Source: a virus
Reading direction: 5' to 3' (one strand)
Length of the DNA: 35,905 bases
UHGV virus genome: UHGV-0095987
In this document: one piece after another, positions 1 through 35,905 of the stretch
How positions within the stretch are numbered: position 1 is the first letter of the stretch
Layout: the number at the start of each line of letters is the position of its first letter
Translations under genes and position numbers: made by a program
The notes under the pieces: generated by a model
What the model was told of the DNA's origin: nothing
What the model saw: the letters and a program-made list of their open reading frames with translations, nothing else
Databases searched by the model: none

Positions 1-6
1 CAAATG

Positions 7-33
7 AAACAGCAGTATTAATTACTGCTTTTT
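7..33 (-). terminator. Putative rho-independent terminator downstream of mom
   Basis: Inverted repeat agcagta / tactgct (7-bp stem, loop ttaat) flanked by T-rich sequence on both strands, immediately after the mom stop codon. Confidence 0.4.
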
Positions 34-49
34 ATTCATTGCATGGGGA

Positions 50-775
50 TCACTTAGGGTATGGCTGAACCCTGAATAGTTTGGTATTTAGCCGCTTCCT
101 TGCTCGCTTGTTCAGGAATCTGATGTAGCGATACTGATTAAATTTGTGCACCACGGCACGCTCTTTATTAGCCCGTAAATACACGCCTCGTTGTCCACCG
201 CGTTTAATCGCGTTCATCGTTATCTCGTGATACCACTCACCATCCAGCTCGTAGAACGTGCTTTCATGGCTGCCAATAAAATCAAAATTTGACGCCTGAT
301 ACACAACGCCAGCACGTCCGCAGCGTTCGTCTGCAAAAGACTGAACCCACTCCACTGACGGATACAGTAACCTTATGGTTTTCAGTGCATAACTGATGGC
401 CCGTGATTCAGAGTTGCGGGGCATGTCGTCGTGTAGCCACATGCGGTTCAACTCCATATAGCCCCGGTTATCCGTTTCAAGCACGACACGACGACCTGAG
501 TTGGGGTTAAGGGCATATCCCCACTGGAGAACGCCAACCAGATCGCGTCCGCTGAATACTCCCAGGTGGAGGTAAGAGTTATTCACAAAACGGCGGGAAT
601 AGTGCTTTGTCTGAATAATTGTGCGGGCCAGCCAGCAGGATATGGTTTCAACGCGCAGCTCCTTTGAACCATAGCCAACAATCTGGCCTTCATACTCAAT
701 AACGCACGGTTTCGTCAGAATGCGTGATTTTTTCTCTTTTCCCACAATGTTTCTCCGTGGGATGCTCGCAGGCAT
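50..775 (-). CDS. mom: Mom DNA-modification protein (adenine modification, anti-restriction)
   Basis: 241-aa ORF at the right-end position after com, with ATG start; 5' end overlaps the com 3' end as in Mu. True start could be slightly internal. Confidence 0.85.
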
Positions 776-884
776 TCAGCATTATGATGTGACGTTTGCA
801 ACGCGGACACCTGATTTCAATGTGATCAAAGGAATCCGCCTTAAATAACAGTTTGTTGCAGTTTTTACAGCGAATTGATTTCAT
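696..884 (-). CDS. com: Com zinc-finger translational activator of mom
   Basis: 62-aa [14 protein letters not shown]... with CxxC...CxxC zinc-finger motifs; AGGAGG ribosome-binding site 6 nt upstream; overlaps mom start. Confidence 0.9.
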
Positions 885-958
885 CTCACCTCCTTTGCAT
901 CAATTCGCCACTATCTTAAAAAACATCATGGGTTGAGTGTGGTTATTGAGACATAATC
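885..958 (-). promoter_or_regulatory. Pmom late promoter with C-activator binding site
   Basis: Minus strand reads gattatgtctcaataaccacactcaacccatgatgttttttaagatagtgg upstream of the com RBS: T6 run followed by TAAGAT -10-like hexamer, no good -35. The same T-run/-10 architecture recurs upstream of lys and I. Confidence 0.7.
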
Positions 959-993
959 GATCTGTATTACCGATCGATTTGATTTATTCGATC
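959..993. promoter_or_regulatory. Cluster of three Dam GATC sites upstream of Pmom (methylation-sensitive OxyR control region)
   Basis: GATC at about 959-962, 972-975 and 990-993 within 35 bp, overlapping the gin stop codon. The position matches the known Dam-dependent mom regulatory region of Mu. Confidence 0.65.
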
Positions 994-1560
994 GTCGTTT
1001 TCTATATGCGTTCGTTTCGCGGGGTGTTTTTTATACAGAGTTGACAGGGCCACATCGTAGATCAATGCAACCTGCTTGCGGGGGATTCCTTGTGCTAATA
1101 AACGCCCGGCCTGCTCCCATTCCGCTTTGGTTAGTTTAGGTGGTCGCCCACCAATACGGCCTTTATTTCTGGCGGCAGCAAGTCCAGCCATCGTTCGCTC
1201 GATAATTAGTTCTCGTTCCATTTCAGCCAGGGCACCCATAACGTGGAAGAAAAAACGCCCCATTGGAGATGACGTATCAATACTGTCAGTAAGACTGCGA
1301 AAATTAATCCCTCGCTCTCGTAATTCCCCTACGAGAGAAATCAAATGTTTCATGCTTCGCCCGAGGCGATCCAGTTTCCAGACAACCAGTGTGTCACCTT
1401 TTTGAAGGCGCTTTAAAGCGCGTTTTAATCCCGGTCGGTCTGTCCTTGTTCCGCTTAATTTATCTTCAAATATTTGTTCACATCCTGCACAAACAAGAGC
1501 GTTTCGTTGCAGGTCTGTATTCTGGTCATTTGTTGATACCCTTACATAGCCAATCAGCAC
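967..1560 (-). CDS. gin: Gin serine invertase (G-segment DNA invertase)
   Basis: Protein ...LIGYVRVSTNDQNTDLQRNALVCAGCEQIFEDKLSGTRTDRPGLKRAL... is a serine recombinase with catalytic Ser in the YVRVST motif. ORF track extends to a TTG at 1587; a GTG at 1558-1560 preceded by AGGAG is the likelier start. Confidence 0.9.
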   Translation of the reverse strand: MLIGYVRVSTNDQNTDLQRNALVCAGCEQIFEDKLSGTRTDRPGLKRALKRLQKGDTLVVWKLDRLGRSMKHLISLVGELRERGINFRSLTDSIDTSSPMGRFFFHVMGALAEMERELIIERTMAGLAAARNKGRIGGRPPKLTKAEWEQAGRLLAQGIPRKQVALIYDVALSTLYKKHPAKRTHIENDDRINQIDR

Positions 1561-1614
1561 TCTGGATCTCCTGTTTAAAAGCGCCAATCATGCCATGCGT
1601 GCCAAAATCGACCA

Positions 1615-1655
1615 TTATCCAAAACCTCGGTTTGCAGGAAACGATAAATCAGGCT
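1615..1655. repeat. gix left inverted repeat (Gin recombination site)
   Basis: ttatccaaaacctcggtttgcaggaaacgataaatcaggct; reverse complement found at 4661-4701 with 3 mismatches over about 41 bp. Confidence 0.85.
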
Positions 1656-2576
1656 TCAGGCGCATTGCAGAAAAACCAGAACGGCGCAGATATTCCAAAC
1701 AAAGATAAATTTACGCAAACAATAGGTGCTTGCCGCTCTTTTCATGGTGCTATTAGCACAGGTGCAGGAAACTGGACGACGGCACAATTGATTGAATGGC
1801 TGGATTCTCAAGGGGCATTCAATCACCCATACTGGATGTGCAAATGTTCATGGTCATACGGCAATAATAAAATTATTACCGATACTGGCTGTGGAACTAT
1901 TCATCTTGCAGGTTGCGTTATTGAGGTTATGGGTAATAAAGGTGCCATGACCATCCGTGTAACAACACCAAGCACTTCCAGCGGTGGCGGAATCACTAAC
2001 GCTCAATTCACTTATATTAATCATGGTGATGCTTACGCTCCTGGCTGGCGACGAGACTACAACACGAAAAACCTGCAACCTGCATTTGCTTTAGGGCAGA
2101 CAGGAAACAGGGTTGCAAATGATAAAGCTGTTGGCTGGAACTGGAATAGCGGTGTTTATGATGCAGACCTAAAAGGCGCATCAACATTAATTCTTCATTT
2201 CAATATGAACGCGGGTAGCTGCCCGGCTGTACAATTACGCGTGAATTATAAGAACGGCGGTATTTATTATCGTTCAGCGCGAGATGGTTATGGATTTGAG
2301 GCTGACTGGTCAGAGTTTTATACCACAACCCGCAAACCCTCTGCGGGAGATGTTGGTGCATATACCAAAGCTGAATCGGATTCTCGCTATGTACGAGATA
2401 TTCGCCTGGGCACTCGTGTTGTTCAGACCATGCAAAAAGGCGTGATGTATGAGAAATCAGGTCATGTAATTACAGGGCTTGGCATTATTGGCTCTGTTGA
2501 TGGCGATGATCCGGCTGTATTCAGACCAATACAAAAATACATCAATGGCACATGGTATAACGTGGCGCAGGTGTAA
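1617..2576 (+). CDS. S': S' tail-fibre variable segment (silent in this G orientation; would fuse to the S constant part after inversion)
   Basis: ORF in frame through the gix repeat. Shares the IQNLGLQET...NGADIPNK junction motif and the C-terminal [12 protein letters not shown] motif with S; the central part differs. Confidence 0.75.
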   Translation: MQNLGLQETINQASGALQKNQNGADIPNKDKFTQTIGACRSFHGAISTGAGNWTTAQLIEWLDSQGAFNHPYWMCKCSWSYGNNKIITDTGCGTIHLAGCVIEVMGNKGAMTIRVTTPSTSSGGGITNAQFTYINHGDAYAPGWRRDYNTKNLQPAFALGQTGNRVANDKAVGWNWNSGVYDADLKGASTLILHFNMNAGSCPAVQLRVNYKNGGIYYRSARDGYGFEADWSEFYTTTRKPSAGDVGAYTKAESDSRYVRDIRLGTRVVQTMQKGVMYEKSGHVITGLGIIGSVDGDDPAVFRPIQKYINGTWYNVAQV

Positions 2577-2579
2577 CTT

Positions 2580-3113
2580 ATGCAGCATTTAAAAAACATT
2601 GTCGCAGGTAATCCAAAAACCGTTGAACAATATCAGCTAACAAAGAATTTTAATGTTATCTGGTTATGGTCTGAAGACGGAAAAAACTGGTATGAGGAAG
2701 TGAAAAACTTTCAGGAAGATACAATAAAGCTAGCTTACACAGCAGAGGGAGTTATTGTTGCTATTGATAAGGATGTATCGGCAATTAATCCAGAAGGTTT
2801 AAGCGTTGTTGAGTTGCCTGATATAACAGCCAATAGATGGGCTGATATTTCGGGTAACTGGATGTTCAAAGATGGCGCGGTGATAAAGCGAACTTATACC
2901 GAGGAGGAACAGAGGCAGCAGGCAGAGAATGAAAAGCAAAGCCTGTTGCAACTTGTCAGGGATAAAACCCAGCTATGGGACTCACAGCTACGGCTGGGTA
3001 TCATTTCCGACGAGAATAAACAAAAATTAACCGAGTGGATGCTCTATGCGCAGAAAGTCGAATCTACAGACACTTCCAGCTTGCCAGTAACGTTTCCCGA
3101 ACAACCAGAATGA
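2580..3113 (+). CDS. U': U' tail-fibre assembly protein (alternative partner of S')
   Basis: 177-aa ORF; first about 50 aa near-identical to U ([24 protein letters not shown]... vs [24 protein letters not shown]...). Confidence 0.8.
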
Positions 3114-3116
3114 GAG

Positions 3117-3143
3117 AAGGCCCGATATCGGGCCTTAATTTTT
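3117..3143. terminator. Bidirectional hairpin terminator between the convergent U' and U genes
   Basis: Perfect palindrome aaggcccgatatcgggcctt followed by aattttt, in the 28-bp gap between the two convergent stop codons. Confidence 0.6.
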
Positions 3144-3669
3144 ACTCAGGCTTTTGTGGCCATTCGGGCTTTGCCGTATCCACACGGCTGACCATAACAC
3201 TGTAGCGTTCCCATGCTTCCAGTCGGCTACGCTCCTCATCCGTCGCCATATTCAGCCTGACAGCGCGCTCCAGTGGCTGAATAACGCTTTCCGCTTCGGA
3301 AAGTAATGCGGCCTTTTGTGATTCGGCCTGTTGCTGCTGCTCGTCTGCCGTATAAATCCGTTTAACTACAGCTCCGTCCTTAAACATCCACTTACCGGAA
3401 TCATCGGCCCGACGATTGGCTGTTATATCGGGGACCTCAACGACGTTAAAACCTTCAGGGTTAAGCGTGGAGGCATCTTTAGTTATGGCAACAATAATAT
3501 TATGTTCATCGTAAACAATCTTTATTGTGTCTTCCTGAAAATTCTTTACCTCTTCATACCAGTTTTTTCCGTCTTCGGACCACAACCAGATAACGTCAAA
3601 ATTCTTTGTTAATTCGTACTGTTCCAGTGTTTTAGCGTTACCCGCTTTAATGTTCTTTAAGTGCATCAT
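3142..3669 (-). CDS. U: U tail-fibre assembly protein
   Basis: 175-aa ORF immediately downstream of S on the minus strand; N-terminal homology to U'. Confidence 0.85.
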
Positions 3670-3670
3670 A

Positions 3671-5197
3671 TTAAACGCTCGCTACATTATACCAGGTGCC
3701 ATTTATATACTTTTGAACTGGTCTGTAATAAACGCCAGCTATATTATCGGCAGAGTTGGAACCTGTATCCTGAACATTAATACCAGACAACACATGACCT
3801 GAAGGGCACTGGAAATTCCATGTTTGCCAGTTGTTCACTCCATAATATTGCTGTGAACCAAGTCGAACATCTTTCACATATCTGGAATCAAAATTGCCAT
3901 AGTTGCCGGGAATAACTTGCGAGCCGCAAAGCCAGTTCCCGTTATTATCCATGTACGCCTGACCATCGGTGCCATTGGCTGTCCTTGAGTTATTAATCAT
4001 GTAGATGCCAAATTGCTTGTTCCCCAGTCCACCTATCATGAACTTTCGGTCGGCGTGATTCTGGCGAAGCAACGCCTGAGCGCTATCAGTGTTAACTATA
4101 TTTTTCCCAAAGATAGCGTTGTTATCGCGCATCTGAATCCACATACCATTACTGCTGTTAATAGCAAAACGGTCTGAAAGTGTCTCCCCTGAAACATTAA
4201 GTCCACGCCCCATCGAAACAGCGCCAGTAGCGTTATTAATCCATAATGGCCTTAATCCGTTATAAGTCCCCATGTTGTCACCGGAGTTTGTCAACATGAA
4301 GTATGTATTTGAACCATCATTACGAATAAAGAATCCGTAATTACCATAAGCAATACGTAGGCCGTTTGCTGATTTTGATATGACTTCGCCATTTACAATG
4401 GCATTGACAAGAACATACAAAGCATCCCATTTAAGATTCATCAGGTCTTTTGTTGTGGTGCTTTGTTTGCTTCTCCATTTGAAATATTCATTGCCGTTGT
4501 CGCCTGTTTCAAACCACATGTATGAATCAGTATCGCTGTCGGCATCATTTTTAAAACCAATTTTTGCCCAGTCAGTATTTCGAATCCAGGCAAGAATTGA
4601 GTCGTTTTCAAAAGTAAGTCCGCCGGACAAGGTATCGCCTGTCTTTTGAACGGCATTACCAGCCTTGTTTACCGTTTCCTGTAAACCGAGGTTTTGGATA
4701 AACAGCGGCTTATTGGGAATATCTGCTCCGTTCCGGTCTTTTGCCAGACGGGCATTGGCATTATCCATTGCAATTTTCACCGCTTTTGCGGTGGCTGCCA
4801 GCGTTTCACTGGGGCTGTCAGTGGCACTGGTTAGCTGAACGAGTCCTTTCTTGTTCAGGCTGGCATCATTAATATCCAGATTTTCACGTGCTGTACGCTG
4901 TGCTGATGTCCCGGCAGTTTTAATTTCGCTGAGGTTATTTTTTATCAGCAGCGCATTCTTGTTCATGATGGCTTTAATGGACAGTGCAAGCTGGTTTAAT
5001 TTTGTTTTATCCGGTTGAATACCGGCTTCTTCCAGCGTGTTTAATAACTCCGCCTGCACAATATTAAACCAGTCCATGCCGGGCCATGTGATAACATTAT
5101 TCCCGTCACCTTCTGAAAACCAGCGAACGATAGCACTACGCTGGGCGGATACGGGCGGCATGACGGTTACGCCGCTGTCGTTATCAATATAAAACAT
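3671..5197 (-). CDS. S: S tail-fibre protein (constant part 4702-5197 outside G, variable part 3671-4701 inside G)
   Basis: 508-aa ORF spanning the right gix repeat; C-terminal motif [14 protein letters not shown] shared with S'. Confidence 0.85.
4661..4701. repeat. gix right inverted repeat
   Basis: Reverse complement of 1615-1655; core ttcctgtaaaccgaggttttggataa. Confidence 0.85.
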
Positions 5198-5739
5198 TAG
5201 TTATCTCCGTCATGGTAAACAAATTTATAAATCTGATGCGCGGGTTTATATTTCTCCAGTAAACACTCCAGCGCACCCGATTCATAAACACGTAACGGCG
5301 TCAGAACATTATCCAGCACCGTTGCGTTGCGATAATTTTTAATACCGTAAATATTGACCTGCGTAACCCACTGGCCTTCTGTGGAATCCGTCAGCCTGAC
5401 GGTAAAACCGTACTGCGCAGCCAGCCATTCATAAAAGCGCCGACTCAGATTGCCGGTCATACGCATTTTATTCGCGGCAGCCCGCTGGCGTTCGGACAGG
5501 GTGCCGTTTTCGCTTGTACAGTCCGGCAACCCCAGAAATGATTCCCACTCCCCCAGATACCAGCGGGATGTGGACGGGAAACGCTCCCGCAGCATTTGCC
5601 GCGCATCATCCGCCGCAGTGGCAATCACGTCACTGATGGCCTGCGCCAGCGCAGATAATTTGCTGTCGGGGCTTTTATTCCAGGCAAGCCCTGACGGCAG
5701 TAATTGCAGAAAGGCCGTCTGATAGGGTGTTACAGCCAT
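5197..5739 (-). CDS. R: Baseplate/tail protein (Mu gp48-like, P2 gpI-like), assigned by gene order
   Basis: 180-aa ORF between the baseplate J-like gene and the tail-fibre gene; start/stop overlaps with neighbours typical of a translationally coupled operon. Confidence 0.55.
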   Translation of the reverse strand: MAVTPYQTAFLQLLPSGLAWNKSPDSKLSALAQAISDVIATAADDARQMLRERFPSTSRWYLGEWESFLGLPDCTSENGTLSERQRAAANKMRMTGNLSRRFYEWLAAQYGFTVRLTDSTEGQWVTQVNIYGIKNYRNATVLDNVLTPLRVYESGALECLLEKYKPAHQIYKFVYHDGDN

Positions 5740-6812
5740 TCAATTGTCCCCGGTGTTAACAGTTCCGTATTCTCCGAACGCTGGATCTCTGTCGGGAAAC
5801 GCACTTCAAAATCATCCAGACCGGTAACACCTGCCACCGCACGGATAATACGGGAGGGGGCAAGTGCGCCGCCCGGCGTCACCTCATTAAAAAACATGGT
5901 ATTAATGGCGTGGGTAATAGCCTGTTTCAGTTCGGCTGTCTTCGGTGATATATAAATCCGTGGATTTACCGGCTTTGCCTTTGGCGCAAATACAGTGACA
6001 TTTACACCGTCAGGCTGTCCGACAATCAGACCGGTGATCGGGTCAGTATGACCGGCGATATAATCCGCCACGCGTTCCACGTCTGCCGGTTGTGGAAAAA
6101 TATTGCTCCGGTTATCCATAACAAACGTCACCCCGACTGTGCCACCGCCTTTCCATGTCGGAAAACACCAGGCACGGGTAACGCCGCTGACTTCACGTGC
6201 CCAGCGAACGTAATCAAACTGATTACCGCCGAACGGAGGGTACTGGACACGATATTCCAGCCGTGACAGCAGTTCCGCTGCACTCTCAATATCAGCTCCA
6301 CCGGAAAACCCTTTTACAGTGATGGCATCGGAAACAACACAGGCAACCGGGGTGATCAACGTTAAAAGGGTATTCTCACCGGTATTTCCTGCTTCACCGG
6401 CAGCCAGTGCGGTAACGGTAATTTCCGTCGTTCCTGCACGGTCAATCACAATGGCATCAGCCAGGCTGTAAACCACACCATCAGCACGCTGCCAGCGTGT
6501 ACCGGCAGGAATGGTGGTCGCTGCCGATGTGGTGACAGTCAGCGGGCCGCTGGCGGCTGTCGCCTGTTTGCGGCGCACGCCCCAGAACCGGCAGTGCTCC
6601 AGCAACTCATCTTCATCTGCTGTCGACGGGATAATCTGCCGTCCAACCCATGAAATATGCTCGTGACAACCGGCAGCAAGCCCTGCCTGGGCGTAAGCAA
6701 TGGCACTCAGCGTTTTTTCACGGGCCTGAGGCCAGCTACCCGGCAGGCGCTGTTCAATATTCTGTTCTGTACGGGCAATCAGCGATGATAATGTCGGTGG
6801 TGAATAAGCCAT
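5730..6812 (-). CDS. W: Baseplate wedge protein, P2 gpJ-like (Mu gp47-like)
   Basis: 360-aa ORF in the baseplate block; size and position as in Mu-like tails. Confidence 0.65.
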   Translation of the reverse strand: MAYSPPTLSSLIARTEQNIEQRLPGSWPQAREKTLSAIAYAQAGLAAGCHEHISWVGRQIIPSTADEDELLEHCRFWGVRRKQATAASGPLTVTTSAATTIPAGTRWQRADGVVYSLADAIVIDRAGTTEITVTALAAGEAGNTGENTLLTLITPVACVVSDAITVKGFSGGADIESAAELLSRLEYRVQYPPFGGNQFDYVRWAREVSGVTRAWCFPTWKGGGTVGVTFVMDNRSNIFPQPADVERVADYIAGHTDPITGLIVGQPDGVNVTVFAPKAKPVNPRIYISPKTAELKQAITHAINTMFFNEVTPGGALAPSRIIRAVAGVTGLDDFEVRFPTEIQRSENTELLTPGTIEWL

Positions 6813-7250
6813 TTAAACCCCGTTAAATGCTGCTTTAAACTCATAAGGAATAACGGAACCATCCGGTAATGTCAGTGCAATGTAGAGGTATAACCAGCCC
6901 TGATGTAACTGTTCCGCTCTGACGTTAACCGCACTTACCCGGCCTGCTGTTTTCAGCCATTCCAGCGCCTCTTCGGCATACCCTCTGGCACGTTCCAGCG
7001 TATCCTGTGTGGCTTTTTCACGTGATAACAGCCACAACCGCGAACCAATGGGGCGGTCGCGGTAACTGTCACCCCACCATCCACGGCGATCATCTGAACC
7101 ATCCGGCAGCGTGTCAGAATCCAGCGCGCGCCGGTCGGTAAACAGGGAGATTGTCACATCGGTTGTCAGGCTGTCGTCGGTCAGCATATCAATGCCATCC
7201 TGTGCAATATCGCCGCGTCCGTTCGTCCAGATAATGGCTAAATCGGTCAT
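6813..7250 (-). CDS. V: Baseplate wedge protein, P2 gpW / T4 gp25-like (Mu gp46-like)
   Basis: 145-aa ORF preceding the gpJ-like gene; typical gpW-J pair arrangement. Confidence 0.6.
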   Translation of the reverse strand: MTDLAIIWTNGRGDIAQDGIDMLTDDSLTTDVTISLFTDRRALDSDTLPDGSDDRRGWWGDSYRDRPIGSRLWLLSREKATQDTLERARGYAEEALEWLKTAGRVSAVNVRAEQLHQGWLYLYIALTLPDGSVIPYEFKAAFNGV

Positions 7251-7840
7251 TGCATTGGCCCCGTGGTTCCGCCGCTGTCGCCACGGTGGATATGCTTATC
7301 CGTCGATTTGCCATTGATGATGGCATCCGGGGCAGTAATATTGCTGTCGAACTGGCTTTTACCTTTAACGCCCAGACCTTTCTGGATCTCAACGTCGCCG
7401 GTAAACGTGGTTCTGGGTGTGTCAACGGTCATACTTTCATCAGCGTAAATCTCAACCGTTTTACAGGTAATGATGCAGCGCCCGTCCTTTGTCAGCCTGA
7501 TACGATGTCCCTCGTGGTGGTAAATGCCTGCATCACCCGGTTCAAGATTTGTCGGGCGGTAGCGGCGGTCTTCCACCACAACGGCAATCCCCTGATCACG
7601 TTGTGCGCCCACACAGGCAATCAGCGCCTCTGCGCCCGGCAAGGGAACGCTGAAATGCCCGTAATTTTGCAGGCGCTCCACTTCATCAGATTCCTCATCA
7701 TCCAGCAGACCAACCTGCAGGTTCTGAACCTTTCGCCCGTCGTTAATCACGTTAACAACGGCACGCGCAAGCATCAGACGCACACGACGCATCAGCGGTG
7801 TCAGCAGGCGGTTCATGGCGGAATCATTTACTCTTTCCAC
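7247..7840 (-). CDS. Q: Baseplate central spike protein (Mu gp45-like)
   Basis: 197-aa ORF after the hub gene; size and position match the Mu central spike. Confidence 0.65.
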   Translation of the reverse strand: MERVNDSAMNRLLTPLMRRVRLMLARAVVNVINDGRKVQNLQVGLLDDEESDEVERLQNYGHFSVPLPGAEALIACVGAQRDQGIAVVVEDRRYRPTNLEPGDAGIYHHEGHRIRLTKDGRCIITCKTVEIYADESMTVDTPRTTFTGDVEIQKGLGVKGKSQFDSNITAPDAIINGKSTDKHIHRGDSGGTTGPMQ

Positions 7841-8961
7841 GGCGGCGTTTTCTCCGGGTGTCTGCGATAATAATCTTCAACCAGCGCATCAATACCGCCG
7901 TTACTGTCACCTTTGTTTTTACGGTCGCTTTCAACCGGCACCAGAAAGCCTTCGCGTGGTGAAAGGCTGACGCGAGTTTTCAGCCCGTCCTGGTCATTCA
8001 GTATCAGGTTGACTTTGCTGACCAGTAATTCCGTGGTTTTGATGGCATATTTCGAGGCATCAATAGTGACCAGCAGGTTTGGCATCCAGAGTTGCCCGTC
8101 CTTGCGTGTCCATCCGTCAATGTCTGCCTCAAAGGTGATGGATTTTGCCAGTCTGCGGCGTTGCTCACGCAGGGCGCGGGCCTGTGCATCCTTCGCCGTA
8201 ATTTTGCTGTCAGCAATGATGATCATCGGTCTGTAACGGGTCACATCACTGTCAGTGGCGGTCCCTTTCCGGGAGACGATACTTTTCGCATCAATATCAT
8301 CACCCTCAGCACCGTTTGCGCGGGCATACCCCTTGACGGTGTATTCGCTGAACCGGTCGCGGAAGTCTTCCTCAAAATCCAGTGTCAGCAGATTTTCTCC
8401 GAGAACCAGCTCATCAGTGGCTGTGCTGGCAGCCCGGCTGAATACCAGCTCTCCTGCGGCATTGCTGGTCATCAGTACACCGCGTGCGCGGGAGGCACGC
8501 ACCAGCGCCTCATAAACGGTTTCTGAATGGTCCAGCGTGAAGCCGGGAAAAACTGCCGAACTTTCCTTATCGGAAAGCTCCCAGCGAACGGTAACGCCAT
8601 AAGGAGCGCACAGGTCACGCGCAATCTGTTCCAGTGTGCGGTTTTTCCACTGCCCGCCACTGTAAACGGCTGCACAGTCAATCAGGTCAGCCGTTTTGTC
8701 ACGTCCGGCGACAGTGATTTTCATACTGTCAGCGGTCATCTGGCGTCGCCGTGAATCGATATAACCGGTGCAGACAATCTGCCCCCCGATTTCCAGCGTG
8801 AACGCCTTCCCCGGTGCCAAACCGGATAAATCCGTACCCGGTGGCACGTTCACCCCCAGCTCAAAATATCCGGCTACGGATTCAATGGAGCGGGTGACAG
8901 AGACTGACGTCCAGCCGGTAAAAAGCCTGCCATCCGTTCGCAGCGTGACGGTATTACTCAT
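7828..8961 (-). CDS. P: Baseplate hub protein (Mu gp44-like)
   Basis: 377-aa ORF following the N gene; size and position match the Mu baseplate hub. Confidence 0.65.
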
Positions 8962-10441
8962 TAATCACCTCAATACTGACACCACCGGGAACAAACAACG
9001 GGTTGCTGATACCGTTCCTGCGGGCCAGCCGTTGCCAGTTCCGGCTGTTTCCTGTGTAACGGTACAGAGCCACCATTGCAGGCATCGTCTCCGGCAGGCG
9101 GTGCGTTTCACTGCCCGCCAGTTGCAGCCCGCGTTTTTCCAGGTCGGCAACAACCAGCAGACGCAGTTGCGTAAGCTGAACGCTGTCTGTCGAAAAGCCC
9201 TGCTCAGATGCCGTCAGAATGACGGTATCCAGTGCAGCCCCCAGCATGGCGGCTGTTTTTCCGATATCGGACACACTTTCAAATACCGGGGGCGTGGCTG
9301 TACCACTGTCTGAAAAGGATACCTGTGAAAAGCCGCCGTCCGGGGTTATGGCAGTTAACTGTAACTGTCCCTGTGTGACGGTAGCAGATGTGCTGCTGGC
9401 CCCGCTGGCTGTGCCGGTTGTGGTGGACGGGGCATCCAGTACAGGTGCACGGGCGGCATTATCCATCCGGCGACTGAAATCCAGTGCCGCAGTCAGTGCT
9501 TGGCTGGCAGCTTCTGCCCGGTATGTCTGCGCCGCTGCCAGCATGACGTAGTTCAGTGTGGCAATATTTTTTTCTGCAACCGGACTGTTGTACGAGGTTG
9601 TGATTGTCCCCTGTCTGCCTGCGGTGGCGGCATGGCGACGTTCGAATCGCTGCGCCAGACGGTTCCATGTGGAAAATGCTGTCCGGGTATCGCATAACGA
9701 TGAAACGCCGGACAGCGCCCCCATCAGCGAGGAGGCCAGCATGGCAGGCTGGTTAATCAGGCTGGTCACAGAGCCTTTCATCGCAGAAAGCGATCCCATC
9801 AGACCGCTGACAGTCTGCGTAACCCCCAGATTGTCCACCGCATCACTGATATCATCGATGACACCGGTTACAGCTTCCATCACGGCGGTTGCCGCCGCAG
9901 TGCCATCTTTTACGGTCTGCCAGACAGAGGACAGCGTATCTCCCAGAGAACCGGTTACAGCAACGGCCTGTGCCGGTACGGCTGCACTGGTGTCTGTCTC
10001 TGCGTCCGGGGCAGTATCCTGCAACGACGGATAAACGGTAACGGCGAACGCGTAATAATTCAGTTCATCCGCTTTAGTGCGGCATTCCCATGAATCCACC
10101 ATGACGTCCACAGTGCCGAAATCAGGATGTACCAGCTCACCGCTACCCGGAGCATCAAGAGCATCCATCAGCGCACCCGCTTCATCTCTGGCTGTTTCTG
10201 CGTTGCTGTTCAGAATGCAGGCGCTGAATGTACGGGAGCGAAGCTTTTTCCCCAGGTCATTGACGCCGCCGGTATCACGTAACGGGTACTCGCGTTTAAC
10301 CAGGCGACGTCCGCCAGCCTGTTTTTGCTCCTCGATGACGAGAAACGGCACGTTACGGAACGTGCCTTTGCCGGTTGTTTTCTTACCACCGCTGATTTTA
10401 TCCCGGACAGCATTAACGGCATTTAAAGCATCTTCAAACAT
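8954..10441 (-). CDS. N: DNA circularisation / tail protein N (Mu gp43-like)
   Basis: 495-aa ORF directly downstream of the tape-measure gene. Confidence 0.65.
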
Positions 10442-10445
10442 GGTT

Positions 10446-12518
10446 TTACCAGCCTGTAATGTAGTTATCGCCCGCGTAAATATTCAGCCCCATACCATCC
10501 TCGGTGACGCGGGAACTGGTCAGACGTAACCCCTCGCCAAGTTCGACGCGCAGCGAGGCTTCCGCATTGACTTTTTGTTCCTGCGGTTCCTTATCCGTGG
10601 CCGTCCATTTCTGATACAGGTCGGTTACAAAACCGCCCAGATACTCCCCGGCGACACTGCCCAGCGTGGCACCGGCAACCGTACCCAGCGGTCCGGCAAG
10701 GCTGCCAACGGCACCGCCGAGCCATGCACCGGCTGTACTGCCAATTGCGCCTGCTTTTTCATGGGTTGACGCCTGCTCATCCATCAGGACGGGGGCAAGC
10801 TGGAGTGCCCCCATTACCGGGCCACCCAGACGTGACAACGCACGACCGGCACCTTTCCCCATCCAGCCCAGCGCCCCGGCACCTTTCGTCACAACCCGAC
10901 CGATCGCACTGCCTGAAAGTTTGCTTCCGATACCGGAAAACCACCCGCCAACAGCACGCCCGGCATCAGCCAGCTTTCCGACCGTTCCCGTAACCAGTTG
11001 CCCGGCAGCACTGCCTGCAAGCCTGCTCAGAAGACCGGATTTACCGGGTAAAGATAATGGTGCAGGCCGTGCCGTTACCGGTACGCCGGGTGGGGGTAAT
11101 GCCAGTACAGGGCGTGGTGCAGGTAATGCCAGCGGCTGTGGCCCGGACAGCAATAACGGCTGGCGGGGTAACAGCGGGGCCATTCTTCCGCCGCTCCGTC
11201 CGCGACGACCGCCGCCACTCCCGTAGCCACCAAATCCACGGGGCCAGTTGATGACAAACACACGCTGAATGCCGATACCCTGCAACAGCGTCTCAGACGT
11301 CATGGCATCCGGGACCGGCAGACCTGCCTGCCCACGTTTGCGGTTTCGCATCCAGCGCCACATACGACGCCCGGTTTTAAACGGATAACTGGCAACCTGC
11401 CATGAGGGTTTTGCCACGGCCCAGCCTGCTCTCAGGGCTTTATTGGCAAGCCAGACAGACACCAGAACAGCAGCCAGTTTTTTCAGGCTGACAATATTCT
11501 GGTCAACCCATGCCAGCGCATCTTTACCCGGTTTCAGCCAGCGCCATAATTCCTGCGCCGCGATTTTTACCGTTCTGAACGTGGTCAGAAATTTCTGACC
11601 AATGTTTTCTGCCAGTGCGTCAAGTTCCCCGGATTTATCCGCCATGTCGTGCCAGTTAAGCACCCGGCGCATCTCGTTCTTGATTTCTTCAAAGGGGCCG
11701 CTGTTTGCCACCTTTATGCGAAATTCAAGCAGGTTAGCTTCCATCTGGGCGAACATCCCGTCCCAGGAGTTCATCGCACTGGCCTGTGCACCTTTTGACT
11801 GTTCTGACAGCGTTCTGAATACCGTCAGAATGGATTTCATGCCCAGCTTGCCCTTTGTACCCAGATCACGGATTTTTTTAACGTCCGTTCCCGTTGCATC
11901 CGCCAGCGCCTGATAAACGTTGATACCGTAACCGGTCAGCAGGTTGGCATCCGCCGCTGTGATTTGCTGGCGGGCAAACATCTGTTTCAGTTGCAGTGAG
12001 GCACCCTGTGCAGTGGGTAAATCCCAGCCGTGCATGGCCCCCTGATCCTGCAACATGGTGATGAACTGTTTCGTCTGTTCATCCGTCATGCCGAAGCCTT
12101 TCGACGAACGGATCTCATCAAGAACACCACTCAGCCCCCACGTGGTGTCCTTCGCGTTCTGCTTCGCCCAGGCCATCATTGCCTGCGCTCTGGCCTTATC
12201 GCCGTGATACAGCGAGTTCATGGCGATAATCTGCTGTTCACGTTGAGCTGCTGCGCTGATAAACAGTTTATTGGCGGTGTAACCCACCCCGGCAACACCC
12301 AGCGCCCCGGCTGACAGCATTCGGAATGTACGGGTTGAGAGAGAACCCATTCTGTCGATGGCACCAGACACGCGCACCACTTCCATACGCAGGGCACGCA
12401 GGGAACTTTGCCCACTACGGGACAGGGCGTTTATCTGGTTCGAATACTGGCGGGAACGCCGGGAAAGATTGCCATTAAGGTCAATAATGACTGACGCTTT
12501 TAAGCGTTTCCCGGTCAT
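10446..12518 (-). CDS. Y: Tail tape-measure protein (Mu gp42-like)
   Basis: 690-aa ORF between the tail chaperone and N; long alpha-helical N-terminal part, then Pro/Ala-rich linker and Gly-rich hydrophobic repeats. ATG at 12516-12518 preceded by AGGAAA. Confidence 0.8.
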
Positions 12519-12662
12519 AGATATTTCCTGATTTAACGGTGATATTGAGAGAGGGTTTTAGCCTGCTGGCAGTGCCGGAAAAAGCGGGACAGCGGGAGAG
12601 ACAAGGCCCATTCCGGGCCACTTTTCAGAATAACGCCAATCGCTGTCGCCGCTTTCTCAATA

Positions 12663-13097
12663 TCATTCCGGCACCGCAGCCACTCGCCCCCGTTCTTGCG
12701 TCAGCGATGCCGCCACAGCCATGTCGTGCATCTCTGTAGCCAGCGACAGACGCTGGAAGTCATCAACAGACAGCTTGCGCATCAGCGCCAGCGATAACGG
12801 GCCTTTGATGCAACCCACGCTGGCAATCTGTCGGCGCAGCATTTCCAGTCCCATCCGGGACGGGGAACTGACCAGCACCGGGCCTTCCTTGCTCATTACC
12901 AGCTTTTCAGCAGCCGCCTGGGCATCAATCAGATCGCCTGCGGTCAGTTCACGCAGTGTGACGTCATACTGCATTTCAGTCTCGTCACCGGTGCCGAACG
13001 GCAGGCCGTCTTTCAGTTTCAGCCCACCGGACTGAAGCTCCGCCACAATACTGTCACGCAGTTCCTGTGCTTCAGGACTTAAATTCATTTCGTCCAT
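12663..13097 (-). CDS. Tail assembly protein (Mu gp41-like)
   Basis: 144-aa acidic ORF between tail tube and tape measure, the usual position of a tail assembly chaperone. Confidence 0.5.
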   Translation of the reverse strand: MDEMNLSPEAQELRDSIVAELQSGGLKLKDGLPFGTGDETEMQYDVTLRELTAGDLIDAQAAAEKLVMSKEGPVLVSSPSRMGLEMLRRQIASVGCIKGPLSLALMRKLSVDDFQRLSLATEMHDMAVAASLTQERGRVAAVPE

Positions 13098-13106
13098 TGT
13101 TTCCCC

Positions 13107-13463
13107 TTATGCAATGCGTTTGCTTTGTTTTGCCATCAGTACCAGCGAAATTTCGCCGCCGTCGTTTTTCGGTTCATCTGCCTGCCAGGCATTCGCCATC
13201 ATCCAGGTTTCCCCGGTATCTGCCTGAAACTCTGCCGTGATATTTTCCCAGCCGATGATTTCATCCAGACCGATATCACCACCGCCCGGAATTTTGCATT
13301 CCAGCTTTGCGGCACGTGGTTTACCTTTCCAGCCATAAACCCGCGAGCCGGTCACTTCTTCACGGGTGATGCCGGAAGGTGTGAAGGAGGCCCCCTCCAT
13401 CGTTTCAAGCTCCATGCCATTGACACGGATGAACGCCACCCCCTGACGCTGATTTCCAGCCAT
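13107..13463 (-). CDS. M: Tail tube protein (Mu gp40-like)
   Basis: 118-aa ORF immediately after the sheath gene. Confidence 0.7.
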   Translation of the reverse strand: MAGNQRQGVAFIRVNGMELETMEGASFTPSGITREEVTGSRVYGWKGKPRAAKLECKIPGGGDIGLDEIIGWENITAEFQADTGETWMMANAWQADEPKNDGGEISLVLMAKQSKRIA

Positions 13464-13472
13464 AAATGCTCC

Positions 13473-14960
13473 TTACAGAATGAACTGAACTTGTGCCGCG
13501 AAAATGCGGAACTGGTTAATCAGATTCGGGCCGCACAGCACATCAAGACGGTCTTTGTCATCGCTGTTACGTGCAACGTACAGCTCCTCTTTGAACGTGT
13601 CGAAATCCTCAACCAGCCCGGCGCTTTCCCACTCTTCAAACAGTGCCAGCAGCTCCGTTTTGATCACGGATGGCGTCACCACGGCCTGACCAGTGGCAAA
13701 GCGGGTGCCATCACTTGCCAGTTTGTAGTTCGGGAATTTCTGCGTGATGCGGGTTCGCAGCGAATAACGTAGATAACTCAGCGTGGCGATGGTATTCACG
13801 TTCAGATAAGACGGATCGCTGTCACCGTACTTGTTTGTGCGGTACATCGTGATCATGCGTTCAATCTGCATTTCACCACCATCATTCACGTTAAACGTGG
13901 AGATGCCGTCAAACAGCAGGGCATTACGTTCTGACCAGGTGAAACGATCACCCACCGCAGGCGGCATTCTTCCGGGCAGCGTCAGCGTCTGGAGCGGACG
14001 TGCCGGGTCGATGGAAAGCGCCTGACTGGCAACGGCACACAGTGTGGCGGCGTACAGATATGACGGTTCCGGTGCACCGGCAATTCCCATACAGGAGATC
14101 AGATGGTCGTTACGACTGACACCAAACGTGGAAATGTCCCCATACGTGCCGGACAACACCGTTACTGCAAAGCCATCAGCCTGATTGACCGGCCCCCAGC
14201 GTTCCTGCAATTCAGTGCGTAACAGATTCAGGTTTGGTTCATCGGTGTAAGGCATCACAATATATTTGTATTGCAGATCACCCATCCCCGCGATGCTGGC
14301 GCTGATATCCGGGTTGTTGTTTTTCCCGGATGCGGCTTTGAATGCCGTGATAATCCCGTAAGGGGTGGTTTCACCCGCGTAATAGTTCCAGCGCACATCC
14401 ACGGCAGATAATGCACCCGTAAATTTTGCACTCAGAACCACATCTGCATGGGTGTCATCATCCCCGCTGTCTGCGCGAACTTCTGCCGTCACCGGTAAAT
14501 CAGGCTGGCCTTTGATTCGGGCAACCAGCAGGTCAGCCAGCGCCGCTCCCGTTGCACCTGCTGCGACAGATACCGCCAGTCGCTGACCGGCAATGTAAGT
14601 CACAAGCGAGCCGTTTTCGCCTGCCGTTCCTGACAGTGAGATTTCACCGACAGCAGCATTACCGGTGCCGTTCCCCTGCGGGATACACCACAGCTCCGCC
14701 ACGCGGTTAGCGTTCAGGAATGCATCTGCCATCAGTGCCAGCATGGAACCCTGACCAAACGCCGCACTGGCCTGTGAGCCGGAACGGATACGGACAGGCA
14801 CGTTTGGTGCCGCACTGGCTTTACTTCCGCTTTGCCCGAACATCAGCACGCGCTGACGGGGTGCCGGTGTTCCGCTGACGGCATTACTGTTATCAAATTC
14901 GATATACGTCAGGGGAACGCGAACATCTGACGGGATCGCGTTAAATGAAATATCGCTCAT
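13473..14960 (-). CDS. L: Contractile tail sheath protein (Mu gp39-like)
   Basis: 495-aa ORF followed by the tube gene; canonical sheath-tube pair. Confidence 0.8.
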
Positions 14961-15163
14961 TTCGATTTACTCCGTTTTTTCGGCGCAGCGTCGGTATCAT
15001 CCGCCGTGTTTTCGGTGCTCCCGACTTCAACCACATCACCGGCTGCAAGGCGACGTATCCAGAAACTGTTACGGGGCTTTTCTTCTCCCTCCGGAGCCAG
15101 TAATTTCATCGTGAGCGGGTCACGGATGGCTTTTCCCGCTGCGGGTTTAATTTTCAGCATCAT
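14957..15163 (-). CDS. Small hypothetical protein (Mu gp38-like)
   Basis: 68-aa ORF with ATGA-type overlaps to both neighbours; basic C-terminus. Confidence 0.45.
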
Positions 15164-15695
15164 GATCCTTTTCCTGATTCACATTGATATGTGCGGCAAA
15201 TTCCGGGGTTTCGTCCGGGAATTTCCAGGTCTGCCAGTGACGCTCGTAATCATCCAGCGAATCCATGTCCACCACGGACGGCAGCGGGGTAGTGCCACTG
15301 AACAGAACGCCGTAAAGCACCACACCGGCATTGATACGGTTGTCGTCACAAAGATTTCTGACCTGCGTCAGTCTCATCCCGGTGGTCGGGCCAAACGTCT
15401 GACCGTTAACACCGGCAATCAGTCGCTCCACAATCTGATAAATACCGGGCCGGTTTACCGGTTCCCCGTTCAGCAACTCCGCCACGACAAAAAATGCCCA
15501 GCGACTTTCAACTTCCCGACGCGTACGCCCCTCACCACAGCCCATCCATGCCAGAAATACCGATGGCGGGGCCAGAAAGAGACGGTGCACATCCTCGTTA
15601 GTCCATGTGCCGGTAAGGGGTTCTACCTGCCGCAGGGTTGCCCCAAACAACTCACGAACGCGCGCCAGCAGTGCGGCTTCGGTTTCTTCCAGCAT
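15147..15695 (-). CDS. K: Head-tail joining / tail terminator-like protein (Mu gp37-like)
   Basis: 182-aa ORF between head and tail blocks; assigned by position. Confidence 0.5.
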   Translation of the reverse strand: MLEETEAALLARVRELFGATLRQVEPLTGTWTNEDVHRLFLAPPSVFLAWMGCGEGRTRREVESRWAFFVVAELLNGEPVNRPGIYQIVERLIAGVNGQTFGPTTGMRLTQVRNLCDDNRINAGVVLYGVLFSGTTPLPSVVDMDSLDDYERHWQTWKFPDETPEFAAHINVNQEKDHDAEN

Positions 15696-16120
15696 CAGAT
15701 AAACCCCTTCTGTTTTCGTGAGAAGACCGGCGCGTCAGACTGCACCTGCACAAGGTTTTCACCATCCGGCGAGGCTGCCGTCCTGCTTTCCACGCCGGGA
15801 TCTGTTTTGCCATCGCGCACCTGTTCCAGCCAGCGCACTGTGTCCCTGTAGGCAGCGGTGATCTGCTCGGTGGGTTGTGATTCATTCAGATAAAACCAGG
15901 CCACCACGCAACACTGCCGTTTCAGCAGTGAGGGGACGACGGTAAGCGGCAGAACAAAGCGCGCGGCGAGATAGCCATCAATAAAGGCCGAAGCATCTGC
16001 CAGTGCCTGTTCTGCCACGGCATCATCCGGCTGCCCGTCCGCTGTTTTAGGGCGGGTGAGAATATCCAGCCGCGTACGTGTATAGCGGGCGCACAGGTCA
16101 TTTACCGTCGCGTAATTCAT
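15695..16120 (-). CDS. J: Head completion / neck protein (Mu gp36-like)
   Basis: 141-aa ORF in the head-tail connector block; assigned by position. Confidence 0.5.
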   Translation of the reverse strand: MNYATVNDLCARYTRTRLDILTRPKTADGQPDDAVAEQALADASAFIDGYLAARFVLPLTVVPSLLKRQCCVVAWFYLNESQPTEQITAAYRDTVRWLEQVRDGKTDPGVESRTAASPDGENLVQVQSDAPVFSRKQKGFI

Positions 16121-16527
16121 GCATCCGCCTCAGCCAGCGCCGCTTTGATTTGCGCACTGCTCACCGGTTCCCCCAGCGCCGCACTGACGGCTTTCACTTT
16201 GGGTTCTCCCCCTGCGGTAAAGTGCTCCGGGTTTGCCTTATCCAGACCGGCAACGGTCGCACGGATACGGGTATTCAGATCGCCCACACCCAGAACGTCC
16301 AGCCCCCCAGCCTCAGCGAGCGTTTCTGCTGACGATGCAGATACCACAGACAGCACGCTGTCGGCACGAATGATCGCCAGTTGTTCTTCGGTGACTTCCA
16401 CGGTGTTTTCGCCACGTGTAAAGGCGATTCCGGCGCGGCGGTAGACCGGACGAAGGCATTTAATAATCGCCGTGCAAGTGATGCGAGAAGTGTCCAGCCG
16501 TTGTGAATTAAGCGAAGTGCCTGACAT
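16117..16527 (-). CDS. Hypothetical head protein (Mu gp35-like)
   Basis: 136-aa ORF directly downstream of the major capsid gene and its hairpin; possibly a decoration or completion protein. Confidence 0.45.
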   Translation of the reverse strand: MSGTSLNSQRLDTSRITCTAIIKCLRPVYRRAGIAFTRGENTVEVTEEQLAIIRADSVLSVVSASSAETLAEAGGLDVLGVGDLNTRIRATVAGLDKANPEHFTAGGEPKVKAVSAALGEPVSSAQIKAALAEADA

Positions 16528-16557
16528 AACACATGCTCCTCCTTTTCCTTTAAATCA

Positions 16558-16590
16558 GATTAAAAGGCGGTCTGAACCGCCTTTTAATGA
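16558..16590 (-). terminator. Hairpin terminator/attenuator downstream of the major capsid gene
   Basis: aaaaggcgg-tctgaa-ccgcctttt hairpin flanked by A/T runs in the 66-bp gap after the T stop codon. Confidence 0.55.
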
Positions 16591-16593
16591 CGG

Positions 16594-17511
16594 TTACAGG
16601 TAGTCAGCGACAACCAGTTGCAGCTTGCCCTTCATCTCGTTGGAGACGGTGGTATTGCCATCCGCGAACAGTTCACGGTTAAGCAGTTGCTCTGCGGCTT
16701 TTTCCAGCCCGACCGGTACAACGATATGCGTCGGCTTCAGGCCCAGTTTCTTACCGCCATCACCTTCAAAAGAGCGCATCAGTTGCCAGCCCTTCCAGAG
16801 GTTATCCAGCGTCAGATCGCCTTTTACCGCGACAGCCATCTGCCAGAAGCCGTAACCGGCAGCACGCCGGGCGCTGGCACCAAACAGGAACTCGTTATCC
16901 ATAAAAACGTGGTCGTCATCGATACGGGTACGTGCGACCAGTTCCGGTTTGCGGCGCTCCTGGAAAATCAGCGGTTTGACTGCGCGGGAGCAGTCCAGCA
17001 GATAGAATGGCAGGCCGCTGAAGCTGTCCTGCTCAACGATGTTGGAGGTATTAACCGCGCTGCCCGTGCCATCCACATTCGGATATACCGGATGCTCCTT
17101 GTCGAAGAAGTTCTGACCGTCATAGCAGGGCTGGGTAAAGCCATCTTTCAGAAGTTTAAAAATCAGCTCATCTGGCTGAACTGCCGCAGAACGACCCATC
17201 TCCTGAAAAATCGGCGCATAAATACCCAGATTGTCATCCTCGAAGTCATCACGGGAAATACCCACGGTGCCTTCAAACGTTTTATTGGCGATGGAGTAGC
17301 CATGCGCTTCCATTTGCTGAATGGTTCGCTTACCCACCCATTCTTTCAGGGTCGGGAATTTACCCAGCCAGCCATAGGTATTACTGCGGGTGGAAGAGTT
17401 CACCACCATTGCAATTTTGCTGTACTGCGACGGGGCGTCTTCAAGACCGCCCTGAAAATCCTTACGCCAGGAGGTCATCAGGGCTTTAATGGATGCCGGG
17501 GTGACAATCAT
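16594..17511 (-). CDS. T: Major capsid protein (Mu gp34-like)
   Basis: 305-aa ORF immediately after the protease/scaffold gene, followed by a terminator hairpin. Confidence 0.8.
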   Translation of the reverse strand: MIVTPASIKALMTSWRKDFQGGLEDAPSQYSKIAMVVNSSTRSNTYGWLGKFPTLKEWVGKRTIQQMEAHGYSIANKTFEGTVGISRDDFEDDNLGIYAPIFQEMGRSAAVQPDELIFKLLKDGFTQPCYDGQNFFDKEHPVYPNVDGTGSAVNTSNIVEQDSFSGLPFYLLDCSRAVKPLIFQERRKPELVARTRIDDDHVFMDNEFLFGASARRAAGYGFWQMAVAVKGDLTLDNLWKGWQLMRSFEGDGGKKLGLKPTHIVVPVGLEKAAEQLLNRELFADGNTTVSNEMKGKLQLVVADYL

Positions 17512-18593
17512 TTTTCTTGTTCCTGTTTCATTTTCAGATACTCAGCCTCAGTAATGCCGAGCGCCTTCACTGCTGCCTGTTCATCAGCAGACAGCACCGC
17601 CACCGCCGGTTTTTCCTGCGACGGGATTTTCGCTGTGGTGGTCTGCATGGCAGATAACGCAGCGATGGGCTGTTTTTTCTCAAGCTGTGCCGACAGTGCC
17701 GCCACGCCAATCTGACCGCCAAGCTGTTCCAGATAGGTACGTTCGCTTTTGAAAATGCGGCCTTCCTGTTCCGCCTTGTCCAGAACGGCGCTCAGGCTGG
17801 CTGTGGCGCTTTGTGCAGTCGCTTGTGCCAGTTCATCACGCAGGGCGTTGTAGCTTTCCACCGGGACGTATTTCGTCAGGTCAACGGCGGCTTTCTGTGC
17901 CTTTTCCAGTTCGGCGGATAACGACGCCACTTTTCCGGCATCTGTTTCGAGCGCATCAAGCGCACTCAGGGCCGCGCTGGCCTGTTCATCGGTGATGTCT
18001 GCATTTTCGGGGACCGTCACCCCAAGACGCGCAAGCAGCTTGCGCAGCGTTTCATTCATGGGTTTGTTCTCCTGTTGAAGGATGTCGGGAAGGTCTGCCG
18101 CCAGTGCGGTCAGCTTTTTCATGCCGGTGGCACCGGGGTCATTGGTCAGCGCAGCAAGGCGGATTTGCAGCACCGCACCGGTGGCGGTGTCATACGGAAA
18201 AACCGCAGAGAGATAACCAAATTCGCCGTCATCGATGCGCTGCTGTGCCGCCGCCGTCCAGCGTGGGTGGATAAATAATCCTTCACCTTCACGCCACTGC
18301 ATTTCATCGGCGTTAAACCAGCCAGCCGCGACGAGTTGTTCCGGGGGTAATCCTTTGTCCTTACGTAGCTGGTTATGCTCGTAATCAATCAGCACGTCCT
18401 GGTTGAGCGCGCGAACGCCTTCAACCAGACGCCCGGCAATCTCACCGTCGATGAACCACCCCTGACCACCTGTCACATCAAACGGGCGACCATCACGGGC
18501 ACTGAAATGACCGGCAGGCAATAGCTGGCACCAGCCGTCATCGTCAATGGACAGCGCACTCAGTGCGGCAATGCCAATCGCGTGTTTTTTCAT
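17508..18593 (-). CDS. I: Head protease I with nested C-terminal scaffold Z (Mu gp32/gp33-like)
   Basis: 361-aa ORF; C-terminal third is Ala/Glu/Gln/Leu-rich coiled-coil-like, as expected for a scaffold domain; precedes the capsid gene. Confidence 0.75.
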   Translation of the reverse strand: MKKHAIGIAALSALSIDDDGWCQLLPAGHFSARDGRPFDVTGGQGWFIDGEIAGRLVEGVRALNQDVLIDYEHNQLRKDKGLPPEQLVAAGWFNADEMQWREGEGLFIHPRWTAAAQQRIDDGEFGYLSAVFPYDTATGAVLQIRLAALTNDPGATGMKKLTALAADLPDILQQENKPMNETLRKLLARLGVTVPENADITDEQASAALSALDALETDAGKVASLSAELEKAQKAAVDLTKYVPVESYNALRDELAQATAQSATASLSAVLDKAEQEGRIFKSERTYLEQLGGQIGVAALSAQLEKKQPIAALSAMQTTTAKIPSQEKPAVAVLSADEQAAVKALGITEAEYLKMKQEQEK

Positions 18594-18789
18594 GTCCTGC
18601 TGCTCATCATGGTTTGTGAGCAGTCAGTTTGCGGGAGGTGCGGGGAAATCTGGGGTTATGCTATTTGAGTACTGGAGAAAGAAAGTGGAAGGAAGATAAA
18701 ACGGGATTCATACACCGTTAAATACCGGTTTAAAAATCCCGTGGCGCGTTTTAAAAAATCTGTGCGGCTGATTTCATGTCTGATTCAGT
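18594..18789 (-). promoter_or_regulatory. G-I intergenic region: PI late promoter and probable central strong gyrase site
   Basis: 196-bp non-coding gap, the largest in the late region. Minus strand carries cagattttttaaaacg (T6 run plus -10-like), matching the Plys and Pmom architecture. Mu's strong gyrase site is known to lie between G and I near the genome centre. Confidence 0.6.
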
Positions 18790-19260
18790 TTATTGCCTCA
18801 GAGCGGCGCTGACGCGTTTTCTGATGGCATCAAAAATTTCCTGTTCCCCGGTCTTATCCAGCCCCATATAAGGACGCGCAGGAACGCCTGCCGGGCGGGG
18901 TGCCATATCGGGTGTACCGCCCCACTGATGAATGGCAGCATAAATTTTTGGCGAACCAATCAGGGCATAATCCTGTCCATAATCGGTGGTAATGCTGCGT
19001 GCCAGATCGCCATGCAGGGTAAGGATACTGCCCGGAACAAAACCATGATCCTGACGCCATGCCAGCCACGAATCGCTCCACGCTTCCCAGCCTTTCCCTG
19101 TATCCGGGTCTGCCTGCCGTTCAAATGCCTGTTCCGTGGATGACAGCAGCGCCGCAGCCATCACACGGGGAATGACGCGGTCACGTGTGACGGTTCCCAG
19201 TTCATCCAGCGCAAGCTGAATACGTCGCACATCCACGGCAACGTTCATATCAAGACTCAC
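18790..19260 (-). CDS. G: Virion morphogenesis protein G (Mu gp31-like)
   Basis: 156-aa ORF between F and the G-I gap. Confidence 0.7.
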   Translation of the reverse strand: MSLDMNVAVDVRRIQLALDELGTVTRDRVIPRVMAAALLSSTEQAFERQADPDTGKGWEAWSDSWLAWRQDHGFVPGSILTLHGDLARSITTDYGQDYALIGSPKIYAAIHQWGGTPDMAPRPAGVPARPYMGLDKTGEQEIFDAIRKRVSAALRQ

Positions 19261-20612
19261 TTATTCACCTCCACATGCCCCTCCAGTATGTCAATCATCC
19301 CGTCAGCAATCGCGGCTTCAAGCGACTGTGCAGATACGCGGCTGATACTGACCAGCACATCCGCCCGGTCATTCTGCCTGCCGACTGTCTGTGATGTTCT
19401 GACCACAATCCGGGCCGTGCCGTCACGGGTTGCCACAACATACAGCAACTGGTGGTTCTCCCTGTCCCACAATACCGCCTGTGGTTTTGCCATCAGCGAC
19501 GGCAGACGCTGTAAATCTTCCGTTTTCAGGGCGGCATCAGCAGTGGTCGCCAGACTTTTCCCGTTCATTACAAGCAGACGGGCTGGCATATTCCCGGTGC
19601 GCTGATATACGGCTTCAGCCACGGATCCCGTCATAAAACCCAGCGCCCGGATTTCATGACCGGTCTGACGTGATCCTGCCAGGCGTTTAAGCCAGAGGGA
19701 AAAAGCAAGCTGACGCTCCCGGCTGTTATTCAGTGTCTGCACAACCTGCTCACGCAGCTGCGCGTCGTGAATTTCCACCAGTTTTCGAATCAGTGCCTGA
19801 TCCGTACCAAATGCCGCCGAACCAGGGTTATATGACCAGCCTACATCCGGCGTCATTTTTACCCGACCGTTGTCAAACGTGGTTGACGATGTGCGGAAAA
19901 TCTCTCCGGTGCTTTCATCCGTACCGGCATCCACTTCGCGGGTATTCATGAATGACGCACCATAACTGACCTGTAGCCCCAGTTCTTTCATGCGGGCCGC
20001 AGACAGCGCCCGGACGCGACAGCGGCAGTTCCAGCCATTGGGCGGGTAATGCGTCTGCCAGAAAATGTCGTCATACCGGAAAACCATATTGTGCAGCCGC
20101 GCATGTTCCGGGCGTGTTCTGCCATCCATAACGGCAACGTACTGCCAGTACGGGTACAAATCGGCGGTATTCATCATCTGCGCATAACGTCCTGCCCCAT
20201 ACGCCGTACGGGTATTGACGTTATAAATGGTTGCCAGACGACGCGGACTGCCCAGCTCGATTACCTTCGCATTTCCGTCTGCATCCACGATGATTTGTTT
20301 TCCCCACCATCCGAGTTTTTGCAGCCGGGGGGCCAGTGTGCGGGTAAATTCCTCACGGGTGATGCCTTCACTGACAGCCCGCTCCACTTCCTCACGGATT
20401 GTGGTCAGGACATCCATCCGGGTGGCTTTGGCAACGGTAAAGGCGCGGGCGTGCGCGTCTGCCAGTTGTTCGTACCAGTTCCAGGTGATGTTGTAGCCTT
20501 TGGCGCGGAAATACGCGACAGCCTCCTTTGGCGGGAGGCGTGCGGCATACGCCAGATCAATGGTCTGCTGCGGCATCCAGACGCCCCCATATATCGGCAA
20601 CAAAAATGGCAC
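19257..20612 (-). CDS. F: Head morphogenesis protein F (Mu gp30-like); true start probably internal
   Basis: 451-aa longest ORF downstream of portal; its 5' end overlaps the portal 3' end by about 55 nt, so an internal start is likely. Confidence 0.65.
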   Translation of the reverse strand: MPFLLPIYGGVWMPQQTIDLAYAARLPPKEAVAYFRAKGYNITWNWYEQLADAHARAFTVAKATRMDVLTTIREEVERAVSEGITREEFTRTLAPRLQKLGWWGKQIIVDADGNAKVIELGSPRRLATIYNVNTRTAYGAGRYAQMMNTADLYPYWQYVAVMDGRTRPEHARLHNMVFRYDDIFWQTHYPPNGWNCRCRVRALSAARMKELGLQVSYGASFMNTREVDAGTDESTGEIFRTSSTTFDNGRVKMTPDVGWSYNPGSAAFGTDQALIRKLVEIHDAQLREQVVQTLNNSRERQLAFSLWLKRLAGSRQTGHEIRALGFMTGSVAEAVYQRTGNMPARLLVMNGKSLATTADAALKTEDLQRLPSLMAKPQAVLWDRENHQLLYVVATRDGTARIVVRTSQTVGRQNDRADVLVSISRVSAQSLEAAIADGMIDILEGHVEVNK

Positions 20613-22095
20613 GGGTCAGCATGTCGATAAGTTCTGCATCATCCATCTGCGGATATAATGAAGCAGCTTTGTTCATGGCGGCTTCCGGGCCATCTTTCAG
20701 CACAGAAAAAATGACGGGTTTCAGCAGGGGATCAACCGAACGCTGCCAGTCTTCCGGTGAGACGCCCATCCGGTCGATATCATCCTCCTGCGGGATATCT
20801 TCAGCGGATAATGCGGCCTCTTTCTGCGGACCGTTATCCGGGACAACCGGTTGAGCAGTAAACACGGCTTCATCACCGACCGGCTGTGGAATATGGAGTT
20901 TTTCCTGTATCCAGGAGACCGGAATACGCATTCCCGCCGCCAGTTTCGGAATGGCGTCAGACAGTGCCGTAATATCACCCGCTTCACTGGTATCAAACAC
21001 AATGCCCGGCAGGCGGTTAATATCAATGGTGCTGTCACTGTTCAGTGCCAGCAGGGGATAAATCAGGTCACGGTTAATACTGCGGGCAAGCTGGCCCACA
21101 TCCGCGTTACGGATTTCCCGGCGAACCTCATCATGCACTTCACCCAGCGACCGTGCACCTTTATCGCCAGCCTCTGTGGTCAGGGTGCCGCCCAGAATGG
21201 CTTTTGAAATCGCTTTTTCTGCCCAGCCAATCATCGCCATAAAGGGGTCTGACTGACCATCTGCGGCGCTCTGAAAATCCAGCGTCATCCCCATCGGAAT
21301 AATGCCACCGGCACGTCGCCCGATATCCATCACGGCCTGCATCAGCGTGGCTTTCTCACGGTTCGTGGAGCCGGTCGGATATTTACCGACGCGCATGGGA
21401 AGTCCGTAAATTTCCAGAAACTCTGCAAAATCACGCACGGAATAGTTTTTAAAAATAAAAGGCCAGATAAGCGTGCGCACAAGGCCATTGGTGCCAACGT
21501 ACCCGGTGCGGGATTTGGCCCGGTGCATAAACCAGCCGAACGGTTGCAGCTCCAGCCCGTGATAAGACGTATCACGCAGACGTAATTCGTTCAGATTATC
21601 GGGGTTCGCGCAGAACAGCGCCGGATCGCGATGATGCAGCGCCACCGGCACGCGCATTTTGCCCAGCCAGCCCCATTCAATCTCCTGCATGGAATAACCC
21701 TTGAGAATGGCATCACCGGCATCAAACAGGGCATCTTCAAACCACGCCGCATCATGCAGATATTCATTCAGCATGTCGGCGTCTTTTTTCTCCTGTGCGC
21801 TGGCATCACGTGCCGGAGCGATGCGCCATTCCAGCGCCTGAATGGCAAGGCGGCGCTTGCTCAGTTCGGAAAAAAGGTGGGTGTCCTTTTCTTCCATATC
21901 AAAGGCCAGGTCAGCCTGTGCGGTCAGATCACCGCGTTCGGCATCACGCAGCATCTGCGCGGCCCGGTTCGGCGTCACACCACTGGAAGGATGCTCCTGC
22001 GTACGCTTCATGACCATTGCCAGCTCATCGCTGCGGGTCTGCATTTCATCGTCAAAATCAAACGGCTGCCCGGAAATATCCAGAATACGGCCCAT
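20557..22095 (-). CDS. H: Portal protein (Mu gp29-like)
   Basis: 512-aa ORF immediately downstream of the large terminase with ATGA overlap. Confidence 0.8.
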   Translation of the reverse strand: MGRILDISGQPFDFDDEMQTRSDELAMVMKRTQEHPSSGVTPNRAAQMLRDAERGDLTAQADLAFDMEEKDTHLFSELSKRRLAIQALEWRIAPARDASAQEKKDADMLNEYLHDAAWFEDALFDAGDAILKGYSMQEIEWGWLGKMRVPVALHHRDPALFCANPDNLNELRLRDTSYHGLELQPFGWFMHRAKSRTGYVGTNGLVRTLIWPFIFKNYSVRDFAEFLEIYGLPMRVGKYPTGSTNREKATLMQAVMDIGRRAGGIIPMGMTLDFQSAADGQSDPFMAMIGWAEKAISKAILGGTLTTEAGDKGARSLGEVHDEVRREIRNADVGQLARSINRDLIYPLLALNSDSTIDINRLPGIVFDTSEAGDITALSDAIPKLAAGMRIPVSWIQEKLHIPQPVGDEAVFTAQPVVPDNGPQKEAALSAEDIPQEDDIDRMGVSPEDWQRSVDPLLKPVIFSVLKDGPEAAMNKAASLYPQMDDAELIDMLTRAIFVADIWGRLDAAADH

Positions 22096-23750
22096 TACCA
22101 GCCCCCTCGTTCAAACTGGTGATAATCATCAAAATCATCGTTATCAACATCATCACCACGGTGGCGTGGTGGCAGCGCCTGTATGCTGTCCTCGTCGATA
22201 ACAAAACCATTCATATAAGACGCCCTGACAGCCATACAGAGCGCCACGGCAAAGTCGCCATGTCGTCGGCCTTTACCACCTTCATCTTTTGTGCGCCCCT
22301 TATCAATCTGCGGAATACCTTTGTCCACCTTGATGTGGAGCAGGTCATCAAGAGTGGTCTGGTGCCGGGCAATCGTGATGTTCTGCGCTTCAAACTCGCC
22401 TTTCAGTTTTGGCATCCACTCCTGATACCAGGATGCGGTCAGATTCACACAGTCGATCATCTCCGGGCCATAAATCAGACGGGCGGCTTCTGCCAGATAA
22501 CCGCCGTTACCGGTGGCATCAAATGCAGCGCCGGTAAAACGGGGCAAACGGGACAGAATGAATAAAAGGATTTGTCGCTGCTGGTCATAGGTCACATTAC
22601 GCAGCTCCACGCGGAAACATTCGCGTTTGCGTAAGTCAGGAGTGATGGCAAGCGGCACAAACACCGTCAGGTCGCCACGGCGTGCAAAGTCTTCGCCCAG
22701 TACGTGTTTATTGAGCGGCGACAGCGCATCGAGCAACGGGAGCAGCTCCTGTTCACACCAGTCCTGAACGATGCCGTGGCGCATTTGTGGTGTCAGCGAT
22801 TCAAAATCGTCCGGGGCTTCAAAACGCAGAATCGGGATATCCCGCGCTGGCGTCATAGCGGCTTCAATCAGCACGCGTGACAGATAAGCGCCCCCGGATT
22901 TTTTAGGAATGCAGCCGTATTCCTCGTCGGCACTCTCTTTATTCGGCGCATTCCGGTACAGGCCATCACGCCAGGCTTTTTCCGCTTCCGGCGACCACGG
23001 CTGATTCGTGACGTAACAGATACGTCGGTACAACCCGTCAGCGATGGCATCATCCAGCGTGATGCGGTGAACGCTGTAATCCTTGCGCCCCTCGCGCGCA
23101 TCCTGAATGTACTGGTTAAACAGGTTATCGACGCCGTTATGTGTCGATATGATCCGCACGCGGGCACCCCACATGGTGAGAGCGAAGGCCGCTTTCAGGA
23201 GTTCGTCCAGGGCTTCATGAAATGCCGCCTCATCAATCACCACGTCCCCCTGCAAACCACGCAGGTTAGACGGGCGGCTTGACAGCGCCTGCACCTTAAA
23301 TCCGCTGTTAGGGAAACGGATCATATAAGTGAGGATTTCTTCTTTTTTGTCGCTGTCCCAGAAGGTCTGCTCCCAGACATCAGCCTTTGCCAGCTGGTTA
23401 AAGGCGCGGGCAAACAGGGCACAGGCGGCGATATATTCCAGCGCCATTTCCTGACGGGAACCCACATAAAAGACGTTGCGACCGCCACGGCGGCGCGGCT
23501 TTGCTGCCGTCATGACATTGCGGCCCGCTTCGGCCCATGTCAGACCGGTACGACGGGATTTTTCAGCGATGCAAATCTGGCTTTCATCCTCAAACCAGCG
23601 GCGCTGATAGCCCAGAAAAACCGGTTCATTGCGGGGCTGTGCTTCCCCGATATCGGTCACGATATTCACGCCGAGCAGTTCGGCTTCCTCACGCAGGTTG
23701 ATTTTTCGGGGGGCATGAAGGGCTTTAAGGTTGTTTTCTCTGGTGTTCAT
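22095..23750 (-). CDS. E: Terminase large subunit (Mu gp28-like)
   Basis: About 551 aa from the internal ATG (MNTRENNLKALHAP...) that sits 8 nt after the upstream gene's stop; the ORF-track start at 23837 overlaps the upstream gene. Confidence 0.8.
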   Translation of the reverse strand: MNTRENNLKALHAPRKINLREEAELLGVNIVTDIGEAQPRNEPVFLGYQRRWFEDESQICIAEKSRRTGLTWAEAGRNVMTAAKPRRRGGRNVFYVGSRQEMALEYIAACALFARAFNQLAKADVWEQTFWDSDKKEEILTYMIRFPNSGFKVQALSSRPSNLRGLQGDVVIDEAAFHEALDELLKAAFALTMWGARVRIISTHNGVDNLFNQYIQDAREGRKDYSVHRITLDDAIADGLYRRICYVTNQPWSPEAEKAWRDGLYRNAPNKESADEEYGCIPKKSGGAYLSRVLIEAAMTPARDIPILRFEAPDDFESLTPQMRHGIVQDWCEQELLPLLDALSPLNKHVLGEDFARRGDLTVFVPLAITPDLRKRECFRVELRNVTYDQQRQILLFILSRLPRFTGAAFDATGNGGYLAEAARLIYGPEMIDCVNLTASWYQEWMPKLKGEFEAQNITIARHQTTLDDLLHIKVDKGIPQIDKGRTKDEGGKGRRHGDFAVALCMAVRASYMNGFVIDEDSIQALPPRHRGDDVDNDDFDDYHQFERGGW

Positions 23751-23757
23751 AACCCTC

Positions 23758-24348
23758 TCATGCCTTACCCAGCAGCACATCACGGATACGCTGCTCCAGC
23801 TCTTCGCTGATGCCATCCTGCCCGCGCAGTTCTTCACTCACGGCGTTTGCCGCTTCTTCTGCGAATGCCTGGCGGATTTCTTTCTCGCGCCGATGGCTGG
23901 ACATTGCCGTGGATTCCAGACGCTGTGCCGCCAGCATGGCATTTTTCAGCAGGTCAATATCCACGTCAGATTCCGGGTTTTCGATTTGCCGCATCATGGC
24001 CTTAAAAAGCTGGCTGCGGGCCATTTCCAGAATCAGCTTTGTGGTTTCTCCCATTGGCTTGTCGCCAAGTTCTGCGGTCAGTGCTGACGTCATTTCACGC
24101 ATCTGTCGCAGGTTATGGCCTACTTGCTCGACGTTCGTCGCGTAACGGTTCAGACCGGAACGGGAGAGTTTCATCTCATCCGGCAGGCCAGCGTCTTCAA
24201 TCAGTGCGTTAATTTCTTCCAGAATGCGGGCCTGTGGGATCGCCTTATCACGCAGCATTTCATGCAGCGTTTTACGTACGTTTTCCGGCAGTAAATCCAC
24301 TTTTGAAGCCCGGCCCCGTGTTTTCCTGTCCATCACGCCTCCTGTCAT
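23758..24348 (-). CDS. D: DNA-binding protein, putative terminase small subunit (Mu gp27-like)
   Basis: 196-aa charged helical ORF directly upstream of the large terminase. Confidence 0.6.
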   Translation of the reverse strand: MTGGVMDRKTRGRASKVDLLPENVRKTLHEMLRDKAIPQARILEEINALIEDAGLPDEMKLSRSGLNRYATNVEQVGHNLRQMREMTSALTAELGDKPMGETTKLILEMARSQLFKAMMRQIENPESDVDIDLLKNAMLAAQRLESTAMSSHRREKEIRQAFAEEAANAVSEELRGQDGISEELEQRIRDVLLGKA

Positions 24349-24635
24349 GCACGGGGACGAGGACGCTTGACACCGGCAACGCGGGCACGACCTTCTGCCA
24401 CATCCTGACCTCGGGAGGTCAGCGTTACGACATAAAAGCCGCGCAGGTTTTCCACGGTGACCAGTTGCTGCTCTGCCAGCCAGTCAATCTGGCCGCGAAC
24501 CACATCGCGGGAAACGTTGTGTCCGTATGCATCCAGACAGTCCTGAAGGATGGATTCGTTTGCTTCGTTATTGCAGTCCATCAGGGAACGCAGGATGACC
24601 AGACGACGGTCTTCGGTCAGAATATCGTTAATCAT
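24345..24635 (-). CDS. Hypothetical protein (Mu gp26-like)
   Basis: 96-aa ORF with ATGA overlaps to both neighbours. Confidence 0.45.
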   Translation of the reverse strand: MINDILTEDRRLVILRSLMDCNNEANESILQDCLDAYGHNVSRDVVRGQIDWLAEQQLVTVENLRGFYVVTLTSRGQDVAEGRARVAGVKRPRPRA

Positions 24636-24949
24636 GAATTACTCCGGTTTACTGCGTTTTCAAGCAGCAGCTCCAGTTGATGGGAAAATGACTGCACCCG
24701 CTGGGACAGCACCCGGATATCGCCGGACAGCTCTGCAATTCGCAGGCGCATTTCGTGTACATCTTCTGTGCCAGGGATGCTGGCGTAGCGGGTTTCCATT
24801 TCGGTCATCCGGTTTTCAAGACGCTCCACACGCTCAGTGCTGGCAAAACTACGACGCATTGCCCAGACGGCCCCACCGGCCACAACAGGCAACAGGTAAG
24901 GCCATAACGCTAAAACTGAAATCAAATCCATTATTCTGCTCCACGGCAC
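24632..24949 (-). CDS. Membrane-anchored coiled-coil protein, candidate releasin for the SAR endolysin (Mu gp25-like)
   Basis: 105 aa; N-terminal transmembrane segment (DLISVLALWPYLLPVVAGGAVWAM) followed by a helical, charged region; lies in the lysis cassette. Confidence 0.55.
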   Translation of the reverse strand: MPWSRIMDLISVLALWPYLLPVVAGGAVWAMRRSFASTERVERLENRMTEMETRYASIPGTEDVHEMRLRIAELSGDIRVLSQRVQSFSHQLELLLENAVNRSNS

Positions 24950-25125
24950 CAGTGGCAGTAGTTCGTCATCGGCTGCTGTCTCAGCACATCAGGCCGCAGC
25001 TCACGACCGCAACCGGCACACAATACAGGCGGGTCATACGCCGCCGGGCGGGGAATATCACGGGTATCCCCCTGCCAGAGTTCAGCGAGCAGCAGCGCCA
25101 CCGCCCGGTTCTGGTCTTCGTTCAT
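24931..25125 (-). CDS. Small zinc-ribbon protein (Mu gp24-like)
   Basis: 64 aa with CAGCG...CHWC (two CxxC pairs); overlaps neighbouring genes. Confidence 0.4.
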   Translation of the reverse strand: MNEDQNRAVALLLAELWQGDTRDIPRPAAYDPPVLCAGCGRELRPDVLRQQPMTNYCHWCRGAE

Positions 25126-25423
25126 AAATTTCTTTCCTTCGGGTCTCCTGTTCCCGGACTGATGCCTTGTCGCGGTTGCACTGCCCGAGCGCCATCAACA
25201 GGTCAGCATTCCAGAGAAGGGATGCTCCCCACGTCAGGGGCTGTGGCATGGGCGGAACGGGCGTTGCTTCCGTCAGTTCTGCATCAGTTTCGGGCAGGAT
25301 CACCACCGATGGCACGGGTGCGTTTTTCGAGTTCCCGCAACCTGTCAGCAGCAACGGCAGGCACAGGACGAGTGCTGCAATTGTCACCGGTAATGGCGGT
25401 TGTAATTTTTTGTTTTGCATCAT
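25082..25423 (-). CDS. Outer-membrane spanin (o-spanin) lipoprotein
   Basis: Internal start MMQNKKLQPPLPVTIAALVLCLPLLLTGCGN: signal peptide with lipobox LTGC, Pro-rich mature part; begins inside the i-spanin gene in another frame. Confidence 0.65.
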   Translation of the reverse strand: MMQNKKLQPPLPVTIAALVLCLPLLLTGCGNSKNAPVPSVVILPETDAELTEATPVPPMPQPLTWGASLLWNADLLMALGQCNRDKASVREQETRRKEIYERRPEPGGGAAAR

Positions 25424-25670
25424 GATGTTCTGTCTCGTCTGCCAGCCGCGCGGCACGATTTGCGGCACGGATAGCGGAAAATACCTGCATCGTCTGTTCC
25501 TGACCGTGTAACAACCATTCAGCCGTGTTGCGGGCCTGTTGCTCCGTCTGTAATTCACGGCGCAGCGTCTGGTTATCGTGGCGGGTGCTGTCCAGCCTGT
25601 GCCACAACACCCCGGACAGAACGGCGGCAAACACGGCTGCCAGCAGTAAACTTTTACTGGCGAAGGTCAT
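25284..25670 (-). CDS. Inner-membrane spanin (i-spanin)
   Basis: 128 aa; N-terminal transmembrane helix (SLLLAAVFAAVLSGVLW) then coiled-coil-like periplasmic domain; directly after the endolysin gene. Confidence 0.7.
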   Translation of the reverse strand: MTFASKSLLLAAVFAAVLSGVLWHRLDSTRHDNQTLRRELQTEQQARNTAEWLLHGQEQTMQVFSAIRAANRAARLADETEHHDAKQKITTAITGDNCSTRPVPAVAADRLRELEKRTRAIGGDPARN

Positions 25671-26172
25671 CCGCCCCCCTGATATTCCAGATAGCTATTT
25701 CCACTTCGCGACGGTTCATCAGTCCTTTCCATTTATGGCCTGCGGCAAACACCCAGCGGGCCATCTGGTCACGCGCTCCGGCGTAATCACCGGCATTGAG
25801 TTTTTTCAGCAGCGTTGATTTACTGAATGCGGTAACACCGGTGTTGAAAATAAACGTTGCCAGCGCCGTTTTCTGATATGGCGTCAGCGGCACCCTGACA
25901 AGACGATCGATTGCCGCATAAACCGGTTTTAAATCACTGTCGAGAAGAGCCATACACTCCGCATGGCTGTAACGGCGCATTTCGATATCCGGCCCGGTAT
26001 GTCCCACACAGACCGTAAGCACACCGGCAATATCGCGGTAAGGCATATAAGCGATATTTTCCAGATGGATCAGAGACTGACGGGTCATTTCCTGATAACC
26101 ACCCACACCGCCACCGGCAATCGTTGCCGCCAGCAGTGCGGCTTTCAGTTTTTTTGGTATCCCCGCCATCAT
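25654..26172 (-). CDS. lys: Endolysin, GH24 lysozyme with N-terminal SAR (signal-anchor-release) domain
   Basis: 172 aa; catalytic E-x8-D-x5-T triad (ENIAYMPYRDIAGVLT); Gly/Ala-rich weakly hydrophobic N-terminus (KLKAALLAATIAGGGVGG) typical of SAR endolysins. Confidence 0.85.
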   Translation of the reverse strand: MMAGIPKKLKAALLAATIAGGGVGGYQEMTRQSLIHLENIAYMPYRDIAGVLTVCVGHTGPDIEMRRYSHAECMALLDSDLKPVYAAIDRLVRVPLTPYQKTALATFIFNTGVTAFSKSTLLKKLNAGDYAGARDQMARWVFAAGHKWKGLMNRREVEIAIWNIRGADDLRQ

Positions 26173-26263
26173 GCTTCCCTGAAAAAATGCTCTGATGGCA
26201 GTCTAAAAAATCAGATGGCAGGTGCGGGATTATGGTGACAGGAAATAACCGGCAGGATGCCGG
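26173..26263 (-). promoter_or_regulatory. C-Plys region: terminator of the middle transcript followed by the C-dependent Plys late promoter
   Basis: Hairpin aaataaccggca-gga-tgccggttattt right at the C stop; then ctgattttttagactgcc (T6 run plus TAGACT -10-like) about 25 nt upstream of the lys ATG. Confidence 0.65.
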
Positions 26264-26686
26264 TTATTTCTGGCTTTCAGGTGAGAACAGATCAGGCTGA
26301 TGACGTCGTGTATGCAGCTTTCTCTGGCGGGCAATAATCTGGTAGATCTGCGGCTGGGACAGGCGATACTGGCGACGCAGTTCTTCCATGTTACGACCAT
26401 TGAACTGGCAGTAAAGCAAATCGTCGCGTAACGCGGTCAGGATCGTATCGCCGCAGGGGATGTAAAACTGCCGCCCGCCCAGAAAACAGGACAGGGCAAC
26501 GGCCTGTTTACGGGCAAGCTCACGGGGATTGCTGACGTTCTGGCGTTTCAGTTCGTTTTCCAGAACATCAATCAGATCAACCACCGAACGGGGCCAGCGT
26601 GATTCCAGTTCCGGGGCCGGGATGTTATCAATATGTCCGATTAACTGGCGAATTGCCGGATCGTGTTCAAATAAATCATGCTGCAT
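26264..26686 (-). CDS. C: C, late-gene transcriptional activator (Mor/C family)
   Basis: 140 aa; paralogous to Mor in this window (shared ...YIP.G.....L.RD..I...FNGRN..EL...Y.....Y.....R...); sits immediately upstream of lys. Confidence 0.85.
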   Translation of the reverse strand: MQHDLFEHDPAIRQLIGHIDNIPAPELESRWPRSVVDLIDVLENELKRQNVSNPRELARKQAVALSCFLGGRQFYIPCGDTILTALRDDLLYCQFNGRNMEELRRQYRLSQPQIYQIIARQRKLHTRRHQPDLFSPESQK

Positions 26687-26698
26687 ATTTTCCCCCGG

Positions 26699-26818
26699 TT
26701 AACAGACAGAAAGATACACCACGGCACTGATGGTTATCAGAACCACAAGGGCAATCACTTTTATCGCACTAATCAGCGTGGACGGCCCGAAACATTCATC
26801 ACTGAATTTTCTGTACAT
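26699..26818 (-). CDS. Small membrane protein (39 aa, Mu gp20-like)
   Basis: Found by hand translation (MYRKFSDECFGPSTLISAIKVIALVVLITISAVVYLSVC): single C-terminal transmembrane helix, AAAGGGG RBS; below the ORF-track size cutoff. Coordinates approximate to within 1 nt. Confidence 0.4.
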   Translation of the reverse strand: MYRKFSDECFGPSTLISAIKVIALVVLITISAVVYLSVC

Positions 26819-26827
26819 GGTGCCCCT

Positions 26828-27190
26828 TTACCCGAACAGACGAGCGCGAAAACGAAAGGAGAGCCAGAACGTCAGCAATCCGGCCAGCGCCCAGATGACA
26901 TGCTCAGGACCCGTTTTCAGTTGAGACGTTGCCATCACGGCTAATCCCAGCCCGGACAGACTCCCCAGCCAGGTCAGAGGCCAGACGAACCGGGCAAAAT
27001 GTTCAGGCACCCGGCAGCTCATTATCAGCGCATCCAGACAATCAGCGGCAACACATAAAGCAACACTGAAAACCGAGGCACAGCAAAACATCAGCGCGCG
27101 CCAGCCACAAAACAGACTTATCCACAATAACAGCGCCAGTAATACCACCGATAAAAAATCAGGCCACTGACGAGCAGAACGCTCAGACAT
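26828..27190 (-). CDS. Polytopic membrane protein (Mu gp19-like)
   Basis: Internal ATG (MSERSARQWPDF...) preceded by GGGAGAAA; 3-4 predicted transmembrane helices. Confidence 0.5.
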   Translation of the reverse strand: MSERSARQWPDFLSVVLLALLLWISLFCGWRALMFCCASVFSVALCVAADCLDALIMSCRVPEHFARFVWPLTWLGSLSGLGLAVMATSQLKTGPEHVIWALAGLLTFWLSFRFRARLFG

Positions 27191-27401
27191 AATGTTTCTC
27201 CCTGTAAAGCAGGCAATGATGAAGAATTTCCGGCATATCAACTGACTGCCAGCCTTTCATGTAATAACTGCCGTGGGTGCCATCATGACCGGTATAGTCG
27301 CGGGGCGCAGGCCGTGGCCCACCGGCGACACGGTGCAAAACCTCCTGACGCAGCCGCTCACGTCTGCCAAGATAAAAGGATGCATTCCAGCCTTTACCCA
27401 T
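27183..27401 (-). CDS. Hypothetical protein, first gene of the middle operon (Mu gp18-like)
   Basis: 72-aa ORF starting about 45 nt downstream of the early terminator. Confidence 0.4.
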   Translation of the reverse strand: MGKGWNASFYLGRRERLRQEVLHRVAGGPRPAPRDYTGHDGTHGSYYMKGWQSVDMPEILHHCLLYREKHYV

Positions 27402-27448
27402 GATGATTTCCCCCGGTACGGTTATTCATCACAGGATATTGAGGACGT
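27402..27448 (-). promoter_or_regulatory. Probable Mor-dependent middle promoter Pm region
   Basis: Non-coding stretch between the early terminator and the first middle ORF, about 1.15 kb upstream of the C stop, consistent with the Mu middle transcript; exact -10 not resolved. Confidence 0.45.
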
Positions 27449-27470
27449 AAAAAAAGCCGGATTAACCGGC
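27449..27470 (-). terminator. Rho-independent terminator of the early operon (t9.2-like)
   Basis: Minus strand GCCGG-TTAAT-CCGGC followed by TTTTTTT, 9 nt after the mor stop codon. Confidence 0.8.
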
Positions 27471-27478
27471 TTTACTGT

Positions 27479-27868
27479 TTACAGAAGTGAGGGCTGGTAC
27501 TGGCGGTATTTCAGCCGTCGCATCCGGCGAATGGCCTTGTAAACCGTATTGAAAGTGACACCATAACGGGTGGTCAGTTCGCTGACGTTGCGACCGTTAA
27601 AATCATTCCAGATACGCAAATCCCGAATCAGCGAGTCCAGAACCTGACCGCGTGGAATGTAGACCTGACCGCCGCCCAGATGCTTACAGATAGCCACAAC
27701 AATCTCCAGTGAATGGGCAGGATCAACACCCAGCCGGGACAATTCCCCGCGCAGTAAATCGTTCAGCTCCGCCAGCAGTGCCGGAAAGCGTGACGTATCC
27801 TCTGCGGGATTGTCAAGATGTGCCAGGATGGTGTCATCCTGCAAATCACCAAATAAATCTTCCGTCAT
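27479..27868 (-). CDS. mor: Mor, middle-operon transcriptional activator
   Basis: 129 aa MTEDLFGDLQDD...; paralogue of C; last early gene before the terminator; overlaps the gemA stop. Confidence 0.9.
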   Translation of the reverse strand: MTEDLFGDLQDDTILAHLDNPAEDTSRFPALLAELNDLLRGELSRLGVDPAHSLEIVVAICKHLGGGQVYIPRGQVLDSLIRDLRIWNDFNGRNVSELTTRYGVTFNTVYKAIRRMRRLKYRQYQPSLL

Positions 27869-28416
27869 TGTGCCATCCTCCGTGTCTTTCTGGCATGGGC
27901 ATAAGCCGCCGTCATGGCATCATAGCCGCGCAGTTCACGCCCGGACGGACTGACCGGCAATGGAAGCCCGTGACGGGAAAAGGCTTCACGAATACAGCGG
28001 ATATGCCACTGCTTGAGAGTTTCGAGAACAATCAACAGGGTGTCGCCATGACACCACGCCAGCGTGGAAACACCCTGTCCGCCATTACGTTTCGCCGTCA
28101 GGCGCTGAACATATTTATCCAGCGCCACATCACCGCCATCGGTAATAAAACCGTCTTCTGCCATCTGCTGCCAGACTTTGTATACCTTCTCGCGGGGCGT
28201 GACATGCCCCTTAAAGCGGCGACGTGGATGTTTATTCAGCTTCTTAAAGCCGTGTTCTTTCATGGCATCGAGCACCTGTTCCAGTTGCGTAACCGTCAGC
28301 TCGCGGCAACTGATGTTGCCCGTTTTCTGCATCAGAAAAGCGCGGTAAGTGTCGTCGTCGAGTTGTAGCTCCCGACGGGCGACATGGATTAATTTAATCA
28401 GGGATGTGCGATTCAT
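27865..28416 (-). CDS. gemA: GemA (host gene expression modulation protein)
   Basis: 183 aa MNRTSLIKLIHVARRELQLDDDTYRAF...; GGAGGT RBS; immediately upstream of mor. Confidence 0.85.
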   Translation of the reverse strand: MNRTSLIKLIHVARRELQLDDDTYRAFLMQKTGNISCRELTVTQLEQVLDAMKEHGFKKLNKHPRRRFKGHVTPREKVYKVWQQMAEDGFITDGGDVALDKYVQRLTAKRNGGQGVSTLAWCHGDTLLIVLETLKQWHIRCIREAFSRHGLPLPVSPSGRELRGYDAMTAAYAHARKTRRMAQ

Positions 28417-28434
28417 GATCGTACCTCCGGAAAG

Positions 28435-28456
28435 AGGCGGTGCTGCAACACCGCCT
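28435..28456. promoter_or_regulatory. Stem-loop just upstream of the gemA RBS
   Basis: aggcggtg-ctgcaa-caccgcct (8-bp GC-rich stem) with CTCTTTCC following on the minus strand; not a strong terminator, so possibly an attenuator or RNA processing/stability element. Confidence 0.35.
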
Positions 28457-28485
28457 GAATTTACACATCAATCAGAGAGGATTTT

Positions 28486-28752
28486 ATGGAAAATAATGTA
28501 CAACCTTATGATGTTGCAGGTTATGCGATTGCATCAGCACTGGTGCGCCTTCTGGTGAAGAAGGCGATCATCACCGCAGAAGAGGGCCAGGCCATTTTCA
28601 GCTCTTCAGCAGAGATTTTAAAAGATGCGCCTGCAATAAGAACAAGCCGCCGCGAAAACATGCAACTGTCAAAGATCATGGAAGACATTATCAGTTCGTT
28701 AGACCCAGATGCTGACGGATCTCAAAAGCCTCAAACACATGAGCGTCAGTAA
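28486..28752 (+). CDS. Hypothetical 88-aa protein encoded antisense to the early operon
   Basis: ATG preceded by GAGAGG at 5-nt spacing; amphipathic, helix-like sequence (MENNVQPYDVAGYAIASALVRLLVKKAIITAEEGQAIF...); occupies a 274-bp stretch with no convincing minus-strand gene. Confidence 0.4.
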   Translation: MENNVQPYDVAGYAIASALVRLLVKKAIITAEEGQAIFSSSAEILKDAPAIRTSRRENMQLSKIMEDIISSLDPDADGSQKPQTHERQ

Positions 28753-28993
28753 CAATATCCTGGTCTGATAACCCCAGCCTGCGGCGGATGTACTCCTCGC
28801 GGGCTGTTTCATTTTGCAGTGCCACTACTGTTTCCAGACGATTCATTTCGCGGTTGATAATGTCACGGACTTCTCTGGCGGTGAGATTATGCTTAATACC
28901 ATATTCAACGATAGCGCGAACACGTTCCAGCATCCCTTTTTCAGCCATGACGTTATCAATATTAAGGGGAGTAAATTTATCTTCATTGTTCAT
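28691..28993 (-). CDS. Early accessory protein, function unknown
   Basis: 100-aa ORF with ATGA overlap to the upstream gene; charged and helical. Confidence 0.5.
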   Translation of the reverse strand: MNNEDKFTPLNIDNVMAEKGMLERVRAIVEYGIKHNLTAREVRDIINREMNRLETVVALQNETAREEYIRRRLGLSDQDIVTDAHVFEAFEIRQHLGLTN

Positions 28994-29313
28994 TTTGCGG
29001 CCCTCAGAATAAATTCAGGATAAAATTTCAGACTCATTTGCCGTAACACATCCAGTGCAGCAACGGCTGCTGATTTATCGTTGCCATCAGCAATAGCGCG
29101 GAGATTTTCAATAATCCAGTGAGGACTCAGTGACTCAGCAATAATGCCAAACCGGTACGCCATGACCTCATCAATAGCTTTTTCATGAGACGTCTCATAT
29201 ACAAAATTCACAAAGTCATGCACTTCTTTTTTCGGCAAACCACCGGCAATCAGCAGGGCGGCAAGCTCTTCTGATTTTGAAAATACACCATTATTCATAT
29301 CACTCACCTTCAC
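28990..29313 (-). CDS. Early accessory protein, function unknown
   Basis: 107-aa ORF in the tightly packed early block. Confidence 0.5.
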   Translation of the reverse strand: MKVSDMNNGVFSKSEELAALLIAGGLPKKEVHDFVNFVYETSHEKAIDEVMAYRFGIIAESLSPHWIIENLRAIADGNDKSAAVAALDVLRQMSLKFYPEFILRAAK

Positions 29314-29482
29314 AATTCATGCACGCCGTGTCATCGCCCATATCGCAGTGGTTGCATTTCTGCCCGCCACAATGAGGGCACTCTTTCAGATATTCAGGGG
29401 ATTCATTACCGCAGGTCGGGCATTCCTGTTTCACCGTGGTAAATTTCCCCAGCCACGAATACGATGTTTCATTGTTTTCCAT
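29300..29482 (-). CDS. Early accessory zinc-ribbon protein
   Basis: 60 aa with CPTCG...CPHCG...CNHC...CMNC (four CxxC pairs). Confidence 0.5.
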   Translation of the reverse strand: MENNETSYSWLGKFTTVKQECPTCGNESPEYLKECPHCGGQKCNHCDMGDDTACMNCEGE

Positions 29483-29999
29483 TGTTTACCTCCGCCTGTT
29501 TTTGCGCCCGGATAAATTCGTCAGAAAGGATTTCAGTCATGCGGCCCTGTGCGGGAGTCATCCCTGTCATGACGTAAATCACATCACCAACACGGAACCA
29601 CCGGAGCGGGCCAAATATTGTTGCGCTGAAATCCAGTCCCAGTGCGGGTAAGAGAGCGTCAGTACGGGCATAAGTGACCGGAATATTCTCCTGCCATATT
29701 TTCGCCAGCTCTTTTGACTGCTCCCGCAGATGTGCAGGAATGCGCGATGTTCTTGGCCTGCAACTGTTACCTGATGCGGAGCGTTGTACAGTCCACAACT
29801 CCGGCGAGAAAGGTCGCTCATTCCCCGGAAAATTCACGCCATGAAAATGACGCCCACCAATACCTGTGCTGAATACTGACCGGCAACCACAACCCAGAAC
29901 CTTATCAAGATGGCGGGCTTCTTCGCGTAGTTTCAGGCAGTCCGCCATAAACTGGTCCCATGCCAGCAGTGCTGCGGGATTTGACGTTTTAAAAAACAT
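29469..29999 (-). CDS. Early accessory protein, function unknown
   Basis: About 176 aa from the internal ATG (MFFKTSNPAALL...) that overlaps the upstream stop; the ORF track extends to 30038. Confidence 0.5.
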   Translation of the reverse strand: MFFKTSNPAALLAWDQFMADCLKLREEARHLDKVLGCGCRSVFSTGIGGRHFHGVNFPGNERPFSPELWTVQRSASGNSCRPRTSRIPAHLREQSKELAKIWQENIPVTYARTDALLPALGLDFSATIFGPLRWFRVGDVIYVMTGMTPAQGRMTEILSDEFIRAQKQAEVNNGKQ

Positions 30000-30529
30000 C
30001 ACGCCACCTCCTGCACCGCTGCGGGAGCCGGAGAACAATCAAGAATGAGATAACGCAGTACATGGTCGGTGATATTCCAGGCGCTGGAACTGCAAATAAA
30101 ACGCCCCAGCCGGATATCGATATAAGCCATCACAAAACGGGGCATTCCCTGTTCGCACATTCTGTTGTCCACTTCTGCAACGATGTGAACGGATTCACAG
30201 GTCAGCACGCCTGTTGCAAATTCTTTTGCCAGTGCCGGAATGGCATTGCCTTCCAGCCAGGGCAATGGGCGGCGGAAGGAACACCACGCGGCATCATCAA
30301 CAGCAGACTGCTCAGTTGCGTTTCGTCTTACAGGCTGCTCTGTACGGGGACGCGGTACGTCGTAAAAACCATTAAGTTCAGTCAGCATTCCGGCATCAAC
30401 CGCATCACGCAGGAAGTACACCATTGCGGAGGATGGCATCTGCATTTTTTCAGCCAGAACCCCGCAGGTCAGGCGTCCGTAAGCCCGTAATAATGTGCTG
30501 ACACCATTCAGAATTTTTGCATCAACCAT
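29999..30529 (-). CDS. Early accessory protein, function unknown
   Basis: 176-aa ORF with GAGGAATAAA RBS; directly follows the AT-rich gap after gam. Confidence 0.5.
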   Translation of the reverse strand: MVDAKILNGVSTLLRAYGRLTCGVLAEKMQMPSSAMVYFLRDAVDAGMLTELNGFYDVPRPRTEQPVRRNATEQSAVDDAAWCSFRRPLPWLEGNAIPALAKEFATGVLTCESVHIVAEVDNRMCEQGMPRFVMAYIDIRLGRFICSSSAWNITDHVLRYLILDCSPAPAAVQEVA

Positions 30530-30627
30530 GTTTTATTCCTCAGTAATCTGTTTCAGGCGCGAGCAATTCCCTGACGCATCGCGCCATAATTAAAAGCATG
30601 TGAATTAATTAAATATTAATGGTGGTA

Positions 30628-31152
30628 TTAAATACCTGCTTCCTGTTCAAACGGAATAATGGAAAAATCTTCAATTCCCGATTTAACCGTAATTCCGGCA
30701 ACACCTGCGACGGCTTTTGGTTCCAGTAAAATCGCCTCCTTGTTGATTTCCTGCTTCGTGCGAATAAAGCGTTGCAGGCCAAGACGCTCCAGCGTTTCCA
30801 TTACGGCATCCACGCCGCGAATACTCACTGATGGCGGGCGTTGACGCCATGACACATCGCCGGTGACAAGATTTGCCGTCTTCACTTTGCCGCCGTTCGT
30901 CAGTTCGTCGCGGTTCGCTTCACACCATCCCTGAACGCCTTTTGAAAGGGTTTCAATATCGGTTTTAATCGGTGCAATCCGGGCCGCAAATTTCTCCGTA
31001 ATTTCCGCGATGGCATCATTCATTTCCGTTTCCAGACGTGATGCTTCGCGCTGTAAATCCCCGATGCGTTTAATATCGGTAATCACCGCATCGCGGTTTT
31101 GTGGCACATAAGCCGCTGCGGCACTTTTGATGCGTTTTGCTGGTTTAGCCAT
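30628..31152 (-). CDS. gam: Gam, DNA-end-binding host-nuclease inhibitor (Ku-like)
   Basis: 174 aa MAKPAKRIKSAAAAYVPQNRDAVITDIKRIGDLQREASRLE... recognised as Mu Gam. Confidence 0.9.
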   Translation of the reverse strand: MAKPAKRIKSAAAAYVPQNRDAVITDIKRIGDLQREASRLETEMNDAIAEITEKFAARIAPIKTDIETLSKGVQGWCEANRDELTNGGKVKTANLVTGDVSWRQRPPSVSIRGVDAVMETLERLGLQRFIRTKQEINKEAILLEPKAVAGVAGITVKSGIEDFSIIPFEQEAGI

Positions 31153-31171
31153 AAATTAAAGCTCCTGTTAA

Positions 31172-31471
31172 TTAATATCCGCTGTATACAATGCTGGATA
31201 CAGCACGATTGCTTAATTCCATTTTTCGGGCAATGACATGAATATCCAGCCCTTCTTTATAAAGTTCACGACACAAATATTTGTCGTGCTCACTGATTCG
31301 GTATACACACAATGATATTCCGTGCCTTCTGGCATGTGCCCGGAGGGCGGTTGTGGCGACTTTCAGTTTTTCCGCCATTTCTTCAACGGTCATTTTCCCG
31401 ACGTTGGCTTCGATAAATTCCCGGTCTTCGCGTGACCAGCGCTTACGATTACACTTCATGTCAGCCACCAT
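31172..31471 (-). CDS. Early accessory protein, function unknown
   Basis: 99-aa ORF immediately upstream of gam; basic N-terminus. Confidence 0.5.
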   Translation of the reverse strand: MVADMKCNRKRWSREDREFIEANVGKMTVEEMAEKLKVATTALRAHARRHGISLCVYRISEHDKYLCRELYKEGLDIHVIARKMELSNRAVSSIVYSGY

Positions 31472-31891
31472 TCAGTACAGCAGAGGCTCGCGCAGTGATG
31501 CCGGAATATGCCGCAGCGATAACTGAACTGCTTTCAGGGCAAGCGAGGAATAACAGCAGCGCGCCCAGCCTTTTGCCATTAACCGGTAATCGCGCCAGAT
31601 GCGCTGCCACATTTCACGGGCTTCAGGGTCTGATGCGCAGATGTATTCCCGGTCCATGACGTATTCCCATAAATCCGCATTGAACGCACCGCCAAATGCA
31701 ATGGCGCGGGATATGCTTTCGCCGCAATAACGCGCACAGATGCTGTAATGGTCGAAAGCAATCAGGTAAGTCTTTTCACCACAACCATCAACTTTCCGGG
31801 CGCAAATAAACTCGCGTAATTCACCACCGTTGTTATTGCGTTCCTGAATTCGGATTAATGCCTGAATTTCATTTCGGATTTTGACGTTCAT
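31472..31891 (-). CDS. Early accessory Cys-rich protein, function unknown
   Basis: 139 aa with 9 Cys and several Trp/Tyr; abuts the next gene with no gap. Confidence 0.5.
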   Translation of the reverse strand: MNVKIRNEIQALIRIQERNNNGGELREFICARKVDGCGEKTYLIAFDHYSICARYCGESISRAIAFGGAFNADLWEYVMDREYICASDPEAREMWQRIWRDYRLMAKGWARCCYSSLALKAVQLSLRHIPASLREPLLY

Positions 31892-31911
31892 TGTCAGCGC
31901 TCCTTTGCGAA

Positions 31912-32181
31912 TTAATGTCTGGCTGTATTCGGGTTATAGCTGAATAATTTCCCCTCAGCTTCCAGCCCAAGCTCCCTGGCTGATTTCAACAACTCCTCGG
32001 TCGCTTTTTTAATGATTTCAGGAGCCATGCTCTTGATGATGCCTGCCATTACGTCATGTGGCCCGGTCTGGTCCTCAGGTGAGGATTCTTCCAGTCGCAC
32101 ATTCATATTTACGGCAAAACCTCCATTTTCCTGAAACTCAATATTTTCTGTATTGTTAAGTTCAAAGATTACTTTCGCCAT
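31912..32181 (-). CDS. Early accessory protein, function unknown
   Basis: Start chosen at MAKVIFELNN, 7 nt after AGGT; the ORF track extends to 32325 but that would overlap the upstream ORF by about 130 nt. Confidence 0.45.
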   Translation of the reverse strand: MAKVIFELNNTENIEFQENGGFAVNMNVRLEESSPEDQTGPHDVMAGIIKSMAPEIIKKATEELLKSARELGLEAEGKLFSYNPNTARH

Positions 32182-32194
32182 TTTCATTACCTGC

Positions 32195-32407
32195 TTATTG
32201 ATTAACGGGTGTTGCATTTGTGATTTTGTTAAGTTCACAAAACACATCTTCTGCGTGATGATGGTTGCCGACATGAACGACCAGCCTGTGACCATCAATA
32301 AACTCAAAAGCAATACCGCCCTCAACAGTCGTTTCCATTACACTGACATTATCAAGGTTGATTAACCTACTGATTCCCAGATTATCGTGAATATTTATCA
32401 CCATCAT
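32195..32407 (-). CDS. Early accessory protein, function unknown
   Basis: 70-aa ORF directly after the kil-position gene. Confidence 0.4.
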   Translation of the reverse strand: MMVINIHDNLGISRLINLDNVSVMETTVEGGIAFEFIDGHRLVVHVGNHHHAEDVFCELNKITNATPVNQ

Positions 32408-32414
32408 TTAAATG

Positions 32415-32642
32415 CTATCTCCAGATAATCTGGCAACCATTAAGACGGGCCGTCCATACAGAACGGGCCACCCCGGACTTATGCTCCATAATTCTGACCG
32501 CGTTTTTTACCAGTTCCACCGGTGGGTAAGTGATTTCAAGAATCGGACGCGCCACGCCGAGATATGATTCATTTACATGACTCCCGCGCGCCTGTAACCA
32601 GTTCTGCGCATCCGTTGCCATTTTTATATTTCGGGCCATCAT
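32415..32642 (-). CDS. kil: Kil-like host-killing protein (first gene after B)
   Basis: 75-aa ORF 15 nt downstream of B, the position and size of Mu kil. Confidence 0.55.
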
Positions 32643-32657
32643 AATTTCTTCTCCTTC

Positions 32658-33596
32658 TTAATTACGCAGCAGCGTTGAAATATCAACGTCCAGGTCTAAT
32701 TCACGGAAAGCCTGACGCAGATAATCTTCGTTAACACGCTCACCTTTACCGTGAGCCGTCATGGCGGCAAGGCGAAGTGAATGATTCAGAATGCGAAGCG
32801 CACCTGGTTTCTGCGCAATCTGCTGTAATAACTCCAGTTCATTTTCGCCGTTAATCTGCCAGGCATCCGCAATAGCTTTTACATCGGCTTTTTTGGTTTT
32901 ATTAATTGCAGTGCGCTTTGCAATACGGGAAAACAGACGGGCAAATTCAACCGTTCTGTTACCCCCCGTCATATTTGAATAAACCCGGTGATTTCCCATC
33001 AGCACAAGGCCAGTGCGGGTTGATTCCTGTAACAGGCGGAGTTCTTCCAGAACTTCGGCACCAAGATGATCAGCTTCGTCGATGATAACCAGCCCCTGTG
33101 TACCTTCAAGGCGACGTCGCAGGGCACGGGAGAGTGGCCCTTTACGGCGTGGTGCGTCATTCATTCCCAGCTCAAACGCCAGTTCAGTAAGACATTCCAG
33201 AACGCTGGCACAGGATGGCGTAATGGTGATCATCCAGACATTGTTATTGGTGCGGCGATATTCACGGGCCGCTTCGGTTTTGCCCACACCAGGATTGCCA
33301 CATACAACAGCAATACTTTCAGTCAGGCTGGCAAAACGCATACTTGTCCAGATTTGTTTTACCGTCTGCGTTTCCACAAAGCGGGGCGGTTCAGGTAGTT
33401 CTGCCACTGCATGATATTTTTCCAGCCAGCGTTGCAGCATTTGTGAAACACGCTCGTTATCCCCGTTGTACTTATCATTGATAAAACTACTGATAGTTCC
33501 GGTAGAAAGTCCGCTCTCAAGAGCAATTTGTTTAAAGGTGGTTTCTTCATTTTCTACAAGCGTGCGCAGTCCTGCGCGAATATCGGAAATATTCAT
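32658..33596 (-). CDS. B: MuB, ATP-dependent target DNA activator
   Basis: 312 aa MNISDIRAGLRTLVENEETTFKQIA...; Walker A motif GNPGVGKT; directly downstream of A. Confidence 0.95.
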   Translation of the reverse strand: MNISDIRAGLRTLVENEETTFKQIALESGLSTGTISSFINDKYNGDNERVSQMLQRWLEKYHAVAELPEPPRFVETQTVKQIWTSMRFASLTESIAVVCGNPGVGKTEAAREYRRTNNNVWMITITPSCASVLECLTELAFELGMNDAPRRKGPLSRALRRRLEGTQGLVIIDEADHLGAEVLEELRLLQESTRTGLVLMGNHRVYSNMTGGNRTVEFARLFSRIAKRTAINKTKKADVKAIADAWQINGENELELLQQIAQKPGALRILNHSLRLAAMTAHGKGERVNEDYLRQAFRELDLDVDISTLLRN

Positions 33597-33634
33597 CTGA
33601 ATAACCTCGTAATTAAATTTTGTTTAAACGTTAA

Positions 33635-35626
33635 TTAAATGGCTTTTTTACGTCTGTTCTGTTCCAGAATATCCAGCGAATGATTCAGATATTCATCACG
33701 CTCAGTTTCGTATTCATCATCACGCTCCTGATTCTTCACCCGTTCCGTATTACCGGAAGGCCGGAAAATACCAACAATTCGTGATTCTGGTGCTGCTGGT
33801 TCGGCTATCTGCGGCAGCAGTTCAGCAACTTCCAGCGCGTCCATTTGTTTCTGCGCCTTAATGGCTGCTTTAGTTGCAGATTTCAGTTGTTTCTGGCGGC
33901 GGCGATATTCACGGCCTGCCGCAGCATCATTAAATGCAACAGGTGCCAGACATTCCGCTTCACAGATAAACCGACCGTCCAGGGTGTAGCAATAAACCGT
34001 GCTGTGTAACTGCTGTGGATCAAATCTGACCACAACTTTTTTCACTCCGGCATTCATTAACGCCATGTTGTAATAAACGTTTTTCGCGCCTTTAAGGGAG
34101 CCGCCAACTTTAAGCGCGAACTCGCCTTTACGTGAAACGTTCACCGCCTCGGCAGGCAGTAACAGCATCCGTTTTTGCTCTTCGGTAGGCTTACGCACAA
34201 TCGTTCTGGCGTATTCACGCTCAAAAACGTCATCAAACGAAAGTTTGCCTCCGCACATTTCTGTTTCACGGCCTGTTCTGGCATTGAACATCGCCACACC
34301 TTCGGCAAGGGTTTTCAGAAACAGCTCTGCATCAACAGCGCGGTCGCCATAGTTATCAGGTTTTGCCTGAGGATTTGGCCCCGTATATGCGCCAGCCAGT
34401 GCCGGATGCTTATCAACGTATTCCTCAAGCCCACCAACACCGAAAGCACGTTCAACAGGTTTTGCCTGGCCCCAGCCTTTACCGGCAACAACGCTTGTCC
34501 AGTGCATTTTCGCGCCCATCAGTAAAAACAGTCCCTTTGGATCGTCCTCTTTTACCTTAAAGCGGTAGCGATTGGGCGCGCCTCCCGTCAGCCATTTATT
34601 CGCTGCACCACGGGTGTTATCAATGGTGATGTGAAAATCCTCCGGGATACCGTAGCGAGTCACAACATCCATGAACGAGAGGCGAATTGAATCAATGTTC
34701 TCGCTCACATCGCAGCGCCAGCCCAGAATTTTTCGGGTTTTCACATCCTGCCAGAACCATGTTTTCGGGCGGATCACATCACCGTTAAACCAGCGTACAA
34801 AGACGTTATGCAGATAACCGTCGCCGTTGATCCACTGCATGGCGTCCAGGTGTTCCACAGTTCGCTGTTGTGCCGGTATCAGATGCATCAGTGCATGTTC
34901 ACCTTCACGGCAGGCAACAACCATTGCCTCGTCCAGTTGCTGAATCCGGCGAAAGGCCGTGGCACGGGAGGGAATACTCCAGCCATGCTCGCGGGCTGCC
35001 AGTTCCAGACGCTCATAACATTTGCGGAAGGCGGGTTTTTCTGGTCGCAGATAATCTGCAATCAGAAACTGCCAGGCATCCTCGTCAAATTCACTTTTGT
35101 GAACGTTGCGACGGGATGCACCACGTCCATCAACAAGCGCAGCCGCCCAGTCAGGCTTCGCAAACTTCTGTACCTGGTAATATTTGTCTCGCAAAGTGGA
35201 TGCGCTGACCTGGTAATGTCCTGCAACGGTCGCAAATGCCGTTTTCGTTGAAATCCCCTGGTTCAGCATTTCGTCTGCAGCCTGAACCGCAGGCAACCAT
35301 TTTTCAGCAAGTCTGCGCTGGGAATCGCTGGCGTTATCCCATTTGCTCCACAGTGCCTCACGATCATAATCATGGGCTTCCAGCGTGGGGCGGGCGATTT
35401 CAAAATACCCCTGGCTTGTTTCAATCTCTCCTTGTCTCAGCAATAACGCCGCTTTCGCTTCAACAGGTAAAGAGTTCGCATTGTATTCAATTGCTTTACC
35501 ACCTTTGACACCTGCTCTAGTGCGGTTTTGCCATCCTTGCTTTTTAGCAACATAAATCACACCAGCCGATGTTTTCGGCAAACCAGGAAGATTCGCACAC
35601 TCTTTCGGTGATACCCAAAGTTCCAT
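33635..35626 (-). CDS. A: MuA DDE transposase
   Basis: 663 aa from the ATG giving [35 protein letters not shown]...; the ORF track's upstream GTG at 35635 is itself part of the AGGTGA ribosome-binding site. Confidence 0.95.
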
Positions 35627-35627
35627 G

Positions 35628-35855
35628 TTATTCACCTGCTTGATATCGGCTAGGCCAGATTACTTCCGGTTTAGTTTCTAAGGCGTTAGCAATAATCTGC
35701 TCACCCTTTGGCCAGTGTCGTTCTAGCGCATTAGCTAATGTAGTTGGCGCATAACCAAACTGCCGGGAAAGAGCTGATAAAGAGAGCTTTCTTTTCTTAA
35801 GTCCCGCAATCACATCCGCACGATGCCAATCACGGGCCTTTTCGTTGGAACACAT
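35628..35855 (-). CDS. ner: Ner, Cro-like early repressor
   Basis: 75 aa [60 protein letters not shown]...; AGGAGGG RBS; stop abuts the A start. Confidence 0.95.
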
Positions 35856-35905
35856 TTAAAAACCCTCCTAAGTTTTGTAATCTATAAAGTTAGCAATTTA
35901 ACTAA
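35856..35905 (-). promoter_or_regulatory. Truncated Pe early promoter / operator region
   Basis: AT-rich 50 bp upstream of ner (minus strand ttagttaaattgctaactttatagattacaaaacttaggagggttttt); the divergent c repressor gene and the rest of the operator lie beyond the window edge. Confidence 0.5.

Follow-up and report, generated by a model that had tools for sequence, protein, structure and literature searches.

Lysis of phage Mu has been described as a process without a holin, in which the SAR endolysin is released by gp25 (Chamblee et al. 2022, mBio 13:e00813-22; PMC9239132). Mu gp22 is exported in a Sec-dependent manner, tethered to the membrane in an inactive form and activated upon release, and its residues K6 and K7 make it dependent on gp25 (PMC9239132). 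Deletion of Mu gene 25 postponed lysis from ~40 min to ~3 h, and gp22 and gp25 alone lysed cells ~50 min after induction. As models for the action of gp25, which caused no lethality after DNP, Chamblee et al. listed a protease, a charge-neutralising chaperone, and a channel (PMC9239132). The phage 21 S68/R21 and P1 Lyz systems also employ SAR-type endolysins with Sec export and activation on membrane release, features that the locus described here would share. Pinholin systems differ from it in that the window lacks a pinholin, and in Mu depolarisation delays lysis and a non-holin protein drives release.

Here, we compare with the Mu system the middle operon and lysis region of UHGV virus genome UHGV-0095987, of which the window, i.e., the whole stretch of DNA analysed, comprises 35,905 nucleotides. 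Reversed in orientation, the window constitutes a Muvirus genome that is colinear in its entirety with Mu from 36651 to 1049. Between positions 24300 and 27500, DNA identity to Mu and D108 amounts to 98.8-98.9% without indels (38 substitutions in 3.2 kb relative to Mu), and the ORFs correspond one-to-one to the Mu genes for gp22, gp23, gp23.1, gp24, gp25, C, gp20, and gp19. The gene order is the same as in Mu, as are the promoters and terminators by position. Pfam matches in the region comprised Phage_lysozyme, LysC, DUF2730, and, twice, Mor. All elements of the lysis region lie on the minus strand, and those described in a preceding sequence-only reading of this DNA are located at, or a few bases off, the positions given there:

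27416..27486, minus strand: Pm, the Mor-activated middle promoter, positioned by carrying over the AF083977 feature (Mu 9163-9233) through the indel-free alignment.
27183..27401, minus strand: gp18, 72 aa, soluble, first middle-operon gene here (Pfam Phage_Mu_gp18; PHROG 2121).
26828..27190, minus strand: gp19, 120 aa, four TMDs (N-in/C-in), non-essential middle gene (hydropathy, AlphaFold, Mu annotation).
26699..26818, minus strand: gp20, 39 aa, with one TMD at the C-terminus (N-in/C-out), middle gene, non-essential (38/39 residues shared with Mu gp20).
26264..26686, minus strand: C, late-gene transcription activator of the Mor family (Pfam Mor, E 9e-34).
26180..26266, minus strand: terminator following C (26243-26266; Mu 10383-10406) and late promoter Plys, which depends on C (26180-26246; Mu 10403-10469), both carried over from AF083977.
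25654..26169, minus strand: gp22, SAR endolysin, GH24-type lysozyme, 171 aa (Pfam Phage_lysozyme, PF00959, E 1e-37).
25284..25670, minus strand: gp23, i-spanin with an N-terminal TMD (residues 4-22, KD 1.93; i-spanin in AF083977).
25082..25423, minus strand: gp23.1, o-spanin lipoprotein with lipobox LTGC (Cys29) (Pfam LysC; Mu_55 annotation).
24931..25125, minus strand: gp24, 64 aa, containing the motif CxxC...CxxC (sequence; PHROG 3260, of unknown function).
24632..24931, minus strand: gp25, releasin (DUF2730), with an N-out/C-in TMD and a cytoplasmic helical hairpin (amino-acid identity to Mu gp25; Pfam).

This region comprises the middle operon and the lysis cassette of a phage Mu relative and very probably works as in Mu, without a holin. 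The transfer of the Mu experiments to the window is based on the 98.8% DNA identity and on identical or near-identical proteins, and the lysis roles assigned here would be carried over from experiments that were all done on Mu. None of the differences from Mu, namely, N17S in gp20, V15A and M158I in gp22, and several changes in the spanins, affects a residue reported to be functionally important. The sequence-only reading correctly recognised the endolysin as a SAR GH24 enzyme, the spanins as overlapping, one helical protein as membrane-anchored, and two middle-operon membrane proteins upstream of C, and its statement that a canonical holin is lacking agrees with the conclusion drawn from experiments on Mu (PMC9239132). 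Scanning the whole window revealed no additional credible TMD-containing gene. One membrane protein candidate (31912-32325) was rejected, since its hydrophobic segment is situated within a TTG-extended N-terminus overlapping the upstream ORF and is thus an artefact of the longest-ORF rule.

gp22 contains the catalytic triad E-x8-D-x5-T (E37-x8-D46-x5-T52), and its two substitutions among 171 residues leave K6, K7, E37, D46, and T52 unchanged. The N-terminus, MAGIPKKLKAALLAATIAGGGVGGY, is weakly hydrophobic and rich in Gly and Ala, with a charge-free segment at residues 10-25, AALLAATIAGGGVGGY, downstream of K6, K7, and K9 in a short basic tail. Its highest Kyte-Doolittle mean over a 19-residue window was 0.97, which is under TMD thresholds; this hydropathy is typical of a SAR domain and not of a stable TMD. 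Export, tethering, and activation by release are probably shared by gp22 of the window with its Mu counterpart.

The product of the fourth gene after gene 22, gp25, is identical in amino-acid sequence to Mu gp25 and matched PF10805 (DUF2730) with an E-value of 2.5e-13 and 50.4 bits, compared to a cutoff of 24.9. Its start is GTG 24949 in the ORF list and ATG 24931 in the Mu annotation. A TMD at residues 3-24 is followed by R26-R27, and AlphaFold predicted a TM helix and a helical hairpin (pLDDT 79). From the identity to Mu gp25, we infer that gp25 here would act as a helper for timely gp22 release. The sequence-only reading had spotted this membrane-anchored coiled-coil protein but left its role unweighed; it corresponds to gp25, the actual regulator, as judged by the ~40-min to ~3-h shift upon deletion in Mu.

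gp23 differs from its Mu counterpart in four amino acids. The LysC match of the Pro-rich gp23.1 had an E-value of 7.6e-15 and 55 bits (cutoff, 27), and its gene overlaps that of gp23 out of frame and additionally that of gp24. With an i-spanin TMD and a lipobox-containing o-spanin encoded out of frame, gp23 and gp23.1 have the characteristics of an overlapped two-component spanin. gp24 is not mentioned in PMC9239132. Relatives encode a zf-dskA_traR protein at the same position; BLASTP detected no similarity between the two, and their equation was rejected.

The middle promoter Pm overlaps a terminator-like hairpin (27473-27453) situated after mor. gp18, whose homologues contain PF26867, differs from Mu gp18 in one amino acid and C from Mu C in two, and the stretch comprising the terminator and Plys carries two substitutions relative to Mu, at 26189 and 26215. 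If these elements act as in Mu, Mor would activate Pm, yielding a middle transcript for gp18, gp19, gp20, and C, and C would activate Plys, yielding a late transcript for gp22, gp23/gp23.1, gp24, and gp25. Sec would export gp22, whose Gly-rich SAR helix would tether it to the inner membrane in an inactive state, with Lys6/Lys7 of the short cytoplasmic tail keeping it tethered, and gp25, bitopic with N-out/C-in topology and an acidic helical cytoplasmic domain, would promote its release. Freed gp22 would refold and degrade murein, and the gp23/gp23.1 spanin would then disrupt the outer membrane. Lysis timing would thus lie in the Mor-C-Plys transcription cascade, the accumulation of gp22, and gp25-dependent release, with no holin involved.

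The two membrane proteins encoded upstream of C had drawn attention as possible lysis timers in the sequence-only reading. Hydropathy, and AlphaFold for gp19, indicate four hydrophobic helices in gp19 and one in gp20. gp19 is identical in amino-acid sequence to Mu gp19; the AlphaFold model, based on a four-sequence alignment, displays the four helices at a pLDDT of 58.6 but was too poor for a fold search. A word-indexed search of 5.8 billion proteins returned six clusters of gp19 relatives, all at least 67% identical, and HMMER, run in full against 1.84 billion representatives, yielded one further credible relative (P0010, 41% identical); two other HMMER matches were large membrane proteins and were discarded as spurious. 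gp19 is under purifying selection (dN/dS 0.29), and one allele of gene 19 has a dS five-fold above that of its flanks. gp20, whose sole difference from Mu gp20 is N17S, has a strong TMD (KD 2.77), and a Shine-Dalgarno-like GGGG precedes its ATG. It matched PHROG 19823 with an E-value of 8e-30 and corresponds to Mu gene 20 (AAF01097.1) in GenBank AF083977. This 39-aa ORF is no chance occurrence, being annotated, matched by a PHROG, and present in intact form at each of the 11 Mu-like loci examined. That the ORF track had missed it reflected only a length cutoff, and the gene was already annotated in Mu. The predicted RNA fold of 26660-26840 was not unusual (z -1.05) and lent no support to translational coupling of gp20 and C. 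We found no literature on Mu gp19 or gp20 later than 2022.

Gene 19 is precisely absent from 5 of the 11 Mu-like loci, i.e., SfMu, Yersinia phage vB_YpM_5, and three E. coli prophages, and about half of 41 E. coli genomes with the operon lack it. Like the window, SfMu and vB_YpM_5 possess the genes for gp20, C, gp22, gp23, and gp25, but gene 19 is deleted. Loci without it include plaque-forming phages, vB_YpM_5 being catalogued as an isolated phage, and encode lysis proteins that closely resemble their counterparts in the window, with gp25 of vB_YpM_5 identical. The gp20 of SfMu has a GTG start and an overlap with a lengthened gp18, whereas vB_YpM_5 has kept the ATG start and carries a GH108 muramidase gene ahead of gp18. 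Gene 19 is present in D108 (98.9% identical) and in Mu-like E. coli prophages (e.g., of 22KM0354 and E. coli W) that are 99.3-99.8% identical over the middle operon, and these show no relevant difference from the window. One version of gp20 is only ~45% identical but retains the N-terminal motif and the TMD. RefSeq (PGAP) annotation of the aforementioned E. coli prophages omits gp20 and often gp23.1. From this pattern of presence and absence, gene 19 is apparently dispensable and being lost within the genus. Conservation of gp20 in all examined loci and purifying selection on gp19 imply that both have some function.

According to Chamblee et al. (PMC9239132), Samanta et al. (2021) called gp19 and gp20 a holin-antiholin pair. 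Such a pair, or a pinholin pair, would time lysis via depolarisation and release of the SAR endolysin. Both proteins are small, have at least one TMD, as expected for holins, and are encoded less than 1 kb from the endolysin gene; moreover, pinholins usually partner SAR endolysins (PMC9239132), and distant Mu-like prophages have a 4-TMD protein at the corresponding place within a lysis cassette. However, holins are also expected to be expressed late with the endolysin, whereas gp19 and gp20 are encoded in the Pm operon as middle genes, and C, the predicted terminator, and Plys stand between genes 19/20 and gene 22. DNP triggering of Mu gp19, gp20, or both left viability unimpaired, unlike that of lambda S105 and phage 21 S68, which was lethal; the whole 18-25 construct was likewise non-lethal after DNP, and DNP delays Mu lysis rather than advancing it (PMC9239132). 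The same study found Mu to be devoid of a holin and gp22 and gp25 to be enough for lysis. Inactivation of genes 19 and 20 had no significant effect on lysis in the laboratory (Mathee and Howe 1993, as cited in PMC9239132), so that unchanged timing upon deletion, the outcome named in the sequence-only reading as speaking against its proposal, is on record in Mu for proteins identical (gp19) or identical in 38/39 residues (gp20) to those of the window. The naturally gene-19-less SfMu and vB_YpM_5 also argue against a holin pair, as does the lack of a holin family match for gp19 and gp20 in Pfam, PHROGs, and NCBIfam. We regard timing of lysis by gp19 and gp20 as largely refuted and extremely improbable; to judge from their Mu counterparts, they are accessory membrane proteins, non-essential and encoded in the middle operon, and act neither as holin nor as antiholin. 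The laboratory lysis curves are compatible with a small or conditional effect of gp19 or gp20.

A different role may be sought in the lysis cassettes of distant relatives. In Mu-like prophages of Klebsiella, Enterobacter, and Pluralibacter, GH108 comes first, followed in order by gp18, a protein with four TMDs, one resembling a GTA holin, a zinc-finger protein, and DUF2730. The gp18 homologues (~65% identical) lie directly after a GH108+PG_binding_3 gene, encoding a soluble muramidase, and directly before the 4-TMD protein in all six loci, and four Muvirus loci have this same GH108 gene ahead of gp18. gp19 and/or gp20 might then modulate lysis without triggering it, with a small or condition-dependent effect, gp18-gp19 representing the front of an older holin-dependent GH108 cassette; examples of such modulation are tuning of SAR-domain retention or releasin activity and service to the soluble GH108 muramidase of some relatives. 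Retention of gp20 even where gene 19 is deleted is consistent with this. Yet sequence homology of gp19 to the Klebsiella-type 4-TMD proteins was not detectable (hhalign E 0.49), the membrane protein following the 4-TMD protein matched GTA_holin_3TM only weakly, below the Pfam cutoff, GH108 occurs both with and without gene 19 and is absent from the window, and the laboratory lysis phenotype, as cited in PMC9239132, was not significant. We consider a modulator role very unlikely, and descent of gp18-gp19, perhaps with gp20, as the surviving front of an older holin-dependent cassette around a soluble GH108 muramidase unlikely. In the latter scenario, a block made up of gp20, C, Plys, gp22, and the spanins would have divided the cassette in Mu, most lineages would then have lost GH108, and gene 19 would now be in the process of being lost. 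It is quite possible, though short of probable, that gp19 and gp20 are unrelated to lysis and serve, prior to late gene expression, in superinfection exclusion, host membrane interference, or counter-defence, for example. Expression in the middle phase, the narrow distribution of gp19, its presence/absence polymorphism and high-dS allele, typical of accessory phage genes, and the lack of a lysis phenotype cited in PMC9239132 point in this direction, whereas the muramidase that accompanies gp18 and a 4-TMD gene in relatives points to the cell envelope or lysis, and Pfam, PHROGs, and NCBIfam provide no specific function (PHROGs 4975 and 19823, matched by gp19 and gp20, are unknown-function families). 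A role outside lysis concerns only gp19 and gp20 themselves and is compatible with Mu-type, holin-less lysis as the best explanation for the locus.

The lysis-region finding itself adds little, because it is already in print that Mu has no holin, what each gene of the cassette is, and that gp19/gp20 were proposed as holins and rejected as such by experiment (PMC9239132). Our comparative data are of modest value for a question left open by the Mu authors, i.e., the origin of the holin-less system. Relevant comparisons are the frequent loss of gene 19, the invariable retention of gp20, and the association in relatives of gp18 and a 4-TMD gene with a GH108 muramidase. If gp18-gp19 indeed descended from a GH108 cassette, the holin-less state of Mu would be recent and derived, and the 4-TMD protein would still be a holin or antiholin in relatives and in Mu may keep a small lysis-modulating effect. 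The comparisons also indicate a set of sister phages amenable to testing.

Across its full length, the lysis region of the window (24300-27500) is 98.9% identical to Escherichia phage D108 and 98.8% identical to phage Mu (AF083977), from which it differs by 38 substitutions and no indels. For the middle operon, E. coli prophages give the closest matches (99.3 to 99.8% identity). Mu positions 36651 down to 1049 are colinear with the whole window, which thus shows a Muvirus genome from the opposite strand. Where the window departs structurally from Mu, it does so outside the lysis region. The early region carries about 290 bp not present in Mu (28996-29289), holding most of a 107-aa ORF (28990-29313), and has the Mu gp6/gp7 region exchanged for a different segment of about 510 bp (31906-32416). 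At the right end (1-3733), on the tail-fibre/G-segment/mom side, identity to Mu falls to 88%.

All ORFs described in the sequence-only reading are present on the minus strand, and the following genes are relevant here:

24632-24931, minus strand: gp25, one N-terminal transmembrane domain (TMD) followed by RR, DUF2730 match above cutoff
24931-25125, minus strand: gp24, 64 aa, CxxC...CxxC with zinc-ribbon-like spacing
25082-25423, minus strand: gp23.1, out-of-frame spanin gene, lipobox LTGC, Pfam LysC match
25284-25670, minus strand: gp23, spanin with N-terminal TMD
25654-26169, minus strand: gp22, endolysin, Pfam Phage_lysozyme match (E 1e-37), E37-x8-D46-x5-T52
26699-26818, minus strand: gp20, 39 aa, one strong TMD reaching the C-terminus
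26828-27190, minus strand: gp19, four hydrophobic helices

The proposed endolysin with a GH24 triad and a SAR-type N-terminus was borne out, the latter being a Gly/Ala-rich, weakly hydrophobic segment following MAGIPKK, with a top Kyte-Doolittle mean of 0.97 (19-residue window), as expected of a SAR domain. Likewise, the overlapping spanin genes and the polytopic protein were recovered, and the membrane-anchored coiled-coil protein corresponds to gp25, whose model (pLDDT 79) has a transmembrane helix and a helical hairpin. The absence of a canonical holin also held, as a scan of all ORFs of at least 30 aa found no further credible membrane proteins in the window, and holin tests in Mu were negative (PMC9239132). 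An apparent membrane protein at 31912-32325 was rejected as an artefact of a TTG-extended ORF. The gene encoding gp24 lies between the spanin and releasin (gp25) genes, with gp23.1 overlapping its 5' end. This protein is not mentioned in the Mu lysis paper (PMC9239132) and has no detectable similarity to the zf-dskA_traR protein found at the same position in relatives.

Chamblee et al. 2022 (mBio, PMC9239132) reported only four coding sequences with TMDs in Mu, all in the vicinity of gene 22: genes 19, 20, 23, and 25. Samanta et al. 2021 proposed gp19 and gp20 as a holin-antiholin pair, and the sequence-only reading regarded both as candidates for setting lysis timing. The published experiments (PMC9239132) argue against this role: cells induced for gp19, gp20, the two together, gp25, or the entire 18-25 block stayed viable upon addition of DNP, a treatment that was lethal with lambda S105 and phage 21 S68 in the same test, and gp22 together with gp25 alone sufficed for lysis at about 50 min. 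Thus, gp19 and gp20 do not set lysis timing. DNP delayed Mu lysis rather than advancing it, and induced lysogens with a gene 25 deletion continued to grow until about 3 h, compared to wild-type lysis at about 40 min; in this mutant, chloroform released active gp22 (PMC9239132). It is Lys6 and Lys7 of gp22 that make this enzyme dependent on gp25, and the models discussed for gp25 action are a protease, a charge-neutralising chaperone, and a transient channel (PMC9239132). The regulator of lysis timing is gp25, which the sequence-only reading had listed without recognising its role.

Transfer of this mechanism to the window relies on the near-identity of its proteins and regulatory elements to those of Mu. 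The amino acid sequences of gp25 and gp19 are the same in both, gp20 differs by N17S, C differs in two C-terminal residues, and gp22 carries V15A and M158I but retains K6, K7, the six-Gly stretch, and the catalytic triad. The elements mapped by position from Mu are as follows:

26180-26246: Plys
26243-26266: terminator after C
27416-27486: Pm

The terminator and Plys together contain two substitutions relative to Mu. We infer from this sequence conservation that the Mu lysis mechanism would apply to the window.

The 39-aa single-helix ORF, previously found by hand below the ORF-track cutoff, is a real gene with a TMD, but not a new one: it is Mu gene 20 (AAF01097.1), annotated in the current AF083977 record as an N-in/C-out "transmembrane domain-containing protein", and it constitutes PHROG 19823. 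Each of the 11 Mu-like loci examined has an intact copy, one of them with an altered C-terminus, and in the version of L006, a divergent Mu-like prophage, the MYR+FS.EC motif and the TMD have persisted at about 45% identity. For the two E. coli Mu-like prophages with gene 19 that were examined (L003 and L004), the PGAP RefSeq annotation leaves out gp20 as well as the o-spanin gp23.1, so automated tracks give too few membrane proteins for the lysis cassette.

Gene 19 is a narrow-range gene. Among 5.8 billion proteins, its homologs form six clusters, every one from enterobacterial Mu-like elements, and an exhaustive HMMER scan added one relative with 41% identity. SfMu, Yersinia phage vB_YpM_5, and three E. 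coli prophages (L002, L009, L010, L011, and L012) lack precisely this gene; the gp25 of vB_YpM_5, which is listed as an isolated phage, is the same as in the window. The full-length form is present in 20 of 41 complete E. coli genomes with the operon, and most others have a form shorter by about 370 bp. Gene 19 is thus a presence/absence polymorphism within Muvirus, and its absence from Mu-like phages and prophages agrees with its being dispensable for lysis. Every gene-19-less locus examined has kept gp20, which in four of the five starts with GTG and overlaps a gp18 extended by four residues. Purifying selection acts on gene 19 where it is retained (dN/dS 0.29, window 26828-27190 versus 6001-6363 of L005, a metagenome-derived Mu-like contig). 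The dS of the L005 allele (0.27) is about five-fold that of the flanking genes (about 0.05), which suggests allele exchange at this locus.

A GH108+PG_binding_3 muramidase gene (186 aa), absent from the window, lies directly ahead of gp18 in four Muvirus loci (E. coli elppa5, E. coli FDAARGOS_1059, vB_YpM_5, and L006/L007), with the following positions:

L003, 6795-7355, minus strand: GH108 gene
L011, 2923-3483, minus strand: GH108 gene
L012, 5223-5783, minus strand: GH108 gene
L006, 5237-5797, plus strand: GH108 gene

It is the first gene of the middle operon, its product lacks an N-terminal TMD, and it provides these genomes with a second muralytic enzyme besides gp22. L006/L007 also have diverged gp19 and gp20 homologs and a 142-aa lysozyme homolog (L006 7018-7446, plus strand; L007 4365-4793), 44% identical to gp22. 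This lysozyme homolog has a truncated C-terminus, a LAAC signal resembling a lipobox, and Thr at the position of the catalytic Glu37. Spanin genes are lacking there, and DUF2730 directly follows the lysozyme homolog. The lysis cassette there may have decayed or been rewired.

Homologs of gp18 with about 65% identity were found in six distant Mu-like prophages of Klebsiella, Pluralibacter, and Enterobacter (L013-L018). All six share the order Mor, unknown gene, GH108, gp18, 4-TMD protein, 200-aa membrane protein, zf-dskA_traR, DUF2730, gp26-like gene, gp27, and terminase, with one or two further small ORFs intervening at the gp27/terminase end in some loci; the contiguous GH108-to-DUF2730 cassette spans about 3400-5750 in each. 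C, a GH24 lysozyme, and gp20 were not found in the Mor-to-terminase stretch of these loci. GTA_holin_3TM matches the 200-aa protein below threshold (E about 0.006). The start of the 4-TMD protein (127-135 aa) overlaps the gp18 stop, as does that of gene 19. Profile comparison did not detect homology of the two (hhalign E 0.49), so their link is positional and architectural only. In these relatives, gp18 and the 4-TMD protein thus look like parts of a lysis cassette, which weakly suggests that Mu gp18-gp19 might be a remnant of an older one; it revives no timing role for gp19 in the window phage. Holin-less lysis by a Mu-type cassette was already known (PMC9239132), and the comparative data for genes 19 and 20 are what our analysis adds to it.

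Follow-up and report, generated by a model that had tools for sequence, protein, structure and literature searches.

Morons are autonomous promoter–ORF–terminator units of temperate phages that are expressed from the prophage. Small genes that run against the direction of their neighbours have been described in two other phage settings. In the Staphylococcus aureus phage 80alpha, the ith-1/tha-1 locus has one gene set antisense within an operon and regulated reciprocally with the neighbour that it overlaps, the two forming an effector/inhibitor pair (PMC11087260), a layout that amounts to a built-in inverse coupling of expression to the state of lysis or lysogeny. In the transposable (B3-like) phage Fc02, olg1/sie1 and gene 10 are small opposite-strand genes of the early region, one of them active in the lysogen and responsible for superinfection exclusion (PMC9936078).

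The locus considered herein lies in a stretch of viral DNA of 35,905 nucleotides (UHGV virus genome UHGV-0095987), referred to below as the window, and holds an 88-aa ORF that runs antisense to the early operon. It is the same gene as Mu gene 15 (product NP_050619.1; phrog_8747), which likewise sits between Mup14 and gemA in this orientation and shows no substantive difference, and we therefore call it gp15. Its likeness to ith-1/tha-1 is that of a small opposite-strand gene within a polycistronic phage operon, overlapping the transcript of its neighbour, as predicted from sequence in the case of gp15. However, the operon is lytic and the nested gene presumably lysogenic, the reverse of what is seen in 80alpha, and the two systems have no sequence or fold relationship. 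With Fc02 it has in common small accessory genes on opposite strands in the early region of a transposable phage, but the Fc02 genes stand beside the repressor and gp15 beside gemA, the overlap is extensive in Fc02 and 3'-terminal between gp15 and E15, and the sequences are not similar. Like a moron, gp15 is a single, non-essential ORF with its own predicted terminator, placed between conserved genes and variable among relatives. Unlike a moron, it has no promoter recognisable in our scans, always travels with the operon-strand gene E15, and is not distinct in composition, its GC content of 0.475-0.485 falling within that of the flanks (0.42-0.55; 0.51 on the gemA side and 0.42-0.49 on the E15 side).

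Locus layout and conflicting annotations

By BLASTN against a phage collection, the segment 28380-28800 of the window is 100% identical to Shigella phage SfMu (KP010268 / NC_027382) and 97.9% identical to phage Mu, which identifies the window as SfMu and answers the comparison with Mu proposed in a preliminary description of this DNA: the stretch is present there. The minus-strand gene gemA (27865-28416; PF06252 GemA, E 2.4e-29) is separated by a gap of 274 bp (28417-28690) from the minus-strand early-operon gene E15 (28691-28993; Mu gp14, SfMu_15; phrog_6075), whose stop codon occupies 28691-28693. On the plus strand, gp15 (SfMu_16; Mu Mup15) runs from an ATG at 28486 to 28752 and is thus flanked on both sides by minus-strand genes of the early operon, as far as operon membership is given by the record annotation. 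It is divergent from gemA, with 69 bp of shared control region between the two, and convergent with E15, into which the last 62 nt of its ORF extend. The gap and the 88-aa ORF had both been pointed out in the preliminary description and are indeed present, and the ribosome-binding motif GAGAGG (28475-28480), given there as strong, does lie 5 nt 5' of the ATG, although its Shine-Dalgarno core is GAGG, which is adequate and not exceptionally strong. Similarly, the only minus-strand candidate had been described as a frame of 58 aa without a ribosome-binding site; the site is absent as reported, whereas the frame has 55 aa (28521-28688).

It had also been supposed that Mu carries no annotated complement-strand gene at this place and that the ORF might be new. 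This was mistaken, since the RefSeq record of Mu (NC_000929) lists exactly this ORF as Mup15/gp15 (NP_050619.1; complement(7896..8162); 'hypothetical protein'). The SfMu record KP010268 lists it as SfMu_16, in E. coli W it is the PGAP prediction WP_000431116.1, and the left-end record of 1991 (M64097) has a complement ORF, F-134, over it. An unannotated antisense gene of Mu would have mattered if true, but gp15 has long stood in the Mu RefSeq record and is not a new gene; it is the already known hypothetical protein Mu gp15 / SfMu_16. The SfMu and Mu proteins are identical at 84 of 88 residues (the SfMu changes are Q35K, I51M, N58K and M59L), and gp15 matches phrog_8747 over residues 1-88 in a PHROGs profile search (E 1.3e-60). 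Its assignment to the gp15 family is based on similarity over the full length and on its location, antisense to the early operon with gene 14 (E15) on one side and gemA on the other. Among 5426 complete E. coli genomes, the stretch was found in 31; E. coli W and S17-1 are among the strains with this locus.

The revised GenBank record of Mu (AF083977) dropped gp15 and has instead a forward-strand CDS of 55 aa, Mu_54, which is the minus-strand frame mentioned above, together with a 'semi-early promoter' feature at Mu 8151-8217, corresponding to about 28432-28497 in the window (the feature cites PMID 9454718). The two public annotations of Mu, RefSeq and revised GenBank, are therefore in conflict over the coding strand of the gap, and from the standpoint of curation the revised record exchanged gp15 for a forward-strand ORF without comparative support. 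What is new in the present work is the fixed architecture of the E15–gp15 pair, the antisense-gene slot before gemA, and the comparative support for the RefSeq annotation. The literature that we searched (Mup15, NP_050619, Mu transcriptomics) yielded nothing on gp15, whether transcript, ribosome-footprint or peptide evidence, nor any RNA-seq, Ribo-seq or proteomic data set of Mu or SfMu.

Homologues and the coding strand of the gap

When 1.84 billion representatives were searched exhaustively with phmmer, three true distant homologues of gp15 emerged, P0007, P0008 and P0009, with 51%, 49% and 45% identity, respectively, and lengths of 86-90 aa; a further hit, P0006, is a repeat protein and was discarded as spurious. 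All three are antisense and directly upstream of GemA in Mu-like prophages, two of which (those of P0008 and P0009) are named as Salmonella enterica by a source; in P0008, an IS256-type transposase has cut the ORF short. D108 and Mu_3F6 carry at this site an unrelated-looking filler of 376 bp that holds a plus-strand ORF of 119 aa with an AAAGGA Shine-Dalgarno motif, just past the same GC hairpin that precedes gp15, and IMG/VR loci gathered by way of GemA contributed an 80-aa ORF (locus L055) and a 79-aa ORF (L031 and L033). SfMu gp15 and the D108 ORF are not significantly similar by BLASTP. Nevertheless, phrog_32893 is matched at equivalent positions by SfMu gp15 (E 2e-4), the D108 ORF (5e-7) and the L055 ORF (2e-9), and the last also matches phrog_38610, the family of the D108 ORF (E 2e-10), so that it is the PHROG profiles in common, with L055 as a bridge, that connect gp15 to the D108 ORF. 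Judging from these searches, the ORFs of the D108, L055 and L031 types are more distant relatives of gp15, those of D108 and L055 being tied to it by the shared profiles. The subtypes have in common an alignment core, Y/F-D-x-A/G-G-Y/F..L..LV..G-I-I, beyond which the tails vary and are in many cases strongly acidic. On the evidence of these alignments, gp15 is a member of a family that diverges fast and has at least six subtypes (79-119 aa), each encoded directly upstream of gemA and paired with a matching subtype of E15. A pattern scan of the GTDB representative genomes gave no relative of gp15.

The coding strand was examined in five sequences (SfMu, Mu and the lineages of P0007, P0008 and P0009) across codons 1-66. 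The +1 frame of gp15 contains no stop in any of them and all other frames contain from one to seven, while 34-40 differences fall on codon position 3 of the gp15 frame, compared with 17-26 on positions 1 and 2. Plus-strand codon conservation, the lack of which the preliminary description had named as counter-evidence, is hence found in the diverged homologues, both as a stop-free frame and as a third-position bias. The comparison of dN/dS in both frames, also suggested there, was less helpful: pN/pS is low in the gp15 frame (0.25-0.54) but equally low in the -2 frame of Mu_54, and because the third codon positions of the two frames coincide, the measure cannot separate them and was dropped as a discriminator. 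GC skew goes positive over 28300-28600, as expected for a segment coding on the plus strand. Every diverged relative examined has the same open frame with a Shine-Dalgarno-like motif at the right distance, and each of the subtypes has an equivalent purine-rich motif ahead of its start codon (AGAGGAAA, AGAAGG, AAAGGAA and TGGAGA).

It could be argued that the true gene is Mu_54, translationally coupled to E15, and that the 88-aa ORF is its antisense shadow. Mu_54 is the frame annotated by AF083977, which omits gp15; its ATG, 2 nt past the E15 stop, would suit a packed early operon; its pN/pS is as low as that of the gp15 frame; and it is open in the lineage of locus L009. Against this, the frame is broken by a stop in the lineage of L013 and has no coupled counterpart in D108, it lacks a Shine-Dalgarno motif, and it encodes a low-complexity protein, hydrophobic and basic (pI 10.0), with no match better than E 0.13 in a PHROGs family search. 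Its low pN/pS is the expected by-product of third positions shared with gp15, whose own frame is open in every subtype with a start-proximal Shine-Dalgarno motif and is joined across four subtypes by profile-detectable homology. We consider the Mu_54 proposal scarcely credible, and the comparative data indicate that the plus-strand ORF is very probably the real gene and Mu_54 its shadow, in line with the choice of strand in the preliminary description, which frame integrity across diverged relatives upholds. Between close relatives the picture is different, as Mu and SfMu gp15 differ by four non-synonymous and no synonymous codon changes, compared with 16 synonymous and eight non-synonymous in gemA, all of them small numbers. 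Short-range constraint on gp15 thus appears weak, a pattern that fits a fast-evolving accessory protein.

Pairing with E15, terminator and gemA leader

Co-occurrence was assessed by searching the window and 76 further loci with a local tblastn. Genes like gp15 (of any subtype) and like E15 were found together, with matching subtypes, in 33/33 loci, many of which are near-identical and represent only about six independent lineages. In the same set, E15 was never seen without at least a remnant of gp15, nor gp15 without E15. Taken together, the loci indicate that gp15 and E15, convergent and overlapping at their 3' ends, make up a module of two genes that come and go together. In 12 other loci, the same place is taken by an antisense gene of 133-138 aa, directly upstream of gemA and each with a Shine-Dalgarno motif, that matches phrog_585 and, weakly and below threshold, DUF2513 (PF10711). 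These DUF2513-like genes resemble gp15 in slot and orientation but differ from it in size, have no significant similarity to it, and never accompany E15 (0/12); moreover, the hairpin of the gemA leader is absent from the E. coli loci among them. In the remaining loci, forward-strand genes abut gemA. The Mu-like semi-essential early region has a conserved antisense-gene slot directly before gemA-mor, whose occupant of the gp15 type is strictly coupled to E15 and has its terminator written in the E15 coding sequence.

The preliminary description had also considered that the stretch could be a lineage-specific insertion. This is partly right, in that the stretch is part of a presence/absence-variable module: D108, Kp4866-3 and many prophages have antisense genes in its place that are diverged or unrelated, some relatives have it deleted, and others lack it. 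The deletable segment (28471-28694) is bounded by ATCAG direct repeats at 28471-28475 and 28690-28694, and the loss of one repeat and of the 214 bp between them gives a deletion of 219 bp that is shared by vB_YpM_3, vB_YpM_23 and the locus L038. It removes the Shine-Dalgarno motif and codons 1-68 of gp15 and ends exactly at the E15 stop codon. Since vB_YpM_3 and vB_YpM_23 are plaque-forming Yersinia phages, gp15 is dispensable for plaque formation and lytic growth. E15 without gp15 is tolerated and the reverse was never seen, an asymmetry that probably rests on very few independent events.

Downstream of the ORF, a terminator-like element on the plus strand (28775-28815) consists of a 13-bp hairpin (28775-28806), beginning 23 nt past the gp15 stop and lying inside the E15 coding sequence, and the T-run TTTCATTTT. 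The hairpin has a predicted folding energy of -26.4 kcal/mol (z -2.9), and the same hairpin with canonical runs of T5-T8, better than that of SfMu, is found 3' of the ORF in L009, L013, D108 and L055. Over five lineages, the 10-bp outer stem is 98% paired, with two fully compensatory pairs, and its covariation score was reached by 2/500 shuffles only, in what is a small sample of five sequences. The E15 protein encoded across the element differs between lineages (TAREEYIRRRL in one and KAHNNIVCREL in another), and AF083977 has a TransTermHP terminator feature at the same place. These observations support a terminator-like hairpin and T-run belonging to gp15 and built into the coding sequence of E15, with a predicted overlap between gp15 and E15 of 62 nt for the ORF and about 125 nt to the terminator.

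Upstream of the ORF, a GC hairpin (GGCGGTG-CTGCAA-CACCGCC; 28436-28455) lies between the Shine-Dalgarno motifs of gp15 and gemA, the latter at 28424-28428 on the minus strand and reading CCTCC on the plus strand. It had been described as a stem-loop of 22 nt, which agrees with the 20 nt observed once the A-T pair is counted, and RNA folding predicts the GGCGGTG/CACCGCC stem in both strands. The GC stem is kept, with variable loop and flanks, in Mu, D108, the Klebsiella phage Kp4866-3, L013-L017 (the Salmonella lineage of P0009), L009 (the lineage of P0007) and L055, and in PhiR68_1 it has a compensatory A..T closing pair. As it also occurs in the absence of any antisense gene, in PhiR68_1 and L053, the hairpin is a part of the gemA leader and no element of gp15. 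Read on the early strand, it has T-runs behind it that directly adjoin the gemA Shine-Dalgarno motif (TCTTTCC in SfMu, TCTTTTTC in L013 and TTTTTTTT in L017), and it looks like an intrinsic terminator or attenuator ahead of gemA-mor. An Rfam search gave nothing relevant.

Promoter scans were negative. No sigma-70-like promoter with 9/12 consensus matches was found on the plus strand over 24500-30500, and in nine loci the 220 nt ahead of the ORF held none with 8/12, a scan that weak or factor-dependent promoters could escape. A consensus scan of the early strand in the gap likewise gave no promoter-like site, leaving the annotated semi-early promoter unconfirmed. The lack of a detected promoter is the main weakness of any functional account of gp15.

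Possible role of gp15 and competing explanations

An AlphaFold2 model built from an alignment of nine sequences has helices at residues 8-25, 31-45, 49-53 and 61-72 and a disordered tail from residue 77, with a mean pLDDT of 68 that rises above 84 over residues 11-40. The protein is thus predicted to be a small acidic helical bundle without a membrane segment. The whole family is acidic (pI 4.3-6.2; the D108 protein has a net charge of -15), which argues against DNA binding. Searches of Pfam, NCBIfam and PADLOC with gp15 and the other subtypes gave no matches, those of PHROGs gave families of unknown function only, and a PDB sequence-profile search with gp15 had no hit below E 0.35; in these profile, defence-model and PDB searches, neither homology nor fold hints at an activity. 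A type II toxin-antitoxin pair of gp15 and E15 was considered and rejected, because the genes are convergent on opposite strands and not co-transcribed and gp15 has no match among toxin-antitoxin and defence models.

Our preferred explanation, taken as a whole, is that gp15 is the SfMu orthologue of Mu gene 15 and a genuine small antisense gene with a lysogen-phase accessory mechanism, and we regard it as having somewhat better than an even chance of being right. The mechanism itself, in which gp15 is made while Pe is repressed, is shut off on induction, and acts by protein binding as a partner or antagonist of gp14, is a tentative proposal, drawn by analogy, that we would still bet against as a package. 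As gp15 faces Pe-driven early transcription and has its own stop signal, it would be an antisense gene nested in an operon, that is, a 'noncontiguous operon', and its expression would be confined to times of early-promoter silence, namely lysogeny or the first moments of infection. With the lytic programme running, converging early transcription and the overlapping E15 message would shut it down. The protein would most likely bind another protein and not DNA, and the co-inherited, lytically expressed gp14 would be the best candidate for its partner or antagonist, an interaction that we infer purely from co-occurrence. In that case gp15 would probably serve as an accessory factor, either beneficial to the prophage or of the exclusion type.

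Three other explanations leave the protein with a different role or with none. That an antisense RNA is the active product, damping early read-through into gemA-mor or silencing E15 through the 3' overlap, with an ORF that is tolerated and not selected, seems improbable to us. The genes are convergent, their 62-nt overlap is prolonged by a terminator a further 23-63 nt into E15, antisense interference is documented in the noncontiguous operon of 80alpha (PMC11087260), and nearly all short-range changes in gp15 are non-synonymous; however, such an RNA needs no open frame, no start-proximal Shine-Dalgarno motif and no YDVAGY..LLV..IT core kept across lineages saturated at the DNA level (dS >1), and it too has no promoter identified in the scans. 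We give slightly less credence to gp15 as a divergently transcribed DNA-binding regulator, repressor or activator, of the semi-early promoter of gemA-mor, in the manner of the DUF2513-like winged-helix candidates. Its divergence from gemA across a shared control region of 69 bp would suit this, as would the other occupants of the slot, which match phrog_585 and weakly DUF2513, and hhalign pairs LVKKAIIT of gp15 with LVENGFIS of those proteins. Nevertheless, the hhalign probability is only 7.6%, by which common ancestry of the gp15 and DUF2513-like proteins is unsupported, and Pfam gives no match between gp15 and PF10711. Furthermore, the family is acidic, no helix-turn-helix match was obtained in Pfam, NCBIfam or PDB, and gp15 co-varies with E15 and not with gemA.

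Very improbable, in our judgement, is that the stretch matters solely as regulatory DNA for gemA-mor, a semi-early promoter with a leader hairpin or attenuator, and that no protein is involved. The promoter annotated in AF083977 at Mu 8151-8217, the constitutive expression of the gem operon in lysogens (older work, as cited in PMC3820752 and PMC12407980) and the conserved hairpin, terminator-like on the early strand, all speak for it. Yet a promoter needs about 70 bp and leaves unexplained a frame of 86-119 codons that is open in every lineage at 15-50% protein identity, the deletion up to the hairpin leaves plaque formation intact, and the consensus scan gave no promoter-like site on the early strand. 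A promoter and the gp15 gene could coexist, and the two roles are not mutually exclusive.

An extension of the preferred explanation, suggested by the Tha/Ith system, is that gp15 and E15/gp14 form an unrecognised two-gene switch module, consisting of an effector expressed in lysogeny (for instance, a factor for exclusion or defence, or one that modulates a host protein) and its convergent antagonist E15. We consider this rather unlikely. If it held, induction would silence gp15 through converging transcription while gp14 neutralised the protein already made, and the co-varying subtypes, at least six in number, would mirror an arms race. The pairing offers a testable lead to the function of gp15 and gp14, two among the many uncharacterised early genes of Mu. 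Modelled alone, E15 is predicted to be a three-helix protein (pLDDT 70).

Alternative occupants of the site upstream of gemA

The antisense slot directly upstream of gemA (27865-28416, minus strand) holds gp15, an 88-aa plus-strand ORF, in SfMu. In Klebsiella Kp4866-3 and 11 IMG/VR loci, all Mu-like, it is occupied by a DUF2513-like gene of 133-138 aa (phrog_585), found for instance at 1610-2011 (+) of locus L007, and 30 nt from the gemA start in L024, L044, L061, and others. The E. coli versions are without the GC hairpin, and a single short inverted repeat (TCTCAT..ATGAGA) holds the Shine-Dalgarno sequences of both the DUF2513-like gene and gemA. SfMu also carries an extra early gene that is not in Mu, SfMu_14 (28990-29313, minus strand; 107 aa, phrog_1988), between E14 and E15, the latter being the gene convergent with gp15; where the E15/gp15 module is missing, SfMu_14 homologues adjoin gemA directly or neighbor the DUF2513-like gene. 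The Salmonella Mu-like prophages L013 and L014 have a second antisense ORF of 111 aa between mor and gemA (3052-3387, plus strand in both), for which no Pfam match was found, so this section of the early operon offers more than one slot to antisense genes.

A conserved hairpin ahead of gemA

The hairpin at 28436-28455 is conserved, and 7-8 nt of the minus strand separate it from the gemA Shine-Dalgarno sequence (28424-28428). On the early-operon strand of relatives, the hairpin is followed by a T-run that abuts this Shine-Dalgarno (TTTTTTTT in L017 and TCTTTTTC in L013), the SfMu counterpart being TCTTTCC. Hairpin and T-run look like an intrinsic terminator or attenuator that would gate gemA-mor. 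The hairpin occurs even where no antisense gene exists, in the phages PhiR68_1 and L053.

Annotation, divergence, and loss of gp15

In the revised GenBank Mu record (AF083977), gp15 is replaced by Mu_54, a 55-aa CDS on the forward strand of that record (28521-28688, minus strand of SfMu). The Mu_54 frame is interrupted in the L013 lineage, and D108 offers no counterpart to it; the revision thus seems to have settled on the shadow frame. Between Mu and SfMu, all four altered codons of gp15 (28486-28752) are non-synonymous, whereas gemA has 16 synonymous and eight non-synonymous changes, which hints at relaxed or diversifying selection on gp15 at short range. In a Salmonella Aberdeen prophage (L017), an IS256-family transposase (PF00872; 4236-5444) has inserted into the gp15 homologue at its 3′ end, truncating it and splitting it from E15. 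A larger natural deletion, approximately 90-350 nt upstream of gemA in IMG/VR 2875703104_000002, is a further independent loss of the E15/gp15 module: both gp15 and E15 are gone, and gp15 codons 1-5 are joined to sequence close to E14.

Follow-up and report, generated by a model that had tools for sequence, protein, structure and literature searches.

The semi-essential early region of a Mu-like Escherichia coli prophage as a mosaic of catalogued alleles

The window analysed in this work, the whole 35,905-nucleotide stretch of virus genome UHGV-0095987, is a near-complete Mu-like prophage with 100% identity to the chromosome of E. coli 2020C08-115. [quoted passage not shown] According to the ORF map and the RefSeq annotation, the block lies between the transposition genes A and B, with kil, and the genes gemA and mor, all on one strand, and the early genes end at a strong terminator (27473-27453) right after mor. 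The kil gene is 100% identical to that of Mu, and gemA matches PF06252 (E 2e-29). The preliminary description of this DNA had been right in naming kil, gam and gemA, in placing about ten small ORFs between kil and gemA in the early region of a transposable phage, and in their coordinates. An Rfam scan of positions 27000-33000 gave no matches.

Table 1. Features of the SEE region and its convergent neighbour (positions in the window)
Feature	Position	Strand	Length or remark
gp6-position gene (gp6w)	32195-32407	-	70 aa
gp7	31912-32181	-	89 aa
gp8 (Mu E7)	31472-31891	-	139 aa
gp9 (Mu E8)	31172-31459/31471	-	95/99 aa
gam	30628-31152	-	174 aa
hairpin in gam-gp11 spacer	30556-30585	-	conserved, GC-rich
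gp11	29999-30529	-	176 aa
gp12	29469-29999	-	176 aa; Pfam Phage_Mu_Gp12
gp13	29300-29482	-	60 aa
gpX (SfMu ORF14 equivalent)	28990-29298	-	102 aa
gp14 (Mu E15)	28691-28993	-	100 aa
gp15	28486-28752	+	88 aa

The SEE region has been called "largely uncharacterized" (PMC3820752, PMC4553209, PMC8705779); in Mu it is not needed for plaque formation and is transcribed from the early promoter (PMC3820752, PMC4553209), and by analogy the same transcription would apply to the block described here. In our literature search for functions of Mu gp6 to gp14 we found nothing but descriptions of the region as uncharacterised. The block itself is already known: public collections hold letter-for-letter copies of all ten proteins under the names "hypothetical" or "Mu prophage protein", and each ORF corresponds to Mu gp8, gp9, gp11, gp12, gp13 or gp14, to D108 gp7, to SfMu ORF14 or to a prophage allele present in PHROGs, RefSeq or UniProt as hypothetical. 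The block had been proposed as the best source of new activities in the window, but every ORF was already catalogued and nothing was newly found.

Translational coupling, which had been suggested for the whole block, applies to part of it. At five junctions the genes adjoin or overlap each other (gp8/gp9, 0 nt; gp11/gp12, -1; gp12/gp13, -14; gp13/gpX, +1; gpX/gp14, -4), whereas three others have gaps of 7-20 nt, mostly with a recognisable Shine-Dalgarno (SD) sequence, that of gp6w being weak, and 98 nt separate gam from gp11. The size range had been given as 60-190 aa, of which the lower limit stands; the upper one arose because gp12 was read from a TTG farther upstream, whereas its homologues all start at MFFKTS, giving 176 aa. 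It is highly improbable that some of the ORFs are chance frames or decaying remnants. Such a reading could draw on dN/dS values that are only moderately below 1 and on few substitutions in gpX (0.52), gp6w (0.36), gp14 (0.32) and gp13 (0.22). However, dozens to hundreds of genomes carry each ORF at full length, most of the ORFs have an SD sequence ahead of them, the overlaps are conserved, and length and frame are preserved in divergent alleles. Over the block, dN/dS against related loci was 0.07-0.52 in the annotated frame and for most genes below that in both shifted frames, the estimates being thin for gp13, gpX and gp14 owing to few changes.

Comparison with related phages showed that the block is a mosaic of catalogued alleles. 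Mu (NC_000929 / M64097) has gp6 to gp14 (E5-E15) in the same position, strand and order, and the Mu orthologues from gp8 to gp14 are colinear with 90-99% amino acid identity (gp8 96%, gp9 99%, Gam 99%, gp11 90%, gp12 96%, gp13 97%, gp14 99%), that of gp15 being 95%. The block differs from Mu by an unrelated 70-aa protein in the gp6 slot, a D108-type gp7 and an additional gene (102 aa) that separates gp13 from gp14. D108 (NC_013594) is closer in gp7 (97%), gp8 (99%), gp9 (100%), gp11 (100%) and gp13 (100%), but it has a Mu-type gp6, lacks gpX and gp15, and carries another gp14 allele (36%). SfMu of Shigella and vB_YpM_5/6 of Yersinia share gpX (98-99%), gp12 and gp13 (100%) and gp14 and gp15 (100%), and YpM_5 is the best phage match (96.9% identity, 90% query coverage). 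In SfMu a further gene (DUF5420) lies between gam and gp11, and gp6 and gp7 are of Mu type; YpM_5 differs in having a Mu-type gp6 and a third gp7 allele (39%). Thus kil is of Mu type, the gp6 slot is occupied by a variant confined to prophages, gp7 and gp11 are of D108 type, gp12 and gp13 match SfMu/YpM_5, gpX is of the SfMu ORF14 type, and gp14 and gp15 are of Mu type. A survey of presence and absence in 86 loci showed that most E. coli-type loci have kil, gp9, gam, gp11, gemA and mor and that only a few E. coli-type loci lack gp8, while distant Mu-like loci retained only gam, gemA and mor, sometimes with kil. Within the block, the genes with the widest retention in E. coli/Salmonella-type relatives are gp8, gp9, gam and gp11, although for gp8, gp9 and gp11 this conservation is limited to such close relatives, several of which have no gp8 or gp11 match. 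The gp6, gp7, gp12/13, gpX and gp14/15 positions are replaced as cassettes. The comparison with Mu, D108 and other Mu-like prophages that had been suggested thus yielded variable members at these positions, and gp8, gp9 and gp11 are not fast-swapping.

In the gp6 slot, Mu, D108 and SfMu encode an unrelated 73-76-aa zinc-ribbon gp6 with a CPxC...CPWC pattern, whereas the protein found here is His-rich (pI 5.3; phrog_3375, E 4e-34; dN/dS 0.36). No tblastn match to it was found among 50,697 phage records, positions 32204-32415 have no DNA similarity to Mu, D108, SfMu or YpM_5, and the gene was seen only in Mu-like prophages, between kil and gp7. The adjacent gp7 is acidic (pI 4.8; phrog_2230, E 1e-38) and, judged by identity, is a D108-type allele of a family whose alleles swap between phages: only about 20% of residues are shared with the allele of Mu, yet identity in the flanking genes kil and gp8 is 99-100%. 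A resemblance of gp7 to RraB, a regulator of RNase E (PF06877), was rejected at 16.4 bits against a Pfam gathering cutoff of 23.3 and without PDB profile support. For gp8 (dN/dS 0.18) there were just 24 word-index matches and 11 among 1.84 billion cluster representatives, with no Pfam match, and by this distribution it is an ORFan confined to enterobacterial Mu-like phages. The preliminary description had pointed to a 139-aa Cys-rich protein; gp8 does contain seven Cys, of which close homologues conserve just C52 and C56, whereas C30, C37, C85, C112 and C113 vary, and the remote homologue P0219 retains none of the seven. Since most of its Cys are not conserved, the Cys-richness of gp8 implies no metal site, and a Cys4 metal-binding protein, which needs three or four conserved Cys/His ligands, was rejected. 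Another apparent homologue (P0093, 43%) was also set aside, as it is read in part from an alternative frame of the same DNA and so looks like a frameshifted copy.

The only product of the block with a named function is that of gam, which by its match to Phage_Mu_Gam (PF07352, E 2e-42, 145 bits against a gathering cutoff of 28.3), its near-identity to Mu Gam and its RefSeq name is a Ku-like DNA-end-binding inhibitor of host nuclease. Gam is in use as a DNA-end probe and editing aid. It had been stated that nothing but gam is recognisable here, yet gp9 and gp11 can be recognised as probable helix-turn-helix (HTH) or winged-helix proteins. The gp9 protein matches phrog_323, "transcriptional regulator, D5-like" (E 7e-29), has the lowest dN/dS of the block (0.07) and an invariant LCRELYKEGL..IA.KMELS pattern, and shows consistent HTH matches at residues ~9-50 and ~64-97, all below the curated Pfam/NCBIfam cutoffs, in addition to a weak PDB profile match to 2lvs_A in two stretches (E 0.04). 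Hence it is probably a DNA-binding protein with tandem HTH motifs. For gp11, residues 90-167 match Gp11_C (PF25754) with 134.9 bits against a gathering cutoff of 27, and modelling suggests that this domain is probably preceded by an N-terminal winged helix and a disordered linker. The HTH and winged-helix assignments, which draw on sub-threshold matches or low-pLDDT models, are probable. Between gam and gp11, directly after gam, the hairpin is found in most loci whose Gam is about 62-100% identical and is missing in one group at 60-64% Gam identity (L062-L072, L076). It has a 5-bp core stem with one compensatory pair (C-G to U-A) and is a minimum-free-energy (MFE) hairpin, with no U-tract and no Rfam match. 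Gene content 3' of it varies among relatives, and it could be a functional RNA or DNA element that marks a boundary of cassette exchange.

Farther downstream, the Pfam assignment of gp12 (PF26885) is a precomputed match on the identical protein and all homologues. Its AlphaFold model is confident and alpha/beta, with no fold match in the PDB and only uncharacterised proteins among viral structure models, and gp12 is likely a well-folded member of a phage-only family. Structure and profile checks had been suggested, and for gp12 and gp11 they led to this model and to the probable winged helix. The four CxxC pairs that had been noticed in a 60-aa protein are those of the acidic gp13 (C21/24, C35/38, C42/45, C53/56; dN/dS 0.22), and all eight Cys are invariant in every allele listed. 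Pfam zinc-ribbon matches reached 14-19 bits, under cutoffs of 25-33, DnaJ-CXXCXGXG matches were sub-threshold as well, and gp13 is probably a small double zinc ribbon and a putative metal binder. Membership of the Lar restriction-alleviation family (TIGR03655) was rejected, as the score was 14.9 bits against an NCBIfam cutoff of 39.6 and no single stretch passed. An obligate gp12-gp13 pair was likewise rejected: besides its position after gp12, gp13 occurs directly after gp11 (L011) and fused to a ~175-aa domain (phrog_6418; L019/L022) unrelated to gp12 (hhalign probability 0.5%). The extra gene gpX, described as SfMu-unique in the SfMu paper (PMC4406740), is 98% identical to SfMu gp14 and 99% to its YpM_5 counterpart (phrog_1988, E 2e-49; dN/dS 0.52), with no match in Mu or D108. 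The last gene of the block, gp14 (phrog_6075, E 3e-54; dN/dS 0.32), is met by gp15 (phrog_8747), which converges on it from the opposite strand with a 62-nt overlap and co-occurs with the Mu-type gp14 allele. The gp15 frame is the only one of six that is open in the window and in three further loci (L010/L044/L046) at 65% nucleotide identity, with a pN/pS of 0.5 against 0.64-1.37 in the other frames; these measures mark gp15 as a real gene that lies antisense to the early operon.

Searches for folds and functions gave little beyond these assignments. A phmmer search of the nine uncharacterised ORFs and gp15, concatenated, against all PDB sequences returned nothing below E 0.5, and PDB profile searches with gp7, gp8, gp9, gp11, gp12, gpX and gp14 stayed at chance level (no match for gp7, gp8, gpX and gp14), bar the weak tandem-HTH match for gp9. 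No family of the anti-phage defence models in PADLOC-DB was matched, apart from one marginal HTH stretch in gp9 (E 0.0099), and no ORF scored above threshold for restriction-alleviation families. None of the nine ORFs has an enzyme signature. We consider it likely that the block is a mosaic of non-enzymatic early proteins in which the widely kept trio serves the phage itself and the swappable proteins are directed at the host. In such a scheme the most likely mode of action of the nine proteins would be stoichiometric binding of DNA or host proteins soon after infection or prophage induction; gp8, gp9 and gp11 would tune Mu regulation or replication, gp9 with its two HTH motifs and gp11 with its winged helix and Gp11_C domain acting as nucleic-acid binders; and the small acidic proteins gp6, gp7, gpX, gp14 and gp13 may, by host takeover or counter-defence, fit the phage to certain hosts. 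The division between the two groups is one that we infer from variability alone.

Cassette-like variability fits accessory host-interaction genes. Tip and Aqs1 are early-expressed. These small accessory proteins of the Mu-like temperate Pseudomonas phages D3112 and DMS3 bind host PilB and a quorum-sensing regulator, respectively (PMC12035536); they come from a different host and genus, sequence similarity to them was neither detected nor to be expected, and they can serve as a functional model for the variable ORFs by analogy only. The host-takeover or anti-defence role proposed in the preliminary description is thus in keeping with the cassette variability and with this precedent, but after the defence and restriction-alleviation searches, which gave no match, it is plausible only by analogy. 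Furthermore, the probable DNA binding by gp9 and gp11 and the wide retention of gp8, gp9 and gp11 speak for support of phage-internal regulation or replication no less than for anti-defence.

Allele or cassette replacement at gp6, gp7, gp12/13, gpX and gp14 between near-identical flanks, the small, acidic and non-enzymatic nature of the proteins, and the neighbouring nuclease inhibitor gene gam would agree with an anti-defence island, in which the majority of the small ORFs would serve solely to inhibit bacterial immune systems. We regard this as rather unlikely, because PADLOC matched no known defence family, the sub-threshold Lar score of gp13 was the sole restriction-alleviation hint, the widely kept gp8, gp9 and gp11 look like DNA binders, and the known anti-CRISPRs of Pseudomonas Mu-like phages lie in the late and not the early region (PMC4378225). 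Alternatively, the ORFs might encode the classical SEE phenotypes and have their targets in the replication, transposition and regulation of Mu and not in the host: arm (amplified replication), cim (control of immunity) and sot/lig were mapped between B and C (PMC4553209), gp9 and gp11 resemble DNA-binding proteins, and the three most widely kept genes, gp8, gp9 and gp11, show the stronger purifying selection. This is a tentative option, since it leaves the cassette swapping at the other positions unexplained, and replication in more distant Mu-like phages proceeds with none of these genes present. It is improbable that some ORFs, especially gp15 and its partner gp14, are morons whose expression from the prophage protects or alters the host, for instance by superinfection exclusion. 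Being a real gene on the strand opposite the early operon, gp15 would suit such a role, and low early-promoter transcription in lysogens has been suggested as a host benefit (PMC3820752); however, a search for a promoter-like site for gp15 found none, no defence family was matched, and the other nine ORFs are part of the lytic early operon.

Mu is among the classic model phages, and to our knowledge functions have not been assigned to about 3.7 kb of its early operon since the 1980s. If a host-takeover or counter-defence factor were indeed encoded here, a long-standing gap would be filled and new tools might follow, although the window does not improve on the sequences of Mu, D108 and SfMu in making the SEE question testable. 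At least one swappable protein may act by an undescribed mechanism, for example as a novel inhibitor acting on host defence or on a housekeeping target, which we think possible but not probable; candidates could be the allele-swapped gp7, the prophage-only gp6-slot protein, gp13, and gp12 with no PDB fold relative. What the analysis adds is a ranking, which puts gp7 and the gp6 slot first as arms-race candidates and gp12 first as a structural target, treats the Cys of gp8 as a red herring and leaves gp13 as the only credible metal-binding module.

The block at 28691-32407 (minus strand) is the semi-essential early (SE/SEE) region of a Mu-like phage. The minus-strand ORF map reads ner, a 666-aa transposase, a 312-aa AAA+ protein, small ORFs, gam, small ORFs, gemA and mor, and by megablast the stretch 27400-32700 matches exclusively Muvirus phages: the Yersinia phages vB_YpM_5/6 (90% covered, 96.9% identity), SfMu (90%, 95.6%), Mu (85%, 95.7%) and D108 (80%, 97.2%). 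The block itself matches the E. coli 2020C08-115 chromosome at 100% identity, and among 5,426 complete genomes of E. coli, 90 contain related copies. RefSeq labels all of its ORFs except gam "hypothetical protein"; in the preliminary description, too, gam alone was recognisable between kil and gemA. The equivalent positions in Mu records are named gp6-gp14, or E5-E15, which agrees with the earlier placement in the dispensable early region of a transposable phage. In Mu, this region is early-transcribed and non-essential and is described as encoding "largely uncharacterized functions" (PMC3820752), and the classical phenotypes arm and cim have been mapped to some part of it (PMC4553209). A strong intrinsic terminator (8-bp stem, T-run) lies 6 nt past the mor stop codon, where the Mu early transcript is expected to end, and D108 has a terminator annotated at the same place. 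The lower-GC end of the window (1-5200, 0.44-0.46) carries ORFs on both strands in a layout that, by comparison with Mu, would correspond to the mom/gin end plus the invertible G segment and its alternative tail-fibre genes, so that the window is presumably an almost complete prophage in which just the repressor end is missing.

The block had been described as about ten small early genes, and ten minus-strand ORFs do fill it exactly. First-pass lengths were too great for gp7 (137 aa), gp12 (189 aa) and gpX (107 aa) because of upstream TTG/GTG starts; homologue alignments and RefSeq gave 89, 176 and 102 aa, respectively. Of the size range of 60-190 aa, the lower value (gp13) stands and the upper one is lost with the correction of gp12. 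The start of gp9 is ambiguous: ATG 31471 (minus strand, 99 aa) adjoins the gp8 stop codon (TGAATG) and is chosen in the Mu and D108 records, ATG 31459 (95 aa) has GGTGG upstream and is chosen by RefSeq PGAP, and conservation starts only from R9-K-R-W. Public collections contain exact copies of all ten proteins, and the clusters to which these belong have 24-435 members. Against related loci, dN/dS is 0.07-0.52 in the annotated frame, below both shifted frames for most genes, this evidence being thin for gp13, gpX and gp14, which have few changes. The ten ORFs are genes.

Positions and spacing of features in and around the early block (negative distances are overlaps)
Feature	Position	Strand	Distance (nt)	Remark
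gp6w	32195-32407	-		70 aa, His-rich
gp6 slot	32204-32415			
gpX	28990-29298	-		SfMu ORF14 type
gp15	28486-28752	+		88 aa, antisense to early operon
Terminator after mor	27473-27453	-		
Hairpin GGCGCGAUGCGUCAGGGAAUUGCUCGCGCC	30556-30585	-		GC-rich, within gam-gp11 spacer
Mini-ORF MARCVRELLAPETDY	30571-30618	-		15 codons and stop
ORFs of lower-GC end	50-775, 967-1587, 1389-3113, 3142-5197	both		
Junction gp8/gp9			0	
Junction gp11/gp12			-1	
Junction gp12/gp13			-14	
Junction gp13/gpX			+1	
Junction gpX/gp14			-4	
Remaining junctions			7-20	Shine-Dalgarno recognisable for most, weak for gp6w
Gap gam to gp11			98	
Gap gp14 to gemA			274	

The comparison with Mu, D108 and other Mu-likes that had been proposed was run by scoring every window protein in 80 IMG/VR loci around Gam relatives and in Mu, D108, SfMu and YpM_5, and it separated widely kept from swapped positions. 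Among E. coli-type Mu-likes, most loci have kil, gp9, gam, gp11, gemA and mor, and nearly all have gp8; at the remaining positions, whole cassettes are swapped while the flanks stay nearly identical. Of these genes, Mu-likes whose Gam is 60-80% identical retain just gam, gemA and mor, with kil in some cases. The gp6 slot has no similarity to Mu, D108, SfMu or YpM_5: whereas the Mu/D108/SfMu gp6 (compared in L002, L004, L005 and L006) is a zinc-ribbon-like protein of 73-76 aa with CPxC...CPWC, the window has the unrelated gp6w. This protein has no tblastn match in 50,697 deposited phage records; it occurs in prophages (phrog_3375), where its gene invariably lies between kil and gp7. The window's gp7 is the D108 allele (97%), while the Mu allele is colinear at only about 20% identity and that of YpM_5 is at about 39%. 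gpX corresponds to ORF14 of SfMu, reported as unique to SfMu (PMC4406740), and is absent from Mu and D108. For gp14 and the opposite-strand gp15 the window has the Mu alleles; D108 gp14 is at 36%, and D108 lacks gp15. This mixture of Mu-, D108- and SfMu-type parts with a prophage-only part makes the block a new combination of old parts, and its components are not new, being Mu/D108/SfMu genes and catalogued prophage alleles.

The 60-aa ORF with four CxxC pairs noticed earlier is gp13, and all eight of its Cys are invariant in every listed allele, fusion proteins included. The gene is placed after gp12, directly after gp11 (L011 and L016, with a 14-nt overlap as in the window's gp12/gp13), or its probable zinc-ribbon module is fused to the C-terminus of a ~175-aa domain (IMG/VR loci L019, L022, L026 and L053; phrog_6418), which was ruled out as a gp12 relative (hhalign probability 0.5%). 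Because of the fusion to a gp12-unrelated domain and the direct adjacency to gp11, gp13 behaves as an independent, mobile, conserved module and not as a fixed partner of gp12. The 139-aa Cys-rich protein, gp8, does have seven Cys, of which just two, C52 and C56, are retained by homologues of 73-97% identity; the single remote homologue has none of the seven. With cysteines this variable, gp8 is not taken to be a metal-binding protein. This correction and the candidate ranking are the useful outputs of the analysis. gp8 is an ORFan, with 11 matches, mostly fragments, among 1.84 billion cluster representatives. Two of its relatives are probably artefacts of assembly or annotation, which make gp8 look more diverse than it is: P0093 (149 aa), scored as a 43% homologue, partly reads the same DNA in another frame and so looks like a frameshifted copy, and P0072 (231 aa), from a 1.2-kb contig, is a read-through fusion of Mu-type gp7 and gp8.

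Family scans assigned one PHROG of unknown function to almost every ORF, and gam to PF07352. gp9 matches phrog_323 ("transcriptional regulator, D5-like", E 7e-29), its HTH matches are consistent over two segments and all sub-threshold, and a profile of six homologues weakly matches the tandem-HTH protein 2lvs (E 0.04), so that gp9 is a probable two-HTH DNA-binding protein. gp6w, gp7, gpX and gp14 are small and mildly acidic, with no hydrophobic segments found and no relatives among PDB entries. The early-operon position, the purifying selection and the split into widely kept and swappable genes are observed; the block proteins most likely act by binding, because they have no enzyme signatures. 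For gp9 and gp11 the target would be nucleic acid, in the service of the phage's own regulation or replication; for the swappable small proteins it would be host factors, an analogy drawn from Tip and Aqs1, which belong to Mu-like phages of Pseudomonas (PMC12035536). A PADLOC scan of the block ORFs gave no match, leads to Lar (14.9 against a cutoff of 39.6 bits) and RraB (16.4 against 23.3 bits) failed, and no match in the Pfam, PHROG, NCBIfam and PADLOC scans, none of them a dedicated counter-defence library, supports an anti-defence role of any particular ORF. The proposed host-takeover or anti-defence functions are, by this analogy, reasonable but unproven.

gp15 converges on gp14, shares 62 nt with the 3' end of that gene and always accompanies the Mu-type gp14 allele. 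Its frame is the sole open one of six both in the window and in loci at 65% nucleotide identity (pN/pS 0.5), and we regard gp15 as a real gene. From its orientation, gp15 would be expressed without the early promoter, but no promoter-like site was found for it.

The hairpin after gam is present once in the window, is preceded by an AT-rich tract, and has no U-tract and no Rfam match. Most loci in which Gam is at least about 62% identical keep it directly behind gam, whichever gene comes next; a single distant group (L062-L072 and L076) lacks it. Its stem shows one compensatory pair, C-G to U-A. The hairpin marks where the variable segment begins on its left side, and in SfMu-type phages a DUF5420 gene is inserted just after it. 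The mini-ORF overlapping the hairpin is also seen in L004, L031, L036, L037, L041 and L045. Elsewhere, the MARCVRGLLAPES reading continues into the ORF of the next cassette, and such N-terminal extensions in ORF calls are probably artefactual; the SfMu DUF5420 protein, for instance, has 201 aa with a MARCVRGLLAPES-type extension against the annotated 184 aa.
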